Shown: positions 1 through 64,000 of the stretch, piece after piece
Numbering within the stretch: the first letter of the stretch is position 1
Layout of the letters: each line of letters opens with the position of its first letter
Assembly (NCBI GenBank): GCA_964574655.1
Contig: CAZNOH010000001.1
Span: forward strand, 201,852 to 265,851
DNA length: 64,000 nucleotides
Reading direction: 5' to 3'
Source: an uncultured Candidatus Saccharibacteria bacterium
GTDB lineage: Bacteria > Patescibacteriota > JABMPQ01 > JAQVVF01
Program-made: the position numbers and the translations under genes
Notes under the pieces: model-generated
Database searches by the model: none
The model's input: the letters and a program-made list of their open reading frames with translations, nothing else
What the model was told of the DNA's origin: nothing

Positions 1-906
1 AATTTTGCATTTAATTTTGTTTTAAAAATAAAATATTATTTCAGAGATAGTTTGAACAAAATTCTGCCAGAGCCGGAAGGCTCGTTGATTGATGGTTTGC
101 TTTTGGGAAATAAAAGTGGTTTGCCAAAGGAATTATTAGACAAATTTAATTTAGTTGGTGTTTCACATGTGATTGTTGTTTCTGGCTATCATGTGACAGT
201 GATTTCTTCATTGCTTTTGTATTTTGGGATATTAATTTTTGATCGTAAAAAAGCGTTTTGGTTGGCTGTATTGGGGTTAATATTTTTTGTATTGTTAACT
301 GGAATCCAAGCTTCAGCGATTAGAGCCTCAATTATGGGTGGATTAGTTGTTGTAGCATTAAATTCTGGCAGGATGTCAAATATCAGGAACGTTCTACTTT
401 TTTCGGCAATTGTAATTGTTGCTTTTAATCCGTTGCTTTTGTCTTTTGACGTTGGATTTCAACTATCATTTTTGGCGACAATTGGCATTGTCTATTTTAC
501 GCCAATTATTTTGCGATATTTAAAAAAGATGCCAAATGTTTTTAAGTTAAGAGAGATATTAGCAACGACTTTTGCAGCGCAATTTTTGGTGTTGCCAATA
601 ATATTTAACAATTTTGAAAGGCTATCATTAATTTCGCCTCTGGCGAATTTAATGATTTTGCCGATAATTCCAATAACGATGCTGGTTGGTTTTTTAGGAG
701 GATTGGTTGGAATGATATTTTTGCCTTTGGGAAAATTATTGGGATTGATTACTTGGTTGTTTGTTTCGTATATGATTGAAATTGTGGAATTTTTTTCACA
801 ATTTGATTGGGCAGCAATTGAAGTAAAAAAGATTTGGTTTGGATTTGTGGTTTTATATTATGTTATGATTTATATTATCTGGAGAGTTTTAAGAAAGAAA
901 TCTTAA
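1..906 (+). CDS. comEC: ComEC/Rec2-type competence membrane channel, Competence-domain part. 5' partial: frame 1 is open to the window edge.
   Basis: Multi-TM protein with the GVSHVIVVSGYHVTVI motif typical of the ComEC Competence domain. No stop in frame between position 1 and 52. Confidence 0.55.
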   Translation, partial: NFAFNFVLKIKYYFRDSLNKILPEPEGSLIDGLLLGNKSGLPKELLDKFNLVGVSHVIVVSGYHVTVISSLLLYFGILIFDRKKAFWLAVLGLIFFVLLTGIQASAIRASIMGGLVVVALNSGRMSNIRNVLLFSAIVIVAFNPLLLSFDVGFQLSFLATIGIVYFTPIILRYLKKMPNVFKLREILATTFAAQFLVLPIIFNNFERLSLISPLANLMILPIIPITMLVGFLGGLVGMIFLPLGKLLGLITWLFVSYMIEIVEFFSQFDWAAIEVKKIWFGFVVLYYVMIYIIWRVLRKKS

Positions 907-911
907 TAAAT

Positions 912-940
912 GTAGAGACGTAGCAATGCTACGTCTCTAT
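912..940. repeat. GTAGAGACG-loop-CGTCTCTAC hairpin element, copy 1
   Basis: gtagagacgtagcAATgctacgtctcta. A 29-nt string identical to this one occurs at 36995-37023. The element sits in the 42-bp in-frame gap between the two ComEC halves. Confidence 0.7.
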
Positions 941-948
941 GAAAAATT

Positions 949-1815
949 ATGATCAAAGTTAAAAATAAAAAAGTTGCATATAGCGTGATGGTTGTATTTG
1001 GATTATTGAATATTGTTTTGTGGCCAATGGTTTTTAAAGGCAATGATAAAAACTTAACAGCCTATTTTTTTGATGTCGGTCAAGGAGATGTAAGCTATTT
1101 TCGAACTGCAGATTCTCAAGATATTTTGATTGATGGCGGACCTGGCAGTAAAGTGCTGTCAAAATTGGGTGAGGCAATGCCATACTATGATAAAAAAATT
1201 GAGTTAATTATTCTGAGTCATGCTCATGCTGATCATATTGATGGTTTGGTTGATGTTTTAAAAAGATATGATGTTGATAAAATATTATATTATGCAACTG
1301 AAACTGATTATGCTGGTTATCAAGAATTAAAAAAAATAGTAAAAGAAAAAAATATTGCTTCGAAAAATGTTAAAGCTGGAGACGAAGTTTTATTAGGTCA
1401 GACAACGATTAAAATTTTATCTCCGATTAATTATGTTGAAGGCACTGATTTAAATGATTCTTCAATTGTTTTAAGGTTGATTTATGGGCAAAATTCTATT
1501 ATGATGACTGGTGATGCAGGATTAAAAACCGAGAAAGAAATTTTAAATAATAATGTAGATATAAAGAGTGATATTTTGAAGGTTGGCCATCATGGTAGCA
1601 AGTATTCAAGTTCAACTGATTTTTTAGAAAAGATTGCGCCAAGCTATGGTATAATTATGGTGGGTTTGAAAAATTCTTATCATCATCCGCATCAAACAAC
1701 TTTGGATAATTTGAATAATTTAGGCATTAAAATTTTTAGGACTGATTTGGATCAAGATATTAAGTGTCTTGGGGATGGAATCGTTGTTAATTGCGAGAAA
1801 ATTACTAATTACTAA
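949..1815 (+). CDS. Metallo-beta-lactamase-fold hydrolase, ComEC C-terminal-domain-like. N-terminal TM helix.
   Basis: HxHxDH motif in ILSHAHADHIDG, and later a GHHGS motif. Same reading frame as the upstream ComEC part. Confidence 0.65.
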   Translation: MIKVKNKKVAYSVMVVFGLLNIVLWPMVFKGNDKNLTAYFFDVGQGDVSYFRTADSQDILIDGGPGSKVLSKLGEAMPYYDKKIELIILSHAHADHIDGLVDVLKRYDVDKILYYATETDYAGYQELKKIVKEKNIASKNVKAGDEVLLGQTTIKILSPINYVEGTDLNDSSIVLRLIYGQNSIMMTGDAGLKTEKEILNNNVDIKSDILKVGHHGSKYSSSTDFLEKIAPSYGIIMVGLKNSYHHPHQTTLDNLNNLGIKIFRTDLDQDIKCLGDGIVVNCEKITNY

Positions 1816-1925
1816 TTTTTAATTACTAATTAATTTAAAATGAACTAATTTTCAATATTTTTCTGGGTATTTAGAAATTAGGTATTTGGAATTGATTAGA
1901 AATTAGAAATTGAAAATTAGAAATT

Positions 1926-2645
1926 ATGATAAAAATATCAATTGTTGTTCCAGCATATAACGAGGAAAAATATATTAAGCCCTGCATTGAATCTTTGATT
2001 AGTCAGGATTTTTTGGATTATGAATTAATTGTTAGTTTGAATGCTTGTACTGATCAGACGGAAAATGTTGTTTTGGATGTTGCGAGAAAAAATAATTTTA
2101 CTAATTTAAAAATTGTTAAAGAGAATAGAAAAGGTGTTTCTAATGCTCGTCAAACTGGAGCAGAAAATGCACAAGGTCAGATTATTGTCAGTTGCGATGC
2201 TGATACAGTTTATCCTACAGATTGGTTGAGTAGAATTGAAAAATATTTTGATGATCCAAAGACAGCATTATTTTATGGAAGCGTTAGAATGAACGGTGGG
2301 CCAGTATATTTAAGATTTTTAGCTAGATATGTTTACACTTGTTTTTTACATATTTCGAGATGGTTTGGAAAAGATAATGTAACTGGGATGAATTTTGCTT
2401 ATCGAAAAGATTTATTTATAAAAGCAGGCGGATATGATTTGAATTTAAAATCAGCTGAAGATGTTTTTCTTGGACAAAAATTAAAAAAATATGGTAAAGT
2501 TGTTTTTGATCCAAAAATTTTTGTATATACATCACCAAGGCGTTTTCAAAAAGGTTTTTGGCGTTTTTTATGGTTTCATGTAAAGAATTATTGGAATGTG
2601 TTCGTGCTGAAAAAGCAACCGAGCGATTTTATTGATATAAGGTAA
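1926..2645 (+). CDS. Family 2 glycosyltransferase
   Basis: N-terminal SIVVPAYNEEKYI and a DxD region (SCDADT) typical of GT2. Confidence 0.7.
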   Translation: MIKISIVVPAYNEEKYIKPCIESLISQDFLDYELIVSLNACTDQTENVVLDVARKNNFTNLKIVKENRKGVSNARQTGAENAQGQIIVSCDADTVYPTDWLSRIEKYFDDPKTALFYGSVRMNGGPVYLRFLARYVYTCFLHISRWFGKDNVTGMNFAYRKDLFIKAGGYDLNLKSAEDVFLGQKLKKYGKVVFDPKIFVYTSPRRFQKGFWRFLWFHVKNYWNVFVLKKQPSDFIDIR

Positions 2646-2653
2646 CATTATGA

Positions 2654-2730
2654 TGCCAATATACGAATATAATGCTAATTTACGAATTGCGAATCGAACG
2701 AATTGGCAATTAGCATTATTGGCATTAGAT
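2654..2730. repeat. Post-stop array of ACGAAT/GCGAAT units and TGCCAAT/TGGCAAT words
   Basis: acgaat occurs 3 times plus gcgaat, at roughly 10-bp phase. The array starts 9 nt after the TAA stop at 2643-2645. Confidence 0.55.
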
Positions 2731-2753
2731 TAGTATATTAGCAACATATTTTT

Positions 2754-4058
2754 ATGAACATAGCTTTTTTTACCGACACTTATCATCCTTATGTTTCTGG
2801 TGTTGCTAATTCAATAGATTTATTTAAAGATGAGCTTGAAAAACAAGGTCATCAGGTTTTTATTTTTGCGCCATTATTAAAAGATGAAAATGGAAATATT
2901 CCGAAAGACGGTCCAAGAGTTTATCGCATTGAATCTTTGAAGCAGGATGTTTTTTCGGAATTTACAATGACCTTGCCTAATTTACCGCCGATTTTTCATG
3001 ATTTTTACAAATTCAAAATTGATGTTGTTCATTCTCATACTCCATTTTATATGGGAATGTATGCGAGCATTGTTGCTATTTTTTATAATATTCCGGTTGT
3101 TCATACCTATCACACTCTTTATGAAAAATATACTGGACATTCATTGTTCAAGAATTGGTATAGAGTGGATAAAGCAGTAATGAGTTTGGCAAAAGATGTT
3201 TCAGTATTTTATAGCCAGAGATGCGATGCTTTAATTTCGCCTTCTGAAAAAGTTAAAAAAATGTTGCAAGAATATGGGGTAAAAAATGATATTTCTGTTA
3301 TTCAAACAGGAATTGAATTGGAAAAATTTGATAATATTGAGAAAAATTATTTGAGATCGAAATTTAATATTCCAGCTGATAAAAAAATAGTAATGTATTT
3401 GGGCAGAGTAGCTCTTCCTAAAAATCCAATGTTTCTAGCGGAAATGTTTGAAAAAGTGGCTAAAGAAGATGAAAATTGCGTGATGGCGATAATAGGCTCT
3501 GGTCCAAGCTTAGATGATTTGAAAAAGGAATTTGAAAAAAAGAAATTGCAGGATAGAGTTATTTTTGGCGGATTTGCAAATCGAGATGAAGTGCCAAAGT
3601 GTTTTGCTGATGCATCAATTTTTGTTTTTGCATCAAAGACTGATACACAAAGTTTAGTTCTATTGGAAGCAGCAGCATCTGGTTTGCCGATTGTAATGTT
3701 AAAAGATGAAGGTTTGACTTCTGTTGTATCAGACTTAGAAAATGGCTTTGAAATTCCAAATGATGATTCAAATTTGTATTCCGAAAAAGTTTTGGAGCTG
3801 TTGCGAAATTCGGATTTACGTGCTAAGATGTCGACAAAGTCATTGGAATTAGCAAAATTATTTTCAATCCAAAATCAAACTCAGAAATTATTAAATTTAT
3901 ATTTAGAAACAATAGAATCACACGAGCAAGCTTCTTGGAGAAAGAGAATAAAAAGAGGATTGAATAAAGAAATAAATTTGAAAGATTTTTTTATGGAAGA
4001 TGGACAGTTCAGGATATTGAAAAAACTAAGAAAATTAATGGACAAAATTAAAGGTTAA
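2754..4058 (+). CDS. GT4 (group 1) glycosyltransferase, MGDG/glucosyl-diacylglycerol-synthase-like
   Basis: N-terminal FFTDTYHPYVSGV motif, and a C-terminal GT-B region with an E-x7-E-like segment (LLEAAASGLPIV). Confidence 0.65.
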   Translation: MNIAFFTDTYHPYVSGVANSIDLFKDELEKQGHQVFIFAPLLKDENGNIPKDGPRVYRIESLKQDVFSEFTMTLPNLPPIFHDFYKFKIDVVHSHTPFYMGMYASIVAIFYNIPVVHTYHTLYEKYTGHSLFKNWYRVDKAVMSLAKDVSVFYSQRCDALISPSEKVKKMLQEYGVKNDISVIQTGIELEKFDNIEKNYLRSKFNIPADKKIVMYLGRVALPKNPMFLAEMFEKVAKEDENCVMAIIGSGPSLDDLKKEFEKKKLQDRVIFGGFANRDEVPKCFADASIFVFASKTDTQSLVLLEAAASGLPIVMLKDEGLTSVVSDLENGFEIPNDDSNLYSEKVLELLRNSDLRAKMSTKSLELAKLFSIQNQTQKLLNLYLETIESHEQASWRKRIKRGLNKEINLKDFFMEDGQFRILKKLRKLMDKIKG

Positions 4059-4076
4059 ATTAAATAAAATAATTTT

Positions 4077-4559
4077 ATGCCAGACAAAATTGAAAGAACA
4101 TTAGTTATTATTAAGCCAGATGGTTTGCAAAGAAATCTTTTAGGCGAGGTGATTTCTCGTTTTGAAAAAAAAGGATTAAAAATTACGGCCTTAAAAATGA
4201 TGCAATTGAGTGATGTATTGCTAGATGAACATTATGCGCATCATAAAGATAAGCCATTTTTTAATGACTTAAAGGGTTTTATGAAAAGCGCGCCTTGCGT
4301 GGCAGTTGTTTTGGAAGGCTATGATGCAATATCAGCTGTTCGTTTGCTAGTAGGTCCAACAAAGGGCTATGAAGCTGATGCTGGCAGTATTAGAGGTGAC
4401 TTATGCATATCTGGATCAAGCAACATTGTTCATGCATCCGATAGTCCAGAAAATGCTGAGAAAGAGGTTTTTAGATTTTTCAATAATGATGAATTGTTTG
4501 AATATAAAAAAATTGATTATGATTATCTTTATTCTGAAAAGGAAAAGAAAGTAGAATAA
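4077..4559 (+). CDS. ndk: Nucleoside diphosphate kinase
   Basis: ERTLVIIKPDG and NIVHASDS (the active-site His region) are both conserved. Confidence 0.9.
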   Translation: MPDKIERTLVIIKPDGLQRNLLGEVISRFEKKGLKITALKMMQLSDVLLDEHYAHHKDKPFFNDLKGFMKSAPCVAVVLEGYDAISAVRLLVGPTKGYEADAGSIRGDLCISGSSNIVHASDSPENAEKEVFRFFNNDELFEYKKIDYDYLYSEKEKKVE

Positions 4560-4583
4560 TCTTTAGATAACGTAAATTATAAA

Positions 4584-4609
4584 TGAGCCAAAAGTTGGCT
4601 CATTTTTTT
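4584..4609 (+). terminator. Intrinsic terminator after ndk
   Basis: tgagccaa-aag-ttggctca stem followed by a T7 run. Confidence 0.6.
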
Positions 4610-4625
4610 ATCCACATAAATAGTC

Positions 4626-4653
4626 TTGACAGTATTTTTTAATCTGCTATACT
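4626..4653 (+). promoter_or_regulatory. Sigma70-like promoter: TTGACA, 16-bp spacer, TATACT
   Basis: The consensus hexamers lie upstream of the yerC-like gene. Confidence 0.45.
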
Positions 4654-4660
4654 TTATCTA

Positions 4661-4686
4661 AGTAAATCACTTTACTAAAGTAAATT
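4661..4686 (+). promoter_or_regulatory. Palindromic operator candidate AGTAAAtcacTTTACTaaAGTAAAT
   Basis: A perfect 6-bp dyad plus a third half-site lies between the promoter and the start codon of the TrpR-like regulator gene. Confidence 0.3.
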
Positions 4687-4692
4687 ATATTT

Positions 4693-5013
4693 ATGCCAAA
4701 ATGGCGCAATCGAAAAACTGATAATTTAATAAATGTGATTCTTGATTTGAAAAATCAAAAAGAAGCGCGGAATTTTTTTCGTGATCTTTTGACGGAGCCG
4801 GAATTGATTGAATTTGGTAATCGTTGGCAAGCGGTACAAATGTTGGATCGTAAAATTTCTTATACTAAAATTGTAAAACAGACTGGTTTGAGTTCTCGAA
4901 CAGTTGCAAGAATTTCTAAATGGCTGAATGATGGGATGAATGGCTATAGATTGTCTTTAGATAGATTAAATAAAAAAAATCATCATTACTCTTCTTATCT
5001 CAGGAAGAGCTAA
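4693..5013 (+). CDS. TrpR-like YerC/YecD family DNA-binding protein
   Basis: The HTH region TKIVKQTGLSSRTVARISKW resembles the YerC/YecD family. Confidence 0.6.
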   Translation: MPKWRNRKTDNLINVILDLKNQKEARNFFRDLLTEPELIEFGNRWQAVQMLDRKISYTKIVKQTGLSSRTVARISKWLNDGMNGYRLSLDRLNKKNHHYSSYLRKS

Positions 5014-5040
5014 TTTTGTTTTAAATACTAAATTAATAAT

Positions 5041-5066
5041 CTCTTCCTGAATTGGAAGAGTTTTTT
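5041..5066 (+). terminator. Intrinsic terminator
   Basis: ctcttcc-tgaatt-ggaagag stem followed by a T6 run. Confidence 0.55.
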
Positions 5067-5089
5067 ATTTATTAATTATTTTAAAAAAA

Positions 5090-5863
5090 ATGCAATTACC
5101 AAATCTAAAAATTGAATCAGAATTAATTTCAAAATATGTTTTATTGCCTGGCGATCCTGGTCGAGTTGATTTGATTGGAAAAAAATTAAAAAAGTTCAAG
5201 ATTTTTGGCCAGAATCGGGAATTTAGAATTGGCCAGGGATATTATAGAGGAATTTTAATAACAGTATGTTCAACAGGTATTGGTTGTCCTTCAACTGCTA
5301 TTGCAACTGAGGAATTAATAAAAGCGGGTGCAAAAGTTTTAATTCGTGTTGGTACATGTGGAGGAGCTTGGAAATTTGAAATAAAAGAAGGCAGTCTAAT
5401 AATTCCAACTGCTTCAATTCGAGATGAGGGGACAACTAAAGAATACATCGATCAATCTTTTCCGGCTGTTGCAAATTTTGAAGTAATTGATGCACTGATA
5501 GAATCAGCAAAAAAAAGGAAGCAAAAATATTTTGTTGGAATTAATAGAACGCATGACGCATTTTATGGAAATTTTGAATCTATAACGAAATGGGGTAAAT
5601 ATTTGTTGGATGATAAAAAGAATATTGATATGCCAATTTTATCTTCTGAGATGGAAAGTTCAGCTTTATTTGTTATTGCTTGTTTGAGAGGTGTTCGTGC
5701 TGGAGCGATATTGGCTGTAAATTCAAAACCTGAGCCACTGCTGGAAAGGCTGAAAGGCCAGAAGAAAAAAGTAATTACAGAATCAAGTTTAGATTTAACG
5801 AAAAAAACTGTTGAAAAAATGATTGATGTGGTTTTAGAGGCAATATTAATTTTAAATAAATAA
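5090..5863 (+). CDS. Nucleoside phosphorylase of the PNP/UDP family (DeoD/Udp-like)
   Basis: GDPGRVDLIG, STGIGCPS and the TCGG segment are characteristic of the PNP_UDP_1 fold. Confidence 0.65.
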   Translation: MQLPNLKIESELISKYVLLPGDPGRVDLIGKKLKKFKIFGQNREFRIGQGYYRGILITVCSTGIGCPSTAIATEELIKAGAKVLIRVGTCGGAWKFEIKEGSLIIPTASIRDEGTTKEYIDQSFPAVANFEVIDALIESAKKRKQKYFVGINRTHDAFYGNFESITKWGKYLLDDKKNIDMPILSSEMESSALFVIACLRGVRAGAILAVNSKPEPLLERLKGQKKKVITESSLDLTKKTVEKMIDVVLEAILILNK

Positions 5864-5865
5864 TT

Positions 5866-6501
5866 ATGAAAAAAGTTATTTGTTTTGATTTGTGGAAAAC
5901 TTTGGCTTATGAGCCATATTCTTTAGAAGGATATTTTGACTTGGCAATTAAAAAATATCCCAAGAAGGTTACCAATGCAAAAATATTAAGGTTGATTGAT
6001 GAAATTCCGATGAAAAATAGTTTTACTTTGAAAAAATCAGTCAGATTAATACTAGCTGAATTGGGAATTTGCGATGAAAAGTTGGTCAAACAGATAGTGA
6101 AGGCTTGGCAATATTCTTGTGATAATGCCGAACTGTTTTTTGATGCGTTGCCAATTTTAAAAAAATTAAGAAAAAAATATTTGTTAGTTTTAATTACAAA
6201 TACTTCGAAATATGGTTGGAATAGTATAAGTCGGAAGTTCAATTTGAATCAATATTTTGATTTTGTTGCAAAATCTTTTGAGTTAGGTTATGTGAAACCA
6301 GAAACAGAAATTTTTGAGTTTATTGAGAATAAATTCAAAATTTATGAATCAAATGTATTAATGATTGGTGATTCCAGAGAAAAAGATATTTTGCCAGCTG
6401 AAAAAAGAGGTTGGAAAGTAATTAGAATAGACAGAACAATCAAGAGAAAGAATAAGAAAGTAATAAAGACTTTGTTGGATTTAGAAGGAATTACTTTTTG
6501 A
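5866..6501 (+). CDS. HAD-superfamily hydrolase (subfamily IA-like)
   Basis: N-terminal FDLWKTL (DxD-type motif I) and C-terminal MIGDSxxxD. Confidence 0.6.
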   Translation: MKKVICFDLWKTLAYEPYSLEGYFDLAIKKYPKKVTNAKILRLIDEIPMKNSFTLKKSVRLILAELGICDEKLVKQIVKAWQYSCDNAELFFDALPILKKLRKKYLLVLITNTSKYGWNSISRKFNLNQYFDFVAKSFELGYVKPETEIFEFIENKFKIYESNVLMIGDSREKDILPAEKRGWKVIRIDRTIKRKNKKVIKTLLDLEGITF

Positions 6502-6586
6502 TTTTTACTTTTGATAAGGAATTATTTTGGAAGTCTGTTTTGCACCTTAAAAATTAACAATCTCCAAAAGAGGAGAGGAGGGAGAG

Positions 6587-7507
6587 ATGGAAGAGAAAAA
6601 AGGATCGTCGGGATGCCAAGTTCTGATTGGCGAGACTGTAGAAAAGAAAGGAAATAGAGATGCCTTGAAGTTGGAATTGGATGCTTATTTGCGATTGGAA
6701 AATATTTTGGGAGAGAAAAGTAATGTTTTGCCTAAGATTTTGGGATTTGTTGAAGATGAAAATAAGGCAGTATTAAAGTTGGAAAGACTACCTGGCAATG
6801 TTGATTTGGAACAATATATTTTAATAGTTTTTGATGAAGCAGAGAAAATTGAGAATATTAGAATTATGATCGGAAATGTTCTTGAAATGTTGGATGATTG
6901 GTTAGCAATAAAATCAACTGATGATCCAGAAATTTTGTTGTGTGAGATTGGGCAGGCATTGAATGTTGCTTGGGAAAAATATGTGCGACTTGGCGGAGAT
7001 CAAAACTTATTTGATTCTGTTGCGTTGAAAAGTTTTGTAACTGACAAAAAGATTAGAGAATTTCTTTTGACTGGTGTTTCTTTGGGACCATGCCATCGTG
7101 ATCTTTGTACTAACAATATTTGGCCATTGTCAGATAATTCAGTACAGGTTTTTGATCCCAGATGGCAACTGACAGGATCAAGCGTTACAAGCATTGGTCA
7201 TGTTGTTTTGGATCTAGCGTCATTTCGGATTAATTTGGAAAGATTGCAAGCAGATCGGTTCAAAAATGGTTTGTCATTATTGATTCCAATTGACATTGTT
7301 GATTCAAAAATTGATGAATGGATTAGGCAGAAACATTTTGTTAGAGAGTTGTACGATTTGGTATTGCTCAGAAGATATATTGCTTTTGCAGCGTGTAGGT
7401 GTGAGCATTGTATTCATCCATCGCGCTTGCATCGTTTTGAACTGATGGAAAAGCAAGCAGCAATAGTAGGGAATAAGTTGATTAATATTTTTGCAAGGAG
7501 ATCTTAG
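6587..7507 (+). CDS. Kinase-like phosphotransferase (APH / choline-kinase fold)
   Basis: An HRDLCTNN catalytic-loop-like motif. A strong SD (gaggagaggagggagag) precedes the ATG. GC is slightly higher than in neighbouring genes. Confidence 0.45.
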   Translation: MEEKKGSSGCQVLIGETVEKKGNRDALKLELDAYLRLENILGEKSNVLPKILGFVEDENKAVLKLERLPGNVDLEQYILIVFDEAEKIENIRIMIGNVLEMLDDWLAIKSTDDPEILLCEIGQALNVAWEKYVRLGGDQNLFDSVALKSFVTDKKIREFLLTGVSLGPCHRDLCTNNIWPLSDNSVQVFDPRWQLTGSSVTSIGHVVLDLASFRINLERLQADRFKNGLSLLIPIDIVDSKIDEWIRQKHFVRELYDLVLLRRYIAFAACRCEHCIHPSRLHRFELMEKQAAIVGNKLINIFARRS

Positions 7508-8110
7508 ATGCCTGTAGTTTGTTTTGATTTATGTAATACATTAATTACTGCTGGCAAGAAGCAAAGAGGCTACGAAATTATTTTGCAAAGATTTGGATTG
7601 CAGAAAGAACAGTTATATCCTTTTGTTCGTGATGTTTTGATGGTTAAGAAAGAAATTACCTATCGAGAAATGGTTGAAGAATTATTTCAACACCTTGGAT
7701 TAGAAAAGGAAGAATTGGCTAAATTAGAAACTGAAAGACTATGGGCAGAAGATAATAAAAGTTATGTTTGGCTATCGGGAGCGCAAGATTGTTTAGGGCA
7801 GTTGCATAAAAGAGGAATAAGATTAGTCTTGATTTCTAATTTGACATTTCCAGCTTGGCAGGAAATTGATTCCGGACTCGATGTCTCGTCTATGTTTGAC
7901 GAACTTTTCTTGTCATGTATGGTTGGTATATCAAAACCTAATCCGGATATTTTTCGAAAAGTAGTAGAACAATTTGCTTATGAAAAATTTTGGATGATTG
8001 GTGATAGTCAGTTAGATGATATTGAGCCGGCAAAATTGATGGATTGGCAGACTATTCTTGTGCCAAAATCAGCGACTGATTTTCCTTTAATTTTGAGGAG
8101 TTTGTTGTGA
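7508..8110 (+). CDS. HAD-superfamily hydrolase
   Basis: FDLCNTLI motif I and MIGDSQLDD motif. Start and stop overlap the neighbouring genes, suggesting an operon. Confidence 0.6.
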   Translation: MPVVCFDLCNTLITAGKKQRGYEIILQRFGLQKEQLYPFVRDVLMVKKEITYREMVEELFQHLGLEKEELAKLETERLWAEDNKSYVWLSGAQDCLGQLHKRGIRLVLISNLTFPAWQEIDSGLDVSSMFDELFLSCMVGISKPNPDIFRKVVEQFAYEKFWMIGDSQLDDIEPAKLMDWQTILVPKSATDFPLILRSLL

Positions 8111-8538
8111 TGAAAGTTTTAATTTTTGATATTGATTTGGATAAAGGACTGATGAAATCATTTGAAAATTTTGGTTTTGTTGTTTGCGATGTTGAAGAAA
8201 TGACGCAAAGTATTTTGGAATGGGAAGGCTGGAAGGATTTTGACAGATCGAGGACTGTATTGGTCTTTCCAGGTAATGGCGCGAATTTGTTGAAAAGATA
8301 CTTGTCTGAAGATTGGTTAGCTGGTTGGAAAACTGAAAGTGTTTTTGCAAAGCGGTTTTGGGAACCGGGGAGAGATCCTTATGTTATAGTTGAACGAATA
8401 TTTCCAAATCAGATGGCATTAGGTATTGAAAGAATTGTGTTGTTAGATGATGTTGTTTCTAGTGGGATGACATTTAGAAAAATGCGCAAGAAAAATAGTC
8501 CTTGGATTCCCAATGTATCATGGAGTGGCGTGACCTAG
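8107..8538 (+). CDS. Type I phosphoribosyltransferase, N-terminal 143 codons up to an in-frame TAG
   Basis: PRPP-binding motif IVLLDDVVSSGMTF. Confidence 0.55.
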   Translation: MMKVLIFDIDLDKGLMKSFENFGFVVCDVEEMTQSILEWEGWKDFDRSRTVLVFPGNGANLLKRYLSEDWLAGWKTESVFAKRFWEPGRDPYVIVERIFPNQMALGIERIVLLDDVVSSGMTFRKMRKKNSPWIPNVSWSGVT

Positions 8539-8739
8539 ATTATCCAAAAGGCAGCCAATACGATTGGGTTTGAAAATGTTTTTGCTGTTAAAACATTTGG
8601 AGAGAGCGATACAAAAGTGCCGATTATATCTTTGTCAACTTTGATTATGGAAAAGGATATTGCAGTTTCTTTTGCAAAACGTAATTTTTCTGCTGAACTT
8701 GGTTTGGAATTCTTAGCTTTATTGGAGAAATTAAGGTAG
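8107..8739 (+). pseudogene. Phosphoribosyltransferase interrupted by an in-frame TAG at 8536-8538 (nonsense pseudogene or readthrough candidate)
   Basis: The same frame stays open for 66 more codons after the TAG, to a second TAG at 8737. That is far longer than expected by chance in 30% GC DNA. The combined 210 aa matches the normal PRTase length. Confidence 0.4.
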
Positions 8740-8795
8740 AGTTTGTTCCTTGAAGACCTAGCAATAGGTCTTTTTTTATGATAGGATAATCTTTA

Positions 8796-8849
8796 ATGTG
8801 GATTCTTTTCTTGACAAGATATTCTAATAGTATATAATGAATTATATGA
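8796..8849 (+). promoter_or_regulatory. Terminator-promoter module: gaatccatataatgtggattc hairpin, T-run, then TTGACA-17-TATAAT
   Basis: A near-identical 30-bp module (aatgtggattcttttcttgacaa) is reused at 12282-12336, and a related one at 13392-13444. Confidence 0.5.
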
Positions 8850-8855
8850 AAAATA

Positions 8856-8912
8856 TTAGCCGACAATTTCATATGCATTTCTGGTATTCAATGATTTTGA
8901 GTCGGCTTTTTA
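8856..8912 (+). ncRNA. Candidate small RNA (about 57 nt): promoter-proximal transcript ending in a hairpin plus U-run
   Basis: Begins a few nt after the -10 box. The agccgac...gtcggct stem is followed by a T5 run. It contains no ORF. Confidence 0.25.
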
Positions 8913-8946
8913 TTGCGTAAGTTTATACTAAATATTTTATAAAAAA

Positions 8947-9160
8947 GCTGGCTCAAAATTTGGGCCAGTTTTTGTTTGAATCGCGAATATACACAAATGC
9001 GAATATAAGTTTTAATAAATATTATGTTAAATATCAGTCGACAATTTAATTTTTATATGTGGTATTACCATTTCATTTTTATGAGTCGGCTTTTGCGTTT
9101 ATAAGATAATTATTATTTTAAATATATTGTGCAAAGACCGGCTCTAAAGGCCGGTTTTTG
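8947..9160 (+). repeat. Cluster of three more hairpin + T-run units
   Basis: The units are ctggctc..gggccag+T5 (8948-8974), gtcgac..gtcggc+T4 (9036-9094, a paralog of the 8867-8912 hairpin with a G-U-compatible change), and accggc..gccggt+T5 (9133-9158). Confidence 0.45.
8980..9008. repeat. CGCGAAT / CACAAAT / GCGAAT phased units (same family as the r-protein-operon spacer arrays)
   Basis: tcgcgaatatacacaaatgcgaatat. Confidence 0.4.
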
Positions 9161-9180
9161 ATTGTTCTTTACAACAAGAG

Positions 9181-9250
9181 GATCCACCTACGCTTGCGAG
9201 CTTTGGTGGATAAGTCCGCCTTCGTCCTGTGGGACTTTGGCGGACAAGGG
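9181..9250 (+). repeat. GGCGGACAAG hairpin/leader element, copy A
   Basis: ccacc..ggtgg and gtccgcc..ggcggac stems, followed by a purine-rich SD and an ATG. Homologous copies occur at 12211-12262, 12396-12447 and 17885-17950. Confidence 0.5.
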
Positions 9251-9260
9251 AGAAAAGGAA

Positions 9261-10979
9261 ATGCAAGGGATAACAGGACAACAGCATAGCTCTAATGAAC
9301 AAGAAAATTTTGGAAGAAGCTTGGAAAGAGAATATTTGGAACAAGGTTTGTATTGGGGTAGGATTGGTAGTAAGCCAAAAGATTATACTGCGCGGATTGG
9401 AATGGAAACTTATCCATTGAGTGGAAGCGAGGTTGAAACTTTGAGAAGACTGGGAATTTTAATTCCTAGATTTTTAGAAGGATGTGTTGATTTAGCGAGA
9501 AGATCTGTGTCTGGTGAATATCCATGGCTCTGGCAGGATTTGTGTTTTGGGAGATCGGATTTGCAAATTGCTATTTGGAAAAGAGAGCTTGAAAGAAAAG
9601 ATATCGTGTTGGCAAAGAGAGTAAGAATCGATGCGATTCGCACTGACAAAGGCTTGAGAATTAATGAGTTTACTTTAGGAGCGACTGGATCTGGATATAG
9701 CGGCTTAATTGATCTGATTTCTCGTAAGTTTTTTACGGGAAAGAATTTTTTTGAACCAATTGCCAAAAAATATGTTGAGGCAATACATGATCTGTTGCCA
9801 AACGGTGGTTTTGTTGGTATTCTTTTGACTCCATGGCGAGAATTATATGGGCCGGAGCAGTTTGCTTTGACTGGCTTGCTAAATGAATTTGGGAAAATCT
9901 TTGGTCTAAAATTTGCATTTGCATTTACTTATGAGGCTGAAGCAAGAGAAGGTGGCGTGTATTTGAGAGGCGAAAAATTGGATTTGATTGAAAGAGTTTT
10001 TAAAGAGTATACAGAAATTGATAAATTGATCTTGAATAGACTGGTAGGGCTTGCTGCAAAAATTGAGAAGCAGATTATTGATGCATATTTTGAAGGAAAG
10101 GTATTGTTGCATCCAAATCTTTTGACTTTTCTTGATTATAAAGAGTTGATGGCTTGGTTGTTTGACGAAGAGTTAGAATCAGAATGGAGAAAATATTTGA
10201 CAGACGACATGTTTGAGGAACTGAAAAATATTTTTGCTTACACAATTATTTTTAGGCCAGGTAGTTTTGTTTGGAAAGGCAAGAAATATGAAGAATCAGC
10301 CATGAGAGATTTAGAAAGCCAAATAGTGAAAAACATGGAATTTGAATTTGAAGGTAAAAGATTGATGCTGTTTTGTAATAATGGAGTGCAAACAAATGTT
10401 TGGACTGGTGAAAGTCTTATCGATGGTTTGGGAAATCTTGATGTGATAATTGATTGGCTAAATAAGATTGAATGTGGGAGCTATACTTGTCCAAAACAAA
10501 TAGCAGATCAAATTACTTTTTTTGCTAAGTCAGACCGTTTAATTATGATTGAAAAAGAAAGTGGGAGATGGAAGTTGAAGATCGTACAAGTTAAGAATGT
10601 TTTGTACTCTGATATTGTTTTGAAATTGTCTGGTGGAGATAACCAAGCAGCAGGTGGACACGGGATTGCTATTAGTAGATTGATGCCAAGAAAAATATGG
10701 AGTCGACATGTTAGTAATTTTTTGAAGCTAGCTCAAGTAAGAACTGTTGTTGCTCAAGAATATTGTGAGATGGCAGTTGATGAGATGATGGTCTTTGATC
10801 CAGTGACCAAAAAAGTGAGTAAAGAAAATGTAAGAACAAGAATTTGTGTTTGGTACTGGCTTGATAATGATGCGAGCAATTCTAGTTTTGGAGGAAATAC
10901 GGTAACTTGCATTCCAATCTCTGACGGCTATATTGTGCATGGCCGGTCTAATTCGGCGATGACGGCTTGTTCTTTTTAA
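9261..10979 (+). CDS. Hypothetical 572-aa protein (possible ATP-dependent ligase-like enzyme; not recognisable from sequence alone)
   Basis: Long ORF with an SD (aagggagaaaaggaa) 6 nt upstream. I chose 9261 over the ORF-track start at 9162, which lies inside the repeat element. GC is higher than in its neighbours. Confidence 0.5.
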   Translation: MQGITGQQHSSNEQENFGRSLEREYLEQGLYWGRIGSKPKDYTARIGMETYPLSGSEVETLRRLGILIPRFLEGCVDLARRSVSGEYPWLWQDLCFGRSDLQIAIWKRELERKDIVLAKRVRIDAIRTDKGLRINEFTLGATGSGYSGLIDLISRKFFTGKNFFEPIAKKYVEAIHDLLPNGGFVGILLTPWRELYGPEQFALTGLLNEFGKIFGLKFAFAFTYEAEAREGGVYLRGEKLDLIERVFKEYTEIDKLILNRLVGLAAKIEKQIIDAYFEGKVLLHPNLLTFLDYKELMAWLFDEELESEWRKYLTDDMFEELKNIFAYTIIFRPGSFVWKGKKYEESAMRDLESQIVKNMEFEFEGKRLMLFCNNGVQTNVWTGESLIDGLGNLDVIIDWLNKIECGSYTCPKQIADQITFFAKSDRLIMIEKESGRWKLKIVQVKNVLYSDIVLKLSGGDNQAAGGHGIAISRLMPRKIWSRHVSNFLKLAQVRTVVAQEYCEMAVDEMMVFDPVTKKVSKENVRTRICVWYWLDNDASNSSFGGNTVTCIPISDGYIVHGRSNSAMTACSF

Positions 10980-10999
10980 GGATTGTTCTTTTATGGATT

Positions 11000-11033
11000 G
11001 GTTAACAAATGTAAAATTTTGTTAACCTTTTTT
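11000..11033 (+). terminator. Intrinsic terminator
   Basis: ggttaacaaa..ttgttaacc stem followed by a T6 run. Confidence 0.55.
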
Positions 11034-11130
11034 GAAAATTACTAAATTTAAGATATACTAAATTGTTAAATTGTTCAATTGTTAATTCGAAAAAATATTG
11101 TATGGTAAAAAATGATGTTAATTAAATTTT

Positions 11131-12210
11131 ATGACAAAACAAGAAAAAGAAGCATTGAAAACTTTTTTAAGTTTAATAAAAATTGATAGTGAAACAGGCA
11201 ATGAAAAATTGGTTGCTGATTTTATTATTAATTATTTAAGAAAAATTAATGTTAATGCAATCAAAGATAAATTTGGAAATGTTATTGCAAAGATAAAAGG
11301 AAAAGGTGAACCAATTATTTTGTGTGCTCATATGGATACGGTAGCGCCTGGAAAAAATATAAAGCCAATAGTTAAGAATGGCGTGATTAGGAGCGATGGC
11401 AAGACAATTTTGGGAGCTGATGACAAGGCTGGTATTGCTGGTATTCTTTTTGCAGTTAAAAATTCAAGAAATAAAAAAAATAATAAACCTTTAGAATTGA
11501 TTTTTACAGTTGAAGAAGAAATTGGCTGTGTTGGCGCAAGAAATTTGGTTTTTAATACTATTAAGTCTAAGAAGGCAATAATTGTTGACAGTTCATCACG
11601 TTGTGGTTTTATTACAATTGGCGCTCCTTTTATTCAAAGTTTTTCAGGTGAAATCATTGGTAAAATGGCGCACTCGCGCGCACCAGAGGAAGGAATAAAT
11701 GCAATTAATTGTTTTGCGGAATTTGTAAAAATGTTTAGACCAGGAAGAATCAGTAAATATTGTGTTTCAAATATTGGCTTTGTTTCTGGTGGAAGAGGCG
11801 GTAACGTGATTTGCGATCAAATAAATTTTGTCGGCGAGATTAGAGCAATAGATAATGATGTTTTCAGAAAACGAGTTATTATTCTTAAAAAAATATTAAA
11901 AAATGCTTGCAGAAAATTTGGTGCAAAGTATAAACTAAAAATGGAGGAAAGCGTTGTTGGTTATGATCATAAGAAGAATAGCGCTTTGGTTAAAATGATT
12001 TGTAATGGGATAAAAAAAACTGGTTTAAAAGTATCATACGAAAAAAGAATGGGAGCAACTGATGCTAATGTATTTTGTGAAAAAGGAATAGAGGCTTTGA
12101 GTATTGGTTATGGTCGAGAAAAATGTCATAGTGTGAAAGAAAATATCAGGGTTTCGGATCTGGTAAAAATAGCGGGAATTCTTGAAAATCTGATACGCCT
12201 ATGTCCATAG
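11131..12210 (+). CDS. M20-family metallopeptidase (ArgE/DapE/PepT-like)
   Basis: CAHMDTV and GADDKAGIAG metal-ligand motifs. Confidence 0.7.
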   Translation: MTKQEKEALKTFLSLIKIDSETGNEKLVADFIINYLRKINVNAIKDKFGNVIAKIKGKGEPIILCAHMDTVAPGKNIKPIVKNGVIRSDGKTILGADDKAGIAGILFAVKNSRNKKNNKPLELIFTVEEEIGCVGARNLVFNTIKSKKAIIVDSSSRCGFITIGAPFIQSFSGEIIGKMAHSRAPEEGINAINCFAEFVKMFRPGRISKYCVSNIGFVSGGRGGNVICDQINFVGEIRAIDNDVFRKRVIILKKILKNACRKFGAKYKLKMEESVVGYDHKKNSALVKMICNGIKKTGLKVSYEKRMGATDANVFCEKGIEALSIGYGREKCHSVKENIRVSDLVKIAGILENLIRLCP

Positions 12211-12262
12211 GACTTTCACCTTCGCTTCTGCTTCGGTGGACAAGTTGGCGGACAAGGAAAAT
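12211..12262 (+). repeat. GGCGGACAAG element, copy B, immediately after the TAG stop
   Basis: ggactttcaccttcgcttctgcttcggtggacaagttggcggacaagg. Confidence 0.5.
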
Positions 12263-12281
12263 TAAGATAGTGTCATAAAAA

Positions 12282-12373
12282 AGAATCCATATAATGTGGA
12301 TTCTTTTCTTGACAAAATATTTAATTAAGATATACTAGCGGATATGTTCTTTGACATCTAATGTCATTTTTTT
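12282..12373 (+). promoter_or_regulatory. Reused terminator-promoter module (TTGACA-17-TATACT) followed by a short tgacat-cta-atgtca + T7 terminator/attenuator
   Basis: Shares a 30-bp identity with 8796-8826. Confidence 0.45.
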
Positions 12374-12395
12374 ATTCTCAAAATGGCGCCCTAGA

Positions 12396-12447
12396 ATAGG
12401 GCAAAAGTCCGCCAAAGGATATTGGCGGTATTCGGAGGGAAAGGGAA
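12396..12447 (+). repeat. GGCGGACAAG-family leader, copy C: gtccgcc..ggcgg hairpin plus SD (ggagggaaaggga)
   Basis: Same architecture as copy A, immediately upstream of an ATG. Confidence 0.45.
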
Positions 12448-13374
12448 ATGGAGTTTGGAACGTTCGTAGATCTGGTGCGGATGGCTGGCGGTTGCAGAGA
12501 TGTTGAAGGGAATGAAATGCATGGAATGCAAGTGATCGAGCGGGTGGCAAAGGAAAATGATTTGAACCTAGAGAGAGTTATTCAGTTTTTTCAGGAGTAT
12601 GGACTGAGATGCGATTGTCAGGTTCCTTGTCTAGTAATTTCGAATGGCATGCTTCGAATGGCTTGGTTAACGATGACGATGGGCAGAAGTATTGAGATTG
12701 GTTTGCCTAGTGGTTTGGGACAAGAAAGGACACCCACAAGACGTTTTGATGCGTCTTCGTGTGAAGAGGGGGCGTGAGATGCAGGTTGGAACTTTCTATC
12801 AAGAGCTGAATGCTCGTCGTGGCGGATGTTGCAAAGATGGAAAACACAGTTTGCAAAGAACTGAAGAAGTGATTGCAGAATATAATGCAACGCAGAAACG
12901 TGGATCTGGCAGAATCTATTTTGGAAGGGTGATGGTTTTCTTCAGAGCCTTGAGAATTGAATGCGATTGTCAAGTTCTGGCGAGATTCAATCCTTTTCAA
13001 GATCTTATGTGCGTTCAGAATTGGAATTTGGCGATTTTGCCAAGCAGTAGCAGTCCTGTTGGATCAGAAGGCAAAGGTTTTTTTTATCTATTGCAAAGCA
13101 GAAGGGCAAAATTCGGTGAACTGAAAATTGAACCTGTTTTGACTCTAGAGAGAGGTGACTATTGAGACAAGGCCAAATGGTAGATCGAATACTTTCGGCA
13201 TTGGTCTTTAGCCTATTTAGCAATCAGTTGCCAGTTGATTTCGTTTTCATGATGAATCAGGCAAGACGAAAAGAAGGTGTTCCTCTCGAACGATGCGAGA
13301 AAGCTGTTTCGACAGTTCGGATTCAGAGGAATCCAAGAGATAAAAGATTTCATTTTTTGAAACTTCGCGGTTAG
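12448..13374 (+). pseudogene. Frame-disrupted GC-richer gene remnant encoding repeated (L/I)xCDCQV motifs
   Basis: ORFs in frames 1, 2, 1 (12448-12777, 12692-13165, 13162-13374) overlap end to end. There is an internal DNA duplication (gatgcgattgtcaggttcc at 12605 and gaatgcgattgtcaagttct at 12960). A strong SD precedes the first ATG. Confidence 0.3.
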
Positions 13375-13416
13375 TTTGTTCTTTTTCATAAAGCTACATT
13401 AATGTGGCTTTTTTTA

Positions 13417-13444
13417 TTGACAAAATAGAAAAATGTTATAATAT
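13417..13444 (+). promoter_or_regulatory. Promoter TTGACA..TATAAT, preceded by a hairpin + T-run
   Basis: Third copy of the terminator-promoter module architecture. Confidence 0.4.
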
Positions 13445-13534
13445 ATATTGATGTTTGGACGATAATCATTCTTAGAGGAAAGATCTTTAGAAAATTATTT
13501 CGTGATAGTAGGAACCCAAAAAAGGAGGGAGAGA

Positions 13535-14191
13535 ATGTCAGAGAACAAGACTCGATTTTCTAGTATCGTGTTATTTGTTTTGATAAGCGTTTTGTTATCT
13601 TGCGAACAAGATCAGAGTCAAAACCAAAGTATTTCTTTGTCGGAAGATCAGTTTGGAAGCGTGTCAGGTGCAGTATATATTAAGTTCCCGGGAGGAGGAG
13701 TCATTCCTTATTTAGCTATAAAAGAAGGTCGAGAAATACGATGTTTATTTACTGAAGAAGGGAGGTTTCTATATGAATGTACTGGACAATACAATGATTT
13801 TGATACGGAATTGAGAATACAGTATAGCTATAAGGGTAACAATAGCGATCTTATGGATGCTTGTAGATCTAATCCTCTATGTCAATACGAGGGAGTTGAT
13901 GCGGTAGATTTTGACGGGACATATTCTTTTTCCAATTTGTTAATTGGCAAATACGAAGTTAAGGTAGGCGCTCTTCATATTGAGAAAGAAAGTAAATTTG
14001 TCAATTCTGAATGTTTTGCTATTAAGGACAATGGTGACAAATTGTCTGTAGAAGGTGTTAATTTGAATTTCTCTGTGTGGGGTAGCAGTTTTTATCAAAC
14101 AGTTGGTAGTGAGACAATTGCTGATATCACAGTTCTGGCAAAGTATTGGGCTACTCGGTATCCGACATTGAGATGCGAAGTAATTGAATAG
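13535..14191 (+). CDS. Secreted / lipoprotein-like Cys-containing hypothetical protein
   Basis: The SD aaaaaggaggga precedes the ATG at 13535. The signal peptide carries an LLSC lipobox-like motif, and the mature part has 8 Cys. Confidence 0.5.
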   Translation: MSENKTRFSSIVLFVLISVLLSCEQDQSQNQSISLSEDQFGSVSGAVYIKFPGGGVIPYLAIKEGREIRCLFTEEGRFLYECTGQYNDFDTELRIQYSYKGNNSDLMDACRSNPLCQYEGVDAVDFDGTYSFSNLLIGKYEVKVGALHIEKESKFVNSECFAIKDNGDKLSVEGVNLNFSVWGSSFYQTVGSETIADITVLAKYWATRYPTLRCEVIE

Positions 14192-14299
14192 AAAATTTCT
14201 TTGCTTGGATCTATAATAATTTTTGTTTTTTTGTGTAAGAAGTTATGTATTAGCTTCTTTTTTTTGTTGATTGTGAGGTTGTTAAAGCGTATAATAATA

Positions 14300-14455
14300 T
14301 TTGTGTCGGGGACTAGTATACCGGCAGGCAGGTATGCCCAATGGGGTGGGTAGTGAAGTTTTAGAATTTTTATTCTAATATCGGGGAATAGTATATCGGT
14401 AGTACGCATGTACGGGGTACATGTAGGGGGAGTCCAATTCTCCCTTCCCCGAAAG
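14300..14455. repeat. GC-rich tandemly duplicated structured element (ncRNA candidate)
   Basis: Two diverged copies of about 75 nt (tcggggactagtataccggcaggcagg... and tcggggaatagtatatcggtagtacgc...). Contains the perfect hairpins catgtac-ggg-gtacatg and ggggag..ctccc(t)tcccc. Not coding. Confidence 0.3.
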
Positions 14456-14473
14456 TTATAAATGTAATTAAAC

Positions 14474-14502
14474 TTGACATTTTTTTTGATTTTTGTTATG
14501 AT
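14474..14502 (+). promoter_or_regulatory. Promoter TTGACA-17-TATGAT
   Basis: Consensus hexamers about 75 bp upstream of the ATP-grasp gene. Confidence 0.45.
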
Positions 14503-14578
14503 ATCCTAACAATCAAATAATCAATTTTTTCTAAAAAGACAGTCTTGTACAGAGTGTCTTTTTATATAGATTTACATT

Positions 14579-15577
14579 ATGAAAAAGATACCATATTCAA
14601 AATTTAATTGCACAGGAGCATTGTTGTCGGCGGCCAAAAAAAAGGGCGTTAGTGTTGAGTTGGTTGATGAAGTTAGAGGCTTGAGGATTTTTAGTAAAAA
14701 AGGTAAAAATGTCTATGTAAAATGGCATGTGCCTGATTTGAATAGTCATATTTCTTGCAATATATCTGGCAACAAAGCTTTGGCAAAATTAATTTATAAT
14801 AAAAACAAAATTCCGAATCCAAAAGGTTGGATTTTAAAAAACATGCGCAAGACTTTGCAGATGATTGATCAAGGAATTATCAAATTTCCAGTTGTAGTCA
14901 AGCCAATAGATGGCAGTCAAGGTCATGCAGTAACTGTTGAAATAAAAGATAAGGAATGTTTAATTGGTGCAATTAAAGAAGTTTATAAATACAATCGTCG
15001 TAAAAAAGGTAGGAAAAATTCTTTTTTGATAGAAGAATATCTTTCGGGCTGTGATTATCGTCTTTTGGTGATGGACGGAAAGGTGCTGACATCATTACGC
15101 CGTGAGCCGGCTTATGTTGATTGTGATGGTAAGCAGACAATTAGAGAGTTGATTAGTGAGTATAATAATCAGCCAGGAGTAGGGAAGGATCAGCCATTAT
15201 GTCCAATTGTGAAGGATTTTGAATTTAGAAGGAATTTGAGAGAAAAAAGTATAACTGAAGAAAGCATTATTTTAAAAGGTAAAAAAGTTTATTTGAGACA
15301 GAATGCTAATGTCAGTACAGGAGGCAGATCTTTTGAATGTGATGATGAAGTCAATCCTGAATATAAAAAACTGGCAGTGAAAATTGCTGATATTTTTCAA
15401 TTGAGATTTTGCGCAGTTGATTTAATTGCAGTTGATATTAAAAAGTTTGAAAAATTTGGCATAATTGAAACAAATTATATGCCGGGTTTTGATATTCATG
15501 AGGTGCCGTATCAAGGCAAGCCATTTCGTGTGGCTGAGTCTTTGATGGATGCGATGTTTGATTCGTCTTTGTCTTGA
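14579..15577 (+). CDS. ATP-grasp ligase (RimK / cyanophycin-synthetase-N-domain-like)
   Basis: PVVVKPIDGSQGHAV, EEYLSGCDYRLLV and NANVSTGG are ATP-grasp motifs. Confidence 0.6.
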   Translation: MKKIPYSKFNCTGALLSAAKKKGVSVELVDEVRGLRIFSKKGKNVYVKWHVPDLNSHISCNISGNKALAKLIYNKNKIPNPKGWILKNMRKTLQMIDQGIIKFPVVVKPIDGSQGHAVTVEIKDKECLIGAIKEVYKYNRRKKGRKNSFLIEEYLSGCDYRLLVMDGKVLTSLRREPAYVDCDGKQTIRELISEYNNQPGVGKDQPLCPIVKDFEFRRNLREKSITEESIILKGKKVYLRQNANVSTGGRSFECDDEVNPEYKKLAVKIADIFQLRFCAVDLIAVDIKKFEKFGIIETNYMPGFDIHEVPYQGKPFRVAESLMDAMFDSSLS

Positions 15578-15599
15578 GTTAAGTAGCTTTCCGATTCTA

Positions 15600-15628
15600 T
15601 TGACAAACCCTAAAATATTTGCTATACT
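15600..15628 (+). promoter_or_regulatory. Promoter TTGACA-17-TATACT
   Basis: Consensus hexamers upstream of the helicase gene. Confidence 0.5.
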
Positions 15629-15679
15629 TAAAATAATTAGAAATCAGGGTGTTTTCACCCATAGATTCGAGCCTCGCTC

Positions 15680-17041
15680 ATGCATTTTATTAAATATGTG
15701 ACGTTGCAGGAATCGGATCACATATTTATGTTAAATGAAGCAAAGCTTTCAAAGAAAGCGACATTTTTAAATCTTGGATTAGTCCCGGATCTTTTAAGTG
15801 CGTTAGAAAAACAACAATTTACAATTCCTACTCCAATTCAGGAGAAGGCTATTCCAGTTGCTATTTCCGAAAAAGATATTATTGGTATCGCTCAAACAGG
15901 TACTGGCAAGACATTGGCTTTTGGTTTGCCAATGATGCAAAGAATTGCTAAAACAAATGGACAAGGTTTGATTCTTTTGCCAACTAGAGAATTGGCAATG
16001 CAAGTTGAAGAATCATTATTAAAAATTGCTAGAACTCTTGGTCTTAAAACTGCAATATTAGTTGGTGGCGCATCAATGAGTATGCAAAGACAAAGAATTT
16101 ATAGCCATCCACATATTATTATTGGTACGCCTGGCCGTATTATTGATCATCTGCAAAGACGCAATTTGAATTTGAGCAAAGTTAATACTTTGGTTTTAGA
16201 TGAAGCTGATAGAATGTTGGACATGGGTTTTGCACCTCAAATCAAAGAAGTATTAGAAACTGTACCAACAAATAGACAAACAATGTTATTTTCTGCAACA
16301 ATGCCTGGAAGAATAGTTGCAATTGCTGCAAAGTACATGAAAAGCCCGATTAGAATTGAAGTAGCTCAATCTGGTACTGCAGCTGAAAAAGTAGAACAAG
16401 AAATGTTTGTTGTTAATCCACATCAAAAAAGATTGTTAGTATCAAAATTGTTAAAACAATACAAAGGAACTGTATTAATTTTTACTAGAACTAAATTTGG
16501 TGCAAGTAAATTATGCAGATTTTTAATTACTTCTGGATTCAGCGCTTCTGAAATTCATTCAAATAAAAGCTTTGCGCAAAGACAGGTTGCTTTGAATTTA
16601 TTCAAACAAGGAAGATCAAGAATATTGGTTGCAACTGATGTTGCATCACGCGGTATTGATGTTTCTGATATTGAATTAGTTATTAACTATGATTTGCCTG
16701 ATGATCCAGAAGATTATGTACATAGAATTGGTAGAACTGGCAGAGCTGGAAAGGGCGGAAAGGCAATTTCATTTGCTTTGCCAACCCAAAAACATAAAGT
16801 TGTGCAAGTAGAAAGACTAATTAGAAATAATATTACTATTTCTAAAACTCCAGAATTAGAACAGTCAATTCAACAAGCGACAAATTCTTTTCGTCCAACA
16901 CAAATTAAGACTCCCATTCAAGGAAGAGGCAGATCTAGTTTTCAAGGACAAGGACGCGGACAAAAGCAAGCTAGCGGACAAGGCAATAGACGTTTTCCAA
17001 AAAGAAATGGCGGACAATTTAATTATGGAACTGGTTGGTAA
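15680..17041 (+). CDS. DEAD-box ATP-dependent RNA helicase with a C-terminal RGG/GQG-rich tail
   Basis: Q-motif, AQTGTGKT, DEAD, SAT and HRIGRTGR motifs. An alternative start is at 15728 (MLNEAK). Confidence 0.85.
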   Translation: MHFIKYVTLQESDHIFMLNEAKLSKKATFLNLGLVPDLLSALEKQQFTIPTPIQEKAIPVAISEKDIIGIAQTGTGKTLAFGLPMMQRIAKTNGQGLILLPTRELAMQVEESLLKIARTLGLKTAILVGGASMSMQRQRIYSHPHIIIGTPGRIIDHLQRRNLNLSKVNTLVLDEADRMLDMGFAPQIKEVLETVPTNRQTMLFSATMPGRIVAIAAKYMKSPIRIEVAQSGTAAEKVEQEMFVVNPHQKRLLVSKLLKQYKGTVLIFTRTKFGASKLCRFLITSGFSASEIHSNKSFAQRQVALNLFKQGRSRILVATDVASRGIDVSDIELVINYDLPDDPEDYVHRIGRTGRAGKGGKAISFALPTQKHKVVQVERLIRNNITISKTPELEQSIQQATNSFRPTQIKTPIQGRGRSSFQGQGRGQKQASGQGNRRFPKRNGGQFNYGTGW

Positions 17042-17045
17042 TTTA

Positions 17046-17095
17046 GCAAGCGCTGATTTTACGCTGATTCTGAACGCTGATAAACGCTGATGATT
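17046..17095. repeat. Post-stop ACGCTGAT array (4 units)
   Basis: caaGCGCTGATtttACGCTGATtctgaACGCTGATaaACGCTGATgat. Starts 5 nt after the TAA stop. Unit spacings are 11, 13 and 10 bp. Confidence 0.7.
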
Positions 17096-17165
17096 TTAAT
17101 ATTTATTTATTTTGTGATAAAATATATCTAGATTAATTTAGGTATATTTTTTTAACATAAATATT

Positions 17166-17354
17166 ATGCCAAAAAGAAAAGGCGTATTTAGAACAAAAAT
17201 GGAACGAAAGGGCAAAAAATTGTATGCCAAGCGGGAAAGAACTGGAGAATTCAAAGACATCCAGAATATTTCCAAATGTGTGAAGGGCGAAATAAAACAG
17301 CACTCGAAGAAAAAAGTTAAGCCTGGCTATGGTTTTCGCGGTGAGACAAAATAA
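17166..17354 (+). CDS. Small, very basic hypothetical protein (62 aa)
   Basis: Lys/Arg-rich ORF in an AT-rich context. No recognisable family. Confidence 0.3.
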   Translation: MPKRKGVFRTKMERKGKKLYAKRERTGEFKDIQNISKCVKGEIKQHSKKKVKPGYGFRGETK

Positions 17355-17455
17355 ATTTTATTATTTTTTTAGATATTAGATATTCTAAAAATATAGTCTT
17401 GTTATTTGTTAAAAATCTAATAAAATATAATTATTGCTTATAACATAAAAAATAT

Positions 17456-17884
17456 ATGGCATTGTTAGAATTAATAAAAAACATAGTTGCGGAATTACCA
17501 GCAGAATTAAAAGAAAAAAACGGAAAATATGAATTTGAATTGAAAATTGCTGAGCGAAAAGTTTTTTTATCAAACAAGAAATTAATGTATATCGGAAAAT
17601 TTAGAATTGAGGAGGAAAAGAAAGAGCTAATCTTTTCTGAAATGTTAAAAGAAACTGGATTCGGATTATCTGGGGGTGGAATTGACGAGACTCCTGGATT
17701 TAGTTTTAAGACGGAAACTTATAAAACTGGAATTGGTCCAAGAAATGGAAAAATAGAAGAGCAGTCAGAATTATTTAAGAAGAAATATGATTATAAATTT
17801 GATTTTCAAGCAATAAGAAGTCAAATTGAACAAGCAGCTAAAGATGCTGGCTATAATTTTAAATATCAAATAATTGGAGTATAA
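17456..17884 (+). CDS. Hypothetical protein
   Basis: 142-aa ORF with typical codon usage. Confidence 0.4.
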   Translation: MALLELIKNIVAELPAELKEKNGKYEFELKIAERKVFLSNKKLMYIGKFRIEEEKKELIFSEMLKETGFGLSGGGIDETPGFSFKTETYKTGIGPRNGKIEEQSELFKKKYDYKFDFQAIRSQIEQAAKDAGYNFKYQIIGV

Positions 17885-17950
17885 TCCGCCTTTGTCCTGC
17901 CCTCGTTTTACTACGGCAGGCAAGCCTGTGGGACTACGGCGGACAAGAAG
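17885..17950 (+). repeat. GGCGGACAAG element, copy D (nested hairpins), directly after the stop
   Basis: tccgcc..ggcgga outer stem and cctgcc..ggcagg inner stem. Contains the gggact..ggcggacaag motif. Confidence 0.5.
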
Positions 17951-18024
17951 TTAAAGTATTTTTTTTGTAGTGAGTCTTTAAAAAAGTTTTGTAGTGTGTT
18001 TTAGAGGTTTATAATATTAACAGA

Positions 18025-18957
18025 ATGATTTTCGAAGCAATCATAGTTATTTTGGGCTTATGCGTTTTTGAAATAATATCCAGCGTTGATAATGCAATTG
18101 TTAATGCCCATGTTTTAAAAACAATGCCGGAAAAATTCCGGAAGATTTTTTTGTTTTGGGGAATATTAATTGCTGTTTTTTTAGTTAGAGGCATTTTGCC
18201 ATTTTTGATTGTCTGGCTGGCTAATACAGACTTGGGACTTGTGGAAGTGATTAAATTTTCTTTTTCCAATGATCCGGCAATCAAGGATGCTTTAGAGGAA
18301 AGCAAGCCTTTATTATTATCAGGTGGCGGGATTTATCTTTTATTTGTAGCTTTGTCATGGCTATTTTTGGAAAAAAAGAAATATGCGTTTTTAGTTGAAC
18401 ATATTATTTTCCATCAAGGAGTTTGGTTCTATGCAATTGCATCTGTGTTTTTTACAGTGATGATTGGATTGTCAGTAAGTATGGGAAATCCGGCGATGGC
18501 TTTGTCAACTTCAATTGGCGCTACCGCTTTTTTTATTACTGACGGATTAAAAAAGAATGCTGAAGAAAAAGGAAAACAGTTATTAAAATCAAGCGACATG
18601 GGTGCTTGGAGCAAGATTATGTATTTGGAAGTGTTAGATGCGTCTTTTTCAATTGATGGCGTGATTGGCGCGTTTGCTTTTACGATTTATGTTCCTTTGA
18701 TTTTGATTGGTAATGGTTTGGGAGCTTTTGTAGTTAGAGAGATTACAATACGAGGAATTAATTTAATTTCAAAATTTGCATATTTGAAAAATGGCGCGAT
18801 GTATTCAATTGGAGTACTAGGCGCTGTTATGATTTTAGAGTCTTTTGGCAAAGAATTTCCTTTTTGGTTTGCTCCATTGGCGACAGTTTCTCTTTTAGCA
18901 TTCTTTTTGTATCTTTCTTATAGAGAAGGCAAAAAACAAAAACTCATTAAAGTTTAG
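18025..18957 (+). CDS. Integral membrane protein (TerC / DUF475-like)
   Basis: Multiple TM helices and the N-terminal EIISSVDNAIV motif. Confidence 0.45.
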   Translation: MIFEAIIVILGLCVFEIISSVDNAIVNAHVLKTMPEKFRKIFLFWGILIAVFLVRGILPFLIVWLANTDLGLVEVIKFSFSNDPAIKDALEESKPLLLSGGGIYLLFVALSWLFLEKKKYAFLVEHIIFHQGVWFYAIASVFFTVMIGLSVSMGNPAMALSTSIGATAFFITDGLKKNAEEKGKQLLKSSDMGAWSKIMYLEVLDASFSIDGVIGAFAFTIYVPLILIGNGLGAFVVREITIRGINLISKFAYLKNGAMYSIGVLGAVMILESFGKEFPFWFAPLATVSLLAFFLYLSYREGKKQKLIKV

Positions 18958-18975
18958 CAAGAATAATTATTAAAT

Positions 18976-19005
18976 AAAAAACGGATTCTGAAAAGATCCG
19001 TTTTT
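18976..19005. terminator. Bidirectional terminator between convergent genes
   Basis: A-run, acggat-loop-atccgt stem, T-run. Confidence 0.55.
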
Positions 19006-19016
19006 ATTTTTAAAGT

Positions 19017-19853
19017 TTATTTGGCTGGCTTGTTTGGCGGAATTAATTTTGTTTTTTCTTTAGGAATGAAAAATGAAATAAAAAAAGCAATCACGCTAAT
19101 ACTTAACAGCAAAATAGCTTCGATTAAATAAGGTTTGATGAAAACAATTTTCAGATTATTTAAAACATCTAAAGCAATTTGGGCGATATTTTGCGAGCCC
19201 AGAAAAATATATTTTGATGGATCTAAAAAATAGGCAATTAGATAAAAAATTAGATATGTTAATCCTAAGCTAAAAATTAAATAGGCTGGTAATCTAAATT
19301 TTCCGCGATTATTTTGTTTAAAAAGAATTATTAATAATAAATATAATAATGAAAGTCCGAAGAATGTAAAAGTAAGAATTGGCAAAATAGTAATAAACGG
19401 CTGGAATATTAAAATAGTTCCAGGAATAGTAATCGAATAGTTTTGAGGGATTGTTCCTTGTGGCAGAAAATCAATTGGAATATTATATTGGCCTAAAAAA
19501 TCTTTTTGAAAACCAGATAGATCAATGACAATTGTTTTTTTGCCATTTCTTAAAACATCAATAAAAAAGAAATCAATTGTTGGTTCAACGGTTTTTTGGA
19601 TAGTTTCTTTTGAAACTTTAATTTCGACAATTTGTGTTATATCTAAATTTTTCTCTTTTGAAAAACTGGATAATAGCTGATTAATATTAATTTTTGATAA
19701 GCGTTCATGAGCATTAGCATCAGTTAGAGCTTTCTTATAAACATCTGGCGAAAGCATGGTATGAGTAATGTTGAGAAATAAAAAAGCCAAACCTAAAGTT
19801 GGCAAAAAAAGCATTGAAGCAACGACGAGTAAAAATCTTTTCATAGATAACAC
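19017..19853 (-). CDS. Membrane protein, hypothetical
   Basis: Signal/TM N-terminus and several C-terminal TM helices. Confidence 0.45.
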   Translation of the reverse strand: MLSMKRFLLVVASMLFLPTLGLAFLFLNITHTMLSPDVYKKALTDANAHERLSKININQLLSSFSKEKNLDITQIVEIKVSKETIQKTVEPTIDFFFIDVLRNGKKTIVIDLSGFQKDFLGQYNIPIDFLPQGTIPQNYSITIPGTILIFQPFITILPILTFTFFGLSLLYLLLIILFKQNNRGKFRLPAYLIFSLGLTYLIFYLIAYFLDPSKYIFLGSQNIAQIALDVLNNLKIVFIKPYLIEAILLLSISVIAFFISFFIPKEKTKLIPPNKPAK

Positions 19854-20066
19854 GCTAATTTTTTCTAATGATACTAATAAACACTAATATTATACATTAA
19901 AATAATGTATAATTAAAATATGAAAAACTATGCTTCAAGTAAAACCCATCATGGAAAGGTAGTTTATAGAACATCGCATAGATTGAGAGTTTTGCTGTCG
20001 GAAAAATTAAAACTGGAAAAAGATTATAAAAAAATAAAAAATTAAAAAAAATAATCAATAATTGTT

Positions 20067-20339
20067 ATGGCAAAAAAAATTTTTACAGTTGAAGAAACCA
20101 AACAAATAGGTGAACAATTGGGAATTGATTGGACAAAATTTGATGTTGATCAATTTCAAAGAGGCTTGGATGTTGAATTAGAACATGGAAAAATTGATAT
20201 ACATACTAATGTTACCAATGACGATCCTGTTATGACTGGAAAAATAGCTTTGGCGCATTTAAATGAATTTCCTGATTATTATGATAGATTGGAAAGAATG
20301 GAAAAAGAAGGTGATGCTTTTTGGGAAGGAAAAAGCTAA
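20067..20339 (+). CDS. Hypothetical small protein
   Basis: 90-aa ORF. Confidence 0.35.
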   Translation: MAKKIFTVEETKQIGEQLGIDWTKFDVDQFQRGLDVELEHGKIDIHTNVTNDDPVMTGKIALAHLNEFPDYYDRLERMEKEGDAFWEGKS

Positions 20340-20408
20340 ATTGTTAGATTATTGATTTTTTAATAAAGATGTGCTAGCTTATCAGGTTGATAAATTAGTA
20401 TATTTAAG

Positions 20409-20675
20409 ATGATAAAAATGAGTTTAAGCAAAATTAAAGAGCACAGCATAGAATTAAGAGATGAGGCTTTGAAAAAAGTGAGCGGATATATTGTTGCTGC
20501 TTTTGGTTTGATAATTGGTTTGGCTTGGAATGATGCGATAAAATCTTTAATAGATTATATTTTTCCGCAACGAGATAATGTTTGGGCAAAGTTTATTTAT
20601 GCGGGTGCTTTGACTATTATAATGGTACTTGGCGCGGTATTTTTGGTAAGGTTGTTTAGAAAAGATAAAAAATAA
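20409..20675 (+). CDS. Small two-TM membrane protein, hypothetical
   Basis: 88-aa ORF with two hydrophobic helices. Confidence 0.4.
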   Translation: MIKMSLSKIKEHSIELRDEALKKVSGYIVAAFGLIIGLAWNDAIKSLIDYIFPQRDNVWAKFIYAGALTIIMVLGAVFLVRLFRKDKK

Positions 20676-20710
20676 ATGTTATATTGTCAAATTGCTAAAT
20701 TGTTAATAAA

Positions 20711-20740
20711 AAAACGGGACTGAATAATGTCTCGTTTTTT
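20711..20740. terminator. Bidirectional terminator
   Basis: A-run, cgggac..gtctcg stem, T-run. Confidence 0.5.
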
Positions 20741-20764
20741 ATTTTTGATCTTTATGTTTTTATG

Positions 20765-22720
20765 CTATGGGGCGATTCTAGTTCGTTGATTATTTTGATC
20801 TGGCATTGGCCAAGGCATGTTGTTGGTTGGAAAATTTAATTCCCAGGCATTAATTTTATTGCCAATATTTGAAATGATATCAATTCGATTATTGTTATCT
20901 AGATCAGTCAAAATCGCAGTTGGAAAATAACCAAATTGGCTAGGATCATCGCCATTAACATCAATTTTTTGGAAGGCTAATTCAGCTGTATCTATTATAT
21001 ATAGAGAATTATCTATCCCTAAGACAATTTCTAAGTTGTTATCAGCATTTAAATTAGCTAGCAAAGGTTCGCTAAATTTTAATCCAGGCATGTGTGCAGT
21101 TAGGAAAGTGGAGCCGTCGGAATTTATTATTTTCAAGGTAGCAAAATTTTCATTGTTGTTTCTATAAACTAGAACTAATTCTTTGTTTTGATCTTGATTA
21201 ATGTCAGCGCTGGAAATTTTTATAGGACTATCTGAAGCTGGATTGGATGTGATTTGTTTTGGAAATCCTGATAATGAGCTGCCATTATTGCGAATTGCGT
21301 TAAGATAAAGACCATTTTGAGAGTGTTGTCCAAGAACAATTATCTCTTTTGTTCCATCATTATTTAGATCAGATAGTGTCAGTGAATTATCTTTTGAAAC
21401 AATGTTTTTAAGATTAGGTAACGATAATCCATTCGGAAGGTTTGCGATGTTATTGTTGTTTTTGTCAAAAATTTGTAGGAATGGAGGACCAGCAGTAAAG
21501 TCTAGAGTAATAATTTTTGGATTAATATTGCTAGAATTGTCGACTAAAATTGTTGTGCCTTTTTTGCGAGAGTCTAGAAGTTGATTTCCTTGATTATTAA
21601 GAATGTAGCTAGTGTTATTATTGCCAAAAATAACATTCGTGTTTTGATTATTCTCAAAATTAGCTATAACGATGTTGCTGTTGCTTCCTTCAAAAACTTT
21701 AGGCCAATTTGGAATATTTTCGGCATTTTGATTCAAGGAGTAAAAATAATTATTTCTGAATTGGAATAGAATAACATTGTTTAGTGTAGAGGTGATTATT
21801 TCGTTGTTAAAACCAACAGAAATTGGTTGTGCCCAGATTTCAGGTTCTTGAATTTTTCTGGAAAAAGGATTGGTAGGCACTTGGACTGTAGCGTGAGGTA
21901 TAGAGATTCCGTTATTTTTTGGTCCACAGTAGTTGCAGGCAGAAAAATCTAGTGGCCATTTTTGGTTAAAGTTGGTGTTGTTGGAATTGAGGCAATTTAA
22001 TCTTAAAGTTAACTTGCCTTCAAAAAGACTTTGGCTCAAAATTTCTTTGTTTTCTTGATTATCGATATTGGCAGCAATAATAGTATTCAATCTTTCTGAT
22101 TCATGACTTTTTTCTTTTGGCCAGCCTGGTTTGTTGACTAAATTGATGTTAGCTAAATTGTTATCTAATTCAGCAATCGGCTCTGCTGGCTGTTGATTTT
22201 CGATATCTTCAAATTCGTCATCAATTGGATCATCAATTGATACATTGCCATTAGCTGATTCGTTTTGATTCAAGCTAGCATTTTCACCAGGTGTATTGGT
22301 ATTGGCATTAGTATTTGGTTCGTTAGTTGGCTGATTAGTATTTTGATTAGTATTGTTATCGTTGTTGGTTTGATTCGGACAATATAATTTGATTGTTTTA
22401 TCATAATAAGATTTGCAGGCTTTTTTCTTTATTATTTTGTATGATTTATAGCATTTCTTGCTTTTCTTTAATTTTTTTATTGCTAGTTTTTGTATTGATT
22501 TATTTTTTGAGCAAAATGAAACAACTGTATATTTTTTGTATGAACTTTGGCATTCGTTAGATCTGATAATTTTAAAGGCATTTTTGCATTTAGATTTAGG
22601 ATAATTTTTATTATAAAAAATTCCGGCAGCTAAACTTAGGCCGGAAATTATAAATGCTATTAAGGCGATAGAAATTATTGTTTTTGTTTTTTGTTTGATT
22701 TTTATTTTTGTTTTAGCCAT
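20765..22720 (-). CDS. Secreted FG-GAP/VCBS-like beta-propeller repeat protein, Asn-rich, with an N-terminal Lys/Cys-rich module
   Basis: TM/signal N-terminus and repeated DxNxDxxxEIV motifs (DLNNDGTKEIIV, DINQDQNKELVLV, NLNADNNLEIVLG, DLDNNNRIDII). Confidence 0.55.
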   Translation of the reverse strand: MAKTKIKIKQKTKTIISIALIAFIISGLSLAAGIFYNKNYPKSKCKNAFKIIRSNECQSSYKKYTVVSFCSKNKSIQKLAIKKLKKSKKCYKSYKIIKKKACKSYYDKTIKLYCPNQTNNDNNTNQNTNQPTNEPNTNANTNTPGENASLNQNESANGNVSIDDPIDDEFEDIENQQPAEPIAELDNNLANINLVNKPGWPKEKSHESERLNTIIAANIDNQENKEILSQSLFEGKLTLRLNCLNSNNTNFNQKWPLDFSACNYCGPKNNGISIPHATVQVPTNPFSRKIQEPEIWAQPISVGFNNEIITSTLNNVILFQFRNNYFYSLNQNAENIPNWPKVFEGSNSNIVIANFENNQNTNVIFGNNNTSYILNNQGNQLLDSRKKGTTILVDNSSNINPKIITLDFTAGPPFLQIFDKNNNNIANLPNGLSLPNLKNIVSKDNSLTLSDLNNDGTKEIIVLGQHSQNGLYLNAIRNNGSSLSGFPKQITSNPASDSPIKISSADINQDQNKELVLVYRNNNENFATLKIINSDGSTFLTAHMPGLKFSEPLLANLNADNNLEIVLGIDNSLYIIDTAELAFQKIDVNGDDPSQFGYFPTAILTDLDNNNRIDIISNIGNKINAWELNFPTNNMPWPMPDQNNQRTRIAP

Positions 22721-22732
22721 ATCGTTATTATG

Positions 22733-22906
22733 TTATTTTGTTCTGTATATTGTTTTGATGCATTTTGTGCAGGCTTTTATTCTTTCACCTTTATATTCAA
22801 TTTTTTGCAAATTTAAATATTGCCTTCTTTTGTTGGCGATGTTAGAATGAGAACGTGATACTGCTTTTTTTGATCCGCGTTTGCAGATTTCGCAACGTTT
22901 TGCCAT
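22733..22906 (-). CDS. rpmB: Ribosomal protein L28 (57 aa; not in the ORF track because it is under 60 aa)
   Basis: Reverse-strand translation gives MAKRCEICKRGSKKAVSRSHSNIANKRRQYLNLQKIEYKGERIKACTKCIKTIYRTK. The MAKxCxxC, SHSN and KRRxxPNLQ motifs are conserved. Confidence 0.8.
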   Translation of the reverse strand: MAKRCEICKRGSKKAVSRSHSNIANKRRQYLNLQKIEYKGERIKACTKCIKTIYRTK

Positions 22907-22986
22907 ATGGTTTGAATAATTAAAGTTTAATTTGTATTTGTAATAATAACAGAGTATTATTGTTTTGACAAGCGAATTTTATATCT

Positions 22987-23010
22987 AGGGGCTTAAAATT
23001 TTAAGCCCCT
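22987..23010. promoter_or_regulatory. Perfect 24-bp palindrome AGGGGCTTAAAATTTTAAGCCCCT between the divergent rpmB and M50-protease starts, overlapping a TTGACA at 22965
   Basis: Perfect dyad. Same AGGGGC..GCCCCT family as the terminators at 44811 and 46453, but no gene ends here. Confidence 0.35.
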
Positions 23011-23031
23011 ACAAAATTAATTATTATTTTT

Positions 23032-23658
23032 ATGATAATTTCATTACTTTTAACAAATCCGATAATGTTTTTTGCTTGGGCAGTGTCAATGGTTTTTGCT
23101 ATCACTATTCATGAATTTTCTCACGCATTGGCTGGGACTTTGCTTGGCGATCCAACTGCAAAAAATCAAGGTAGACTGACTTTGAATCCTTTGTCGCATT
23201 TAGATATTTGGGGGACATTGCTTATGCTTTTTGTTGGTTTTGGCTGGGGAAAACCAGTGCCTTTTAATCCTTATAATTTGAAGAATCAAAGAATCGGGCC
23301 GGCAATCGTGGCATTGGCTGGACCTTTTTCTAATTTAGTTATGGTTTTTGTGTTTGCATTGCTTTTGAAATTTGCTTATCCTTTGACTGGATTAGGCGAG
23401 GGAAATGCTCTGTATGATTTTTTATATACATTCATTTTAATCAATGCCTTGCTTTTGTCTTTTAATGTTATACCAGTCCCGCCTTTAGATGGGTCAAGGT
23501 TGTTGTTTGCGTTACTTCCTCCTTCAGCTGAAAATATAAAAATGTTTTTAGATAAATATGGCTTTTTTGTTCTTATTGGATTGTTGTTGTTTGCTGGGAG
23601 TTTGTTTTCTAGATATTTTTATTGGATAATTGGATTTGTAGATAGGTTTTTGGCTTGA
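23032..23658 (+). CDS. Site-2 protease / M50-family membrane zinc metalloprotease
   Basis: HEFSHAL (HExxH) in a TM helix, and a later PVPPLDG motif. Confidence 0.7.
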   Translation: MIISLLLTNPIMFFAWAVSMVFAITIHEFSHALAGTLLGDPTAKNQGRLTLNPLSHLDIWGTLLMLFVGFGWGKPVPFNPYNLKNQRIGPAIVALAGPFSNLVMVFVFALLLKFAYPLTGLGEGNALYDFLYTFILINALLLSFNVIPVPPLDGSRLLFALLPPSAENIKMFLDKYGFFVLIGLLLFAGSLFSRYFYWIIGFVDRFLA

Positions 23659-23761
23659 ACGAATTTATAATTTCTAATTTTTATTAAATTTTTAATTTCT
23701 AATTTCTAATGAACGGAACGAACGGTTTAGAAATTTAAGCATTAGAAATTTAATAGAAATT

Positions 23762-23790
23762 AGAAATTGAAAATTAGAAATTCAGAGAAC
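23762..23790. repeat. TAGAAATT word array
   Basis: The 28-bp string tagaaattagaaattgaaaattagaaatt is identical to 1898-1925. The surrounding 23690-23790 region is an inverted arrangement of tttctaatt / ttagaaatt words around gaacggaacgaacgg. Confidence 0.5.
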
Positions 23791-23946
23791 TGTTGACAAT
23801 CAAATTATTATTTGATAATATCTGTTTATCATCAACCTTCATTCTATATTATATATAGAATGTGTTTGTAATAAGAGCTTGTTTAAAATTTATATTTAAC
23901 AAGATTGTATCTTGATATCACGGTTGACAAGTAAAAAATATTCATT

Positions 23947-24399
23947 ATGCCGACAATAAATCAATTAGTTAAACGAAGGAGAAAATCTGGAAAAATAAAA
24001 TCTAAAGCACCTGCATTGCAGAGGGATTTTAATAAAATTAAAAAAGAATATGTAGTTCTAGAAACTGGCAATCCTTTTAAAAGAGGTGTTTGTACTAAAG
24101 TTACAACAACTACTCCAAAGAAACCAAACTCTGCTTTGAGAAAAATTGCTAGAGTTAGATTGACAAATGGCATGGAAGTTACTGCCTACATTCCTGGTGA
24201 AGGACATAATTTGCAAGAACACTCAATTGTTATAGTTCGCGGTGGCAGAGTAAAAGATTTGCCTGGTGTTAAATATCACATTGTTCGCGGAGTTTTAGAT
24301 ACAGCTGGCGTTGAAGGCAGAATGCAACAAAGAAGCAAGTATGGTGCAAAGAAAAGTGCTGGTGGAAAAAAGACAAAGGCTGTTGCTAAAGCAAAATAA
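23947..24399 (+). CDS. rpsL: Ribosomal protein S12 with a Lys/Ala-rich C-terminal extension of about 25 aa
   Basis: [31 protein letters not shown]. Confidence 0.95.
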
Positions 24400-24425
24400 T
24401 TAGAAATAATAATAAGTAATTTGAT

Positions 24426-24896
24426 ATGGCAAGAAGAAAAAGACAATATAAAAGAGAATTAAAACCAGATCCAAAATATGGTAATTTAGTTGTATCTAAA
24501 TTTATCAACAGTATCATGAAAAGAGGTAAAAAGGGTGCAGCTAGAAAAATAGTCTATAATGCAATGAGCTTAATATTCACTAGATCAAAAAAAGATCCAG
24601 TAGAAATTTTTGATTTAGCTTTAAAAAATGTTGCTCCTGATTTGGAAATAAAGGGCAGAAGAATCGGCGGCGCTAATTATCAGATTCCTTATGAAGTAAG
24701 AGGCGATCGCAAGCAAACTTTAGCTTTTAGATGGATTCTTGATGCTGCAAGAAGTAAAAAAGGTCAGCCAATGTCAGTTAGATTGGCTACTGAAATAATG
24801 GATGCTTCAAAAAGTCAGGGATTGGCTGTTAGAAAGAAAGAAGATTCCCACAGAATGGCAAGAGCAAATAAAGCTTTTGCGCATTTTGCACGATAA
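24426..24896 (+). CDS. rpsG: Ribosomal protein S7
   Basis: Typical S7 sequence. Confidence 0.95.
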   Translation: MARRKRQYKRELKPDPKYGNLVVSKFINSIMKRGKKGAARKIVYNAMSLIFTRSKKDPVEIFDLALKNVAPDLEIKGRRIGGANYQIPYEVRGDRKQTLAFRWILDAARSKKGQPMSVRLATEIMDASKSQGLAVRKKEDSHRMARANKAFAHFAR

Positions 24897-24909
24897 GATG
24901 CTAATTTAC

Positions 24910-24995
24910 AAATCTCATGCCAATCTACTAATTGCTAATATTAATCTAACGATTTGCAATTTGTAGATTGGCATTTTTATTTGTAGATTGGCATC
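24910..24995. repeat. Hairpin element tgccaatctac..gtagattggca with a second gtagattggcat copy
   Basis: A 12-bp inverted repeat flanks a loop of about 40 nt. The 3' arm is tandemly duplicated. Confidence 0.4.
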
Positions 24996-25176
24996 ATGTT
25001 TTATCCTGTGCATTAATAATCTTGCATGATTTTTGTAAGATGTTATATTACAAATAACAAGACAATTTTTGTTTGGTCGACTTGTCAAAAAGATTGTTAA
25101 AAATTTTAATTCGCCTTTGCTTATGCTTTGGCGGATAATAAAAAACAAAATAATAAATAATAATTAATAAATTTTT

Positions 25177-25611
25177 ATGAAAAAAGTTTTTGCATTATTG
25201 GTAATGTTGACTCTTTTATTAAGTTTCAATGTTGCTTTAGCGCAGACTGATTTAAATGAATTGGATTTTAATTACACGACTACAACAACATTAAATGAAG
25301 CTGATGCTGAAGCGTTAGCTGGGTTGGGAGTAGGAATGGGCGTTTTTGGAATCGTAATTGCGATTATTGCTGGTTTGATTGGTTTGTTTTTCTTGATTTT
25401 CTGGATAATGATGTTAGTTGATTGTATCAAAAGAGAATTTCCAAACAGAGGTGTTTGGTTGGCTGTATTGATCATTACATTCTTTATTGGATGGTCTTGG
25501 TTAGCATGTATTTTGTATTATTTCATGGTCAAGAAAAAGAATGTTGGAACAATGAAAGGCGGATCGCAAACTCCTCAAGCTCCATCTGCTCCAGAGGCAC
25601 CGAAACAATAA
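25177..25611 (+). CDS. Secreted/membrane protein with a PLD-nuclease-N-terminal-like (PLDc_N) TM module
   Basis: Signal peptide, then LVDCIKREF..WLAVLIITFFIGW. Confidence 0.45.
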   Translation: MKKVFALLVMLTLLLSFNVALAQTDLNELDFNYTTTTTLNEADAEALAGLGVGMGVFGIVIAIIAGLIGLFFLIFWIMMLVDCIKREFPNRGVWLAVLIITFFIGWSWLACILYYFMVKKKNVGTMKGGSQTPQAPSAPEAPKQ

Positions 25612-25798
25612 GATTTTAGAAAAGTTAGATATAAAAAGCCCTTGTGATGAACGGGGGCTTTTTAGTTATAAAGTTCATAAAGTTTTTAAAGTTATAAAGT
25701 CGTTGACGTCATAAATTTTACGTATTTTACAAATTTAACACAGAGACACAAATAAAAAACTCACATAAGTGAGTGAAATTAAAGTGCAAATTGTTGAA

Positions 25799-26008
25799 TT
25801 AGATTGGATGATGTGTGGTGTCGACTTTCATTGCTTTTCTTTCGAAGACGCCGGCATCGTATTTTGGTTTGCAGGATGGACATTCGAGGATGTGATGGAG
25901 ATATGCTGTGAATTGATTGCGAGGCGGTGGTGATAGACGGCCGAAGTTGAAAGCAAATTCTAAAATGTACGGCCGTACTTCTTGACAAGTTGGTTGTGGT
26001 TTGGGCAT
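25799..26008 (-). CDS. Small GC-richer hypothetical protein (69 aa) with a CxxC pair
   Basis: A strong minus-strand SD ggagaggaggaaga lies 7 nt upstream of the ATG. A TTGACT..TAACAT promoter lies on the minus strand at about 26060-26090. Confidence 0.4.
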   Translation of the reverse strand: MPKPQPTCQEVRPYILEFAFNFGRLSPPPRNQFTAYLHHILECPSCKPKYDAGVFERKAMKVDTTHHPI

Positions 26009-26088
26009 CGGATCTTCCTCCTCTCCTTGTCGGTCTGACTGATTCTGATGTTATGCTTTTTTTATTGATAAGTCAAGATTAATTGGTC

Positions 26089-26116
26089 TTGCAAGATTTT
26101 TATTTTGTATTATAAT
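26089..26116 (+). promoter_or_regulatory. fusA promoter TTGCAA-16-TATAAT
   Basis: Consensus hexamers about 95 bp upstream of fusA. Confidence 0.5.
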
Positions 26117-26213
26117 CAATATGTAAAAAACTAGAAATATAAAAATATAAAAATAGACGGAGAGTCTTGATTATATTTTTAGGTTTTTATTTTTTTATAT
26201 TTTTAACACAATT

Positions 26214-28322
26214 ATGCCACGAGAATACTCACTTGAAAAAACAAGAAATATCGGAATCATTGCTCATATAGATGCAGGAAAAACAACTGTTACTGAGCGT
26301 GTTTTGTTTTTTACTGGAATCTCACATAAGATTGGCGAGGTTCATGAAGGTGCTGCAATTATGGATTGGATGGAGCAAGAACAAGAAAGAGGTATCACGA
26401 TTACTGCTGCAGCAACAACTTGTTTTTGGTCTCCGATCTGGAAGAAAGAACCTGACAAACATCGGATTAATATTATTGATACTCCTGGACATGTTGATTT
26501 TACCGTAGAAGTTGAGCGATCATTGCGTGTTTTGGATGGTGCAGTTGTTGTTTTTGATGGCAAGATGGGTGTTGAGCCTCAATCAGAAACAGTTTGGCAT
26601 CAAGCTGACAAGTATCACGTGCCAAGAATTTGCTTTTTAAACAAAATCAATTTAGTTGGCGGAGATTTTTATAAAAGCTTAGATTCAATTCATGACAGAT
26701 TATCTAAAAATGCGCATTCAGTAATGTTGCCAATTGGTTCTGGAGAAGATATCAAAGGAGCTGTTGATCTTGTACTCATGAAAGCATATTATAATGTTGA
26801 AGAAGATGGATTAAAATTATCTGAACCATCAGAAATTCCTGCTGACATGAAAGAGAGCGCAGAAAAATATCGAGCAGAATTAATTGAAAAAATTGTTGAA
26901 TTTGATGATAAGTTGATGGGAAAATATTTGGAAGGCCAGGAATTGACCGAAGAAGAAGTAAGACTAGCTTTAAGAAAAGCAACATTGACTGGAAAGTTTT
27001 TTCCAGTTTTGGGTGGTGATGGCAGAAAGGCTATTATCAAAAAAGTTTTGGATTATGTAGTCGATTGTTTGCCTAGTCCTTTAGATGTGCCACCAATAAT
27101 TGCTTTTGATCCAGAAGATGAAACTAAAAAAATAGAAAGGAAAGTTTCTGATACAGAGCCATTTACAGCTTTGGCTTTCAAAGTTGCAACTGATCCTTTT
27201 GTAGGAAAATTAATTTATTTTAGAGTTTACGCCGGGACATTAATTGCTGGCTCTTATATTCTAAATTCTTCATCTGATAAAAAGGAGAGAGTCGGTAGAA
27301 TCGTTCGTATGCATGCTAACAAGAGAGAAGAAGTTGACGAGGTTTATGCCGGAGACATTGCTGCAATCGTTGGTTTGAAAGGCACGACTACTGGTGATAC
27401 TTTGTGTGATGTGAATAATCCAATCTTTTTGGAAAAAATTACATTTCCAGAGCCAGTTATTTCTATTGCAATTGAGCCAAAAACAAAAGCTGATCAAGAA
27501 AAAATGTCACTTGCTTTACGTGCTTTGGCGGAAGAAGATCCGACTTTTAAAGTTCATACTGATGAAGAAACAACTCAGACAATTATTTCAGGCATGGGTG
27601 AATTGCATTTAGATGTTTTGGTTGATAGAATGAAAAGGGAATTTAAAGTTGAAGCAAATATTGGTAATCCTCAAGTTGCTTATAGAGAGACAATTACTGC
27701 AACTTCTGAAGCTGAGGGAAAATATATTAGACAATCTGGCGGTCATGGACAATACGGACATGTTTGGCTTAGACTTGAACCAAATGAAAAAAATAAAGGT
27801 TTTGAATTTATCAATGAAATTAAGGGCGGTACGATTCCTCACGAATTTATTCCAGCTGTAGAAAAAGGCGCAAAAGAAGCTTTGACAGAGGGTGTTATTG
27901 CTGGATATCCAGTTATTGATCTTAAAGCAACTTTGTATGATGGATCTTTCCATGATGTTGATTCTTCAGAAGCTGCATTTAAAATAGCTGCATCAATGGC
28001 TTTGAAGGAAGGTGAAAGAAGAGCAAAGCCAGTATTACTTGAACCAATAATGAAAGTTGAGGCAATGATTGCAGCAGAATATATGGGTGATGTTGTCGGT
28101 GATTTGAATTCAAAAAGAGCACAGATTCAAAAAATGGAAGATCGAGAAAATTTGAAAATCATATCTGCAATGGTCCCATTGGCATCAATGTTTGGCTATG
28201 CAACAACAATAAGATCTATTACTTCAGGACGTGGAAATTTTTCAATGGAATTTGATCATTATGAGCCAGTTCCGAAAAATGTAGAGCTGCAAATAGTTGA
28301 AGGGCGGGTTGGAAAAAAGTAA
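26214..28322 (+). CDS. fusA: Elongation factor G
   Basis: AHIDAGKTT and DTPGHVDF G-domain motifs over the full 702-aa length. Confidence 0.97.
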
Positions 28323-28452
28323 AAAGTCAAAAGTAAAAAGGTAAAAGTTGCAAGTAAAAAGTAAAAAATTATTAAATAAAAATTTCTAAATTGTTAGCAA
28401 TCAAGTTTAACAATTTAACAATTGAGCAATTTAACAATTCAAAAATAAAATT

Positions 28453-28818
28453 ATGACAATCAATGTTTTAGATCCAGAAGAATTTCCAGCAATTTTGAGA
28501 TTATTGAAATCAACTGGCGGAAAATATATCATTGTTGAAAATGGAAAACCGTCTTTTGCAATGATGACAATCTCTGAGTATGAAAAATTGTTGAACAAAA
28601 AAGAAAAAACAGAAAAATGCTGTTCAGGAAAATTGTTGCTTGATAAAATTAATCATGATATTGCTGATTGGAAGATGAAACAAGATGAAGAAAATAAAAA
28701 ATATTTTGATTATGAATTGCCGAAAAAAAGCTATAAAAAAGATGTTTTGGTTGAAGAAGATTTGAGCTACTATTATGATGTTGAGGAAGAGCAAAAAGAT
28801 GAAAGATTTGATTTTTAA
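28453..28818 (+). CDS. Orphan Phd/YefM-like antitoxin-fold protein with an acidic C-terminal tail
   Basis: The N-terminal ILRLLKSTGGKYIIVENGKPSFAMMTISEYEKLL matches the YefM pattern. No toxin gene is adjacent. Confidence 0.4.
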   Translation: MTINVLDPEEFPAILRLLKSTGGKYIIVENGKPSFAMMTISEYEKLLNKKEKTEKCCSGKLLLDKINHDIADWKMKQDEENKKYFDYELPKKSYKKDVLVEEDLSYYYDVEEEQKDERFDF

Positions 28819-28868
28819 TCATCGCAGAATGACGCAGAATCGTACGCAGAAAGTGCAGAATCTTTTTC
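28819..28868. repeat. Post-stop CGCAGAAT array (4 units; periods 10, 11 and 10 bp)
   Basis: atCGCAGAATgaCGCAGAATcgtaCGCAGAAAgTGCAGAATc. Starts 1 nt after the TAA stop. Confidence 0.65.
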
Positions 28869-29059
28869 GATTAGTTATTAACAAAAAGGTCTTGCCTTAT
28901 ATCATAAATGTTGTTATAATGCTTCTTACAAAATAGATTTTCGGAAAAAGTATTTTTTATTTTTGCATAATTTATTTAGGTTAGAAATATAGAGGATTTA
29001 GTATTTGACAATATAATTTTTTATGTATATACTTAAAATAATAATTAAATTCTAAAAAA

Positions 29060-30253
29060 ATGGCAGAAAAATTTGACAGATCAAAACCACATCTAAATGT
29101 TGGTACAATCGGCCATGTTGATCATGGAAAAACTACTTTAACAGCAGCTATTTTGAAGGTTATCAATGCTACTGGCAAAGGAAAAGCACAAGAGAGAACA
29201 GTTGATCAAATTGACTCAGCTCCAGAAGAGCGCGAGAGAGGAATTACAATTGCAACTGCTCATTGTGAGTATGAAACAGAAAAAAGACATTATGCTCACG
29301 TAGATTGTCCAGGACATGCTGATTACATTAAGAATATGATTACTGGTGCAGCTCAAATGGACGGTGCTATTTTGGTTGTATCTGCTGCTGACGGACCAAT
29401 GCCTCAAACAAGAGAACATATTTTATTGGCTTACCAGGTTGGTGTTCCATATATTGTTGTTTTCTTAAATAAAGTTGACCAAGTTGATGATCCAGAAATG
29501 GTTTCTTTAGTTGAAGAAGAAGTTAGGGAATTATTAAATAAATATCATTTTCCTGGAGATGAAGTTCCAATTGTCAAAGGTTCAGCTTTAAAAGCTTTAG
29601 AAGATCCATCAGGTGAAGCTGGCAAACCAGTTTTGGAATTATTAGAAAAGTTAGATTCTTATATTCCTGAACCAAAAAGAGATGTTGATAAACCATTATT
29701 GATGCCTATTGAAGACGTATTTTCAATTGAAGGTCGTGGAACTGTTGTTACTGGTAGAATTGAGAGAGGCATGGTTAAGATTAATGATACAGTAGAAATT
29801 GTTGGTTTAAAACCAACTCAAAAGACTGTTGCTACAGGCATTGAAATGTTCAATAAATCTTTGGATGAAGGCAAGGCTGGCGATAATGCAGGTATTTTGC
29901 TTCGTGGTACAAAGAAAGAAGACGTTCAAAGAGGACAAGTGTTAGCAAAGCCTGGTTCAATTACTCCACATACTGAATTTGAAGCAGAAAGCTATATTTT
30001 GAAGAAAGAAGAAGGCGGACGCCATACTGCATTCACAAATGGCTATAAACCTCAATTCTATGTTAGGACTACCGATGTTACTGGAGAGGTAACATTGCCT
30101 TCTGGAACTGAAATGGTAATGCCTGGTGATACAGTAAATGGTATGAAAGTTAAATTAGTTGCTCCTGTTGCTATGGAAGAAAAAATGAAATTTGCTATTC
30201 GCGAGGGTGGCAAGACTGTTGGTGCAGGCGTTGTAACAAAAATTGTTAAATAA
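29060..30253 (+). CDS. tuf: Elongation factor Tu
   Basis: [17 protein letters not shown] and NKVD motifs. Confidence 0.97.
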
Positions 30254-30265
30254 ATGATTTCATAA

Positions 30266-30289
30266 TAGGGAACAAATTTTTGTTCCCTA
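30266..30289 (+). terminator. Perfect palindrome hairpin tagggaacaaa|tttgttcccta after tuf (attenuator/terminator-like; no clean T-run)
   Basis: 11-bp stem. Confidence 0.4.
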
Positions 30290-30309
30290 TTAATTATTAT
30301 TAAGCCCTT

Positions 30310-30657
30310 TTGATGCCAAAGACTAAAGAAAAAGTAAAGAAAGAAGAAGTTTCTTCTCCAAGAATAAGAATCAAAATTAAGGCGTTTGATCACAAGATTA
30401 TTGACAAGTCTGCAGAGCAGATAATTGAAACTGCAAAGAGATCTGGTGCAGAGGTTATCGGCCCTATTCCACTTCCTACTGAAAAACATAGGGATACTGT
30501 TTTGAAATCCACTTTTGTTCATAAAGACGCTCGTGAACAATTTGAGATTAGAATCCACAAGAGATTGATTGATATTGTAAAGCCGACACCGAAAACTATC
30601 GAAGCTTTGTCGAACCTTAATTTACCAGCAGGTGTTGATGTAGAAATAAAGATGTGA
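30310..30657 (+). CDS. rpsJ: Ribosomal protein S10 (N-terminal extension)
   Basis: [15 protein letters not shown] motif. Confidence 0.9.
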
Positions 30658-30735
30658 TGTTTTATTTGAATGCGTTTTCGAATGAGTGCAAATGTGTTTT
30701 AGAATGCTTGAGAAAGAGTTTGTGAATGTTTTAAA
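30658..30735. repeat. GAATG phased array in an atypical 220-nt S10-L3 spacer
   Basis: gaatg or caaatg at 30668, 30680, 30690, 30702 and 30724, with periods of 10-12 bp. Confidence 0.55.
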
Positions 30736-30879
30736 CATTTTTGTTAACTATTTTTTTAGATATAAAGTAGTATTTAGCAAATAAATAGGCGAGTGAATCG
30801 CTTTGGATTTGTTAACCTAATTTATTTAGGTCTTTATTTATTTTTTAAATAAATATTGTTAATATATATATTTTAAGCA

Positions 30880-31488
30880 ATGAAATTTATATTTGGTGAA
30901 AAAATTGGAATGAGCAGAATGTATAACGAAGGTAAGCTAGAAGCTGTTACCTTGGTTAAAATTGATGATTGTGTTATAACAAGGCTTTTGGATATGAAAA
31001 AAGATGGTTATTCTGCTGTTCAGGTCGGTTATTACATAGTTAAAAAAGGCGATGGCAGAGTAAAAGGCGCTTTAAATAAGGCTGGTATAAAGGAAAATCT
31101 AAGTAATTTTGCTGAATTCAGAGTTGATGACTTGACTTCATATAAAATCGGTGGTAAAATTAATATTTCACAGTTCAAAAAGGGTGATTTATTGTCTATT
31201 TCTGGGCTTTCAAAAGGCAAAGGTTTCGCAGGCGTAATGAAGCGACATGGTTTTCATGGTGCTTCACATTCACACGGCCATAAGCATGATTGGAGAGCTC
31301 CTGGTTCTATTGGTTGTGGTTTTCCTCAGCACGTTGTGAAGGGTAAAAGAATGGCAGGCAGAATGGGCGGGGATAATGTAACTTTGAAGAATTCATCAAT
31401 TTTGGATATCAGTTTAGATGAGAATGTTTTAGCTATAAAAGGGGCTTTGCCCGGAAAGATTGGTACATGGCTAAAGATTTGTGGCTAA
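30880..31488 (+). CDS. rplC: Ribosomal protein L3
   Basis: Typical L3 (GKGFAGVMKRHGF). Confidence 0.9.
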   Translation: MKFIFGEKIGMSRMYNEGKLEAVTLVKIDDCVITRLLDMKKDGYSAVQVGYYIVKKGDGRVKGALNKAGIKENLSNFAEFRVDDLTSYKIGGKINISQFKKGDLLSISGLSKGKGFAGVMKRHGFHGASHSHGHKHDWRAPGSIGCGFPQHVVKGKRMAGRMGGDNVTLKNSSILDISLDENVLAIKGALPGKIGTWLKICG

Positions 31489-31489
31489 A

Positions 31490-31545
31490 GTTCTTAAAGT
31501 TATAAAGTTGTAAAGTTATAAAGTCGAACTGCTAAATTGTTAAAT
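31490..31545. repeat. TAAAGTT (5 units, 9-bp period) followed by TAAATTGTTAA (2 units) word array
   Basis: taaagttcttaaagttataaagttgtaaagttataaagtcg..ctaaattgttaaattgtta. Confidence 0.5.
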
Positions 31546-31568
31546 TGTTATGGTGTTAAAGTTAATTT

Positions 31569-32180
31569 ATGTTAAATATTGATGTATTGAACAGAGAAGG
31601 AAAGAAAGTCGGAACAGTGGATTTAGATCCAAAGATTTTTGGCGTGGAAATCAAAATTGCAGTTGTTCATCGCGCAGTTGTAGCTCAATTAAGCAAGAAA
31701 GAAATTACTTCAAAAACAAAAGATAGAGCTGAAGTAAGCGGTGGTGGTATCAAGCCTTGGAAGCAAAAAGGCACAGGTCGCGCTCGTGTTGGTTCCATTC
31801 GTTCTCCGTTATGGAAGGGCGGAGGCAAAACATTTGGTCCTGTTATGACTAAAAATGATGTCAAAAAAATCAATAGGAAAGAAAAAAGAAAAGCTTTGCA
31901 TATGGCGCTTTCTGATAAATTTAATTTAAAGAAATTAATCGTTCTTGATGAACTGAAGATGGAAGCAATCAAGACTAAAGAATTTGTTAAAATTTTAAAG
32001 AATATTAAGGCTGAAAAGAGTACTTTGGTAATGTTGAAGGACAATGATGAAAAGACGATGAAGTCAATAAGAAATATTGCTAGTGTGAAGCCTTTGCTGT
32101 CTAATCTTTTGAATGTTTATGATGTTGTAAAGTATGATAAATTAGTTTTAGATAAGAACGCTTTAGCAATGATTAAATAA
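31569..32180 (+). CDS. rplD: Ribosomal protein L4
   Basis: Typical L4. Confidence 0.9.
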   Translation: MLNIDVLNREGKKVGTVDLDPKIFGVEIKIAVVHRAVVAQLSKKEITSKTKDRAEVSGGGIKPWKQKGTGRARVGSIRSPLWKGGGKTFGPVMTKNDVKKINRKEKRKALHMALSDKFNLKKLIVLDELKMEAIKTKEFVKILKNIKAEKSTLVMLKDNDEKTMKSIRNIASVKPLLSNLLNVYDVVKYDKLVLDKNALAMIK

Positions 32181-32197
32181 TTTTTGAAGTTAATTGT

Positions 32198-32599
32198 ATG
32201 GCTTTATTAGATGTATTCAAAAAAGGAAAGAAGAAAGAAAAAGAAGTTTCTGCAAAGAAGAAAGTTTTAGCTACAAAAAGTTCTGAAAAAATGCAAAAGG
32301 CTGTTAATATTTATAGCGCTGCATATAAAAATTTATTGAAACCAGTAGTTTCAGAAAAGTGCGCAAATTTGAATATCTCCAATAAATATGTATTTCAAGT
32401 AAAGAAGTCAGCATCTAAGAATGATATTGCAAAAGCGATTTTCGCAGTTTATGGAATTAAGCCAGTCAAGGTTAATGTTATAAATTTATCTGGAAAATCA
32501 AGAAGATATGGCAGAAGTATCGGCAAGACTATAGACAAAAAGAAGGCAATTGTAACTTTGCCAGCAGGCAAGAGCATTAAGATTTATGAAGGAGTATAA
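32198..32599 (+). CDS. rplW: Ribosomal protein L23 (Lys-rich N-terminal extension)
   Basis: The C-terminal part is typical L23. Confidence 0.85.
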   Translation: MALLDVFKKGKKKEKEVSAKKKVLATKSSEKMQKAVNIYSAAYKNLLKPVVSEKCANLNISNKYVFQVKKSASKNDIAKAIFAVYGIKPVKVNVINLSGKSRRYGRSIGKTIDKKKAIVTLPAGKSIKIYEGV

Positions 32600-32689
32600 T
32601 AAATAATTTTCAATTACCAATTTCCAATTTTCAATTGTTTCATGCGAAGTTGTAAATTGATTATTGAAAATTGAGAATTTAATTTTAAT

Positions 32690-33520
32690 ATGCCAATTAA
32701 GACTTACAGACCAATTACGCCTTCAAGACGATATATTACGACCGTTGATTTTTCAATGTTGTCAAAAAAAGAGCCTGAAAAAAGCTTGACTGTGGCATTG
32801 CAAAAACATAGCGGTAGAAATAATCGTGGTAAAATTACAGTTCGTCATAGAGGCGGAGGCAGCAAAAGAAAGTATAGAATGATTGATTTCAGAAGATCAA
32901 ATTTTGATATTGAGGGAGAGATTAAGAGTTTAGAATATGATCCAAACAGATCTGCTTTTATTGCGTTAGTTCAATATTCTGATGGCTCTAAGACATATAT
33001 TTTAGCGCAAGAGAATTTGAAAATTGGTGATAAGATCATGAGTTCTTTAAAAAAGCTTGAAGCAAATATTGGAAACAGATATCCATTAAAATATATTCCT
33101 ACTGGCACTCTTGTTTCAGAAGTTGAATTTGCGCCAATGAAAGGCGGTCAAATGGTTAGAAGTGCCGGTTCAGCTGCTCAGCTTTTGGCGATTGAAGGTA
33201 AATTCGCTCAATTGAAGTTTCCTTCTGGAGAAGTAAGAAATGTATTGATTGATTCTTCTGCAACGATTGGCAGAGTTGGCAATATTGATCATGGCAATAT
33301 TACAATTGGTAATGCTGGAAGGGTTAGAAATATGGGTCGAAGACCTCAGGTAAGAGGCAAGGCGATGAATCCAAAAGATCATCCACATGGCGGTGGTGAA
33401 GGTAGAAATTCAATTGGTTTGGTTCATCCGAAGACAAAATGGGGTAAGCCAGCATTGGGTGTTAAGACAAGAAAGCCTAACAAATTGTCTAGCAAACTAA
33501 TTTTGAAGAGAAGAAAATAA
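32690..33520 (+). CDS. rplB: Ribosomal protein L2
   Basis: Typical L2 (GRNNRGKITVRHRGGG..HPHGGGEG). Confidence 0.95.
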   Translation: MPIKTYRPITPSRRYITTVDFSMLSKKEPEKSLTVALQKHSGRNNRGKITVRHRGGGSKRKYRMIDFRRSNFDIEGEIKSLEYDPNRSAFIALVQYSDGSKTYILAQENLKIGDKIMSSLKKLEANIGNRYPLKYIPTGTLVSEVEFAPMKGGQMVRSAGSAAQLLAIEGKFAQLKFPSGEVRNVLIDSSATIGRVGNIDHGNITIGNAGRVRNMGRRPQVRGKAMNPKDHPHGGGEGRNSIGLVHPKTKWGKPALGVKTRKPNKLSSKLILKRRK

Positions 33521-33548
33521 TTTTTAAGATACTAAGTTATATATCATT

Positions 33549-33908
33549 ATGTCACGAAGTTTAAAGAAGGGTTTATGGTGCGATCCTAAGCTTTTGAAGA
33601 AAATTAAGAATCTACGAAAAGAAGATAGAACTATCCTTAAGACTTGGTCTAGATCTTCGACTATTTTTCCTGAGATGGTAGGCTATACTCTTGGTGTTCA
33701 TAATGGAAAAGAACATATTCCAGTATTGTTGACAGAAGAAATGGTTGGACATAGATTAGGTGAATTTTCTCCAACTAGACGATTTGAAGTTCATGGCGGT
33801 AGAATTGCTAAGGAAGAAGCAGCAGCAGCTCAAGCAACTGAAACACAGAAATTAGCAGCCACAAAAGAAGGAGAAGGCGAAGTTGAGAAAAAAGAAGTTA
33901 AAGAATAA
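33549..33908 (+). CDS. rpsS: Ribosomal protein S19 (acidic/Ala C-terminal extension)
   Basis: [18 protein letters not shown]. Confidence 0.9.
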
Positions 33909-33919
33909 TTAATCTATAT

Positions 33920-34423
33920 ATGTCAGTTAAAGCAACATTAAAACATTTACATATTGCACCAAGAAAAGCGAAATTAGTAGTCAATCTAATTCGTGGTTTG
34001 GATGTTTCTGATGCAGAAGATCAATTAAGATTTTTAAATAAGAAATCTTCTGACTTGGTTTTGAAATTGTTATTATCAGTTGCTAGCAATGCAGTCCATA
34101 ATTTTAATATGGAAAAAGATAATTTGTTTGTTTTAAAGATTTTTGTTAATGAAGCACCGACTTTGAAAAGATTCCGTCCTCGAGCTTTTGGAAGAGCTTA
34201 TACAATAAGAAGAAGAACTAGCCATATTGAAATAGAATTGGAAGAAAAGATCAAAGGCAAGAAAGCTAAAAAGATTAAAAAGCAAGAAATCAAAGCAGAA
34301 GAGAAGCAAGAAAAGAAGGTAAGCAAGGAAAAGGGATGGGATAAGAATAAAGATCAGAAACGAGGAATATTCGGAAGAAAATCGGGTAAAAGTAATAAGA
34401 TTTTTCAAAGAAAGGCAATGTAG
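33920..34423 (+). CDS. rplV: Ribosomal protein L22 (Lys-rich C-terminal extension of about 50 aa)
   Basis: The L22 core plus a KKAKKIKK tail. Confidence 0.9.
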   Translation: MSVKATLKHLHIAPRKAKLVVNLIRGLDVSDAEDQLRFLNKKSSDLVLKLLLSVASNAVHNFNMEKDNLFVLKIFVNEAPTLKRFRPRAFGRAYTIRRRTSHIEIELEEKIKGKKAKKIKKQEIKAEEKQEKKVSKEKGWDKNKDQKRGIFGRKSGKSNKIFQRKAM

Positions 34424-34424
34424 A

Positions 34425-34492
34425 GTGAACGCTGATATGACGCTGATTTCTAACCTGCCTACCGGCAGGCAGGCGCTGATCTGATGCTGATT
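34425..34492. repeat. Post-stop ACGCTGAT array with an embedded cctgcc-tacc-ggcagg hairpin
   Basis: gaACGCTGATatgACGCTGATttctaa[cctgcctaccggcagg]caGGCGCTGATctGATGCTGAT. Confidence 0.6.
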
Positions 34493-34536
34493 AAATCGTA
34501 ATTAAATTTTTATATTTTAGTTTTTCAAGTAAACAT

Positions 34537-35175
34537 ATGGGACATAAAATTAGTCCAATTAGTTTCAGAATTGGTGGTTTGCAAACTTGGTCATCGAAGT
34601 GGTTTTCAGATAGCAAAAAGTATAAGGATTATTTGATTAGCGATGTTAAGCTAAGAAGAATGATTTTTGAAAAATTGAAAAATGCAGCTTTATCTTTAAT
34701 TGAAATTGAAAGAACAACACAGTCAATAACTTTTACTTTACATTCTTCAAGACCTGGAATTATAATCGGCCGTGGTGGAACAGAAATAGAAGAAATGAAA
34801 AAAGAGATTGCAAAGAATGTTGGTCCTGGAATTAAGATTGATATTAATATTAAGGAAATAAGAGAGCCAGAAGCAGATGCAGCAACAGTTGGCGTTTTGA
34901 TAGCTGAACAAATTGAAAAAAGAATTTCTTTTAGAAGAGTTATCAAAAGAGCTTTGGAGAGAACAATGCAGAATAGAAATGTAAAAGGTTGTAAGATTAT
35001 GATTTCTGGCAGATTGGATGGATCTGAAATGTCAAGACGCGAATGGGTAGCAGAAGGAAAATTGCCTTTGCATACTTTGAGAGCTAATATTGATTTTGCG
35101 AAGAGGGTTGCTCGTACTACAATGGGCGCGACTGGAATAAAGGTTTGGATTTATAAGGGCGAAGTTTTTAAGTAA
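34537..35175 (+). CDS. rpsC: Ribosomal protein S3
   Basis: KH and S3-C domains. Confidence 0.95.
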
Positions 35176-35260
35176 TCGCGAATGTGCACGAATGTGCCAC
35201 AAATTTCACTACTTGCTATTTGTGTCATTCGTGATAAATTTGTGTAAATTAGAGAATTAT
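35176..35260. repeat. ATCGCGAATG / CACGAATG / CACAAATT phased array with inverted copies (cattcgtg, aaatttgtg) downstream
   Basis: Immediately after the S3 TAA stop. Homologous to the arrays at 36617 and 38384. Confidence 0.6.
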
Positions 35261-35668
35261 ATGTTAATGCCGAAAAAAGTAAAACATAGGAAGTGGCAAA
35301 AAGGAAGCAATAAGAGGATTGAAGTACGAGGAAGCCGATTGAGTTTTGGTATGTTTGGTTTGAAAGCTTTAGAAGGAAAATGGTTAACAGCAAGACAAAT
35401 TGAAGCTTCTAGACGTGCAATGACAAGATTTATTCAACGTGGTGGAAAAGTATGGATCAGAATATTTCCTGATAAGCCGGTAACTACAAAAGGTGCTGAA
35501 ACTCCAATGGGTAAGGGCAAAGGTGCAGTTGATCATTTTGTTGTTTCTGTTGCGCCAGGAAAGATTTTGTTTGAAATGGATGGAGTTAAAGAAAAGGTTG
35601 CTCGCGAGGCTTTGAGATTAGCAGCAAATAAATTGCCTATCAAGACTAAATTTATAATGGAATTATAA
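35261..35668 (+). CDS. rplP: Ribosomal protein L16
   Basis: Start taken at [11 protein letters not shown] (the ORF track's 35192 start is upstream and inside the repeat array). Confidence 0.9.
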
Positions 35669-35670
35669 TT

Positions 35671-35868
35671 ATGAAAGTTAAAGAAATCAGAGAAAAAAAA
35701 GATAAGGAACTAGTAAAAATGCTGGCTGAAAAAAGAGAGAGCCTGCGCGATATTAGATTTAAGATTGCTTCAAGTCAGTATAAGAATGTTAAAGAAATTT
35801 CTTTTTTGAAAAAAGACGTTGCAAAGGTTTTGACAGTAATGAACGAAAGAGCATTAATCAAAGCTTAA
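35671..35868 (+). CDS. rpmC: Ribosomal protein L29
   Basis: KELREKKDKEL..LRFK. Confidence 0.85.
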   Translation: MKVKEIREKKDKELVKMLAEKRESLRDIRFKIASSQYKNVKEISFLKKDVAKVLTVMNERALIKA

Positions 35869-35948
35869 GTGTTTTATTGTTAAATTGCTAAATTGTTAAA
35901 TGTGAATAATGTAAGAGAATAGAAATACGTGAATAAATTATAAATATT

Positions 35949-36209
35949 ATGGAAAAAAATTTAGATAAGAAGAAAATGCCACGCCAATTGAAAGGCACTG
36001 TTGTATCAGACAAAATGGAAAAATCCATTGTTGTTGAGGTTGAAAGAATTAAGGCTCATCCAATTTATAAAAAGAGATATCATGTTTCTCTGAAAGTAAA
36101 GGCTCATGATGCAGATAACAAGGCTAAGGTTGGAGATGTTGTATTGATTGAACAATGCAGGCCTTTAAGTTCTGACAAGCATTATAGATTAAAGAAAGTA
36201 TGCAAATAG
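35949..36209 (+). CDS. rpsQ: Ribosomal protein S17
   Basis: GTVVSDKMEKSIVV..YKKRY. Confidence 0.9.
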   Translation: MEKNLDKKKMPRQLKGTVVSDKMEKSIVVEVERIKAHPIYKKRYHVSLKVKAHDADNKAKVGDVVLIEQCRPLSSDKHYRLKKVCK

Positions 36210-36240
36210 CCTTAGCGAATGGGCACATACGAATATACTA
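36210..36240. repeat. Post-stop GCGAATG / ACGAATA units
   Basis: ccttaGCGAATGggcacatACGAATAtac. Confidence 0.45.
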
Positions 36241-36250
36241 ATAAATTGTT

Positions 36251-36616
36251 ATGATACAGACTCAATCAAAATTGAAAGTCGCAGACAATTCCGGAGCAAG
36301 GATTATCCGTTGTATTAGAGTACACAGAGGATTTAAGAGAAGATATGCAAGAATGGGCGACACTATTACAGCTGTTGTTTTAGAAGCTATTCCAGGTGGA
36401 ATTGTAAAGAATAAAGAGGTAGTGCAGGCTGTTGTAATTAGGCAGAAAAAAGAATTGCGCCGAGAAGATGGTACATACATCAGATTTGATGATAATGCAG
36501 CAGTAATCATTGATGGAAAGGAACCAAAAGGTACTAGGATTTTTGGTCCAGTTGCTCGTGAATTGAGAAAGGGTGATTTTACAAAAATCATTTCTTTGGC
36601 AGTCGAAGTATTATAA
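36251..36616 (+). CDS. rplN: Ribosomal protein L14
   Basis: [16 protein letters not shown]. Confidence 0.95.
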
Positions 36617-36658
36617 ATCGCGAATTTACACAAATTTTTCACGAATATCGCAAATATT
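36617..36658. repeat. Post-stop ATCGCGAATT / ACACAAATT / CACGAATATCGCAAAT array
   Basis: Starts at the first nucleotide after the L14 TAA stop. Confidence 0.55.
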
Positions 36659-36675
36659 ATATCCAATAAATTTTT

Positions 36676-36984
36676 ATGAGAATCAAAAAAGGCGACAACG
36701 TATTAGTAATATCAGGTAAGGACCGAGGCAAGGTTGGCAAGGTGCTTTCTGTTTTGCCTAAATTGGATAAGATCATCGTTGAGAATGTCAATAAGGTGTC
36801 AAAGCATACAGAATCTAAAAGACAGGATAAGAAAGGACAGAAATTGCAAGTAGATTCGCCAATCAATATTTCTAATGTTTTGTTTAAGTGTCCAAAATGC
36901 AATAAGGCTGTTAGGACTGGAATTAAAATTGGCGAAGATAAGAAAAAATTCAGAATTTGCAAGAAGTGCAAAGAAACTATTTAA
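36676..36984 (+). CDS. rplX: Ribosomal protein L24 (KOW) with a C-terminal zinc ribbon (CPKC..CKKC)
   Basis: KKGDNVLVISGKDRGKVGKV. Confidence 0.9.
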   Translation: MRIKKGDNVLVISGKDRGKVGKVLSVLPKLDKIIVENVNKVSKHTESKRQDKKGQKLQVDSPINISNVLFKCPKCNKAVRTGIKIGEDKKKFRICKKCKETI

Positions 36985-36994
36985 TTTATACAAG

Positions 36995-37023
36995 GTAGAG
37001 ACGTAGCAATGCTACGTCTCTAC
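36995..37023. repeat. GTAGAGACG hairpin element, copy 2 (identical to copy 1)
   Basis: gtagagacgtagcAATgctacgtctctac. Confidence 0.7.
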
Positions 37024-37033
37024 AAAAATAATT

Positions 37034-37729
37034 ATGACAGAATTACAAAAAAAATATAATGAGAAGATTGTGCCTTTTATGAAGGAGAAGTTTGGTTATA
37101 AAAATGTAAATGAAATTCCAAGGATCTCTAAGATTGTTTTGAATATTGGTGCAGGAAAGACCTTGAAAGATCCAAAATTAATTGATATAATGATTGATAA
37201 CCTGAAAAGAATCAGCGGACAGGCTCCAGTTAAGACTCGCGCTGCAAAATCAATCGCTGGATTTGGCATTAAAGAAGGTCAAGTAGTAGGTTTGGCAGTA
37301 AATATGCGCGGTGCTAGAATGTATGAATTTTTGAACAAGTTTGTCAATGTCGCTCTACCAAGATTTAGAGATTTTCAAGGTTTGTCTCCGGAAGCGTTTG
37401 ATGGACAAGGAAATTACAATATTGGAATAAAGGAACAAATTGTTTTTCCAGAAATAAAGGCTGATGAAATTGAAAAGGTGCATGGATTAGAAGTAACCAT
37501 TGCAACAACTGCTGAAACCGATGAAGAGGGGTTGGAACTTTTAAAAGCTATCGGATTTTTATTTAGAAAACGCGGTGAAAGAGCAAAGGAAGAAGCGTTG
37601 AAAGAAGTCAGCAGAAAAGAATCGGTCATGAAGAGATATGATGCAATGAAAAAGAAACAAACTGTAGTTGGAGTAATTCCATCTGCTAAGGTAAAGTCTG
37701 AAGCTCCAAAGAAAGAAAAGTCTAAATAA
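37034..37729 (+). CDS. rplE: Ribosomal protein L5 (C-terminal extension)
   Basis: Typical L5 core. Confidence 0.9.
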   Translation: MTELQKKYNEKIVPFMKEKFGYKNVNEIPRISKIVLNIGAGKTLKDPKLIDIMIDNLKRISGQAPVKTRAAKSIAGFGIKEGQVVGLAVNMRGARMYEFLNKFVNVALPRFRDFQGLSPEAFDGQGNYNIGIKEQIVFPEIKADEIEKVHGLEVTIATTAETDEEGLELLKAIGFLFRKRGERAKEEALKEVSRKESVMKRYDAMKKKQTVVGVIPSAKVKSEAPKKEKSK

Positions 37730-37749
37730 TATTTTTTTAAATAACTATT

Positions 37750-37935
37750 ATGGCACGAGAGGCATTAATCGCTAAAGCAAAAAAGAAACCTAAATTTTCG
37801 ACTCGTATTGTAAGACGATGTGAATTGTGTGGTCGAAAACATGGATATATGAGACGCTATGGAATGTGTAGAATTTGTTTTAGAGAGCTTGCTAGCAAGG
37901 GAGAAATTCCTGGAGTTAGAAAAGCATCCTGGTAG
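37750..37935 (+). CDS. rpsN: Ribosomal protein S14, zinc-binding type Z
   Basis: 61 aa with a CxxC..CxxC motif. Confidence 0.9.
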
Positions 37936-37943
37936 AATATTTA

Positions 37944-37972
37944 GTAGAGACGTTGCATTGCAACGTCTGTAC
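37944..37972. repeat. GTAGAGACG hairpin element, copy 3
   Basis: gtagagacgttgcATTgcaacgtctgtac. The inner stem changed tagc/gcta to ttgc/gcaa, which is compensatory. Confidence 0.65.
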
Positions 37973-37996
37973 AAAAGTTTATAAAGTAATAAATTT

Positions 37997-38383
37997 ATGG
38001 TAGATCCTATTGCGGATATGTTAACACAAATTAGAAACGCTCAGGCAGTAAAGAAACCTGAAGTCACTTTATCTTATTCAAAGGTAAAGCTTGGAGTTGC
38101 AAAAATCTTGAAAGAAGAAGGCTACATTGCTGATTTTTCAATTTTGGAAAAAAACAAGTTTTTGAAGATGGTTTTGAAATATTTAGAAAATGGAAAGCCA
38201 CTTATTCAAAATATTAAGAGGGTAAGTACTCCTGGACAACGGATTTATGTTGGCAGCAAAGATATCAGAAAAATTTTAGGCGGTTTAGGAACTTCAATAG
38301 TTTCTACATCGAGAGGTATTATGACAGGCAAGGAAGCAAGAAAGAAGAACTTAGGCGGTGAAGCTATTTGCGAAATATTTTAG
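37997..38383 (+). CDS. rpsH: Ribosomal protein S8
   Basis: DPIADMLTQIRNA. Confidence 0.9.
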   Translation: MVDPIADMLTQIRNAQAVKKPEVTLSYSKVKLGVAKILKEEGYIADFSILEKNKFLKMVLKYLENGKPLIQNIKRVSTPGQRIYVGSKDIRKILGGLGTSIVSTSRGIMTGKEARKKNLGGEAICEIF

Positions 38384-38440
38384 TTAACATCGCGAATCTG
38401 CACGAATGCCTTACGGCCACAAATTGCACGAATAGATATT
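38384..38440. repeat. Post-stop ATCGCGAATC / CACGAATG / CCACAAATT / CACGAATA array
   Basis: Collinear with 35177-35207 apart from a ccttacgg insertion. Confidence 0.6.
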
Positions 38441-38485
38441 TGTTAATTTAGTTAGTGATTTATTAAGTGTAAATTAGAGAAATTT

Positions 38486-39034
38486 ATGTCAAGAATTGGA
38501 AAATTACCGATTCAGATTCCAGAAGGTGTGGAAGTAAAAATTGTTGATAATACCATAACTGTAAAAAAAGAAAAAAATCAGTTACAGTTTTCTTTGAATC
38601 CAAAAGTTATTGTTACAAGTGATGCTAAAGAAATAAAGGTTGAAGTAAAGAAAGAAGTAAACAGAAATCTTTGGGGTGTTACGAGATCAATTATCAATAA
38701 CATGGTTATTGGTATAACAAAAGGATTTGAAAAGAAGTTGGAAATAGAAGGAATTGGTTTTAATGCACAGGTTAATGGCGATAAATTAGTCATGAAATTA
38801 GGTTTTTCTCATCCGATTGAATACCTTGCTCCTAAAGGAATAAAATTTGAAGTGAAGAAAAATTTGATTACAGTTTCTGGAATAGATAAACAATCAGTAG
38901 GTCAAGCAGCAGCCGAGATAAGAGAATTCAAAAAACCTGAACCATATAAAGGAAAGGGAATCCATTATCTTGGCGAGCATATTATTAGAAAAGAAGGAAA
39001 GAAAGCTGTTGCCTCAGAAGGCGGAGCTAAATAA
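38486..39034 (+). CDS. rplF: Ribosomal protein L6
   Basis: SRIGKLPI. Confidence 0.9.
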   Translation: MSRIGKLPIQIPEGVEVKIVDNTITVKKEKNQLQFSLNPKVIVTSDAKEIKVEVKKEVNRNLWGVTRSIINNMVIGITKGFEKKLEIEGIGFNAQVNGDKLVMKLGFSHPIEYLAPKGIKFEVKKNLITVSGIDKQSVGQAAAEIREFKKPEPYKGKGIHYLGEHIIRKEGKKAVASEGGAK

Positions 39035-39048
39035 TTATATAAGAGTTT

Positions 39049-39393
39049 ATGAATAAAAAATTACTTAGAACGAGAAGACATAAAAGAATAAGATCAAGAA
39101 TGGATGGTTTAGCAAAGAAACCTAGATTGGTTGTATTTAGAAGCAATAAGCATATTCATGCTCAATTGATTGATGATTCTGTTAGTAAAACTTTAGTTGC
39201 TGCAGCTGATTTAGAATTAAAAGATTTAAAGAAGAAAAAGAGTGAAATAGCTTTTGCAGTCGGAGAGTTGGCAGCAAAAAAAGCAATAGAAAAAAATATT
39301 TCAGAAGTTGTTTTTGATAGAGGCGGATATAAATATACGGGAAGAGTTAAGGCTTTGGCTGATGGCGCAAGAAAAGGCGGACTCAAGTTCTAA
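39049..39393 (+). CDS. rplR: Ribosomal protein L18
   Basis: RLVVFRSNKHIHAQLID..FDRGGYKYTGR. Confidence 0.9.
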   Translation: MNKKLLRTRRHKRIRSRMDGLAKKPRLVVFRSNKHIHAQLIDDSVSKTLVAAADLELKDLKKKKSEIAFAVGELAAKKAIEKNISEVVFDRGGYKYTGRVKALADGARKGGLKF

Positions 39394-39473
39394 TAACTAA
39401 ATAACTAAATTAAAAAATAACTAAATTGCGAATTATTACGAATTATAAATTACTTAATTACTGAATTAAATAA

Positions 39474-40103
39474 ATGGATAGAAATAATAAGAGAAATTTT
39501 AGAGGGGACAAAGAATTTGATCAAGAATTAGTTGATCTTGCTAGAGTTACCAGAATAGTTGCTGGTGGACGTCGTTTTAGATTTAGAGCAACATTGGTAA
39601 TCGGAAATAAAAAGGGTTCAGTTGGCATGGGAATTGGAAAGGGTGTTGATGTATCATCTGCAATTGCAAAAGCATTGGCAATAGCAAGAAAAAACATGAT
39701 AAAGGTTTTGATTATTGACAATACTATTCCATACGAAATTTGGGTAAAATATTGTGGCGCAAAGGTTTTTTTGAAACCTGCAAAAGTTGGTACAGGAGTT
39801 ATTGCTGGCGGTGCTGTTCGTACAGTTATGGATTTGGCTGGTATTAGAAATATAACAGCAAAAATGTATGGATCAAACAACACTCCTAATAACGTAAGAG
39901 CAACTTTGATGGCTTTAGAAAAAATGAGAAAGCCTGAAGATATAGCTTCTGCTAGAGGTAAGAAAATTGAAGATTTGCTTGGAAAGAAGAAAGAAGTAAA
40001 GTCAGAAGAAAAAAAAGTTGTTGCTTTCGCTGATGCTACATTGATCAGGGAAGTTAAGAAAGTAGCTGAAATTAAAAAGATTGCTAAAGTTGTTAAAAAA
40101 TAA
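39474..40103 (+). CDS. rpsE: Ribosomal protein S5 (C-terminal extension). No L30 gene follows.
   Basis: VTRIVAGGRRFRFRATLVIGN. Confidence 0.9.
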   Translation: MDRNNKRNFRGDKEFDQELVDLARVTRIVAGGRRFRFRATLVIGNKKGSVGMGIGKGVDVSSAIAKALAIARKNMIKVLIIDNTIPYEIWVKYCGAKVFLKPAKVGTGVIAGGAVRTVMDLAGIRNITAKMYGSNNTPNNVRATLMALEKMRKPEDIASARGKKIEDLLGKKKEVKSEEKKVVAFADATLIREVKKVAEIKKIAKVVKK

Positions 40104-40123
40104 GATATTGGATATTAATTATT

Positions 40124-40669
40124 ATGAAATTATACGAATTAAAACCTGCAAAAGGATCAACAAAGAAAAGAAAGATTGTTGGACGTGGAAATGGATCTGG
40201 TCACGGAACATTTTCTGGGAGAGGATGCAAAGGTCAGAAAGCTAGATCAGGCTATAGCAGACGTCCAAGCTTTGAAGGCGGTAGGACTCCTTTATATATG
40301 CAGATTCCTAAAAAAAGAGGATTCAAAAGTTTATCAGCAAAACCAGAAATTGTTAATGTTTTAGCTTTGGAGAAAAAATTTAATGACAATGATAATATTG
40401 ATAAGAAAAAGATGGCTGAAGCTGGTTTGATTAAATCTGTTGATGTAGATGTGAAAGTTTTAGGCGATGGTGATATTAAGAAAAAATTAAATATTTCAGC
40501 TGAATATTTTTCAGAATCTGCAAAAGAAAAGATTGAAAAGGCTGGAGGCAGTGTTAAGATTATTGAGAAGATTAAAAAAGAAAAGGTTAAAGATAAAAAA
40601 ACTGTAGTAGTACAAAATAAAGTAAAAAAAGAAAAGGCAAAAGTTCCAAGCCTGCCTATTGGCAAGTAG
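40124..40669 (+). CDS. rplO: Ribosomal protein L15 (long Lys-rich C-terminal extension)
   Basis: LKPAKGSTKKRKIVGRGNGSGHG. Confidence 0.85.
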   Translation: MKLYELKPAKGSTKKRKIVGRGNGSGHGTFSGRGCKGQKARSGYSRRPSFEGGRTPLYMQIPKKRGFKSLSAKPEIVNVLALEKKFNDNDNIDKKKMAEAGLIKSVDVDVKVLGDGDIKKKLNISAEYFSESAKEKIEKAGGSVKIIEKIKKEKVKDKKTVVVQNKVKKEKAKVPSLPIGK

Positions 40670-40721
40670 GTCAAAAGTAATATAATTTTACTTTTTATTA
40701 TTAGCTTGTTAATTCTCCTTC

Positions 40722-42002
40722 ATGTTTGAGAAGATAGCCCAAATTTTTAAAATAAAAGAGCTGCGAAATAAAATTATATTCGCCTTAGCTCTTTTAATTG
40801 TTTTTAGATTTGCTGCTCATATTCCAGTTCCTGGTGTTGATGCTGCAGCCTTAAAAAGTTTTTTTGAAAGCAATCAGATTTTTGGTTTGTTAAATATGTT
40901 TACTGGTGGCGGTATGGAAAACTTTTCAATTGTAGCTATGGGCGTTGGTCCTTATATTACATCTTCTATTATTATGCAATTGTTAGTAATGGTTGTTCCA
41001 GCTTTGGAAAAATTGCAAAAAGAAGAAGGCGAGGATGGCAGGAGAAAAATGAATCAAATCACTAGATGGTTGACTATTCCTTTGGCAGCATTACAGTCTT
41101 ATTCAATGATAGTTTTATTGCAGAAAACCGGGCAGAATATTTTGGGCACATTAGATCCTTTTAAGTTGGTGACGATGATTGTAACGCTAACAGCTGGAAC
41201 TGTATTTTTAATGTGGCTTGGCGAGTTGATTACTGAAAAAGGCATTGGCAATGGTGTTTCATTGATCATTTTTGGTGGTATAGTTTCAGCCATACCTTTG
41301 GCAATCCAACAGACATTTGTGAATTTTGAGCAGTCAAAATTGTTAGAATTAGTTATTTTTGCAGTGATAGCTGTAGTTGTAATTGCCGGAATTGTTTTTA
41401 TAACAGAAGGTCATAGAAACATTCCAGTTCAATATGCAAGAAGAGTTCGTGGTATGAAAATGTACGGCGGGACAACTTCACATTTGCCTTTGAAAGTTAA
41501 TCAAGCAGGTGTTATTCCAATTATTTTTGCGATGTCATTAATGTTGCTTCCTGGTATGATTGCCAATTTTTTGGTCAGTGTGAATAATGCTATGGTCAAA
41601 GGCATTGCTCAAAATGTAGCTGATTTGTTTAACAACAATTTTTTTTACGGCGCGTTATATTTTGTGATGGTTATTTTCTTCACTTATTTTTATACTGCAG
41701 TTACATTTGATCCAAAGCAAATTTCTGAACATTTACAAAAGCAAGGTGGATTTATTCCAGGAATAAGGCCAGGTACTCATACAAGAGGATATTTGACAAA
41801 GACGATGACAAGAATTACTTTGACTGGCTCATTCTTTTTAGGTCTTGTTGCTGTTCTGCCATTTATTATGAAAGCAGCATTTGATATGCCGTCATTAGTA
41901 ATCGGCGGTACTGGAATATTGATTGTGGTAAGTGTTGTAATTGAAACTGTCAGGCAAATTGAATCAGAAATGGTGATGAGGGATTACGAATCTTTTTATT
42001 AA
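40722..42002 (+). CDS. secY: Preprotein translocase SecY
   Basis: 10-TM topology, MFTGG and IPGIRPG motifs. Confidence 0.95.
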   Translation: MFEKIAQIFKIKELRNKIIFALALLIVFRFAAHIPVPGVDAAALKSFFESNQIFGLLNMFTGGGMENFSIVAMGVGPYITSSIIMQLLVMVVPALEKLQKEEGEDGRRKMNQITRWLTIPLAALQSYSMIVLLQKTGQNILGTLDPFKLVTMIVTLTAGTVFLMWLGELITEKGIGNGVSLIIFGGIVSAIPLAIQQTFVNFEQSKLLELVIFAVIAVVVIAGIVFITEGHRNIPVQYARRVRGMKMYGGTTSHLPLKVNQAGVIPIIFAMSLMLLPGMIANFLVSVNNAMVKGIAQNVADLFNNNFFYGALYFVMVIFFTYFYTAVTFDPKQISEHLQKQGGFIPGIRPGTHTRGYLTKTMTRITLTGSFFLGLVAVLPFIMKAAFDMPSLVIGGTGILIVVSVVIETVRQIESEMVMRDYESFY

Positions 42003-42076
42003 AACAAGCGCTGAATTAAAAATTTTTGTGACAAAATTTTTAATGCTGATTTCGAACGCTGATTTGACGCTGATAG
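42003..42076. repeat. Post-stop CGCTGAT array (AGCGCTGAAT..AATGCTGAT..AACGCTGAT..GACGCTGAT)
   Basis: Starts 3 nt after the secY TAA stop and is followed by a terminator. Confidence 0.6.
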
Positions 42077-42127
42077 AAGGTGGAAACCTTCTTTTTTCTT
42101 GACAAGATTAAAGATAAGGAGTATTTT
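42074..42127 (+). promoter_or_regulatory. Terminator (agaaggt-gga-aaccttct + T6) fused to a TTGACA promoter at 42099
   Basis: Hairpin + T-run, then TTGACA-17-TATTTT. Confidence 0.45.
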
Positions 42128-42314
42128 TTAAATTGATGATAAATATTTACAAAAATTTTAATTTAGTTCCAACTCCTACTGGTTTTTGTGGGCTAGTTTG
42201 ATTTTGTTTTAAATAATTTAAAATAAGAACAGACTGGCTCAGATAGCCAGTTTTTTGTACTTTGAGAAACAAGTCTAGTGCATAAGTTTTATGTGCTAGA
42301 CAAAGGAGGAGAAG

Positions 42315-42656
42315 ATGCGAGAAACAGCATGCAGGGTTATCAGGTCGTTGAAAGGAGATCTGTTTCTGTTTGTCGGAAAAATAAGGAAAACGGAAAGGCG
42401 TTGTCCAAAATGCGAGAAACAAGGAATGCCGGTTATTTTGCCTAATGGTAAAAAATATTGTTGTCTTTATTGCGGTTTCGAAATTGATGTTGATATTGCA
42501 AAAAAAATGTATGAGGTTTTGAGCAATTTTAATGGTGCTGATCCAAGGCAAATGAGTGAGGAAACAGCGGCGATAATCATTGCAATGGATCAAGTATTAA
42601 GCTGGTTCTTGCGTGGATATCGTTGGAACAATTATAATCCGAATGACTTGCGTTGA
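42315..42656 (+). CDS. Small zinc-ribbon protein (CPKC..CxxxC) of unknown function, inserted between secY and adk
   Basis: Strong SD caaaggaggagaag. GC is higher than in its neighbours. Four Cys sit in CxxC-like spacing. Confidence 0.45.
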   Translation: MRETACRVIRSLKGDLFLFVGKIRKTERRCPKCEKQGMPVILPNGKKYCCLYCGFEIDVDIAKKMYEVLSNFNGADPRQMSEETAAIIIAMDQVLSWFLRGYRWNNYNPNDLR

Positions 42657-42665
42657 TCTTTCAAA

Positions 42666-42689
42666 AGAAGGCTAAAGCCTTCTTTTTTC
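42666..42689 (+). terminator. Intrinsic terminator
   Basis: agaaggct-aaa-gccttct stem followed by a T6 run. Confidence 0.6.
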
Positions 42690-42741
42690 TTGTTTTAATG
42701 AGCGAAGAATGATATATTGTTAAGTATAAATTAAGTTTTTT

Positions 42742-43425
42742 ATGCAAAAATCATTATTAATTTTATTTATGGGGCTTTCTGGTTCTGGCAAGGGAACTCA
42801 AGCCAAAATGATTGGTGAAGAATTTGATTTCAATTATATTGAGATGGGCGGAATTTTGCGAGAAGAAGTAAAAAAGCAGACTGATTTGGGAAAAAAGATT
42901 GATGTAATTATTCATAAAGAAGGAAAATTAGTGCCGGATGAAATGGCAAAAGAATTAATCAAAAAAGCTTTGTTTGAAAAAGATCATGGCGAGACAATTG
43001 TTTTAGACGGTTATCCAAGAACGAGCCAGCAGGTTATTGATTTAGATGAGATTCTAAAGGAAATGGGTTTGGGAAAAGAAATCGTTGTTTTTGATATTAA
43101 AATTTCTGATGAAGAGGCGATGAATAGGCTAACAAAAAGAAGAATTTGTGAAAAATGCAAGAATGTTTTGCCGGCAGATTCAAAAGACAAAGTTTGTCCA
43201 AAATGTAATGGTAAATTAATGCATCGTGGTGATGATAATCCAGAAAAAATCAGAGAGAGGCTAAAATGGGCACATGAAAAAGTTTATCCAGCTATTTTAG
43301 AATATAAAAAACGAGGAGTTTTGCAGGAAATTGATGGCGAAAGATCGATTAGTGTTGTGCATGAAGATATTAAAGAGCGTTTAATAAAAATAATCAATAA
43401 CCAATCACCAAAAAATAATCAATAA
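42742..43425 (+). CDS. adk: Adenylate kinase with a Cys4 zinc lid
   Basis: GLSGSGKGTQ P-loop, and CEKC..CPKC in the lid. Confidence 0.9.
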   Translation: MQKSLLILFMGLSGSGKGTQAKMIGEEFDFNYIEMGGILREEVKKQTDLGKKIDVIIHKEGKLVPDEMAKELIKKALFEKDHGETIVLDGYPRTSQQVIDLDEILKEMGLGKEIVVFDIKISDEEAMNRLTKRRICEKCKNVLPADSKDKVCPKCNGKLMHRGDDNPEKIRERLKWAHEKVYPAILEYKKRGVLQEIDGERSISVVHEDIKERLIKIINNQSPKNNQ

Positions 43426-43516
43426 CTAAATTTTAATAATCAAATCGTAAAAACTTATTATTTGGTTATTGTTTATTAGTTATTTTTTGATTATTGATTA
43501 TTGGTTATTCACATTT

Positions 43517-44272
43517 ATGAGCAAGATTATTATAAAAACTGATGAAGAGATTGAAATAATCCATGAAGGTGGCAGAAAGTTGGCGAGGATTATGGAAATT
43601 CTGAAAGAGGAAATTTCTAGGCCTGGTTATTTGACAAAGGGATTGGATAAAAGAATAAATGAGCTATGTGAAAAGTTTGGCGCAAAGCCTGCTTTTATGG
43701 GCTATCGTGGATATCCGGCAACTGTTTGCTTGTCTTTAAATGATGAAATAGTGCATTGTCCTCCTGGAGATAGAGTTATTAAAGAAGGCGATTTGGTAAG
43801 TCTAGATTTTGGTTTAAAATATAAGAATTTGTATACTGATAGTGCAATTAGTTTCGGTGTTGGGAAGATGACTTCTTTGGCTGAAAAGTTGATTAAAGTC
43901 ACCGAAGCTTCCTTATATAAGGGTATTGAGCAAGTTAGACCAAATGGACATATTGGTGATATTGGTCAGGCAGTTCAGCGATATGCAGAGGCTAATGGAT
44001 TTTCAGTTGTGCGTGATTTAACTGGCCATGGAGTTGGAAAACAAGTCCATGAGCCACCGCAAGTTTTAAATTATGGCAGAGAAGGAATTGGTCCAATTAT
44101 GAAAAAAGGAATGGTTATAGCAATTGAGCCAATGGTTAATGTTGGTGATTGGAGAATCAAACAAGGAGCAGATGGTTGGTCAATAATGACAGCGGACGGT
44201 GAATTATCTGCCCATTTTGAGCATACAGTGGCTGTAATTGATGATGGATATGAAATATTAACAAAAGAGTAA
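43517..44272 (+). CDS. map: Methionine aminopeptidase type I
   Basis: Start taken at MSKIIIKTDEEIE. The metal ligands (D, D, H, E, E) are in context. Confidence 0.9.
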   Translation: MSKIIIKTDEEIEIIHEGGRKLARIMEILKEEISRPGYLTKGLDKRINELCEKFGAKPAFMGYRGYPATVCLSLNDEIVHCPPGDRVIKEGDLVSLDFGLKYKNLYTDSAISFGVGKMTSLAEKLIKVTEASLYKGIEQVRPNGHIGDIGQAVQRYAEANGFSVVRDLTGHGVGKQVHEPPQVLNYGREGIGPIMKKGMVIAIEPMVNVGDWRIKQGADGWSIMTADGELSAHFEHTVAVIDDGYEILTKE

Positions 44273-44274
44273 AA

Positions 44275-44415
44275 ATCCTAAATCCTAAGCTCAAAATCCT
44301 AAACAAACTCAAATGACTAAAGTAAAAAAATACAAAATCTGATGTCGGTTTTTGAAATTTGGTTATTTTAATTTTGGATTTATTTAGGATTTAGAATTTA
44401 GTATTTAGAGTTTTT
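44275..44415. repeat. Long AT-rich imperfect palindrome built from AATCCTAA words (forward 3 units, then inverted ttaggattt / tagaattt / tagtattt)
   Basis: Spans the whole map-ruvX spacer. Confidence 0.45.
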
Positions 44416-44796
44416 ATGACAATATTAGGAATAGATTTTGGTGGCAAGCATATTGGATTAGCAAAAGGCGATGATCAAAATAAAATTGCATTGCCTTTTT
44501 TAAGTTTGGAAAATAATGGTTTAAATAAATTGATTGTTGAAATAAAAAGCTTGGTTGAAAAAGAAGAGATCGGTGAAGTTGTTGTTGGTTTGCCTTTAAA
44601 TATGTCAGGACAAAAAACCGATCAGACAAAAAAGACTGAATATTTTGCTGAAAAATTGAAGAAAGAAGTCAATATTAAAATTATTTTAGTTGATGAGAGA
44701 TTAACATCAATTGGAGTGAAAAAGCTTGGGAGTGATGTTGATGAACATCAGTTGGCAGCAAGAGAGATCTTGCAGGGATATTTGGATAAAAAATAA
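44416..44796 (+). CDS. ruvX: RuvX/YqgF Holliday-junction-resolvase-like pre-16S rRNA nuclease
   Basis: ILGIDFGGKHIGLA..VVGLPLNMSG. Confidence 0.75.
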   Translation: MTILGIDFGGKHIGLAKGDDQNKIALPFLSLENNGLNKLIVEIKSLVEKEEIGEVVVGLPLNMSGQKTDQTKKTEYFAEKLKKEVNIKIILVDERLTSIGVKKLGSDVDEHQLAAREILQGYLDKK

Positions 44797-44809
44797 AACT
44801 TTGTTTTTG

Positions 44810-44842
44810 TAGGGGCACAATATTTTGCGCCCCTATTTTTTT
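44810..44842 (+). terminator. Intrinsic terminator
   Basis: taggggcacaa..ttgcgccccta stem followed by a T7 run. Confidence 0.65.
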
Positions 44843-44929
44843 ATCTGTGCATAACTTTCTTGTGGGGGGGCTTATATATGTTAGGTTTAGGTCAAAGAAA
44901 TTTTTATATTAAAATAAATAAAAAAATCT

Positions 44930-46405
44930 ATGAGAAAGTTTTTAGTAACAAGTTTTTTTTGTGCTGTGTTTTTGTTTTGCTTTTGTGGAATAACGAAGGC
45001 GGCGGAATGGACGGATGTGACAGGAAATCTAACTGGAACATCTATTCATTCTATGATTCAGGCTTCTGATGGTTCTATTTACGCTGGAGGCTATGAGGGT
45101 GATGAGCATGCTAGAGTTTGGAGATATTCGGCTGGTTCTTGGGCTGATATTACTGGAATTTTATCTGGATATCGTGTTTGGTCTCTGGTTCAATCTTCTG
45201 ATAGTTCCATATATGCAGCTAGTGCTGATAAGGTTTGGAGATATTTAGCAGGTTCTTGGACAGATACTGGAACATTAAATGGTGCTTCTGTTGTTTCTCT
45301 GATTCAAGCTTCTGATGGTTCGATATATGCTGGAGGTGAAACTAATGTTGGTTCTGCTAGAGTTTTGAGATATTCAGCTGGTTCTTGGACGAATACTGGA
45401 TTGAGTGATGCTTTTTATGTTTATTCTCTGGTTCAAGCTTTTGATGGTTCGATATATGCTGGAGGTAAAACTAATGTTGGTTCTGCTAGAGTTTGGAAAT
45501 ATTCAGCTGGTTCTTGGACGAATGTTACCGGTGTTTTAGTTGGAACGAGTGTTAATTCTTTGATTCAAGCTTCTGACGGTTCGATATATGCTGGAGGTTA
45601 TAGTGCTGGTGATGGTAGAGATTATGCTAAAGTTTGGAAATATTCAGCTGGTTCTTGGACAGATTTTACTGGAACTTTATCAGGATTTGATATTGGTTCT
45701 TTTATCCAAGCTTCTGATGGATCTATATATGTTAGTTCCGATGATAAAGTTTGGAAATATTCAGCAGGTTCTTGGGTCGAGATTACTTATGGAACATTAG
45801 ACGGAAATTTGTTGAGTCCTTTGATTCAGGTTTCTGATGGTTCGATATTTGTAGGAGGTAGTAATTATTATGTTGCCAAAGTTTGGAAATATACTGTTAG
45901 TCAAGAAGAGCAAGAGCAGGAGCAAGCACAACAAAATCTAGAATCAGGTGACAAAATCATTTTAGAATCAGCCTTGAATCAGCAAACAATTTCCGGCCAA
46001 GATCTAACAATCAGCTTTACAAAGCTTCCAACCAAATTAACTAAAAACAGCGCGTATTGGATGAAATGGAATCAGCTAAGCAAGTATCCAAACAAGACAT
46101 TCTTAAAGAATTGGAAATTAAAGACTAATCTATACAAATACAAAGTCAAGAAAAGCTCTCAGAAATACAAGATCAAAGTATCATTCAAATTCACTAAGAA
46201 GCAATTAAAGAAATACTTGAAGAAAAACAAATTGGCGACAAAATCTAATATTACTTTGAAATACAAACAAGGAACATCTTCTTGGAAAAACTTTACTTCT
46301 GTCTTTACTGATGCCAAGCTAATTAAAAAGGACAAGAAATTTATTGTTAAATACTTTACGCATTATCCGGTTAAGACTCAATATTTTGCGATTGGAGTGA
46401 AATAG
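44930..46405 (+). CDS. Secreted tandem-repeat (beta-propeller-like) protein with a Lys-rich C-terminal domain
   Basis: A signal peptide, then about 9 copies of a roughly 40-aa repeat (VWKYSAGSWT[DN]xTG..SLIQASDGSIYAGG), a QEEQEQEQ linker and a basic tail. Confidence 0.5.
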   Translation: MRKFLVTSFFCAVFLFCFCGITKAAEWTDVTGNLTGTSIHSMIQASDGSIYAGGYEGDEHARVWRYSAGSWADITGILSGYRVWSLVQSSDSSIYAASADKVWRYLAGSWTDTGTLNGASVVSLIQASDGSIYAGGETNVGSARVLRYSAGSWTNTGLSDAFYVYSLVQAFDGSIYAGGKTNVGSARVWKYSAGSWTNVTGVLVGTSVNSLIQASDGSIYAGGYSAGDGRDYAKVWKYSAGSWTDFTGTLSGFDIGSFIQASDGSIYVSSDDKVWKYSAGSWVEITYGTLDGNLLSPLIQVSDGSIFVGGSNYYVAKVWKYTVSQEEQEQEQAQQNLESGDKIILESALNQQTISGQDLTISFTKLPTKLTKNSAYWMKWNQLSKYPNKTFLKNWKLKTNLYKYKVKKSSQKYKIKVSFKFTKKQLKKYLKKNKLATKSNITLKYKQGTSSWKNFTSVFTDAKLIKKDKKFIVKYFTHYPVKTQYFAIGVK

Positions 46406-46451
46406 CAAGCGCTGATTAAACGCTGATTTCCAACGCTGATTTAACGCTGAT
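46405..46451. repeat. Post-stop ACGCTGAT array (4 units; spacings 11, 13 and 11 bp)
   Basis: caaGCGCTGATtaaACGCTGATttccaACGCTGATttaACGCTGATa. Confidence 0.7.
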
Positions 46452-46481
46452 AGGGGCATAGAATTGTGCCCCTATTTTTTT
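46452..46481 (+). terminator. Intrinsic terminator
   Basis: aggggcatagaattgtgcccct stem followed by a T8 run. Confidence 0.65.
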
Positions 46482-46504
46482 TATTTAAAATTTGTTATTA
46501 TTTA

Positions 46505-46551
46505 AGCAAGCGCTGATTTAATGCAGATGCTAACGCTGATTTGGCGCTGAT
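46505..46551. repeat. Second ACGCTGAT array, tandem to the first (degenerate second unit ATGCAGAT)
   Basis: caaGCGCTGATttaATGCAGATgctaACGCTGATttgGCGCTGATa, then a T-rich run. Confidence 0.65.
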
Positions 46552-46578
46552 ATTTTTATTTTTTTATATTTTTAACGC

Positions 46579-47322
46579 ATGAAACTTTCGATAATCATTC
46601 CGGCATATAATGAAGAAAAAAGAATAACAATAACTTTAAATTCTATTAAAGAATATTTGAATAAGCAAGATTATGATTGGGAAGCTATTGTTGTTGATGA
46701 TGGAAGCAAAGACAAGACTCGTGAAGTTGTGAAAAATCTTGATGGTTTTGTTTTGAATGAAAAAAGAGAAAATAAAGGCAAGGGTTATTCAATAAAAGAA
46801 GGGATGCTTTTGGCATCAGGGGATTTTTGTCTTTTTATGGATGCTGATAATGCAACAAAAATCAATGAATTAGATCATTTTTGGAAATATTTTGATCCTC
46901 CTGCGTCCCGAGGGACTTCGGAGGACAAGTCCGATTATGATGTTGTGATTGGTTCTCGTGATATTAAAGGATCAAAGTTAGCAGTGTCTCAAGCTTGGTA
47001 TAAAGAGCTGGCTGGAAAAATCGGTAATTTGTTGATTCAAATCGTAGCCTTGCCTGGTATTCATGATACTCAATGCGGATTTAAGATTTTTAAGCGAGAA
47101 GTTGTGAGAGATGTTTTTCCAATCCAGAAATTAGGCGGATGGGGATTTGATGTTGAAATTTTGGCATTAGCCAAAAAGTTTGGTTATAAAATAAAAGAAG
47201 AGCCGATAACTTGGTTTAATGCTGCTGGAAGCAAAGTAAGTACGGGAGATTATTTGAAAGTTTTTTCTGACCTATTTAAAGTGAGATGGTGGCTGTGGAC
47301 GAATAAATATAAAAAAATGTAG
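46579..47322 (+). CDS. Family 2 glycosyltransferase (dolichyl/polyprenyl-phosphate glycosyltransferase-like)
   Basis: SIIIPAYNEEKRI, DDGSKDKT and a DAD motif. Confidence 0.7.
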   Translation: MKLSIIIPAYNEEKRITITLNSIKEYLNKQDYDWEAIVVDDGSKDKTREVVKNLDGFVLNEKRENKGKGYSIKEGMLLASGDFCLFMDADNATKINELDHFWKYFDPPASRGTSEDKSDYDVVIGSRDIKGSKLAVSQAWYKELAGKIGNLLIQIVALPGIHDTQCGFKIFKREVVRDVFPIQKLGGWGFDVEILALAKKFGYKIKEEPITWFNAAGSKVSTGDYLKVFSDLFKVRWWLWTNKYKKM

Positions 47323-47347
47323 AGACGAGGCAATGTCTCGTCTTTAC
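47319..47347. repeat. GTAGAGACG hairpin element, copy 4
   Basis: gtagagacgaggCAATgtctcgtctttac. Confidence 0.6.
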
Positions 47348-47366
47348 AAAGTTTTAAAGTATTGCT

Positions 47367-47831
47367 ATGTTTCAAAGTTTTCCGCCAGTGATTAAGGCGA
47401 TCTTGATATCAATTTTTGGCGATATTAAGATTGTTGTTCCTTTTTATGCTACTCAAGATGTTTTGTCTTGGTGGAATGTATTGATGGTTTCAGCAATTGG
47501 CAATTCTATTTCAGCAGTTTTTCTTTTAACAGTTTTGGTTTTGTTATCAGATTTTTTGAGACGTAAATTTGTTTTTTGGGAGAAATTCTTTTCAAAACTT
47601 TTTAAAAATACAAAATTAAAACATAAGAAAAATTTTGATAAATGGGGTATATTAGCAGTTCTTTTAGCGGCAGCAATTCCTTTGCCTGGTTTTGGCGGAT
47701 GGACGGCTTCGATAGTGGCATTTGTTTTTGGAATAAAATATAGAAAAGCAGTGCTATTTATTATCTTGGGTATTATTTTAGAAGCTGGAATTATGACTTT
47801 AATCAGTTTTGGGATTAAGAATATATTTTAA
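47367..47831 (+). CDS. Small integral membrane protein, hypothetical
   Basis: Four predicted TM helices. Confidence 0.4.
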   Translation: MFQSFPPVIKAILISIFGDIKIVVPFYATQDVLSWWNVLMVSAIGNSISAVFLLTVLVLLSDFLRRKFVFWEKFFSKLFKNTKLKHKKNFDKWGILAVLLAAAIPLPGFGGWTASIVAFVFGIKYRKAVLFIILGIILEAGIMTLISFGIKNIF

Positions 47832-47878
47832 CGAGCGCTGATTTTACGCTGATTTTTAACGCTGATTTGACGCTGATA
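47832..47878. repeat. Post-stop ACGCTGAT array (4 units; spacings 11, 13 and 11 bp)
   Basis: cgaGCGCTGATtttACGCTGATttttaACGCTGATttgACGCTGATa. Confidence 0.7.
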
Positions 47879-47930
47879 TTTATTTTTTATGATGGCTGGC
47901 ATGAATTCAAGTTTAAATTTTTAAAATGTT

Positions 47931-48692
47931 ATGCGAAATAAATTAATAGTTGGCAATTGGAAAATGAATTTAACTTTGGAAGAAGCTCGAAGGTTGACTT
48001 TGGATGTTAGGCAAGGATTAACAAATTTAAGTGAAAAAGTGGAAGTTGCAGTTTGTCCTTCCTTTGTTCACTTGGCTAATGTTCATTATCAATTGCCTTC
48101 TAGTATAAAATTAGGGGCTCAGGATGTGTTTTGGAAAGGAAATGGAGCTTATACTGGCGAGATTTCTTGTGATCAACTTTTGGATTTAGGCTGTTCTTAT
48201 GTAATTGTTGGTCATTCTGAAAGAAGAAAAAATCTGAAAGAAACAGATGTTATAATTAACGATAAAGTCTTAGAATGTTTGAGAAAAGGTTTGAAGCCAA
48301 TAATTTGTGTTGGAGAAACAAAAGACGAAAAAGAAAAAGGAATGACAGAGGAAAAAGTGACACAGCAAGTTGAAGTAGCTTTAGAAGGTGTGAAAAGTAA
48401 GGATGTCGTGAATGTAACAATAGCCTATGAACCAATCTGGGCAATAGGATCAGGAAATTCTGCTGAACCATCCGATGCTCAAGCTGTAATTTTTAGAATA
48501 AGAGATATTTTGAGAAATAATTATTCAGAAAAAGAATCAGAAATGATAAGGATTTTGTATGGGGGAAGTGTAGATCCGCAAAATGTTGCGTCTTTTGTTT
48601 TGGAAAAAGATATTGATGGCGTGTTGGTTGGTGGAGCGAGTATTAAAGCTAATGAATTTGTGGGAATTGTAAAACAGGTTTTAAAAATCTAA
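47931..48692 (+). CDS. tpiA: Triosephosphate isomerase
   Basis: VGNWKMN and IVGHSERR, with the AYEPIWAIGSG motif. Confidence 0.9.
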   Translation: MRNKLIVGNWKMNLTLEEARRLTLDVRQGLTNLSEKVEVAVCPSFVHLANVHYQLPSSIKLGAQDVFWKGNGAYTGEISCDQLLDLGCSYVIVGHSERRKNLKETDVIINDKVLECLRKGLKPIICVGETKDEKEKGMTEEKVTQQVEVALEGVKSKDVVNVTIAYEPIWAIGSGNSAEPSDAQAVIFRIRDILRNNYSEKESEMIRILYGGSVDPQNVASFVLEKDIDGVLVGGASIKANEFVGIVKQVLKI

Positions 48693-48838
48693 TGTCCAAG
48701 AAACAAGAAACAAACAAATCTCAAATTAAAATAACCAATTACCAAACTCGTCGTCGAAGGGTTTGATTATTGGTTATTGAATATTGGAATTTGTTTGTAT
48801 TTTGTATCTTGGTTATTAAATCTTATTTATAAATCATT

Positions 48839-49678
48839 ATGATAGTTTCATCACAAATCTTGTTAAAAAAGGCACAGCAAGGTCATTATGCAATTGGTGC
48901 TTTTAATACTTCTGATTTAGAAATTACAAAAGGAATTGTGGTAGCAGCTGAAGAGTTGAATGCGCCAATAATTTTGCAGACTTCTGAAGGCGAAATAAAG
49001 CATGCAGGATCTGAAGTATTTTTTGATTCAATGAAAATTTTTGCTGAGAAATCAAAAGCACAAATTAATTTAAATTTAGATCATGGAAAAAGTTTTGAAA
49101 TGTGCAAATGGGCAGTAGATAGCGGTTATAATTCTGTAATGATTGATGGATCTAGATTATTTTTAGATGAAAATATAAAACTAACAAAACAAGTCGTTGA
49201 TTACGCGCATTCTAAAAGCGTAGTTGTTGAAGGCGAGATTGGTCTTGTTCCTACTCCTAGCAAAGGCGAAGATGTTAGAATTTTAAAAGCTGATTCAGTT
49301 GAATGCAAAAAATTTATAGAAGAAACTGGTGTTGATTTTTTAGCAGTTGGCATTGGTAATGTTCATGGTGAAAATAAAGGTCAGCCAGTTTTGGATTTTG
49401 AAAGATTAAAAGAAATTAAAGAAGTCGTTGATGTGCCTTTAGTGTTACATGGCGGATCAGGTATTTCTGATGATGATATAAAAAAAGCTGTGTCTTTAGG
49501 AATTTGTAAGATTAATGTTAATACGGAATTGCGTCAGGCTTTTGCTAAGGCTTTGCGGGAAACTTTGGAAGATAAAGATGTAATCAAGCCTTATGATATT
49601 ATGGATCCGGTTGAGGATCGTATTAAAGAAGTTGTAATGAAAAAGATTGAAATTTTTGGAAGTAAAAATAAGGCGTAG
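48839..49678 (+). CDS. fba: Class II fructose/tagatose-bisphosphate aldolase
   Basis: GAFN, LDHG and VLHGGSG motifs. Confidence 0.85.
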   Translation: MIVSSQILLKKAQQGHYAIGAFNTSDLEITKGIVVAAEELNAPIILQTSEGEIKHAGSEVFFDSMKIFAEKSKAQINLNLDHGKSFEMCKWAVDSGYNSVMIDGSRLFLDENIKLTKQVVDYAHSKSVVVEGEIGLVPTPSKGEDVRILKADSVECKKFIEETGVDFLAVGIGNVHGENKGQPVLDFERLKEIKEVVDVPLVLHGGSGISDDDIKKAVSLGICKINVNTELRQAFAKALRETLEDKDVIKPYDIMDPVEDRIKEVVMKKIEIFGSKNKA

Positions 49679-49781
49679 ATATTTGGGATATTACTGATAT
49701 TAAGATATTCGGAAATTATTACCCAACTTTAGTTGGGGTTCGGTAAGCTTTAGTTTGCAGATATTTTAAGTAGTAAAAAAT

Positions 49782-50156
49782 ATGAATATCGAAAAAAAAG
49801 GGAAAGAATTATATAGCCAATATGAAACTACAAGAAGAATGATGGAGTCATCCAAATTTTATGCTGACGTATATAATCAATGGAAAGGTTGTACAGGTTT
49901 TGGCGGTAGAACGAAAGATTGGGTTCAAGAACTAAAGCCGATGACACAATATGAAGAAAGAATTAGAGCTACAGCTGATCAGGAAGAAGCACAAATAATT
50001 CTTGATTTAAGCGATCCAGAAAGGGTTGTAGCTTATAATCAACTCGTTGATGAATTTAATGCTGACTTAGAAAGGATTCGAGAAACTAAAGATCAAAAAG
50101 CAGCCCAAGATTATATGTCTAAAGCAATAGCTATAATTTATAATCAATCAAAGTAA
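49782..50156 (+). CDS. Hypothetical protein
   Basis: 124-aa ORF. Confidence 0.35.
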   Translation: MNIEKKGKELYSQYETTRRMMESSKFYADVYNQWKGCTGFGGRTKDWVQELKPMTQYEERIRATADQEEAQIILDLSDPERVVAYNQLVDEFNADLERIRETKDQKAAQDYMSKAIAIIYNQSK

Positions 50157-50196
50157 AAGTATTTGCGATTGCCTTTAATCAAAAGTATTAGAAAAT

Positions 50197-50288
50197 TCTA
50201 CCTGGCTTTAGCCAAGGGGTTGGAGAGCCTTAGCTCTCATTTCTTGTGAACTAAAGTTCATGAACCCCTTGGCTAAAGCCAGGTAGAA
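50197..50288 (+). repeat. 92-nt three-hairpin palindromic element, copy 1 (ncRNA or MITE-like candidate)
   Basis: A perfect 26-bp outer inverted repeat (ttctacctggctttagccaaggggtt / aaccccttggctaaagccaggtagaa) encloses two inner hairpins, gagagc-ctta-gctctc and tgaact-aa-agttca. Confidence 0.6.
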
Positions 50289-50303
50289 ATATCTGAATTT
50301 AGT

Positions 50304-51350
50304 ATGACCAAAACAAATTTTTTAGAATTGATAAATTTTTTACAAAAAAACCATAAAGTCTATGGGCCGGTTTTGGATAGGTCTGGCAGATTATTAGTAA
50401 AAGAAATTAAGGATCCAGAAAAAATAATTTTGAATGGCAGATTAACACATTATTCTTTTAAAAATTTATTTTTGCCATCTCATGAAACTTTATTTGATTA
50501 TGATCATCAAAAATTGAAAGAGCCAAATTTAAGCTATAAAAAACAAGCAATTGTTGGAATGACAATATCCGATTTGGAGGCTTTAGAATTATATGATCAA
50601 GTATTCGTAAAAGATCCATATTATCAGGAAAGACGAAGACAGACTTTAGTTATTGGATATAGTTTAGCGGGTAAAAAAAGTTTTTCTGAGGAATTAATTT
50701 ATGAACAGCAGTTTGAAGAAGATATTTTAGAACATGTGAAGTTTGATGTGTTTTGCGAATTGCGCGAATCTGGAACGAATGACACTAATAATTCTAGTGA
50801 TTTTTGTAAGGTTTTTGCTGGATCGGAGAATGGAATTAAGATTTTGGATGGATTTGGGTATAAGGATTATGAAAATATAAAATATGTTGGGCCAATTAGA
50901 GAACCCGCCTTTGCTTCCGAAGAGGCTGTGGTGGGCAAGGGAGGGTTGGATAAGACAATGATGGCGGTTTATAATAAAATGAGAAAAGGCTATGCCAAAA
51001 AAGTTTGGGAAGATATTGGAAAAAGGTGTATAGAGTGCGGACAATGTACTCTGGTTTGTCCAACTTGTTATTGTTTTAGAATTGATGATGAGCCAAGCTT
51101 GGATAGAGGAAAAGGCAAAAGAGTAAGATGCTGGGATGCTTGTATGTATCATGAATTTTCGGAAATTTCTGGAAAGACAAGATTATTAAAAAGTACTGAA
51201 CAGAGGATGTGGTTTTGGTTTTATCATAAATTTGTTAGAATTCCAGAAAAATATAAAATACCAGGATGTGTTAAATGTGGAAGATGCTCTCGTGTTTGTC
51301 CGGTTGATATTGATTTTATGAAGGTGCTACAAGACATTTTGAAGAGTTGA
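50304..51350 (+). CDS. Group-3 [NiFe] hydrogenase (sulfhydrogenase-type) beta subunit, a 2x[4Fe-4S] protein (AsrA-like)
   Basis: CIECGQCTLVCPTCYC and CVKCGRCSRVCP cluster motifs. Gene context with the gamma and NiFe subunit genes. Confidence 0.6.
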   Translation: MTKTNFLELINFLQKNHKVYGPVLDRSGRLLVKEIKDPEKIILNGRLTHYSFKNLFLPSHETLFDYDHQKLKEPNLSYKKQAIVGMTISDLEALELYDQVFVKDPYYQERRRQTLVIGYSLAGKKSFSEELIYEQQFEEDILEHVKFDVFCELRESGTNDTNNSSDFCKVFAGSENGIKILDGFGYKDYENIKYVGPIREPAFASEEAVVGKGGLDKTMMAVYNKMRKGYAKKVWEDIGKRCIECGQCTLVCPTCYCFRIDDEPSLDRGKGKRVRCWDACMYHEFSEISGKTRLLKSTEQRMWFWFYHKFVRIPEKYKIPGCVKCGRCSRVCPVDIDFMKVLQDILKS

Positions 51351-51467
51351 AAATCAGCTGAATTGATTTTAGAGTTTTGCTAAATAATTTAGTGTTAAAT
51401 TGTTCAATTGCTAGATTGTTAACGTAAAATCGTTGTAGCAATTTAACAATGTAGCAATTTAACAATT

Positions 51468-52310
51468 TTGATGTTTAATCCATATCAAACAAAATTGGTT
51501 GTAATAAAAAGAGTAATTAAAGAATCTTCTGATGTAAAAAGATTTGTTTTGGAATTTGAAAATAAGTTAGATAAAGAAAATTTTGATTTTATACCAGGAC
51601 AGTTTATTAAGGTTTCAATTCCAGGCTTATGCGATGCGCCGTTTACTTTTGGTTCTAGTCCAAAAAATAGAGATAATTTTGAAATTGCAGTTAGGGGAGT
51701 TGGAAATTTGACCAATTTTCTGAATAGAATGCAAATAGGACAAAAAATAGGAATAAGAGGACCGTATGGAAATGGTTTTCCAATGGATTTAATTAAGAAA
51801 AGAAATACTTTGATTGTGTCTGGCGGTTGTGGTTTTGTGCCTTTTAAATCGATGATAGAAGATTATCTAATTGACAAAAAAAGTTATAAATCTAAGTTCC
51901 AAATTTTTTACGGAGCGAGGTCTTTTGACGAGCTGTTGTTTAAAAGAGATTTTGAAAAATGGGAAAGTAGCGGTATAGATTTAAAGATAACTGTTGATAA
52001 GAATGATGAGAAGTGTGATATTTCTAAATATGGTTGCAATGTTGGTTTGGTAACTGAATTAATTAAAAATGAGGATTTGGTAGAAAAACCAGTTGTCTTG
52101 GTTTGTGGTCCGTCAATAATGGTAAAATTTGTAGTAATGGAATTAGATAAACTGTCTATCCCCCATTCTGATATTTTTGTTTCGTTAGAGGGAAGAATGG
52201 AATGCGGAATAGGAGTGTGTGAGCATTGCGCAATTGGTCCTTATTATGTTTGCAAAGATGGACCAGTGTTTAGTTGGGATAAGATTGAATGGATTCCAAA
52301 CATAGTTTGA
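51468..52310 (+). CDS. Hydrogenase gamma subunit: FAD/NAD(P)-binding oxidoreductase with a C-terminal [2Fe-2S] (AsrB/PyrK-like)
   Basis: FNR-like fold (RxYS-type motif, GGCG) and a C-terminal CGIGVCEHCAIG. Confidence 0.6.
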   Translation: MMFNPYQTKLVVIKRVIKESSDVKRFVLEFENKLDKENFDFIPGQFIKVSIPGLCDAPFTFGSSPKNRDNFEIAVRGVGNLTNFLNRMQIGQKIGIRGPYGNGFPMDLIKKRNTLIVSGGCGFVPFKSMIEDYLIDKKSYKSKFQIFYGARSFDELLFKRDFEKWESSGIDLKITVDKNDEKCDISKYGCNVGLVTELIKNEDLVEKPVVLVCGPSIMVKFVVMELDKLSIPHSDIFVSLEGRMECGIGVCEHCAIGPYYVCKDGPVFSWDKIEWIPNIV

Positions 52311-52411
52311 AGTAAAAATTAAAAAGTAAAAAGGTAAAGGTTGCAAGTAAAAAGTAAAAAGTTACGCGACGATTTTTTTACTTTTTAATTTTAACTTTTG
52401 ACTTTTTTAAC

Positions 52412-53695
52412 ATGTGTTTAACAATGCCTGGAAAAGTAAGTAAAATTAATGGAAACTTTGCGATAGTTGAGGGAAATTTTGGATTGAGAAGTGTCAATAT
52501 TATGGCATTAGGAAAAATTAAGATTGGTGATTGGCTTTTGGCGACAACTGGTTTAGCTGTTAAAAAAATTAATGAAAACGAGGCGCAGGAATTAATTGAT
52601 TTATTGAAAAGTCATGATGCGGTTGACAGCAACAAGATAGATAAAAAATTATTGAATGTTTTAGAAAATGCAAGAAAAAGGAATTTGAATAGAGACGAGA
52701 TTGTTTTTTTATTAAGTTTAAAAAAAAAGAAAGATATTGAGGCTTTGTTTTCAGAAGCTGATGTGATTAGAAAAAGTTATTTAAAAGATTTTATATGCAT
52801 TCATGGCATAATTGAATTTTCAAATTATTGTGAGAATAATTGTTCATATTGCGGATTGAGATTTGAAAATAAGAAATTAAAAAGATACAGAATGTCTTTT
52901 AAGGAGATTGTTGAAGTAATTGATGAAGCAGTAAATAAAATAGGTTATAAAATGTTGGTATTGCAGAGCGGAGTTGATAAAGGATGGAGCGATGCGAAAT
53001 TAATTGAATTAATAAAATTGATTAAAAAAAAGCATCGAGTTTTTATTCTGATAAGTATTGGTGAACGGAGTTTGGAATGTTATAGAAAGATGAAAAAAGC
53101 AGGAGCTGATGGAGTTTTGTTTAGATTTGAGACAGCAAATAAAGATCTTTATCACAAATTGCATTTATCTAAGACATTGAAAGGCAATTTTAAGAAGCGA
53201 TTAAAATTAATTGGTGAATTAAAGAAAATGGGTTATTATATTTCTTCAGGGTCAATGATTGGATTACCTGGTCAAACAATTGGTGATTTGGCAAACGATG
53301 TTTTAATGATGAAAAAGTTGAAAGTAGGAATGGTCTCAATGGGTCCCTTTGTCCCATGTAAAAATACTCCATTTGAGAAAGAAAAAAAAGCTGAAACGAT
53401 GTTGAGTTTGAAAATGATAGCTATTTGTCGTATTTTAATGAAAGAAGCAAGGATACCAATTACTTCTGCTTTAGAGACAATTGGAGGCGAAGAGATTAGG
53501 AAAAAAGGATTGAGCTGTGGTGCGAATTCATTGATGTTCAATCTAACACCGCAAAAATATAGAAAAGATTATAAAATTTACAATAACAAATTTTATGGGA
53601 GAAACAAGAAATTAGAGAGAGCAGCTTTATTTCAGAATGAAGATAGCTGGAGGATGATCGAGCAAGAGTTTAGAAAAAAAATAGATAAATTTTGA
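52412..53695 (+). CDS. Fusion protein: N-terminal HypC/HupF-type [NiFe]-hydrogenase chaperone domain (about 75 aa) plus a radical-SAM HydE [FeFe]-hydrogenase maturase
   Basis: Starts MCLTMPGKV..GDWLL..G.A..KINENEA (the HypC signature with Cys2). The rest aligns along its length with HydE: IIEFSNYCENNCSYCGLR, KRYRM, LQSG, ETAN, GSMIGLPGQT, MGPFVP, CGANS. Confidence 0.7.
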   Translation: MCLTMPGKVSKINGNFAIVEGNFGLRSVNIMALGKIKIGDWLLATTGLAVKKINENEAQELIDLLKSHDAVDSNKIDKKLLNVLENARKRNLNRDEIVFLLSLKKKKDIEALFSEADVIRKSYLKDFICIHGIIEFSNYCENNCSYCGLRFENKKLKRYRMSFKEIVEVIDEAVNKIGYKMLVLQSGVDKGWSDAKLIELIKLIKKKHRVFILISIGERSLECYRKMKKAGADGVLFRFETANKDLYHKLHLSKTLKGNFKKRLKLIGELKKMGYYISSGSMIGLPGQTIGDLANDVLMMKKLKVGMVSMGPFVPCKNTPFEKEKKAETMLSLKMIAICRILMKEARIPITSALETIGGEEIRKKGLSCGANSLMFNLTPQKYRKDYKIYNNKFYGRNKKLERAALFQNEDSWRMIEQEFRKKIDKF

Positions 53696-53699
53696 GTAT

Positions 53700-55070
53700 A
53701 TGCTAATAATAGATCAGAGAAAAATTAAAGAGTTTTTAGATAATAAGAAAAACGTAGATGAAGATGAGGCAAAGCAGATTGTTAAAAAAGCAAAAAAAAA
53801 GAAAGGTCTTAATTTAGCAGAAGTGGCGATTTTATTGAATGTTAATGATGAGAAGTTAATTGCTGAAATGTTTAAGGCGGCGATTGAAATAAAAAAAGCG
53901 ATATATGGGAATAGATTGGTTCTATTTGCGCCACTATATATTTCGAACTATTGCGTTAATGATTGTGAATATTGTAGCTTTCATATTCGAAACAAAGCGT
54001 CAAGAAAAAAATTAACCTTGGATGAGGTTAGAAAACAAGTTGAAATTTTGGAAGATATGGGCCACAAGAGACTGCTTTTAGAATTTGGCGAAGATCCCAT
54101 TAATAATCCAATTGATTATGTGGTTGATGTAATAAAAACAATATATAATGTAAAAAGGGGTAATGGATCGATTAGAAGAGTGAATATTAATATAGCAGCA
54201 ACAACCGTCGAAAATTATAAAAAAATAAAAGAAGCTGGAATTGGAACTTACCAGCTTTTTCAAGAAACTTATCATCAACCAACCTATAAAAAATTGCATT
54301 GCGGTCCTAAAGCTGACTATGAACGGCAAATTACGGCTTTAGATCGAGCTTTTCAAGCGGGAATTGATGATTTAGGAATCGGTGTTTTATTCGGACTTTA
54401 TGATTATAAATTTGAAGTTTTAAGTTTGCTAATGCATGCCCAATATCTGGAAAAGAAGAATGGCGTAGGGCCTCATACAATTTCCGTACCGAGATTTCAG
54501 TCTGCAATGACTGTTGATTATAAGTCTAGATATAAAGTTTCCGATAAAGCTTTTTTAAAACTAGTAGCGATCTTGAGAATGGCAGTCCCATATACGGGAA
54601 TAATAATGTCAACCAGGGAAACTCCAGAGATTCGTAGAAAAGCGTTTGAAATTGGCGTATCACAAACTAGTGCAGGATCAAAAACTGCGCCAGGAGGATA
54701 TCTGAAAAAATCAAAAACTAGTGATTTGCAACAATTTTCTTTGCATGATAAAAGGTCACTGGATGAAGTTGTTTGTGATATTTGCGGGCTTGGATATTTA
54801 CCAAGTTTTTGCACAGCATGTTATCGTGTCGGGCGGACAGGCGATCAATTTATGGAATATGCAAAATCAGGAAAAATTCAGAGATTTTGTCAACCTAACG
54901 CGATAATGACTTTAAAGGAATATTTAGTTGATTATGCATCAAAAGATACAAAGAAAGCAGGTGAAGAATTGATTAATAGTGAATTAAAAAAGATGGATGT
55001 GAAAAAAAGAGCTTTGTTTAAGAGAAAGCTAAAATTGATCGAACAAGGAAAGAGGGATATATATATTTAG
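53700..55070 (+). CDS. Radical-SAM HydG (tyrosine lyase producing CO/CN ligands), [FeFe]-hydrogenase maturase type
   Basis: N-terminal PLYISNYCVNDCEYC (CX3CX2C) and a C-terminal CTACYRVGRTGDQFMEYAKSGKIQRFC, which is an exact CX2CX22C auxiliary-cluster motif. That motif separates HydG from ThiH. Confidence 0.7.
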   Translation: MLIIDQRKIKEFLDNKKNVDEDEAKQIVKKAKKKKGLNLAEVAILLNVNDEKLIAEMFKAAIEIKKAIYGNRLVLFAPLYISNYCVNDCEYCSFHIRNKASRKKLTLDEVRKQVEILEDMGHKRLLLEFGEDPINNPIDYVVDVIKTIYNVKRGNGSIRRVNINIAATTVENYKKIKEAGIGTYQLFQETYHQPTYKKLHCGPKADYERQITALDRAFQAGIDDLGIGVLFGLYDYKFEVLSLLMHAQYLEKKNGVGPHTISVPRFQSAMTVDYKSRYKVSDKAFLKLVAILRMAVPYTGIIMSTRETPEIRRKAFEIGVSQTSAGSKTAPGGYLKKSKTSDLQQFSLHDKRSLDEVVCDICGLGYLPSFCTACYRVGRTGDQFMEYAKSGKIQRFCQPNAIMTLKEYLVDYASKDTKKAGEELINSELKKMDVKKRALFKRKLKLIEQGKRDIYI

Positions 55071-55191
55071 AATTCATTATTTGTAAAATGAAGACGAAAT
55101 TTAATGTCCAATCTAAGTAAAAAATAGCAATGTTTTTTATGATTTTGTAAATAAGCGTTCTTTTTAAATTTCAAGGTAAAGGAGGAGAAAG

Positions 55192-55866
55192 ATGAGCAGC
55201 AATGATGGTTTGATTGAAGCAGCAAGATTTTCGTGGAATTGTTGTCCAGAAAATAGAGTTCTTTGCGATGGATTATACGGCTTTGTTGGAGGAAATGGCG
55301 GGCATGATGTTGCATGGATTCGAGGTCAACTAAAAAGTCTTTATTCATATTTTTATTATCTGTTGATTGCTAGGCAAAATGGAATTTCTGATCCTTTTGA
55401 TTTGCGAGTTGTTCAGGCACATTGGATTGGCAATGATTTGTTGAGGGTTGTGAAAGCTAGCGATGTTAAAGAATTATTATCAGCTACTAAAGAATTGAGC
55501 GCATTGCCGAGAGAAAAAGAAACGATGATGAGGTGGTTATTGAGCAAGCTTGTAAAATTAGGATCTTATCCTCATCATAGTTTTTATGCAACTGTTTATG
55601 AAAAGTTGAATCCCGCACTTGTCCGTCAAGGAAAAAGATGTTTTATAGACTGCGGCAAAGTGTTGGAATTGGAAGACGATCATTTTCTTATCGAAGTCAA
55701 TGGAGTTACGAGAAAATGCGGTTATGGTTTTCTGAAAGGAAAGATTGAAGTTGGAGATTTGGTTTTTATCCATTTGAATGAGGGTTGCAGGGTTGCAACT
55801 TTAGATGAAAAAACAAAATTAGATGATTGGTTTGTTGCTACAGAATGTACATTAAGGTTGCTTTAA
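55192..55866 (+). CDS. Hypothetical hydrogenase-cluster protein with 9 Cys; the C-terminal part has a weak HypC-barrel-like pattern
   Basis: Strong SD aaaggaggagaaag. Position between hydG and the NiFe small-subunit gene. No P-loop, so it is not HydF. Confidence 0.4.
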   Translation: MSSNDGLIEAARFSWNCCPENRVLCDGLYGFVGGNGGHDVAWIRGQLKSLYSYFYYLLIARQNGISDPFDLRVVQAHWIGNDLLRVVKASDVKELLSATKELSALPREKETMMRWLLSKLVKLGSYPHHSFYATVYEKLNPALVRQGKRCFIDCGKVLELEDDHFLIEVNGVTRKCGYGFLKGKIEVGDLVFIHLNEGCRVATLDEKTKLDDWFVATECTLRLL

Positions 55867-55923
55867 TTTAGATCCTTGATCTTTAATCATTGTGGTTAGA
55901 GATTTTTAACCTAAATTGAAATA

Positions 55924-56688
55924 ATGGAACAACAAAAATTAAAAGTAGCAATGGTTTCTTTGACTTCCTGCGAAGGATGTTATTTTAGCTTGCTTGATTT
56001 AGGAAATGAATTTTTAGAAATTGCTGACAAAATTGATTTAGTTAAATTTCGATTATTTGAAGAAAAAGAGCATTCTGAAAATGAAAAATATGATCTTGCG
56101 TTTGTGGAAGGCAGTCCGATTTCTAAAGAGAATTTTGATAAGTTGATTAATTTGAGATTGAGAACTAAAAAATTAATTATTTTGGGTGGATGTGCTCATA
56201 CTGGTGGAACATATGCAATGCGAAATCATACTGACAAAAAGAAAGCTTGTAAATATGTTTATCCTAAAACTAATAAAAAAGTTTTTAATCCAAAAATTTT
56301 AGAACTTTCTAAAGTTGTAAAAATTGACGGAATTATTCCAACTTGTCCGGTTAATCCTAGAGAATTTGTTAGATTTATGTCTTTTATCTTGAATAGTTTA
56401 ACGTTTAAAATTGTTGAAAGGCCAGTCTGTCATGAATGCCAATTAGCAGAGACTCCTTGTTTATTAAAAATGGGATTGCCTTGTTTTGGGCCAATGGCTC
56501 TTGGAGGTTGTGATGCGCCTTGTCCTCAAGCAGGAATGCCTTGTCAATTATGTCGTGGACCAATGAAAGAGATTGTTTGGGAAAATTTTGAAAAGAAAAT
56601 GAAAGAAATAATGGGTGCTGAAGTTTGGGAAAAAGATTATCATGAAATACTCGAGATTTTTAATGTGAAGGATAAAATTAATTGTTAA
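55924..56688 (+). CDS. [NiFe] hydrogenase small subunit, group 3 type (delta subunit; no Tat signal)
   Basis: N-terminal KVAMVSLTSCEGCYFSLLD, and more FeS Cys in the C-terminal half (CPVNPREF.., CHECQ, CFGPM..GGCDAPCP). Confidence 0.75.
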   Translation: MEQQKLKVAMVSLTSCEGCYFSLLDLGNEFLEIADKIDLVKFRLFEEKEHSENEKYDLAFVEGSPISKENFDKLINLRLRTKKLIILGGCAHTGGTYAMRNHTDKKKACKYVYPKTNKKVFNPKILELSKVVKIDGIIPTCPVNPREFVRFMSFILNSLTFKIVERPVCHECQLAETPCLLKMGLPCFGPMALGGCDAPCPQAGMPCQLCRGPMKEIVWENFEKKMKEIMGAEVWEKDYHEILEIFNVKDKINC

Positions 56689-56722
56689 ATTGTTTTATTG
56701 TTAAATCGTTAAATATTATTTT

Positions 56723-57052
56723 ATGGAAATTAAACAAGAGATTAAAAAACCAGAAGCTGTTAAAATAATTGTTGAAGATAACGGTAAAATTGTTGGCAGA
56801 GCTTATTTATATTTGATTAATAATGATTTGCATAAAGAGCCTTATGGATTGTTGGAGGATGTTTTTGTTGAAGAAAATCAAAGAGGAAAAGGAACTGGTA
56901 CGAAATTAGTTCAGGCAGTAATTGATGAAGCTAAGAAAAGAGATTGTTATAAATTAATTGCAACTAGTAGGAAATCAAGAGAGCAAGTACACGAATGGTA
57001 TTTGAAATTTGGTTTTGAAGATTATGGTTGTGAATTTAGGATGGAGTTATAA
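56723..57052 (+). CDS. GNAT-family N-acetyltransferase (small, 109 aa)
   Basis: Q/RxxGxG/A motif in NQRGKGTGTKLV. Confidence 0.5.
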   Translation: MEIKQEIKKPEAVKIIVEDNGKIVGRAYLYLINNDLHKEPYGLLEDVFVEENQRGKGTGTKLVQAVIDEAKKRDCYKLIATSRKSREQVHEWYLKFGFEDYGCEFRMEL

Positions 57053-57082
57053 AGTTGTAAAGTTTTTAAAGTTATAAAGTAA

Positions 57083-58387
57083 ATGAAAAAAATAATAAAA
57101 ATAAATCATCTAGCTAAAATGGAAGGGCATGCTTCGTTTGAAGGCAAGATTTTGGCAGGAAGAATTTTAGAAGCGCATATTATTACAGAAGAAGGCGCAA
57201 GATTAATTGAGGGAACATTGGTAGGCAGACATTATTCTGAAGCGTCGACGATTACTTCCAGAATTTGTGGGATCTGTCCAATTGTTCATCATCTAACAGC
57301 TGTGAAAGCTTTGGAAGAATGTTTTGATGTTAAAGTCAGCTCTGAAACTATAATGCTTAGAAAAGTTTTGGAATTAGCGCAAATAATTCATAGCCATACT
57401 TTGCATCTTTTCTTTTTGTCTTTACCTGATTTTTTGAATTATGATGATACAAAAAAGATGGCAGGTAGATATCCTAATGAAGCGCAGATGGCAATTGATA
57501 TTCGGAAATGGGCGACTGATTTATGTTTAGTAATTGGTGGTAGAATTACACATCCTTTGACAAATATGGTAGGCGGATTTAGGAAATGGCCCGAAGAAGA
57601 AAATTTAGAAAAATTTTTAGATGGTTCTGGTGATATTTTGGAGATGGCATTAAAAATCGCCCAATTATTTAGAGATTTAGATTATCCAAAGTTTGATAAT
57701 CTAGGAAACTTTATTGCGTTATCAAATGATACTGAATATGCAATCTATGAAGGCGAAGTTAAAATTTGGGAGACAAAGAAAAATTTAGCTAAAAAAATAT
57801 TTGGCAAGCAAATGAAAGGAATAAGTGCAACGAAATTTATTAAGAAAATTAAAGAAATAGAATTGCAAAATGAATTGGTAAAAAGAGTGAAGTATAATGG
57901 AAAGTCTTTTTTTTGTGGAGCATTAGCAAGGATTAATATCAATAAATATCTGTTGAATGAAGAGTCTTCAAAATTTTTAGAAACAACAAATATTGATTTT
58001 CCAACAGATAATACTTTTTATAATGTTTTAGCTCAAGCTGTTGAGGTTATTCATTGTGTTGAAGAAATCAGAAATTTATTGAGAGAATTAAAGAAGATAA
58101 ATTGGTTGAAGGCTAAAAATACGAGTTTTAAAATTAAGGCTGGCAAAGGAGTGGCTGCAATTGAGGCGCCGAGAGGGACTTTGTATCATTATTATGAAAC
58201 TGATAAAGATGGATATATTAAAAACTGTAATATAATTACGCCAACAGCGCAGTTTTTGGCAAAATTAGAAGATGATTTGAGTGTGTTTTTATCTGATGTT
58301 AAAAATTTGCCGGATTTGGAAAGAAAAAATAAAATAAAAATGATGATAAGGGCGTTTGATCCGTGTATTAGTTGCGCTACGCACTAA
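57083..58387 (+). CDS. [NiFe] hydrogenase large subunit (alpha), ending at the Ni-site His with no C-terminal extension
   Basis: N-terminal RICGICPIVHH (RxCGxC) and C-terminal DPCISCATH followed directly by a stop codon. Confidence 0.85.
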   Translation: MKKIIKINHLAKMEGHASFEGKILAGRILEAHIITEEGARLIEGTLVGRHYSEASTITSRICGICPIVHHLTAVKALEECFDVKVSSETIMLRKVLELAQIIHSHTLHLFFLSLPDFLNYDDTKKMAGRYPNEAQMAIDIRKWATDLCLVIGGRITHPLTNMVGGFRKWPEEENLEKFLDGSGDILEMALKIAQLFRDLDYPKFDNLGNFIALSNDTEYAIYEGEVKIWETKKNLAKKIFGKQMKGISATKFIKKIKEIELQNELVKRVKYNGKSFFCGALARININKYLLNEESSKFLETTNIDFPTDNTFYNVLAQAVEVIHCVEEIRNLLRELKKINWLKAKNTSFKIKAGKGVAAIEAPRGTLYHYYETDKDGYIKNCNIITPTAQFLAKLEDDLSVFLSDVKNLPDLERKNKIKMMIRAFDPCISCATH

Positions 58388-58419
58388 TTTTACAAATACA
58401 AAAAATAATTTAAAATATT

Positions 58420-58851
58420 ATGAAAAAACAAAATAGAAAAAAAATAAACAAGGATGTTACAGTCAGAAGTTTATCAGAAAAAATTGATAAGCGTTTTGAG
58501 CAAGTTGATAAGCGTTTTGATAAGATGATGAAAGTAATGGATAATAGATTTGGTGAGTTGTATAGTTTTTTACAAAAACACATGGTAACAAAAGAGGAAT
58601 TTAATGAAAGATTGTTGAAGTTGGAAAACAGAATTGAGAATATTGAACAAAATTATTCAACGAAGGATGATTTATTGAAAGTAAAAGATGAACTTTTGAC
58701 ATTAATGGATAAAATTATTAATGATTATAAAAAAGATAAACAAGAACATGCTTTTTTCAGTTATCATCTGGAAAGAATTGCAAAATTAGAATATCGGATT
58801 GATAAAATAGAGGGTAAGAAAGTTAAAGACTTAAAATTTACAAATGCATGA
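58420..58851 (+). CDS. Hypothetical coiled-coil protein
   Basis: 143 aa with heptad-like charged repeats. Confidence 0.35.
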   Translation: MKKQNRKKINKDVTVRSLSEKIDKRFEQVDKRFDKMMKVMDNRFGELYSFLQKHMVTKEEFNERLLKLENRIENIEQNYSTKDDLLKVKDELLTLMDKIINDYKKDKQEHAFFSYHLERIAKLEYRIDKIEGKKVKDLKFTNA

Positions 58852-59101
58852 CTTTCATGCGGCGGACAATTTATTAAAGATGGCACTTGAACATGCAAAG
58901 AAAAATAAACTGAGAAAAGTTGACAAAATTAAAATTGAATTAGGAAAATTTGTTGAGCATGGGCAAGAAATATTAGCAGATAATTTGAAATTTAATATTA
59001 AAATGTTGGCTAAAGGTACGATTGCTAAAAATGCAGAAATTGTTATTATTGAGAAACAAGGTGAAAGAGGCTATGAATTAGTAGAGATTGAAGGAGAATA
59101 G
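58844..59101 (+). CDS. Minimal HypA-like nickel metallochaperone lacking the zinc-finger domain
   Basis: MHDFHAADNLLKMALEHAKK parallels the HypA MHE-Ni site plus helix. The C-terminal YELVEIEGE parallels the HypA end. There are no Cys at all (HypA normally has CxxC..CxxC). Confidence 0.45.
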   Translation: MHDFHAADNLLKMALEHAKKNKLRKVDKIKIELGKFVEHGQEILADNLKFNIKMLAKGTIAKNAEIVIIEKQGERGYELVEIEGE

Positions 59102-59103
59102 AT

Positions 59104-59132
59104 GTAGAGACGTCCAATTTGGGCGTCTGTAC
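59104..59132. repeat. GTAGAGACG hairpin element, copy 5
   Basis: gtagagacgtccAATTTgggcgtctgtac. Confidence 0.55.
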
Positions 59133-59147
59133 TTAAAGATTTAAAGT

Positions 59148-60311
59148 ATGAATAAAAAAACAATCAAAGATATTGATGTCAAAAATAAAACAGTTTTAGT
59201 CAGAGCTGATTTTAATGTACCAATTAAAGATGGTAAGATTCTTGACGATTTTAAAATTAAAAAAAGCCTTGATACTATAAATTATTTGATTAAAAATAAT
59301 GCGAAAATTGTTTTGATGTCGCATTTGGGAAAGCCAAAAGGAAAGGTTGTTGAAGATTTAAGATTAGATTCGATTGCGAAAAGATTAAGTGAAATGTTAG
59401 AAAAAAAAGTTGAAAAATTAAATGACTGTATAGGGCAGGAAGTTAATGATAAGGTTAAGCAGGCGAAATTAGGTGATGTGATATTGTTAGAGAATGTTCG
59501 TTTTCATCCTGAAGAAGAGAAAAATGATCCAGAATTTGCTAAGAAATTGGCGAGTTTGGGAGAAATTTTTTGTGAAGATGGGTTTGGATCAGTACATCGC
59601 GCTCATGCATCTGTTTCAGGAATTGCTAAATTTTTGTCAGCTGTTGCAGGATTATTGTTGGAAAAAGAAGTTGATGTTTTGACAGAAGTTTTAGAGAAGC
59701 CAGATCATCCATATTTAGTGATTTTAGGTGGAGCAAAGATTTCAACAAAATTAAATTTGATTAATAAGCTAGCAAAACAGGCGGACAAGCTTTTGGTTGC
59801 AGGTGCATTGTCTAATACTATTTTTCTGGCGAATGGCGTGAATGTTGGCGGATCAATCGTGGAAAAAGAAATGCTAGAGCAAATTAAAAATACAGTTTTA
59901 AAAAATACTAACATTGATATTCCGATTGATGTAATTGTCGGAAAAGATAATGGCGATGGGACGAGAACTGTTGATATTGGGAATGGAATAAGCAGCGATG
60001 AATTTATTTATGATATTGGACCGAAAACAATTGATTTGTTTAAGAGAAAAATTGATAAAGCGAGATTAGTTGTTTGGAATGGGCCAATGGGAAAATTTGA
60101 GAATAAAAAATTTGCAAAAGGTACTGAGAATATTGCAAAAGAATTGGTAAGAGTTAAAAAAGCAGTTGTTGGCGGAGGAGAGACTTCAATGGCAATTCGA
60201 AAATTAGGCTTAGAAGATAAAATTTATTTTTTATCTACTGGTGGGGGAGCAATGCTGGAGTTTTTAGAGGGAAAACTAATGCCGGGAATAGAGTGCTTAT
60301 TAGATAAATAA
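59148..60311 (+). CDS. pgk: Phosphoglycerate kinase
   Basis: RADFNVP, and GGGA in the C-terminal domain. Confidence 0.95.
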   Translation: MNKKTIKDIDVKNKTVLVRADFNVPIKDGKILDDFKIKKSLDTINYLIKNNAKIVLMSHLGKPKGKVVEDLRLDSIAKRLSEMLEKKVEKLNDCIGQEVNDKVKQAKLGDVILLENVRFHPEEEKNDPEFAKKLASLGEIFCEDGFGSVHRAHASVSGIAKFLSAVAGLLLEKEVDVLTEVLEKPDHPYLVILGGAKISTKLNLINKLAKQADKLLVAGALSNTIFLANGVNVGGSIVEKEMLEQIKNTVLKNTNIDIPIDVIVGKDNGDGTRTVDIGNGISSDEFIYDIGPKTIDLFKRKIDKARLVVWNGPMGKFENKKFAKGTENIAKELVRVKKAVVGGGETSMAIRKLGLEDKIYFLSTGGGAMLEFLEGKLMPGIECLLDK

Positions 60312-60325
60312 AATTAATAATATTT

Positions 60326-61567
60326 ATGAAAATAATTAAGATTAGAGCCCGAGAAATTCTTGACTCAAGAGGTGAGCCAACTGTGGAAGTGCGTGTTGAT
60401 TTAGATGGCGGTAAATTTGGCATTGCTAGAGTTCCTTCTGGTGCTTCAACAGGAAAATATGAAGTATTAGAATTGAGAGATAAAGATAAAAAAAGATATG
60501 GCGGGAAAGGAGTGTTGAGAGCTTGCAAAAATGTTAATGATATTATTTCGCAAAGGCTGGTTGGATTATATGCAGATAAGCAAGAAAAAATTGATCGGAC
60601 TTTGATTGCATTAGATGGGACAAAAAATAAATCAAAATTAGGAGCAAATGCGATTCTTGGCGTGTCATTAGCATGTTGTGTAGCAGCAGCTAATTCTAAA
60701 GAAATCGAACTATATCAGTATATCGGCGAAATTTTTGGCAATGATAATTTTGTAATGCCGCAAGCATATTTTAATATTATCAATGGTGGAAAACATGCTG
60801 ACTCTGGATTAGATGTCCAGGAATTTATGATTGTGCCAAAAGCAGTTAATTTTTATGAAAAAGTGAGAGTTGGTTCAGAAATTTTTCATGCTTTGAAAGA
60901 TATTTTGCAAAGAAGAGAATATTCAATTAGTGTTGGTGACGAGGGTGGTTTTGCACCGAAATTAGATAGCAATGAACATGCAATTGAAACTATTTTGAAG
61001 GCAATCGAAGAGGCAGGATATAAGCCAGGAGCTGATGTAAATATTGCTTTAGATGTTGCTGCTTCTTCTTTCTATAGTAAGGAGAAGGGATATTGTTTGA
61101 ATTCTGGCAAGTGCATTGAATCAGATCATTTAATAGCGATGTTTTCGGATTGGATTAGCAAATATCCAATAAAAAGCATTGAAGATCCTCTCGCTCAAGA
61201 TGATTGGGAAGGTTTTAAAAAAATTACTGAAAAGTTAGGAGATAAAATTCAAATAATTGGTGATGATTTGTTTGTAACAAACATTGAAAGAGTAAAAAAA
61301 GGTATTGTTGAAAATTGCGCAAATTCTGTTTTGATAAAACCAAATCAAATTGGTACTTTGACGGAAACTTTTGAATGTATAAAATTAGCAAAATCAAAAG
61401 GCTATGCAACAATGGTTTCGCATCGTTCTGGCGAGACAACTGATACTTTTATTGCTGATCTTTGTGTTGGAACTAATGCCGCACAGATCAAGTCTGGTTC
61501 CTTGTCTCGTGGTGAAAGAGTTTGCAAATATAATCGGTTGATGGAGATTGAGGAGAAGCTTAAATAA
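60326..61567 (+). CDS. eno: Enolase
   Basis: ILDSRGEPTVEV, SHRSGETTD and IKPNQIGT motifs. Confidence 0.95.
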   Translation: MKIIKIRAREILDSRGEPTVEVRVDLDGGKFGIARVPSGASTGKYEVLELRDKDKKRYGGKGVLRACKNVNDIISQRLVGLYADKQEKIDRTLIALDGTKNKSKLGANAILGVSLACCVAAANSKEIELYQYIGEIFGNDNFVMPQAYFNIINGGKHADSGLDVQEFMIVPKAVNFYEKVRVGSEIFHALKDILQRREYSISVGDEGGFAPKLDSNEHAIETILKAIEEAGYKPGADVNIALDVAASSFYSKEKGYCLNSGKCIESDHLIAMFSDWISKYPIKSIEDPLAQDDWEGFKKITEKLGDKIQIIGDDLFVTNIERVKKGIVENCANSVLIKPNQIGTLTETFECIKLAKSKGYATMVSHRSGETTDTFIADLCVGTNAAQIKSGSLSRGERVCKYNRLMEIEEKLK

Positions 61568-61691
61568 TTTTTAATTTATAATTTCAAATTTTAAATAAAT
61601 TTTAAAATATTAATTTCAAAAATGTTTTTTGACGTTTGTTTTAAAATTATATTATTTAAAATTCAATTAAAATTTAAAATTTAAAATTTTT

Positions 61692-63281
61692 ATGATATAT
61701 AAACAAGCAGTTTTAATCATTTTGGATGGATTTGGTATTGCTCCACCAAGCAAGGGAAATTGTGTTATGCAAGCAAAGATGCCATATTATAATGAGTTAC
61801 TAAAAAATTATACTCATACAACAATTCAAGCTTCTGGCGAGGAAGTTGGTTTGCCATGGAGGGATATGGGAAATTCAGAAGTTGGTCATGGCAATTTGGG
61901 AGCAGGCAGAATTTCTTATCAAAGCTTGCCATTAATAAATACAGCAATTTTAAATAAGACTTTTTTTAAAAATGAAGCTTTAATGGGTGCGATTGAGCAT
62001 GTTAAAAAAAATAAGAGTAGTTTACATCTGATGGGTTTGGTCAGCTCTGGGGGTATTCATGCGCATATTGAACACTTGTTTGCGTTATTGAAATTAGCTA
62101 AGCAGAATAAAATAAAAAAAGTATATATTCATTGTTTTATGGATGGTAGAGATATGCCAAAGGATTCAGGCATAGATATGATTACAAAAATTGAAGAAGA
62201 AACGAGCGGATGGTTTTCAGTTGGCAAAATTGCAACAATGAGCGGTAGATATTATGTAATGGATCGTGATGATAATTGGGACAGAGTTGAAAAAGCTTAT
62301 AATGCGATGGTCGGAGCGTCGGAGCGTCGGAGCGTCGGAGCGTCGGAACCAAAGTTTTTTGCGAATCCAATTACGGCAATTAAAGATTCTTATGCTCACA
62401 AAGTTTATGATGAGCAGGTGGAGCCAGTTGTGATTGGAACAAAAGAAAAACCAGTAGCTAAGATTTCTAAAGGCGATTCAATAATATTTTTTAATTATAG
62501 AACTGATCGAGCCAGGCAAATTACTGAAGCTTTTGTTAGCGATGATTTTAAAGGTTTTAAACGTGAAAAAATAGAAGATTTATTTTTTGTTTGTTTTACA
62601 GAATATAAAAAAGGATTATGCAAAAATATTGCCTTTCAGCAGAAAGAAACTCCAAATGGTTTGTCAGAAACAATTAGCAAAAATAATTTAAAACAATTTC
62701 ATGTTGCAGAGACAGAAAAGTTTGCGCATGTGACTTTCTTTTTTAATTGCGGACAAGAAGAACCTTTTGCAGGAGAAATTCACAAAGTTGTAGCCTCGCC
62801 AAAAGTAGAATCTTATGACCAGAAACCAGAAATGTCGGCGCAAGGTGTAACTGAAGAAGTAATGAAAGCAATAAAAGAAAAATATAATTTTATCTTAATT
62901 AATTTCGCTAATCCAGATATGGTCGGGCATACCGGAAATATTTCTGCAACAATAAAGGGTTTGGATTTTGTTGATTCTTGTTTAAAAAAAATTGTGACAG
63001 AAGTTTTGAATAATAATGGCGTTGTAGTTTTGACAGCTGATCATGGTAATTGCGAGGAAAAAATTAATCTGCAAACTAGTAAATCAGAGAAACAACATAC
63101 TGCAAATCCAGTGCCTTTGATTTTAATTGGCAAAGGATTGGAACGAAAATCTGATAATACTGATTTGAGCTTGGAATCACCGACTGGAGCTTTAGCTGAT
63201 GTGGCGCCAACAATTTTAGCATTAATGGGAATTGAAAAACCGGTAGAGATGATAGGAATTGATTTAACTAAAGCGATATAA
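61692..63281 (+). CDS. gpmI: 2,3-bisphosphoglycerate-independent phosphoglycerate mutase (iPGM) carrying an internal GASERRSV repeat insertion
   Basis: iPGM motifs (LILDGFG, MGNSEVGH, ADHGN) and the full 529-aa length. Confidence 0.9.
   Translation: MIYKQAVLIILDGFGIAPPSKGNCVMQAKMPYYNELLKNYTHTTIQASGEEVGLPWRDMGNSEVGHGNLGAGRISYQSLPLINTAILNKTFFKNEALMGAIEHVKKNKSSLHLMGLVSSGGIHAHIEHLFALLKLAKQNKIKKVYIHCFMDGRDMPKDSGIDMITKIEEETSGWFSVGKIATMSGRYYVMDRDDNWDRVEKAYNAMVGASERRSVGASEPKFFANPITAIKDSYAHKVYDEQVEPVVIGTKEKPVAKISKGDSIIFFNYRTDRARQITEAFVSDDFKGFKREKIEDLFFVCFTEYKKGLCKNIAFQQKETPNGLSETISKNNLKQFHVAETEKFAHVTFFFNCGQEEPFAGEIHKVVASPKVESYDQKPEMSAQGVTEEVMKAIKEKYNFILINFANPDMVGHTGNISATIKGLDFVDSCLKKIVTEVLNNNGVVVLTADHGNCEEKINLQTSKSEKQHTANPVPLILIGKGLERKSDNTDLSLESPTGALADVAPTILALMGIEKPVEMIGIDLTKAI
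62311..62347 (+). repeat. Coding microsatellite: GC-rich 8-mer (tcggagcg) repeated 4.6 times
   Basis: tcggagcg x4 + tcgga, read directly from the sequence. It encodes GASERRSVGASERRSVGASE. Confidence 0.85.
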
Positions 63282-63299
63282 AGATATTAATTTTTAATT

Positions 63300-63866
63300 A
63301 TGAAAATAAAAATTGAAGTCAGTGCTCGACATATTCATTTGAGCCAAGAACATTTAGATCAACTTTTTGGAAAAGATCATAAATTAACAAAAAAGTTAGG
63401 TTTGTCGCAAGAAGGTGAATTTGCCTGTGAAGAAACTTTGAAAGTTGTGGGACCAAAAGGGAAAATTGAAAATGTCAGGATTATCGGACCTGTTCGATCA
63501 AAAACTCAAATAGAAGTTTCGAAAACAGATGGTTTTATGCTAGGCAATATTCCTCCTTTGTGTGTTTCTGGTGATGTTGTTGGTTCTGCACCTGTAAAAT
63601 TAGTTGGTCCTAACGGCTCCGTTGATTTATTGGAAGGCATGATCATTGTGATGAGACATGTTCATATATCTATTGGTAAAGCCAAAGAATTAAATTTAGA
63701 AAATGGGCAAAGAGTTTCTGTTTCTTGTCTAGGAGATCGAGGATTATTATTTGATAATGTTGTTGTTAGAGTTAAAGAAAATTTTCAATTCTTTTTTCAG
63801 ATTGATACTGATGAAGCAAATGCGGCTGGTGTTGAAAATGGAGATGTCGGGGAGTTAGTTGTTTAA
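63300..63866 (+). CDS. PduL-type phosphate acyl(acetyl/propanoyl)transferase
   Basis: Two internal repeats, each with an xRHxHxS motif (SARHIHLS and MRHVHISIG). The length of about 190 aa is typical of PduL. Confidence 0.65.
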   Translation: MKIKIEVSARHIHLSQEHLDQLFGKDHKLTKKLGLSQEGEFACEETLKVVGPKGKIENVRIIGPVRSKTQIEVSKTDGFMLGNIPPLCVSGDVVGSAPVKLVGPNGSVDLLEGMIIVMRHVHISIGKAKELNLENGQRVSVSCLGDRGLLFDNVVVRVKENFQFFFQIDTDEANAAGVENGDVGELVV

Positions 63867-63867
63867 T

Positions 63868-63957
63868 TTCTACCTGGCTTTAGCCAAGGGGTTTGAAAGC
63901 TTTAGCTTTCGTACCTGGAGCTAAAGCTCCACAACCCTTCAGCTAAAGCTGAGTAGA
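63868..63957 (+). repeat. 92-nt three-hairpin element, copy 2
   Basis: Its 5' outer arm is identical (26/26) to 50197-50222, and its 3' arm is diverged. The inner hairpins are gaaagc-ttta-gctttc and ggagc-taaa-gctcc: different sequences but the same structure as in copy 1. Confidence 0.6.
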
Positions 63958-64000
63958 AATTTGTAAATAATTTTATGAAAGAACAATTTGGTGAAAAAAT

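Follow-up and report, generated by a model that had tools for sequence, protein, structure and literature searches.

Organisation of the locus

Within the 64,000-nucleotide stretch analysed here, hereafter the window, the genes at 9261-14191 form a series headed by a predicted ATP-grasp amide ligase and an M20 peptidase, with short ORFs, terminators, promoters and palindromic hairpins upstream of and between them.

8752-8773 (+): intrinsic terminator downstream of a PRT-like ORF, GAAGACCTAGCAATAGGTCTTT and T-run
8793-8843 (+): module 1; relic terminator 3' arm AATGTGGATTC, T-run, -35 TTGACA (8811-8816), -10 TATAAT (8833-8838)
8846-8920 (+): leader ORF 1 (MKNISRQFHMHFWYSMILSRLFIA), its ATG 7 nt past the -10 box
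8858-8864 (+): segment 1 of ORF 1, AGCCGAC
8899-8907 (+): segment 2 of ORF 1, GAGTCGGCT
8943-8973 (+): terminator T1 of unit 1 (segments 3 and 4, AAAAAGCTGGCTC..GGGCCAGTTTTT)
9024-9104 (+): leader ORF 2 (MLNISRQFNFYMWYYHFIFMSRLLRL), paralogous to ORF 1, with 6 nt inserted in frame
9132-9160 (+): terminator T2 of unit 2; 12-bp stem, 6 GC pairs, T-run
9182-9248 (+): hairpin A, two tandem REP-like elements
9246-9259 (+): strong Shine-Dalgarno sequence (SD) of gene 9261 (AAGGGAGAAAAGGA), unpaired in the predicted fold
9261-10979 (+): 572-aa ATP-grasp amide ligase by predicted fold (eukaryotic glutathione synthetase / GspS / YgiC / Cp1B-like)
11000-11059 (+): hairpin, T-run and promoter-like unit (TTGAAA-16-TATACT) ahead of the M20 gene
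11131-12210 (+): M20 peptidase, PepT-like (TIGR01883, 256 bits against a cut-off of 274)
12196-12258 (+): hairpin B, a REP-like element nested in another (by sequence reading)
12283-12341 (+): module 2; terminator hairpin GAATCCA..TGGATTC, T-run, promoter TTGACA-16-TATACT (12309-12336)
12344-12373 (+): mini-ORF ATGTTCTTTGACATCTAA (MFFDI), starting 7 nt past the module 2 -10 box
12407-12430 (+): hairpin C (GTCCGCCA..TGGCGG)
12448-13374 (+): three tightly packed SD-led genes, two DUF2695-like paralogues and a 70-aa ORF
13390-13449 (+): module 3; terminator hairpin (13390-13411), T-run, promoter TTGACA-16-TAATAT (alternatively TATAAT)
13535-14191 (+): SD-led gene for a 218-aa predicted lipoprotein with signal peptide and LLSC lipobox (read from sequence)
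14297-14350 (+): ancestral tRNA-Pro remnant, followed by the next feature (together 14297-14453)
14381-14453 (+): complete tRNA-Pro(GGG), the right edge of the segment first delineated

The 572-aa protein has no significant sequence match in Pfam, NCBIfam or PDB, and only six homologues were found among 5.8e9 proteins; a distant homologue has a weak GSP_synth match. In its AlphaFold2 model (pLDDT 70.7) it shows the predicted fold of a glutathione-synthetase/GspS-type ATP-grasp ligase, and the best 40 Foldseek matches in the PDB are all glutathione synthetase, GspS, YgiC, Cp1B or trypanothione synthetase (E 2.5e-8 to 3e-4; TM-scores, normalised to target length, about 0.3-0.57). Cp1B is a small-molecule amide ligase (PMC12568646). 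In all contexts found, the M20 gene comes after the ligase gene; it has no SD and is AT-rich (GC3 0.20). The ligase has no obvious connection to aromatic amino acid or histidine supply.

Composition and translation signals set parts of this series apart. The stretch 12448-13374 is the GC-richest part of the window (GC 0.41-0.47 and GC3 0.33-0.44, the gene means being 0.340 +/- 0.032 and 0.256 +/- 0.052), so that the GC enrichment described in the initial annotation clearly holds only there, whereas genes 9261 and 13535 lie less than one standard deviation from the mean. The two paralogues in this stretch (109 and 128 aa) have weak DUF2695 similarity (BLASTP E 3e-6), and a homologue search with the genes of 12448-13374 returned nothing beyond the source genome's own copy. 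The reported contrast between strong SDs and mostly SD-less genes is borne out: about 85% of genes in the genome have no SD, the median SD duplex energy over 70 genes is -0.1 kcal/mol, and 9261, 12448, 12779, 13162 and 13535 are among only ten that reach -8 or lower. In this otherwise SD-less genome, a minority class of lineage-restricted genes appears to be set apart by strong SDs, many of them closely preceded by a stem-loop whose sequence varies.

A reused terminator-promoter module

The pattern AATGTGGMTTYTTTTMTTGACAARATA, which describes a T-run followed by a TTGACAARATA promoter, matches exactly three sites (8793-8843, 12291-12341 and 13399-13449; 0.00 expected by chance), in agreement with the three copies first reported, and outside these the core pattern recurs only at 42095. 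Copies 1 and 2, previously credited with a 30-bp identity, have an exact run of 23 nt in common and about 29 of 30 positions over the whole stretch by reading. The promoters of modules 1, 2 and 3 score 12/12, 11/12 and 10/12 against consensus, with a spacer of 16 rather than the 17 originally given. The terminator hairpin is intact in modules 2 and 3; module 1, to which a hairpin had also been assigned, keeps the 3' arm alone, the real terminator past the PRT-like ORF being that at 8752-8773. Both modules 2 and 3 have orthologous copies in the two nearest relatives, L003 and L004, while module 1 is complete in L004 and reduced to a diverged promoter in L003.

Orthologous and paralogous copies can be aligned, and on this basis the modules are evidently paralogous. 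We propose that they derive from a single intergenic unit consisting of a terminator 3' arm, a T-run, a sigma-70-type consensus promoter (TTGACAARAT..TATAAT) and an ATG 7-8 nt past the -10 box. In module 3 an ATG about 8 nt past the -10 box opens the mini-ORF MFGR. The MFFDI mini-ORF after module 2 overlaps a palindrome, TGACAT-CTA-ATGTCA, followed by T7, and in L003 and L004 an MFF mini-ORF is conserved in its place, together with the palindrome TTGACAT..ATGTCAA. The unit at 11000-11059, a fourth combination of hairpin, T-run and promoter that the initial annotation overlooked, has the same sequence pattern visible in relatives.

Tandem leader units upstream of the ligase gene

Module 1 had been taken to drive gene 9261 directly, an assignment that overlooked two small ORFs and two terminators in between, arranged as units at 8846-8973 and 9024-9159. 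Module 1 feeds these two tandem mini-gene/terminator switches and not the 572-aa gene directly. Since the first ATG lies 7 nt past the -10 box, the transcript is probably leaderless, with initiation at the leader AUG.

Leader units stand upstream of every known homologue of the 572-aa protein: both are present in the window, L003, L004, L008 and L009/L010, and L012 has one divergent unit with its arms swapped. Across the 11 units compared, the ATG is invariant, the frame is open throughout and the indel is in frame. Each ORF has 24-26 codons and is rich in Phe, Tyr, Trp and His codons, which make up 52% of the middle stretch in frame against 16% and 30% in the other frames, 23% in shuffles (none of 5000 attains the observed count) and 10.6% in the proteome. 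The putative RNA helices are mutually exclusive: 1:2 pairs form in 94% of cells against 16-56% in slid controls, 2:3 pairs in 91% against 20-51%, with two compensatory pairs, and 3:4 pairs in 97%. By sequence reading, the stop codon lies about 10-19 nt past segment 2, ahead of segment 3, in all units.

Read from their sequence, the two units have the design of a ribosome-mediated attenuator, with leader ORFs and alternative pairings that are both shown here. Segment 1 (codons 5-7) would pair with segment 2, just ahead of the stop codon, and segment 2 could alternatively pair with segment 3, the 5' arm of the terminator. A ribosome stalled in the aromatic/His stretch would leave segment 2 free and allow the antiterminator to form, whereas one arriving at the stop codon would mask segment 2 and favour the terminator; read-through would then permit expression of the SD-led ligase, and the neighbouring M20 peptidase would use its own promoter. 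We infer both stalling as the signal and the amino acid or acids sensed. In folding predictions, masking segment 2 gave the terminator in all units, while masking segment 1 made the antiterminator the minimum-energy fold in unit 1 of L008 and both units of L009, the terminator remaining so in 8 of 11 units.

Covariation is thin, because the units are present in just five to six genomes and one unit is a paralogue of the other: the 1:2 values mostly do not exceed shuffle controls, and 2:3 double changes occur at only two pairs. As segments 1 and 3 are alike, duplication of a terminator could account for some of the 2:3 complementarity. The regulatory codons mix four amino acids, with interchanging His, Tyr and Phe and no run of any one, and TGG, the sole invariant codon, also falls in a stretch able to pair with segment 4. 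An Rfam search gave no match to the leaders.

These ORFs might instead encode functional peptides, either ribosomal precursor peptides or substrates, to be extended or modified by the ligase and trimmed by the M20 enzyme, or small toxins, the terminators merely setting the ratio of peptide to enzyme transcript. Ribosomal peptides or proteins do serve as substrates of some ATP-grasp ligases, such as RimK and PGM1; in every genome the leader peptides are conserved as a tandem pair beside the ligase and M20 genes, and core substitutions are confined to His, Tyr and Phe. We nevertheless consider a peptide product unlikely: the residues that are conserved, S-R-Q and S-R-L, fall on the RNA segments, the L012 peptide differs while the pairing scheme is kept with arms swapped, the proteins closest to the ligase in structure are ligases of small molecules, and a peptide would have no need for 2:3 complementarity, three pairs of which fall outside the 1:2 helix. 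A related unit between secY and adk, whose unrelated peptide precedes an unrelated gene, also argues against it.

42076-42314 (+): related unit in the secY-adk interval, with terminator, promoter near-copy, ORF, terminator, hairpin and strong SD
42095-42109 (+): near-copy of the promoter module
From 42136 (+): 21-codon ORF
42232-42255 (+): terminator
42273-42299 (+): hairpin just upstream of the strong SD
42315-42656 (+): orphan gene wedged between secY and adk

A covariance model recovers 42136-42255 as a third, divergent unit (41.6 bits, E about 2e-4), with an alternative fold at z = -4.7; a homologue search with gene 42315 found none. The near-copy at its head extends the reuse of a promoter/leader unit originally proposed.

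Dispersed palindromic hairpins

Hairpins A-D lie where first reported, B and D right at stop codons (12208-12210 and 17882-17884), and their shared motif GGCGGACAAG is indeed enriched, with 12 occurrences at no more than one mismatch against 0.82 expected. Three of these (16973, 17009 in a DEAD-box tail, and others inside ORFs) resemble coding repeats or chance. Hairpin D and one more REP-like element lie downstream.

17884-17947 (+): hairpin D, a REP-like element with an inner CCTGCC..GGCAGG copy
46895-46929 (+): REP-like element with compensatory outer stem TCCTCC..GGAGGA, in frame within a GT2 glycosyltransferase ORF

The window has six CCNCC..GGNGG hairpins where 0.34 are expected; L003 and L004 have none, and L008 and L009 have one each, following stop codons or lying in leaders. 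The elements of hairpin A read ATCCACC-TAC-GCT-TGCG-AGC-TTT-GGTGGAT-AAG and GTCCGCC-TTC-GTCC-TGTG-GGAC-TTT-GGCGGAC-AAG, and the outer stem has compensatory G-C, A-T and T-A variants. Hairpin B overlaps the final codons and stop of the M20 gene and is absent from L003 and L004, hairpin D falls in a 650-bp insertion specific to the window (17354-18008), and the orthologue of hairpin C in L003 and L004 is CCTGCCA..TGGCAGG, a compensatory change.

Hairpins A and C had been proposed as homologous 5' leaders that might sequester the SD. However, the orthologous sites in L003 and L004 hold other hairpins or none, and structure prediction leaves the SD single-stranded in both A and C, so the riboswitch or thermosensor reading is unsupported. 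The GGCGGACAAG leaders appear to be copies of a scattered REP-like palindromic repeat, whose dispersal is evident, and not conserved leaders. The proposed element of about 35 nt, RTCCNCC-TTC-GTCC-loop-GGAC-TTY-GGNGGAC-AAG, would have spread across intergenic sites of the source genome, in tandem and apparently nested, with one copy clipping a gene end, another in frame inside an ORF and the SD left free. For this spread we infer a mechanism of mobility.

It is also conceivable, if rather doubtful, that these are selected RNA stem-loops, protecting 3' ends past stop codons and acting as 5' stabilisers or insulators by strong SDs. All copies are co-oriented with transcription, for which an RNA-level role fits equally well; B, D and the L008 and L009 copies directly follow stop codons, unrelated hairpins lie 0-5 nt upstream of strong SDs in about 7 of 12 SD-led genes (window and relatives, by reading), and hairpin C is kept through its compensatory change. 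A spreading element fits better than independent stem-loops with the conserved unpaired positions (TTC, TTY and the AAG tail), with the tandem, nested (by reading) and in-frame GT2 copies, and with the absence of copies at orthologous sites of the nearest relatives. The two views are compatible with each other.

Inheritance of the segment

Gene order, signals and the GC/SD contrast of 9261-14191 are all kept in L003 and L004, which have in common the order ligase, M20, two DUF2695-like genes, 71-aa ORF and lipoprotein. L003 is collinear over window positions 8831-14327, with a flanking ATP-grasp protein 87% identical to that of the window, and is missing 4547-8830, the PRTase block. In L004 the conserved block opens at 8792, the first base of module 1, and is collinear onward, so that module 1 marks its left edge. 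The variable part is the upstream block 4547/4987-8791, whose right end falls exactly at module 1. SD strength and GC3 class are unchanged gene by gene in L003, L004, L008 and L009, and because each gene's contrast is conserved in relatives, nothing indicates recent capture.

The initial annotation saw in 8760-14460 an accessory insert between the PRTase and ATP-grasp genes, a horizontally acquired, cassette-like segment with a promoter/leader unit captured per gene and gtccgcc..ggcgg hairpins sequestering the SD. We judge this very unlikely, although several observations are in its favour: the genes are lineage-restricted (six homologues for the ligase, none for 12448 or 42315), 12448-13374 are compositional outliers, the orphan gene inserted into the secY-adk interval is headed by a module near-copy, the right edge carries a tRNA-Pro remnant, and in the minimum-energy fold of the full TU2 leader the 5' mini-ORF is paired with part of the SD. 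That long-range pairing is not reproduced in L003, Rfam gives no match, hairpins A and C do not contact the SD and are replaced or absent in relatives, and the M20 gene, central in the segment, has a native composition. More directly, the entire segment is collinear in L003 and L004, where the PRTase block varies instead, and modules, SDs and GC classes are conserved down to 49% amino acid identity. Capture of 9261-14191 as a cassette is thus largely refuted by synteny in these relatives. Of the two properties that the annotation had set against its own proposal, conserved synteny was found and uniform composition was not; its promoter/leader unit is reused, marking lineage-restricted, SD-led and somewhat GC-richer genes, without the recent capture.

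On this comparative evidence, the segment first delineated is best described as small operons, conserved as a set, of a Patescibacteria bacterium with a tiny genome, and not as a cassette of recent capture; its several transcription units would have been inherited vertically and be common to a small Patescibacteria clade. Taken together, the best explanation, to which we assign a probability of about 0.6, is a vertically inherited locus of multiple transcription units with tandem attenuators and dispersed REP-like hairpins.

Comparison with known systems

Integron cassettes, which are attC-bounded and promoterless, are superficially similar in that short genes are parted by hairpin-forming repeats. 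Here, in contrast, each unit has its own promoter and gene order is fixed in relatives, the hairpins have no attC-type R/L boxes or GTTRRRY core (by reading), and no integrase is present among the annotated ORFs, a subset of those in the window. The ligase resembles glutathione synthetase, GspS, YgiC and Cp1B in predicted fold, but is about 100 aa longer and its gene is always paired with an M20 peptidase.

The leader units most resemble the attenuators of amino-acid operons (the trp, pheA, pheST, his and ilv leaders of E. coli and Salmonella), sharing a short codon-enriched leader ORF, an intrinsic terminator ahead of the structural gene, mutually exclusive 1:2, 2:3 and 3:4 helices and a stop codon sited so that a terminating ribosome would mask segment 2. 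They differ in that two units occur in tandem, the transcript probably begins at the leader AUG, Phe, Tyr, Trp and His codons are mixed in place of a single-amino-acid run, the leader has no Rfam match, the host is a mostly SD-less Patescibacteria and the controlled gene encodes an ATP-grasp amide ligase rather than a biosynthetic operon. TnaC-type arrest peptides likewise have a leader of about 24 codons in which a Trp near position 12-13 is invariant, with a termination signal downstream. However, tnaC works through termination by Rho and through free tryptophan within the ribosome tunnel, whereas the present units have intrinsic terminators together with an antiterminator helix, and the L012 and 42.1-kb units have different peptides.

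The hairpins are reminiscent of enterobacterial REP/BIME and Rickettsia palindromic elements (RPE), being imperfect palindromes of about 35 nt with conserved sequence, dispersed mainly just past stop codons, at times in tandem, and differing between close relatives, with one copy in frame within a coding sequence as in RPE. Their sequence is unrelated to either, their copy number is drawn from 64 kb alone, and some copies lie in 5' leaders beside SDs.

A conserved locus beside a variable block

The locus around the 572-aa ligase gene is a conserved one rather than a recent capture, in a genome split between core genes without a Shine-Dalgarno (SD) sequence and SD-led, lineage-specific genes. 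As we read it, the locus would combine a paralogous promoter unit, with transcripts beginning at an AUG, and tandem leader-ORF attenuators controlling an ATP-grasp ligase; a lineage-specific palindromic repeat lies alongside these two elements. The window is a piece of a Patescibacteria chromosome with a GC content of about 0.33; almost all of its genes lie on the + strand, and EF-G, EF-Tu, SecY, Adk and Map are present in their usual cluster.

Genes and modules of the locus (window coordinates)
4547-8830: block missing in L003, with a TrpR-like gene, a nucleoside phosphorylase, two HAD hydrolases, a 306-aa ORF and a PRT-like ORF
8793-8843: module 1, T-run/promoter unit
9261-10979: gene of the 572-aa protein
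11131-12210: M20 peptidase gene
12291-12341: module 2, T-run/promoter unit
12448 and 12779 (starts): paralogous genes
13399-13449: module 3, T-run/promoter unit
13535 (start): predicted lipoprotein gene
14579-15577: gene of an ATP-grasp protein

The closest genome found was the Patescibacteria MAG JAQVVF010000002 (L003), which encodes an ATP-grasp protein 87% identical to the product of 14579-15577. When L003 was compared with the window by blastn, 2749-4546 joined directly to 8831-9178, followed by collinearity through 14327 and beyond; the block missing in L003 is window 4547-8830. The other near relative, L004, was found via the 572-aa protein; between NDK and the module it carries other sequence, and its homology to the window restarts exactly where module 1 begins (8792). 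The order of ligase, M20 peptidase, two paralogues, 70/71-aa ORF and lipoprotein is the same in the window, L003 and L004. Both relatives have kept orthologues of modules 2 and 3; module 1 is complete in L004 and reduced in L003 to a diverged promoter. The initial annotation had taken 8760-14460 for an accessory segment and had itself suggested a synteny comparison as a check; this comparison places the variable part at 4547-8830 instead. The accompanying idea of a recently captured cassette array is largely unsupported, given the collinearity with both relatives and the retention there of the SD and GC classes of the genes. An integron cassette array with attC sites was also considered and rejected, as each unit has its own consensus promoter and both order and content are identical in L003 and L004.

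A search for direct repeats around the variable block returned only the 10-mer ATAATCTTTA at 4556 and 8786, which is at about chance level in AT-rich DNA, and no such site in L003. The PRT-like ORF (8107-8739), within this block, is one frame broken by a single in-frame TAG at 8536-8538, which could reflect a pseudogene, a sequencing error or read-through. Its "PRTase" label derives solely from a VLLDDVVSSGMT-type motif, and comparison with the PRTase of L009, a further contig carrying a homologue of the 572-aa protein, gave no significant similarity.

Several smaller differences were seen around the locus. Upstream of the attenuator locus, the window (4693-5013) and L004 (4369-4692) share a gene of the Trp-repressor family (PF01371, E 3.5e-17) that is missing from L003, L008 (another homologue-bearing contig) and L009. 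Within 14297-14453 there is a truncated copy of the ancestral tRNA-Pro that matches the L003 tRNA (L003 9791-9863) exactly over its first 18 nt and lacks the T-arm; about 30 nt downstream follows an intact tRNA-Pro(GGG) whose anticodon stem and T-arm differ. The pair suggests that this tRNA was once replaced or was the site of an integration, as judged from the sequences. Single-gene indels separate the window from L003, with a 142-aa ORF and hairpin D in window 17354-18008 and ORFs of 172 and 260 aa found only in L003 (11014-11727 and 14496-15490); these show frequent small-scale gene turnover around the conserved locus.

Promoter modules and two classes of translation start

A repeat search of the window bore out the repeated terminator-promoter module: modules 1-3 form one repeat family, a degenerate 27-mer matches those three sites only (0.00 expected), and their promoters score 12/12, 11/12 and 10/12 against the consensus with a 16-nt spacer. 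The most striking of the initial observations, that strong GGAGG SDs mark the genes of this segment and that native genes mostly lack clear ones, proved correct. The median SD duplex energy is -0.1 kcal/mol (n = 70 genes), and EF-Tu, EF-G and the ribosomal-protein genes are without an SD; values of -8 to -15 kcal/mol occur in ten genes (6587, 7508, 8107, 9261, 12448, 12779, 13162, 13535, 42315 and 55192). The genes thus fall into two classes: about 85%, including all translation genes, have no SD and AT-rich upstream regions, and the ten combine a very strong GGAGG SD with higher GC3. The description of the segment as GC-richer holds for 12448-13374 (GC 0.41-0.47, clear outliers); it fails for 9261 and 13535, both within one standard deviation of the mean, and for the M20 gene in the middle, which is AT-rich and lacks an SD. 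Overall, the original observation is partly confirmed.

Gene by gene, the same classes were found in L003, L004, L008 and L009, where the ligase, paralogue and lipoprotein genes have a strong SD and higher GC3 and the M20 gene has neither. Because each gene's class is kept in these relatives, we regard the contrast as an old, stable property of the genes and not as a scar of recent capture; the composition and signals of the locus mark gene class rather than recent acquisition. A search on SD use in Patescibacteria within one collection of papers gave nothing relevant. The sharp split of translation starts between SD-less core genes and SD-led, lineage-specific, GC-richer genes, stable across relatives, is of interest in itself.

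Modules 2 and 3 also have an ATG 7-8 nt past the -10 box (12344-12361 and 13453-13467), opening tiny ORFs that encode MFFDI and MFGR (MFF and MFKEN in the L003/L004 orthologues). In TU2, the transcription unit headed by module 2, this mini-ORF shares sequence with a conserved TGACAT..ATGTCA palindrome, after which comes a T-run.

A predicted ATP-grasp ligase paired with an M20 peptidase

Only six homologues of the 572-aa protein turned up among 5.8 billion proteins, and its gene is followed by an M20 peptidase gene in every genomic context recovered. Sequence matches were absent from Pfam, NCBIfam and the PDB, and a PDB sequence-profile search with the ligase family was also empty. With an AlphaFold2 model (pLDDT 70.7), the top 40 Foldseek matches (E from 2.5e-8 to 3e-4, probability 1.00) were all eukaryotic-type glutathione synthetases, glutathionylspermidine/trypanothione synthetases, YgiC or Cp1B, the last being a ligase of the E-64 pathway (PMC12568646). 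These fold matches, together with a sub-threshold GSP_synth match of a remote homologue, lead us to predict that the protein is an ATP-grasp amide ligase of the glutathione synthetase/GspS clade. The M20 product is PepT-like, and its gene has its own hairpin/T-run/promoter unit at 11000-11059, also seen in relatives. The paralogues at 12448 and 12779 are weakly similar to DUF2695, and the product of 13535 carries a lipoprotein signal, read from its sequence. Homologue searches with the orphans 12448 and 42315 found none beyond the source genome's own copy.

Tandem leader ORFs as candidate attenuators

Module 1 had been thought to drive the 9261 gene directly. Between its promoter (8811-8838) and that gene, however, lie two tandem units, each consisting of a small ORF (24 and 26 codons), a stop and a strong intrinsic terminator.

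Leader-ORF units (window coordinates)
8846-8973: unit 1
8943-8973: terminator T1, followed by a U-run
9024-9159: unit 2
9132-9160: terminator T2, followed by a U-run

Both units precede the ligase gene in the window, L003, L004, L008 and L009/L010, and a single divergent unit is found with L012, the homologue furthest removed. That the small ORFs are real follows from the invariant ATG, the frame open in all 11 units, an indel of 6 nt that is in frame, and stops in the other frames. Between their conserved ends (segments 1 and 2), Phe, Tyr, Trp and His account for 52% of codons in frame, as against 16% and 30% in the other frames, 23% in shuffles (0/5000 reach the observed count) and 10.6% in the proteome; these codons are a mixture that interchanges between orthologues at the candidate stalling position.

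The conserved peptide ends S-R-Q and S-R-L coincide with two mutually pairing RNA segments, 1 and 2. The 1:2 helix (anti-antiterminator, 7 bp) is paired in 94% of cells, and the 2:3 helix between segment 2 and the terminator 5' arm (antiterminator, 10 bp, three of its pairs outside the 1:2 helix) in 91%, against 16-56% in slid controls; the two helices exclude each other, and each has two compensatory pairs. The terminator itself, helix 3:4, is 97% paired; slid controls overall give 15-64%. Reading the unit sequences by eye, we place every stop codon about 10-19 nt past segment 2 and ahead of segment 3. L012 has a different peptide and keeps the three-way 1:2/2:3/3:4 scheme with swapped arms. 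In four genomes the ATG stands 6-8 nt past the -10 box, so that the transcript probably starts at the leader AUG and would be leaderless; L009 has a 21-nt leader with AGGAAG before the ATG.

This architecture is a candidate for a ribosome-mediated attenuator, present in tandem and controlling the ATP-grasp ligase. When folding was computed with the ribosome footprint masked over segment 1, the antiterminator was the minimum-energy fold in only 3/11 units, so the case rests on conserved complementarity and not on energies. Its weak points are the small number of genomes, the paralogy of units 1 and 2, the likeness of segments 1 and 3, and codons that mix four amino acids. Rfam searches of the whole window at gathering thresholds and of 8700-14600 at E <= 1 gave noise only, and a search of the same paper collection for leader-peptide attenuation in CPR found nothing.

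Short tandem repeats of the GCGAAT/ACGAAT type lie between units 1 and 2 in every relative (window 8981-9008). Elsewhere in the window, the intergenic heptamer CGCTGAT occurs 3-4 times after the DEAD-box gene (17051-17091) and after secY (42008-42074).

A related unit between secY and adk

A covariance model built from ten units and used to scan the window gave a match at 42136-42255 (41.6 bits, E about 2e-4).

Components of the 42.1-kb unit (window coordinates)
42076-42656: whole arrangement, between secY and adk
42095-42109: near-copy of the module
42136-42255: model match; the unit has a 21-codon ORF followed by a terminator that shares its arm sequence with units 1 and 2
42315 (start): orphan 113-aa gene

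An alternative fold links the 3' end of this ORF to both terminator arms (z = -4.7), and a hairpin stands just upstream of a strong SD, ahead of the orphan gene, which has a weak zinc-ribbon-like signature and its own terminator/promoter module. The occurrence of the unit before an unrelated gene shows that the promoter/leader unit is reused, and such reuse favors a cis-regulatory role for the leader ORFs over one as peptide substrates of the ligase. The notion of a promoter/leader unit reused from gene to gene is thereby kept alive in weakened form, shorn of the recent-capture cassette array.

A metagenome pattern scan for the unit gave 8 matches, mostly unrelated terminators. On the unrelated metagenome contig Ga0210057_1000228 (L020, 2672-2782), a small ORF, MIINKNNWWWGDITG, that contains a run of three Trp codons is followed by GAGTCGGCTTTT and GCTGGCTC..GGCCAGTTTTT as in unit 1 (the same segment 2 and terminator sequences). 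Its score with model R1 is only 30.8 bits, and nothing informative is encoded downstream; by its sequence, it may be distantly related to the attenuator. For L014-L016 the scores are about 28 bits.

Hairpins of the GGCGGACAAG type

The shared hairpin motif is real, GGCGGACAAG (<=1 mismatch) occurring 12 times against 0.82 expected, with several of the 12 being Gly/Arg/Gln-coding repeats in a DEAD-box tail or single chance matches. Aligned by eye, the copies have the common architecture RTCCNCC-TTC-GTCC-loop-GGAC-TTY-GGNGGAC-AAG.

Hairpins (window coordinates)
9182-9215 and 9214-9248: hairpin A, two tandem copies
12196-12258: hairpin B, overlapping the last codons and stop of the M20 gene
12407-12430: hairpin C
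17884-17947: hairpin D, with an inner copy, inside a window-specific 650-bp insertion
46895-46929: further copy, in frame in a GT2 glycosyltransferase ORF, encoding ..DPPASRGTSEDKS.., with a compensatory outer stem TCCTCC/GGAGGA

Hairpins A and C had been proposed as riboswitch or thermosensor-like leaders that sequester the SD. Structure prediction argues against this: in both folds one hairpin arm pairs with the other, and the SD, 3-5 nt downstream, stays unpaired; no Rfam family was matched. The SD of TU2 does pair long-range with the 5' mini-ORF in the minimum-energy fold of the window, but not in that of L003.

The hairpins are instead best described, from their sequence and distribution, as a REP-like dispersed palindromic element that is lineage-specific. 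In a structural scan, the 64-kb window has 6 of them where 0.34 would be expected; L003 (21 kb) and L004 (10.6 kb) yielded none. L008 and L009 each have a single one, that of L008 lying in the ligase-gene leader. A motif search added a shorter L008 copy at about 7755; this copy and that of L009 lie just after stop codons. At sites A and B the element is absent in L003 and L004, and the orthologous leader positions have unrelated hairpins in L003 and none in L004. The C-terminus of the M20 protein departs from those of L003 and L004 exactly at hairpin B, which appears to be one copy nested in another. For the GT2 ORF, comparison with a paralogue and PDB 5mlz suggests about 11 extra residues around the hairpin, in a stretch where the alignment is ambiguous. 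Hairpin C is kept in relatives through compensatory change, and by our own reading a stem-loop of unrelated sequence stands 0-5 nt upstream of the SD in about 7/12 SD-led genes examined; stabilization of the RNA is a possible role for the GGCGGACAAG hairpins. A REP-like element that clips gene ends and sits in frame in genes matters for the annotation of these small genomes.

Implications

To our knowledge, gene regulation in Patescibacteria (CPR) is almost uncharted, and the locus offers a concrete candidate, in which a rare pairing of ATP-grasp ligase and M20 peptidase is tied to tandem ribosome-mediated attenuators. A bolder reading, which we consider improbable, is that there is a portable regulatory cassette, made up of promoter, leaderless small ORF, terminator, stem-loop and strong SD, for domesticating and controlling lineage-specific genes in a host whose core genes start translation without an SD, with one copy planted between secY and adk and with leader peptides that act as arrest peptides sensing a metabolite or the general state of translation, not simple starvation. 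If true, it would give the Candidate Phyla Radiation a class of cis-regulation not described before. Taken on its own, each element of the conserved locus belongs to a known kind, and finding them together in a CPR genome is moderately interesting.

Follow-up and report, generated by a model that had tools for sequence, protein, structure and literature searches.

Phased heptamers and their mirror images form a dispersed repeat, putatively of the REP/BIME or MITE kind, in ribosomal-protein and other operons of Patescibacteria

The window, a 64,000-nucleotide stretch of the 654-kb genome of an uncultured Candidatus Saccharibacteria bacterium, contains short arrays of repeated words in the spacers of a ribosomal-protein operon. 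A Pfam scan covering ten of the approximately 84 ORFs of the window assigned the genes neighbouring the arrays to ribosomal proteins S10, L3, S3, L16, S17, L14, L24, S8, and L6, while the match to Phd/YefM was weak; the positions, sequences and neighbouring gene names listed in an earlier note on this DNA were confirmed. The most complete array lies in the rpsC–rplP spacer (35176–35260), directly upstream of the L16 gene, which begins at 35261. On the + strand it begins at the final base of the rpsC stop codon and ends 6 nt short of the rplP ATG (35175–35254), and it is a palindrome consisting of four phased heptamers of the form YRC-N-AAT, with starts 10/11/9 nt apart, followed by four inverted copies. 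The left arm comprises the units U1 CGCGAAT (35177), U2 CACGAAT (35187), U3 CACAAAT (35198), and the degenerate U4 CACTACT (35207), and the right arm U5 ATTTGTG (35218), U6 ATTCGTG (35227), U7 ATTTGTG (35238), and U8 ATTAGAG (35248). The earlier note had read this array as running in one direction and had overlooked the inverted right arm at 35218–35254, so its description has to be changed to that of a palindrome or hairpin. The spacer folds with −23.4 kcal/mol (z = −3.6). The covariance model R1 matches 35175–35254 with 79.2 bits (E 1.5e-15), a score that is partly circular because this copy was among the 15 sequences used to build the model, and matches the opposite strand with 61.9 bits, which indicates dyad symmetry. 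An ATG located inside the element (35192) should not be annotated as the rplP start.

A second full-length copy occupies 38389–38479 (+ strand) in the rpsH–rplF spacer and also ends 6 nt upstream of an ATG. The units of its left arm (38391, 38401, 38418, and 38427) are intact, with a 6-nt mini-hairpin inserted in the U2–U3 spacer, and its right arm is decayed (ATTTGTT 38438, GTTAGTG 38451, TTAAGTG 38463, ATTAGAG 38473). R1 matches this copy end to end (44.4 bits, E 2e-7), and the collinearity noticed earlier between 35177 and 38389 was found to span the whole spacer down to GTGTAAATTAGAGAAWTT and the ATG; the rpsH–rplF spacer shows no significant fold (z = +0.1). The left arm alone is present directly 3' of the rplN stop codon (36617–36655, + strand), where it reads ATCGCGAAT TTA CACAAAT TTTT CACGAAT AT CGCAAAT with starts 10/11/9 nt apart, in a spacer without a fold (z = −0.4). 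Shorter versions on the + strand include U1, U2, and a GCGAATA remnant at 8980–9005, an exact pattern match located 3' of a hairpin resembling a terminator, within 620 nt of non-coding DNA; a degenerate copy 3' of rpsQ at 36213–36242 (TAGCGAAT GGG CACATA CGAATAT ACTAAT), whose spacer has no fold; and a two-unit remnant, TGCGAAT TAT TACGAAT, in the L18–S5 spacer at 39425–39443.

Several other arrays of the window, all on the + strand, are more distantly related. At 28821–28861, 2 nt past the stop codon of the Phd/YefM-like gene, there are four CGCAGAAT units, the third being CGCAGAAA and the fourth GTGCAGAAT, with the start ATCGCAGAAT; successive starts are separated by 10 and 12 nt for the first three units and, by reading, by about 9 nt for the fourth. 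The 241-nt spacer containing this array also carries promoter-like sites for tuf at 28892 and 29005. The 5' end of the S10–L3 spacer (30665–30728) consists of (T)TTTCGAATG-type units, with GAATG at 30668, 30680, 30702, and 30724 and AAATG at 30690. A long hairpin of GCCAAT, GCTAAT, and CGAAT units and inverted copies of these is located 3' of a GT2-like gene at 2646–2753 (z = −7.3; R1 E 1.4e-3), and another hairpin at 24897–24995 is built of TGCTAAT, TACAAAT, TGCCAAT, and TACTAAT units and their inverted copies (spacer z = −7.5; R1 E 8e-4). The earlier note had united the arrays in one family; those it placed at 30658 (GAATG), 28819 (CGCAGAAT), and 2654 (the GCCAAT/GCTAAT/CGAAT hairpin) are cousins outside the sub-family of the 35175 element. 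The window also harbours a separate family of GTAG-type hairpins (912, 36995, 37944, 47323, 59104). Some kind of word array occurs in nearly every spacer of the window, and many of the other word families have periods of 8–9 nt.

The arrays exceed chance expectation. The pattern ATCGCGAATNNNCACRAAT (ATCGCGAAT-N3-CACRAAT) has four exact occurrences in the window (8980, 35175, 36617, 38389) against 0.09 expected, with a two-mismatch copy at 39425. The word C[AG]C[AG]AAT was found 14 times on the + strand in 7.9 kb of intergenic DNA, where 1.5 matches are expected, and formed four clusters of at least two and three of at least three words, a clustering not reproduced by 300 dinucleotide shuffles (0.02 and 0, respectively). 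The arrays had been described as starting at a stop codon or 1 nt after it; they do adjoin stop codons, with offsets of −1 (35175), 0 (36617), +5 (38389), +3 (36213), and +2 nt (28821), but the copy at 8980 follows a terminator hairpin rather than the stop of an ORF. Over ten arrays of the CACRAAT-type and ACGCTGAT families, anchoring on the stop side is significant (Fisher p ~1e-4), and since half arrays lie 0–6 nt from the stop codon even within spacers of 99–241 nt, this anchoring is not a trivial effect of genome compaction. The intervals between unit starts, for which periods of 10–12 bp had been noted, measure 10/11/9, 10/11/9, and 10/17/9 nt. The suspected likeness to the ACGCTGAT family was borne out: both have four units with the longest interval in the middle (11/13/10–11 versus 10/12/9), and in both the first unit carries a 6-bp palindrome, AGCGCT in the ACGCTGAT family and TCGCGA in the 35175-type element. 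All 20 intergenic copies of ACGCTGAT (20/20) are on the coding strand. Concentration in the ribosomal operon is weakly apparent in the window (4/5 copies in 28% of the junctions; binomial estimate p ~0.02) and does not extend to other genomes.

Comparison with relatives, which were obtained via a protein database and contig look-up, revealed rapid turnover. The best S3 match among GTDB species genomes was only 54% identical, so that scan supplied no close relative; the closest sister genome is L081, with an S3 protein 91% identical (L082 is 99.98% identical to L081 and adds nothing). The copies at the S3–L16, L14–L24, and S8–L6 junctions and the CGCAGAAT cousin at 28821 are absent in L081, and arrays are found at other junctions instead, with a CGAAT array in L6–L18, where the window has 14 nt. 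The S3–L16 copy is present in the window and in L083 (R1 E 2.7e-7) and was deleted in L081; the L14–L24 junction of L083 holds a decayed ACAAAT/ACAGAT array; and the rpsQ junction has a different word-hairpin in L081 and a 12-nt spacer in L083. The S10–L3 array is kept at that junction in L081 (about 10 units) and in L083, and a long S10–L3 spacer is general, measuring 76–392 nt in eight loci checked, mostly Patescibacteria. In L084, a relative at 68% identity, spacers at four junctions checked are 5–13 nt long, in agreement with the earlier view of the arrays as extra DNA in a compact operon. Of the two observations that the earlier note had named as refuting its own reading, one was made, the arrays being largely absent from orthologous spacers, and the other was not, as a positional preference for gene ends exists.

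The element is widespread beyond this group. A metagenome scan yielded 132 pattern matches, 47 of them with at least three phased units (3/47 from the window), and the full 4+4 architecture recurred in dozens of contigs with low GC content, among them ribosomal-protein operons from distant Patescibacteria. The consensus is about 85 bp long: ATCGCGAAT-N3-CACGAAT-N4-5-CACGAAT-N2-CACGAAT, a loop of 3–6 nt, and a mirror image ending ATT(A/C)GCGA. Each arm has four YRC-N-AAT heptamers with starts 10, 11–13, and 9–10 bp apart; U1–U4 span 31 bp, about three helical turns, in 15/26 arrays, the intervals are 10/12/9 in 13/26, and unit offsets are equal across contigs of 27–50% GC. Spacers and the central heptamer base vary freely: in U3–U8, which the search pattern left unconstrained although the copies were nevertheless chosen for intact units, heptamer positions are 93% identical, compared with 42% for spacers, 36% for the central base, and 29% expected at random. 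Terminal inverted repeats (ATCGCGAAT ... ATTCGCGAT) are present in L128, L191, and L108, and most other copies end in ATTAGCGAGAT or ATTAGAG. On the side of the upstream stop codon, the outer unit is flush with the stop or overlaps it; the far end lies 0–9 nt from the next ATG. Two other Patescibacteria, L196 and L165, whose ribosomal proteins are about 53–56% identical, carry copies at L24–L5, L5–S14, and S14–S8 and at L16–L29 and L24–L5, respectively; the three L196 copies agree at 96% of their heptamer positions, compared with only 53% for the spacers. In L187, L088, and L180, likewise Patescibacteria, the element separates ABC-transporter genes or pilin genes or follows gatC. The very distant L004 (Moraniibacteriota) has elements at the S10–L3 and S3–L16 junctions, which could reflect a conserved function there. 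R1 gave 50 matches in pattern loci, and at E < 0.01 L004 alone matched among 80 control loci. Word counting found no arrays in 1.19 Mb of diverse bacteria. Viral contigs contained none either, and since all 19 matches in them (19/19) were two-unit chance matches, a viral origin was rejected. Both orientations relative to co-directional flanking ORFs occur, in roughly 10 versus 14 cases, counts that are approximate because they rely on simple ORF calls in AT-rich DNA, where antisense ORFs led to mis-assignment of at least the 36617 copy.

One could hypothesise that the arrays are slippage-born cryptic minisatellites, short words that expand in AT-rich spacers with neither a trans-acting factor nor mobility. 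The L18–S5 spacer of the window, which is longer than that of L081 by one 10-nt unit, the 26-nt blocks repeated 2–4 times in L164 and L201, and the abundance of word arrays in nearly every spacer are consistent with this origin. However, slippage yields identical unit-plus-spacer copies, not one 10/12/9 layout that dozens of genomes share while their spacers are unrelated, and it leaves the special first unit ATCGCGAAT and the mirror-image arm unexplained; we consider it quite unlikely as the source of the element.

The earlier note suggested feedback or processing sites, a view that can be put as cis-regulatory RNA sites in the polycistronic S10/spc mRNA on which a ribosomal protein or an RNase acts. 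Their location inside the operon directly after stop codons, the fold of the 35176 spacer, and the presence of the S10–L3 array at the same junction in three genomes speak in favour of such a role, as does the proposal that TAACTGA repeats in Beggiatoaceae are post-transcriptional sites (PMC4679880). Base-pair covariation, which would support a selected RNA structure, was absent in 15 copies: the score was 0.045, lower than the mean of 0.057 obtained with shuffles, pairing in 88.6% of cells arises only through heptamer invariance, and the sole variable position is unpaired in 7–11 of the 15 copies. Three of the five copies in the ribosomal-protein operon lack a fold (z about 0). A search of the whole window against Rfam in gathering mode gave no match, to ribosomal leader families or otherwise, and in E-value mode only one chance match to mir-239 (E ≤ 1) in 28300–42200 and weak chance matches in 8400–9350 were obtained. 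Together with the lack of copies in orthologous L081 spacers, the occurrence in unrelated operons elsewhere, and the two orientations, these results argue against sites specific to ribosomal proteins. An autoregulatory leader or operator RNA was rejected on the same grounds of junction conservation, covariation, and curated families; a feedback role for a ribosomal protein is not supported, and a cis-regulatory RNA of any such kind appears improbable.

Given the observed architecture, wide distribution, absence of covariation, occurrence in both orientations, and turnover of the element, we interpret each array as a copy of a dispersed DNA repeat that shows dyad symmetry, occurs in many Patescibacteria, is putatively of the REP/BIME or MITE kind, and fills gaps between genes in several kinds of operon (probability about 0.6). 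The repeat is apparently undescribed so far: full-text literature searching, not aimed at the motif sequence itself, found no description, and Rfam has no family for it. Some observations weigh against mobility. No linked transposase or RAYT gene was seen among the ten of about 84 window ORFs covered by Pfam. Neither a target-site duplication nor a fixed flanking motif was detected, the flanks of 47 copies showing only A/T richness and stop codons. There are no near-identical copies within a genome, spacers being only 42–53% identical between copies, and no arm pair flanks a gene in the fetched loci, as an autonomous parent would. The only far-apart inverted pair, in L165, was rejected as a parent element since it brackets ribosomal genes, not a transposase.

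Intact heptamers amid scrambled spacers look like purifying selection in place, a pattern that, in a sample of copies chosen for intact units, would speak for a host function rather than for selfish DNA. It is conceivable, if rather doubtful, that the 4+4 heptamers are a platform for a conserved chromosomal protein of Patescibacteria, kept by selection between highly transcribed genes; candidates would be a wrapper of the gyrase or nucleoid-protein type, as at E. coli BIMEs, or a winged-helix or RHH protein binding as tandem dimers. A platform of this kind would fit the near-random spacers beside conserved heptamers even among copies of one genome, the fixed phasing over about three helical turns, the dyad symmetry with orientation independence, the 10 and 12 nt intervals kept by the CGCAGAAT cousin despite its 8-nt unit, and the recurrence of the same word in lineages with divergent ribosomal proteins. 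Fast gain and loss at orthologous junctions, decayed copies (38389; L083), the 8–9 nt periods of many word families of the same genome, which are unfit for helical phasing, the lack of a candidate protein, and the selection of the sample are at odds with it. More speculatively, the 4+4 module may be the predicted platform of a protein or protein family conserved across Patescibacteria that marks cistron boundaries, with lineage-specific cousins such as ACGCTGAT and CGCAGAAT read by diverged paralogues, in a non-selfish, genome-wide junction system; this would act through supercoil relief, transcription–translation hand-over, or stop-to-start ribosome transfer in bacteria largely without Shine-Dalgarno sites.

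In this interpretation, the element takes up the few non-coding bases between two cistrons, which places its outer unit against or across the upstream stop codon and its other end within 0–9 nt of the next ATG. Decay is seen at 38389, loss of an arm at 36617, and gain or loss of units by slippage at 39425; copies are also deleted, and they turn over between species. The heptamers are predicted binding sites for a sequence-specific protein on duplex DNA; this protein may be responsible for spreading the element or may belong to the host and make use of it. No promoter-like or terminator-like sites were found on the + strand in 35176–35260, 36617–36675, and 38384–38485, and we infer from this that the element is co-transcribed with the operon; an intrinsic terminator, defined by a G+C-rich stem followed by a T run, was likewise rejected for the three ribosomal-protein spacers. 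In the mRNA, intact copies could fold as an interrupted hairpin bringing stop and start codons together, which might account for the tolerance of such insertions by operons in which most genes have no Shine-Dalgarno site. The element would not serve as an autoregulatory site for ribosomal proteins. The possibility that GAG at the right end (ATTAGCGAGAT) mimics a Shine-Dalgarno sequence is weakened by L116, L132, and L165, which carry the element reversed relative to the genes. Partial resemblances to the (YC) periodicity of Rho rut sites, to NrdR or LexA boxes, to parS, and to the tRNA T-loop (TTCGAAT), as well as a possible complementarity to 16S rRNA, were set aside.

Patescibacteria account for a large share of bacterial diversity, and to our knowledge almost nothing is known of their non-coding DNA. 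The layout of the element is sharply defined and common to lineages whose ribosomal proteins are only about 53–56% identical, and for annotation it explains the 60–200-nt spacers in ribosomal-protein operons of some Patescibacteria. If selfish, it is a marker for genome dynamics and for the tolerance of insertions inside essential operons; if its heptamers are kept by selection, a sequence-specific factor is predicted to act at gene boundaries, in organisms that have few regulators and in which Shine-Dalgarno sites are scarce.

Among known systems, TIGR arrays have two alternating repeats of 8–12 nt, 9-nt spacers, 36-nt units, usually 5–15 of them, and an adjacent Tas (Nop-domain) gene; TIGR-Tas systems are common in Patescibacteria, and short interspaced repeats occur there and in their phages (PMC12045711). 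The host group and the short interspaced repeats are all that suggests a TIGR- or CRISPR-type guide-RNA array here (PMC12045711). A TIGR array was rejected on spacing, as the element has one 7-nt word, 2–5-nt spacers, and four units, with copies scattered between housekeeping genes, and the probability of a guide-RNA array is negligible. Closer are the TAACTGA direct repeats found in Beggiatoaceae, Cyanobacteria, and Bacteroidetes, the subject of the nearest paper in the literature searched, and cyanobacterial STRR: heptamers repeated 2–6 times, intergenic, inside ribosomal-protein operons (e.g., upstream of L3), near coding boundaries, in Shine-Dalgarno-poor genomes or junctions, and with a patchy phylogenetic spread, but contiguous head-to-tail, almost always direct, and mostly abutting start codons (PMC4679880). 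In the element described here, by contrast, 2–5 free bases separate the heptamers, the phase is fixed at 10/12/9 (9–13 nt intervals), the first unit is special, and a mirror arm is usual. Bacterial MITEs (Correia/NEMIS, RUP, BOX, ERIC) are likewise small, non-autonomous inverted-repeat elements between genes, co-transcribed and modular, with a variable number of internal modules (as in BOX) and species-level insertion polymorphism; the present element differs in having no target-site duplication, no parent IS with matching ends, copies that are not near-identical, and an inverted repeat built of sub-repeats. Pho boxes (PhoB/PhoP), MraZ boxes, and the centromere repeats of ParR/omega are words of 6–7 bp every ~10–11 bp, typically four, direct or inverted, and read by tandem dimers. 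Such sites belong to one locus each, as operators or centromeres lying upstream of the genes regulated, whereas the copies here are dispersed intercistronic fillers. REP/BIME sequences, the repetitive extragenic palindromes of enterobacteria and pseudomonads, are bound by gyrase, IHF, and Pol I and make the mRNA upstream of them more stable; translation of a gene drops when a REP lies within about 15 nt of its stop codon. The present element has no GTAG head, begins with ATCGCGAAT, and is ~85 bp rather than 20–40 bp long, and each of its arms consists of four phased heptamers with free spacers, not one continuous stem; in these respects the separate GTAG-type hairpin family of the window fits REP better. 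Like REP/BIME, the element is an extragenic, dispersed, multi-copy, short imperfect palindrome in non-coding DNA between co-transcribed genes, often after stop codons in operons, presumably transcribed as a hairpin and variable in presence between relatives.

A direct reading of the sequence placed the repeat words of the earlier note where it had located them, and the word pattern is genuine, far exceeding what chance would give. In 7.9 kb of intergenic DNA, C[AG]C[AG]AAT has 14 matches on the + strand versus 1.5 expected, forming four clusters of at least two and three of at least three words, while the corresponding means in 300 dinucleotide-preserving shuffles were 0.02 and 0. The 19-nt pattern ATCGCGAAT-N3-CACRAAT is present exactly at 8980, 35175, 36617, and 38389 (0.09 expected), and with two mismatches at 39425. 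The S3-L16 spacer is a palindrome, a feature overlooked in the earlier note: the left arm carries CGCGAAT, CACGAAT, CACAAAT, and a degenerate CACTACT (spacing 10/11/9), and the right arm ATTTGTG, ATTCGTG, ATTTGTG, and ATTAGAG with mirrored spacing (9/11/10). Its folding energy is -23.4 kcal/mol (z = -3.6). No better fold than in shuffles was obtained for the spacers at 36210, 36617, 38384, 39394, and 28819 (z -0.4 to +0.7). R1, a covariance model built from 15 copies of the element, recognises a full-length copy at 38389–38483 (E 2e-7) and, as distant members, the hairpins at 2650–2747 and 24895–24995 (E about 1e-3). Altogether, the window contains one intact copy (35175–35254), one with a decayed arm (38389), one half copy (36617), and several remnants or cousins.

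The window has a G+C content of 32.8%, and almost all genes are carried by the + strand. Pfam agrees with the names given in the earlier note to the S10, L3, S3, L16, S17, L14, L24, S8, and L6 genes, and the ORF at 28453 has a weak Phd/YefM match. The best match of S3 among GTDB species genomes has only 54% identity (Saccharibacteria, Patescibacteria, and Moraniibacteriota MAGs), and an S3 with 91% identity is listed in the protein database as Patescibacteria group bacterium. Since rplP starts at 35261 (MLMPKK...) and not at the ATG at 35192 within the element, the S3-L16 spacer corresponds to 35176–35260. A mechanically called rplP ORF begins at this internal ATG, 69 nt upstream of the conserved start (35192–35260), which is likely an annotation trap. 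In front of the ATG, most window genes lack a Shine-Dalgarno sequence of the GGAGG type (e.g., 35255–35263, 36670–36678), and long purine-rich ones precede a few (6570–6586, 12430–12447, 13515–13534, 55175–55191).

Scanning metagenome contigs with the 19-nt pattern revealed 120 loci and, including the window, 132 matches, about two thirds of which occur by chance, in GC-rich or coding DNA, and lack additional units. At least three phased units were found in 47 of the 132, three of them in the window; none of the 19 matches in viral contigs extends beyond the two units that the pattern itself demands, and in 1.19 Mb of sequence from 80 diverse bacteria, a word count detected no arrays of at least three units. 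The full mirror-image form, four heptamers YRC-N-AAT (U1–U4) and four inverted copies (U5–U8), occurs in 17 copies with near-identical unit offsets (left 2, 12, 23–24, and 32–33; right 43–46, 52–55, 63–66, and 73–76). Four chained units are present in 26 arrays, 13 of which have intervals of 10/12/9; U1–U4 span 31 bp in 15 of the 26 (range 29–33). In the alignment of 15 sequences, pairwise identity is 93% at the six outer heptamer positions of U3–U8, which the search pattern leaves unconstrained, versus 42% in the spacers and 36% at the central base (random expectation 29%).

The only R1 match at E<0.01 among 80 control loci was the Moraniibacteriota MAG L004, in which a TAC-N-AAT 4+4 palindrome occupies the start of the S10-L3 spacer; its S3-L16 spacer likewise ends with ATTAGAGAT before the ATG. 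Ribosomal protein operons carry complete elements in the L24-L5, L5-S14, and S14-S8 spacers of locus L196, and YRC-N-AAT arrays in most of six spacers of 94–203 nt in L165. The L5 and L24 proteins of L196 are best matched by Moraniibacteriota and Patescibacteria loci (about 54–57% identity), and its L24 is 53% identical to that of the window. Nor is the element restricted to ribosomal operons. In L187 it separates a membrane-fusion-type gene from an ABC ATPase, in L088 it is found between pseudopilin genes, in L180 it follows gatC, and in L144 it lies upstream of trmD. Homologous loci of related contigs carry from 1 to 4 of the 26-nt (U1+U2) blocks (L164, 1570–1690; L201, 1890–2000; L130, 1840–1890), which shows tandem expansion of element sub-blocks. 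Ribosomal protein spacers of L001 (a Saccharibacteria MAG), L034, and L052 hold arrays of their own words, TAGTAA, CCAATTTTCAA, and AGCGTTT, several of them forming hairpins, and mostly short spacers (2–48 nt) occupy the same junctions in L003, L005, L037, L044, and L084.

On the mirror structure, 88.6% of cells are paired, no more than with partners shuffled, and this high level results from the invariance of the heptamers. No covariation was detected across the 15 copies (score 0.045 versus 0.057 in shuffles), and the central base, the single variable position, is unpaired in 7–11 of the 15 copies per helix. Relative to flanking ORFs that share one direction, arrays lie either way round, roughly 10 versus 14 by crude ORF calls that mis-assigned at least the 36617 copy. 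Sequence-specific conservation, fixed near-helical phasing, dyad symmetry, and orientation independence together point to recognition on duplex DNA, and not to a selected RNA fold or a single-strand RNA-binding site. Since no promoter-like or terminator-like site was found on the + strand of the three ribosomal spacers, the copies are probably transcribed within the operon mRNA. The arrays are best explained as a family of modular, palindromic Patescibacteria repeats that is apparently undescribed. The contrast of conserved heptamers with scrambled spacers would suit a domesticated protein-binding platform, a reading that we consider rather unlikely, as opposed to selfish DNA.

The behaviour of this repeat family in relatives was followed in loci fetched via S3 homologues: L081 (S3 91% identical, about 81–82% nucleotide identity to the window), L083 (S3 80%), and L084 (S3 68%). 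The L084 operon is compact, with 5–13-nt spacers at four examined junctions, and its locus has neither an array of at least three units nor an R1 match. The S3-L16 junction carries the element in the window (85 nt) and a diverged yet collinear version in L083 (86 nt; R1 E 2.7e-7), while only 25 nt are left in L081. The L14-L24 and S8-L6 copies are absent from the orthologous L081 spacers, L6-L18 has a CGAAT array in L081 versus a 14-nt spacer in the window, other L081 junctions hold other repeat families, and the L18-S5 spacers differ by one 10-nt unit. Only the CGAATG array of S10-L3, a spacer that is long in general (76–392 nt in eight loci checked, mostly Patescibacteria), is retained in place across the window, L081, and L083. 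Judging by these comparisons, turnover of array copies outpaces protein divergence, a pattern at odds with gene-specific operators. The proposed role as ribosomal protein feedback or processing sites finds no support, given the copies missing in L081, those in non-ribosomal operons, and the lack of covariation. Within the S10-L3 spacer, the 3' portion (30728–30830) is near-identical between the window and L081, in contrast to the scrambled state of other spacers; it includes TTGTTA-17-TAAAGT and a small GGCGAGTGAATCGCT hairpin and may serve the L3 operon as promoter or leader.

In either orientation, the outer unit, which contains CGCG, is turned towards the coding boundary. At least five copies share its first A with a TAA stop, as the final base of that codon, and in L093, L112, and L116 the terminal AT begins the next ATG. 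Full copies end 0–9 nt before the start codon, both in the window exactly 6 nt; where the junction was once compact, contact of a full copy with both codons would be a trivial outcome of insertion into some 10 nt of spacer. This does not account for the stop-side position of half arrays in long spacers: in ten arrays of the CACGAAT, CGCAGAAT, and ACGCTGAT kinds, the offset from stop to array start is -1 to +6 nt, and the spacers measure 41–241 nt (Fisher p about 1e-4 versus uniform placement). This placement may have arisen as the distal arm decayed, or as promoters and terminators entered the loop, or it could reflect a real link to gene ends.

Printing of all window spacers showed that nearly every one holds short-word arrays, so the YRC-N-AAT arrays are one family within a genome-wide habit. 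The families comprise ACGCTGAT, YRC-N-AAT, TTGYTAAAT, TAAAGTT, AGTAAAAAG, AGAAATT, and ATCCTAAA, plus a GTAG-type REP-like hairpin; in many spacers, a word array and its own inverted copy form a long hairpin, and the mean fold z of 57 spacers is -2.8, with 34 below -2. The ACGCTGAT arrays (17048–17091, 34428–34491, 42006–42074, 46407–46451, 46505–46551, and 47833–47877) have four units each at intervals of 11/13/10–11 nt and begin 1–6 nt past the stop; an intrinsic terminator follows two of them. CGCTGAT is strictly one-way (20 intergenic occurrences on the + strand, 0 on the - strand), and no ACGCTGAT arrays of at least three units were found among the 120 metagenome loci bearing the CACGAAT element. 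The kinship of these two families hinted at earlier is reasonable as a common architecture, with four units, the longest interval in the middle, and a 6-bp palindrome in the first unit (AGCGCT in ACGCTGAT arrays versus TCGCGA in the CACGAAT family), a common origin being conjectural.

A G+C-rich mini-hairpin, CCTGCCTACCGGCAGGCAGG, nested in the third ACGCTGAT unit at 34452–34471 and missing from the orthologous L081 spacer, has the appearance of a tiny mobile hairpin; GGCGGACAAG / CCGCC motifs similar to it are present at 12211–12260, 17885–17950, and 9205–9245. The 620-nt stretch 8539–9161, without a credible gene or an Rfam match, contains a strong TTGACA-17-TATAAT at about 8812–8840, terminator hairpins, and a pair of short, hydrophobic, mutually similar ORF-like units that start ATGAAAAATATTAGCCGACAATTT and ATGTTAAATATCAGTCGACAATTT. 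Hairpins with the REP-typical GTAG head, GTAGAGACGTnGCAWTGCnACGTCTSTAC, are located at 912–940, 36995–37023, 37944–37972, 47323–47350, and 59104–59132 (fold z -2.6 to -10); L081 carries one in L16-L29, where the window spacer is 2 nt.

No Rfam family matches the element, and full-text literature searches, not aimed at the motif sequence, found no description of it. TIGR arrays, common in Patescibacteria, consist of two alternating repeats with 9-nt spacers in a 36-nt unit adjoining a Tas gene, a layout that does not fit (PMC12045711). Closest in behaviour are REP/BIME and bacterial MITEs, likewise dispersed, palindromic, extragenic, co-transcribed, and polymorphic; the defining GTAG head of REP/BIME is not seen in the element, nor is a target duplication or, in the loci fetched, a parent transposase gene. 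The closest repeats in the literature are the TAACTGA heptamers of Beggiatoaceae, Cyanobacteria, and Bacteroidetes, which are contiguous, almost always direct, and of unknown mechanism, and likewise occur within ribosomal operons, near coding boundaries, and at Shine-Dalgarno-poor junctions (PMC4679880).

Follow-up and report, generated by a model that had tools for sequence, protein, structure and literature searches.

The window analyzed in this study, i.e., the whole stretch of 64,000 nucleotides from an uncultured Candidatus Saccharibacteria bacterium, contains five copies of a hairpin of 29 nt, and these are very probably double-foot REPs (repetitive extragenic palindromes), a "selfish" DNA and the cognate substrate of TnpA_REP subclass 2.4 RAYTs (REP-associated tyrosine transposases, HUH-Y1), that were inserted between the genes of this Patescibacteria lineage. 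Sequence and structure together indicate membership in this family. The same hairpin occurs with RAYT genes in other genomes, and orthologous sites in relatives show presence/absence polymorphism; we infer that the copies were spread by a RAYT of this genome or of a recent ancestor. The element consists of a 13-bp stem and a 3-nt loop, within the 7-20 nt of paired basal stem and the 2-5 nt of loop that characterize double-foot REPs; a GTAG foot and a conserved lower stem of 9 bp are followed by a variable, always complementary upper stem of 3-4 bp. The five copies are as follows.

REP copy 1, positions 912..940, + strand: GTAGAGACG-TAGC-AAT-GCTA-CGTCTCTAT; covariance model score, 46.1 bits.
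REP copy 2, positions 36995..37023, + strand: GTAGAGACG-TAGC-AAT-GCTA-CGTCTCTAC, a perfect 13-bp double-foot palindrome; 49.1 bits.
REP copy 3, positions 37944..37972, + strand: GTAGAGACG-TTGC-ATT-GCAA-CGTCTGTAC, in which pair 4/26 is a G-G mismatch; 47.4 bits.
REP copy 4, positions 47319..47347, + strand: GTAGAGACG-AGGC-AAT-GTCT-CGTCTTTAC; 43.9 bits.
REP copy 5, positions 59104..59132, + strand: GTAGAGACG-TCCA-ATT-TGGG-CGTCTGTAC; 42.5 bits.

An earlier note on this DNA had described five copies at these positions, placed them in spacers between co-directional genes and found no T-run after any of them. All three points are confirmed: GTAGAGACG is on the + strand in every copy, all five are extragenic and lie between co-directional genes of the + strand, and none is followed by a T-run on that strand. 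The note had also called copies 1 and 2 identical at 29 of 29 positions; they agree at 28, the last base being T in copy 1 and C in copy 2. In an independent assembly of the same organism (L001), the copies are identical to those of the window.

All five copies are located 0-10 nt past a stop codon and 8-24 nt ahead of the next start. Copy 1 lies 5 nt 3' of the TAA (904-906) of the ORF that encodes the Competence domain of comEC, with a second in-frame TAA at 907-909, and the ATG of the MBL-domain ORF is 8 nt downstream. Copy 2 has rplX (L24) on one side and rplE (L5) on the other, 10 nt from each, and copy 3 occupies the spacer between rpsN (S14) and rpsH (S8); both are within the S10-spc ribosomal-protein operon. 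The GT2 glycosyltransferase gene upstream of copy 4 uses the TAG of the GTAG foot as its stop codon, and a small multidrug-export gene starts 19 nt downstream. Copy 5 begins 2 nt past the stop codon of a HypA-like gene, and pgk follows 15 nt downstream.

Several features of the surrounding DNA were also observed. The lineage was assigned to Patescibacteria: a ComEC that shares a 90%-identity cluster with P0006, a protein 71% identical to the ComEC of the window, bears that name. The GC content is 33%, no L30 gene is present between those of S5 and L15, and the source contig has 654 kb. The L5 protein (positions 37034-37729) has 231 aa in this clade, whereas approximately 179 aa are found in most other bacteria; the additional length lies in a C-terminal extension of approximately 50 residues, which relatives at 73-93% identity share. 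Directly 5' of pgk, positions 57083-59101 encode a NiFe-hydrogenase large-subunit-like protein (434 aa), a 143-aa ORF without a Pfam match, and the short HypA-like protein (85 aa). Two long imperfect palindromes, at positions 48684-48824 just 3' of tpiA (70-nt arms, 76% complementary) and at positions 63865-63961, 3' of the last ORF (43-nt arms, 77% complementary), are unrelated in sequence and may represent repeats or terminators of other classes.

The presence of the five hairpins is real and greatly exceeds what is expected by chance. With at most one mismatch, GTAGAGACG occurs 12 times in the window, compared with an expectation of 2.8, and 10 of these 12 occurrences are arms of the five hairpins; the expectation for the full perfect palindrome is 0.00. 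A covariance model built from the five copies and run on the window recovers exactly these five, with scores of 42.5-49.1 bits on the + strand and 31.8-48.4 bits on the - strand, whereas the next-best match in the window reaches 12.6 bits. The DNA folding z-scores of the copies are -4.7 to -8.1 (copy 1, -12.0 kcal/mol, z = -7.2). No Rfam 15 family matched anywhere in the window at the gathering thresholds, and around copies 2 and 3 a search at E values up to 1 gave only chance-level matches (E 0.5-0.7).

In the alignment of the copies, 97.4% of the cells are paired, and 4 of the 13 pairs, which are the four pairs of the upper stem, are changed on both sides; the covariation score was reached by none of 500 shuffles. 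The inner stems are TAGC/GCTA (twice), TTGC/GCAA, AGGC/GTCT (with one G·T pair), and TCCA/TGGG (with one T·G pair). The covariation of the inner stem that the earlier note had described is therefore present, although the stems AGGC/GTCT and TCCA/TGGG had been listed there with other letters. The constancy that it had ascribed to the outer stem applies to the 5' arm only. The GTAG of the 5' foot (GT[AG]G in double-foot REPs) is invariant in all five copies and in a further copy from a relative (L203), whereas the 3' arm varies, with C, C, G, T, and G at position 26 of copies 1 to 5 and T at position 29 of copy 1. The 3' foot CTAC is intact in copy 2 and in the L203 copy; in the other four copies of the window, it is CTAT, GTAC, TTAC, and GTAC, and a G-G mismatch in the foot occurs in two of the five.

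Close relatives were found through the protein database, as a scan of metagenomes with L5 gave matches at 54% identity or less. The L5 proteins of L205, L206, and L209 are 91% identical to that of the window, and those of L207 and L208 are 77% and 73% identical, respectively. The hairpin is missing from both the rplX/rplE and the rpsN/rpsH spacers in all five of these relatives. When the rpsN/rpsH spacers are aligned, the sequences of L205, L209, and L207 have a clean gap of 33 columns, and the flanks are conserved on either side. Since the ribosomal spacers are empty in relatives and their flanks are conserved, the copies in the window are insertion polymorphisms and not conserved features of the operon. 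The recent spread that the earlier note had read from the copies it took as identical is supported by this absence from orthologous spacers. A scan with the covariance model found no copy in 64 kb from the loci of five close relatives and one copy in L203; 80 more distant L5 loci (54% identity or less) contained no hairpin. No duplicated flanks are visible when filled and empty sites are compared. An autoregulatory site for S8 or another ribosomal protein at the start of rplE was considered and rejected, as the same element is located at comEC, at the GT2 gene, and at pgk and is missing from the rplX/rplE spacer of relatives. In L208, a different GC-rich palindrome (CCTTGCTTGCCGGCAAGCAGG, positions 4716-4759) is located in the rplX/rplE spacer, where the window has a REP; this spacer seems prone to acquiring hairpins.

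The position of copy 1 had led the earlier note to link the element to the separation of the two comEC domains. The copy does lie in the gap between the Competence and MBL domains, and the gap is in frame; it contains, however, four in-frame stop codons. The Competence-domain and MBL ORFs are separate in every close relative, i.e., in L202 (92%), L203/L204 (71%), L210 (54%), and L211 (49%), and a fused ComEC appears only at 31-37% identity. The hairpin is present at this junction in the window and in L203/L204 only. As the same split is present in L202, L210, and L211, from which the element is missing, the gene was not split by the hairpin, and the proposed link is refuted. The gap in L202 (positions 11433-11528) holds, in place of the REP, an unrelated 96-nt inverted-repeat element, whose 17-nt inverted ends (GTAGCAAGAAATTATTT...AAATAATTTCTTGCTAC) start with GTAG and end with CTAC; no second exact copy of it was found in the loci fetched, in which only weak matches with 3 mismatches occur. 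The gap in L210 has neither the REP nor an element of the L202 type. The comEC/MBL junction is simply one spacer that tolerates insertions. The L203 copy at this site has a compensated upper stem and the loop AAT; long retention of a possibly useful copy at 71% identity (L203/L204) fits these observations as well as repeated insertion does. The split itself is clade-wide (window, positions 1-1815; L211, positions 6001-11142), and the MBL-domain gene encodes a hydrophobic segment of its own at the N-terminus. Two genes on the reverse strand of L211, both of unknown function, are located between the comEC halves.

When one genome of each bacterial species was scanned for the exact pattern, at least 120 loci were obtained. 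By record title, approximately 49 of the loci among the matches listed are from Cyanobacteria, approximately 47 from the Bacteroidota group, approximately 10 from Chloroflexota, 4 from Acidobacteriota, and 10 from others, including one Patescibacteria MAG. Roughly 200 matches to the pattern are expected by chance across the 596 Gb covered. Of the 135 elements in the loci among the matches listed, however, 121 have a stem longer by 3 bp or more, for which approximately 5% would be expected by chance (estimated by hand). As chance matches would not be hairpins, these elements are real hairpins. The CTAC foot is present in 110 of the same 135 elements. Across phyla, the lower stem is kept in sequence, whereas the upper stem and the loop are free.

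All ORFs of the loci from the pattern scan were clustered without a prior assumption, and one ORF family overlaps or abuts the hairpin in six loci (L023, L024, L066, L069, L096, and L121). For each of the six ORFs, the sole NCBIfam family is NF047646, "REP-associated tyrosine transposase" (E 6e-18 to 6e-9, with matches that fall below the equivalog cut-off), and they match Pfam Y1_Tnp weakly. Their motifs are NHLH or NHFH, YIxNNP or YIxDNP, and, in four of the six, WQ (WH in L069 and FL in L066). Homologues of these ORFs number in the thousands and carry the JGI name "REP element-mobilizing transposase RayT"; the best 120 in a profile search are nearly all from Bacteroidota or without a name.

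The hairpins flank the six RAYT genes or are located in-frame within them. In L121, a Paludibacteraceae MAG, seven tandem, slightly degenerate hairpins with a period of 57 bp are located on one side of the RAYT gene (positions 5214-5584), and one perfect copy is on the other side (positions 6424-6451); this array is a BIME-like cluster and a textbook REPtron. In L024, pairs of hairpins are present on both sides of the RAYT gene. The hairpins of L023 (positions 1893-1920) and L096 (positions 1250-1277) are in-frame and are translated as ...RRDAMHRVST... and ...VETHGRASL..., respectively; in the RAYT of L096, DSH and SNEQ peptide repeats are also located at the in-frame hairpin. No RAYT was found in the 64-kb window or in approximately 97 kb of the close relatives' loci, either by tblastn with the six RAYT ORFs or by hmmsearch with their profile. 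The best tblastn match (positions 6923-7009 of the window, E 0.027) was dismissed as noise, and the ORF there has no Pfam match.

The hairpin was also observed on IMG/VR contigs labelled viral (L212-L331), in which at least 120 loci (1.0 Mb) contain 153 elements, 128 of them with a complementary upper stem; no RAYT ORF is present on these contigs among the loci listed. The explanation is either that REPs accumulate in phages whose hosts carry a RAYT or that many of the contigs are in fact bacterial. Hairpin pairs spaced 1857 nt apart on such contigs were considered as a composite element and rejected, as they come from one contig sampled repeatedly, with ordinary genes and no RAYT between them.

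The features of the six ORFs and their hairpins correspond to those described by Quentin et al. 2018 (PMC6006769, BMC Genomics 19:475) for TnpA_REP subclass 2.4 (Bertels group 4), which has the motifs NH[IFV]H, WQ, and YIxNNP. The REPs of this subclass are of the "double foot" type, with 5' GT[AG]G and 3' C[TC]AC, and the subclass is plentiful in Cyanobacteria and Bacteroidetes and scattered elsewhere (PMC6006769). In subclass 2.4, REPs are inserted in-frame within tnpAREP (PMC6006769), an oddity that the in-frame hairpins of L023 and L096 match. Additional file 2 of that study contains GTAGAGACGCACGGCCGTGCGTCTCTAC beside a subclass-2.4 gene and the string "gtagagacg" 15 times. As GTAGAGACG...CGTCTCTAC hairpins are present in this file, the element family is already catalogued, and what is new is only the lineage of the host and the insertion within the operon of ribosomal-protein genes. 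A literature search with the literal hairpin sequence gave primer and cloning matches only, and the sequence is absent from the supplements of Di Nocera et al. 2013. Work on RAYTs in vitro has covered group 2 and 3 enzymes only (PMC8266576), and transposition of REPs by a RAYT in vivo has never been demonstrated for subclass 2.4. Among the roles suggested in the earlier note, a REP/MITE-like mobile palindrome is the one that the evidence supports, i.e., the hairpins match a catalogued RAYT-linked REP family and are absent from the orthologous spacers of relatives.

In the mechanism proposed, the transposase would bind the hairpin folded in single-stranded DNA along with the GTAG foot, would cleave and rejoin the DNA beside the hairpin, and would in this way copy hairpins into new sites. 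Only copies that still fold would stay substrates, which would give rise to the covariation of the stem. In a compact genome, the copies would have been inserted at the few sites where insertion is tolerated, i.e., in short spacers 0-10 nt past stop codons, two of them in the ribosomal-protein operon, and would then have decayed slowly through loss of C on the + strand. The four copies with decayed feet are compatible with relics of a past burst and may be inactive.

The decay of the copies is related to their strand. Per 4 kb, the GC skew ranges from +0.21 to +0.38 across the whole window (about +0.3), and nearly all genes are on the + strand, which indicates that the + strand is the leading-strand sequence, i.e., the lagging-strand template. 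The whole window is on one replichore and shows an extreme strand bias. In all six departures from the perfect palindrome, a C of the + strand has been replaced by T or G: by T at position 29, by G in two cases and by T in one at position 26, and by T at positions 18 and 10; the last two changes were polarized by near-identical elements in L022 and L035. The constant location of GTAG on the lagging-strand template, where Y1 transposases act, was counted in favor of the REP reading, an argument that has since been weakened. Uniform orientation as a sign of directional insertion was rejected, as the loop of copy 3 (ATT) complements the AAT of copies 1, 2, and 4 and of the L203 copy; strand-biased decay of the foot that contains C therefore explains better why GTAG is restricted to the + strand.

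A wider reading of the hairpins as REPs is that a family usually typical of Cyanobacteria, Bacteroidota, and Chloroflexota is proliferating, or was until recently, in an ultra-small Patescibacteria genome, either because a RAYT arrived by horizontal transfer, possibly from the phylum to which the symbiont's host belongs, or with the hairpins co-opted as operon-internal mRNA punctuation in the ribosomal-protein operon and at the comEC/MBL junction. We regard this as unlikely. If a RAYT was indeed acquired from the phylum of the host, the REP type would be a marker of host association.

It is quite improbable that the hairpins are functional RNA elements under RNA-level selection, i.e., operon-internal stem-loops that protect against 3' exonucleases, RNase III sites, or structures that slow terminating ribosomes. 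All five copies are located inside apparent operons, on the sense strand and 0-10 nt past a stop codon, so they must be transcribed, and transcription of the hairpins is certain. E. coli REPs reportedly stabilize upstream mRNA and stall ribosomes when located within ~15 nt of a stop codon (Newbury et al. 1987; Liang, Rudd, and Deutscher 2015). In a relative at 71% identity, the comEC/MBL junction also holds the element, whose upper stem there is compensated, and the imperfect pairs, all G·T on the + strand, go along with a + strand that folds better than the - strand. Loss of C on the + strand, however, produces G·T pairs and a better fold of that strand without RNA-level selection, as expected from a C-depleting strand bias, and all six deviations are such losses; the G·U asymmetry is thus fully explained and is not evidence for selection on RNA. 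The ribosomal spacers, moreover, are empty in relatives at 91%, 77%, and 73% identity and in the 80 more distant L5 loci, the same sequence is located at unrelated loci of unrelated phyla beside RAYT genes, and Rfam contains no match. An RNA role would at best follow secondarily from REP insertion and would not be the origin of the family; as a by-product, the hairpins may affect mRNA decay or ribosomes at termination codons, as those of E. coli do. The earlier note had concluded from the covariation that selection acts on RNA or cruciform structure. Selection on structure stands, most simply as the single-stranded DNA hairpin that a transposase needs, whereas the G·U evidence is confounded.

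Double-stranded DNA binding sites, such as those of gyrase or of a nucleoid protein, or paired sites of a type IIS restriction-modification system, are a very improbable explanation. The lower stem is conserved in sequence and not in pairing alone, it includes GAGACG/CGTCTC, the BsmBI/Esp3I sequence, and the REP/BIME elements of E. coli bind gyrase and IHF. A duplex site, however, does not need the complementary upper stem that is present in 121 of the 135 elements among the matches listed, and variants that break the hairpin and preserve the sequence are not equally frequent in genomes. The clustering of ORFs showed no restriction-modification or binding-protein gene enriched near the elements; the gene with which they were found to be associated encodes a single-strand-specific HUH transposase.

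Intrinsic terminators or attenuators between genes can hardly be meant, even though the copies are stable GC-containing stem-loops in intergenic spacers and copy 4 was flagged as terminator-like (on the - strand only), as no copy was flagged on the + strand, A-rich sequence and no T-run lies downstream, two copies are inside the S10-spc operon, conventional hairpin-plus-T-run terminators of unrelated sequence are present at positions 30263-30292, 42663-42686, and 46449-46476 of the window, and such a role would leave a 9-bp stem conserved across phyla unexplained.

The identification of the hairpins as probable REPs gives a name and a mechanism to a short, conspicuous repeat that would otherwise be mistaken for a new regulatory RNA, and it removes a tempting but wrong link to the split of comEC. 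It also indicates that covariation in a hairpin and an apparent "G·U" signal can stem from the need of a transposase for a DNA hairpin combined with strand-biased mutation, and not from RNA function. A catalogued REP family is extended to the candidate phyla radiation, for which such mobile elements are not described in the literature searched; no paper found there links REPs with Patescibacteria. Should so reduced a genome contain a RAYT, a "domesticated" transposase system would persist under strong genome streamlining.

Among known systems, a MITE (a body of 70-300 bp, terminal inverted repeats of 15-30 bp, and target-site duplications) was rejected as a counterpart, as the element of the window is a single hairpin of 29 nt. 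The subterminal hairpins of IS200/IS605 are similar in that a DNA hairpin and a 5' tetranucleotide "guide" are recognized by a Y1 HUH transposase in single-stranded DNA, with a bias for the lagging-strand template. They end, however, an element of 0.7-2 kb that carries its own transposase, whereas the hairpins of the window are solitary 29-nt elements without cargo.

The REPs of Stenotrophomonas maltophilia (SMAG) and other group 3 REPs are, like the elements of the window, short perfect palindromes (8 bp in their case) with a 3-nt loop and a GTAG foot. The integrity of their stem is needed for cleavage in vitro (PMC8266576). As Di Nocera et al. 2013 (PMC3733652) note for GTAG REPs, the families are divided into sub-families that differ in the complementary residues of the stem, and G-T pairs are frequent. 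They differ in their stem sequence, in the lack of a 3' CTAC foot, in a RAYT of subclass 2.5 (group 3), and in their number, which is typically hundreds of copies that are often dimers.

E. coli REP/BIME elements (TnpA_REP Ec, group 2) are likewise GTAG-tagged extragenic palindromes in multiple copies, mostly just 3' of coding regions, and they are the substrate of an HUH-Y1 enzyme that acts on one DNA strand only (PMC8266576). In E. coli REPs, the GTAG is unpaired, a bulged imperfect stem is required for activity, and the elements usually form inverted pairs (BIMEs), whereas those of the window are singly dispersed perfect palindromes in which GTAG is paired with a 3' CTAC.

Compared with the double-foot REPs of subclass 2.4, the elements of the window differ in their host, as Patescibacteria (CPR) are absent from the survey of Quentin et al., in the decay of the 3' foot in four of five copies, and in the lack of a RAYT gene within the 64 kb of the window. 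Both have 5' GTAG and 3' CTAC feet, a fully paired stem of 12-13 bp, a loop of 3-4 nt, and a length of 28-29 nt, and they share an identical lower stem (GTAGAGACG/CGTCTCTAC), a matching taxonomic spread, and in-frame copies within RAYT genes.
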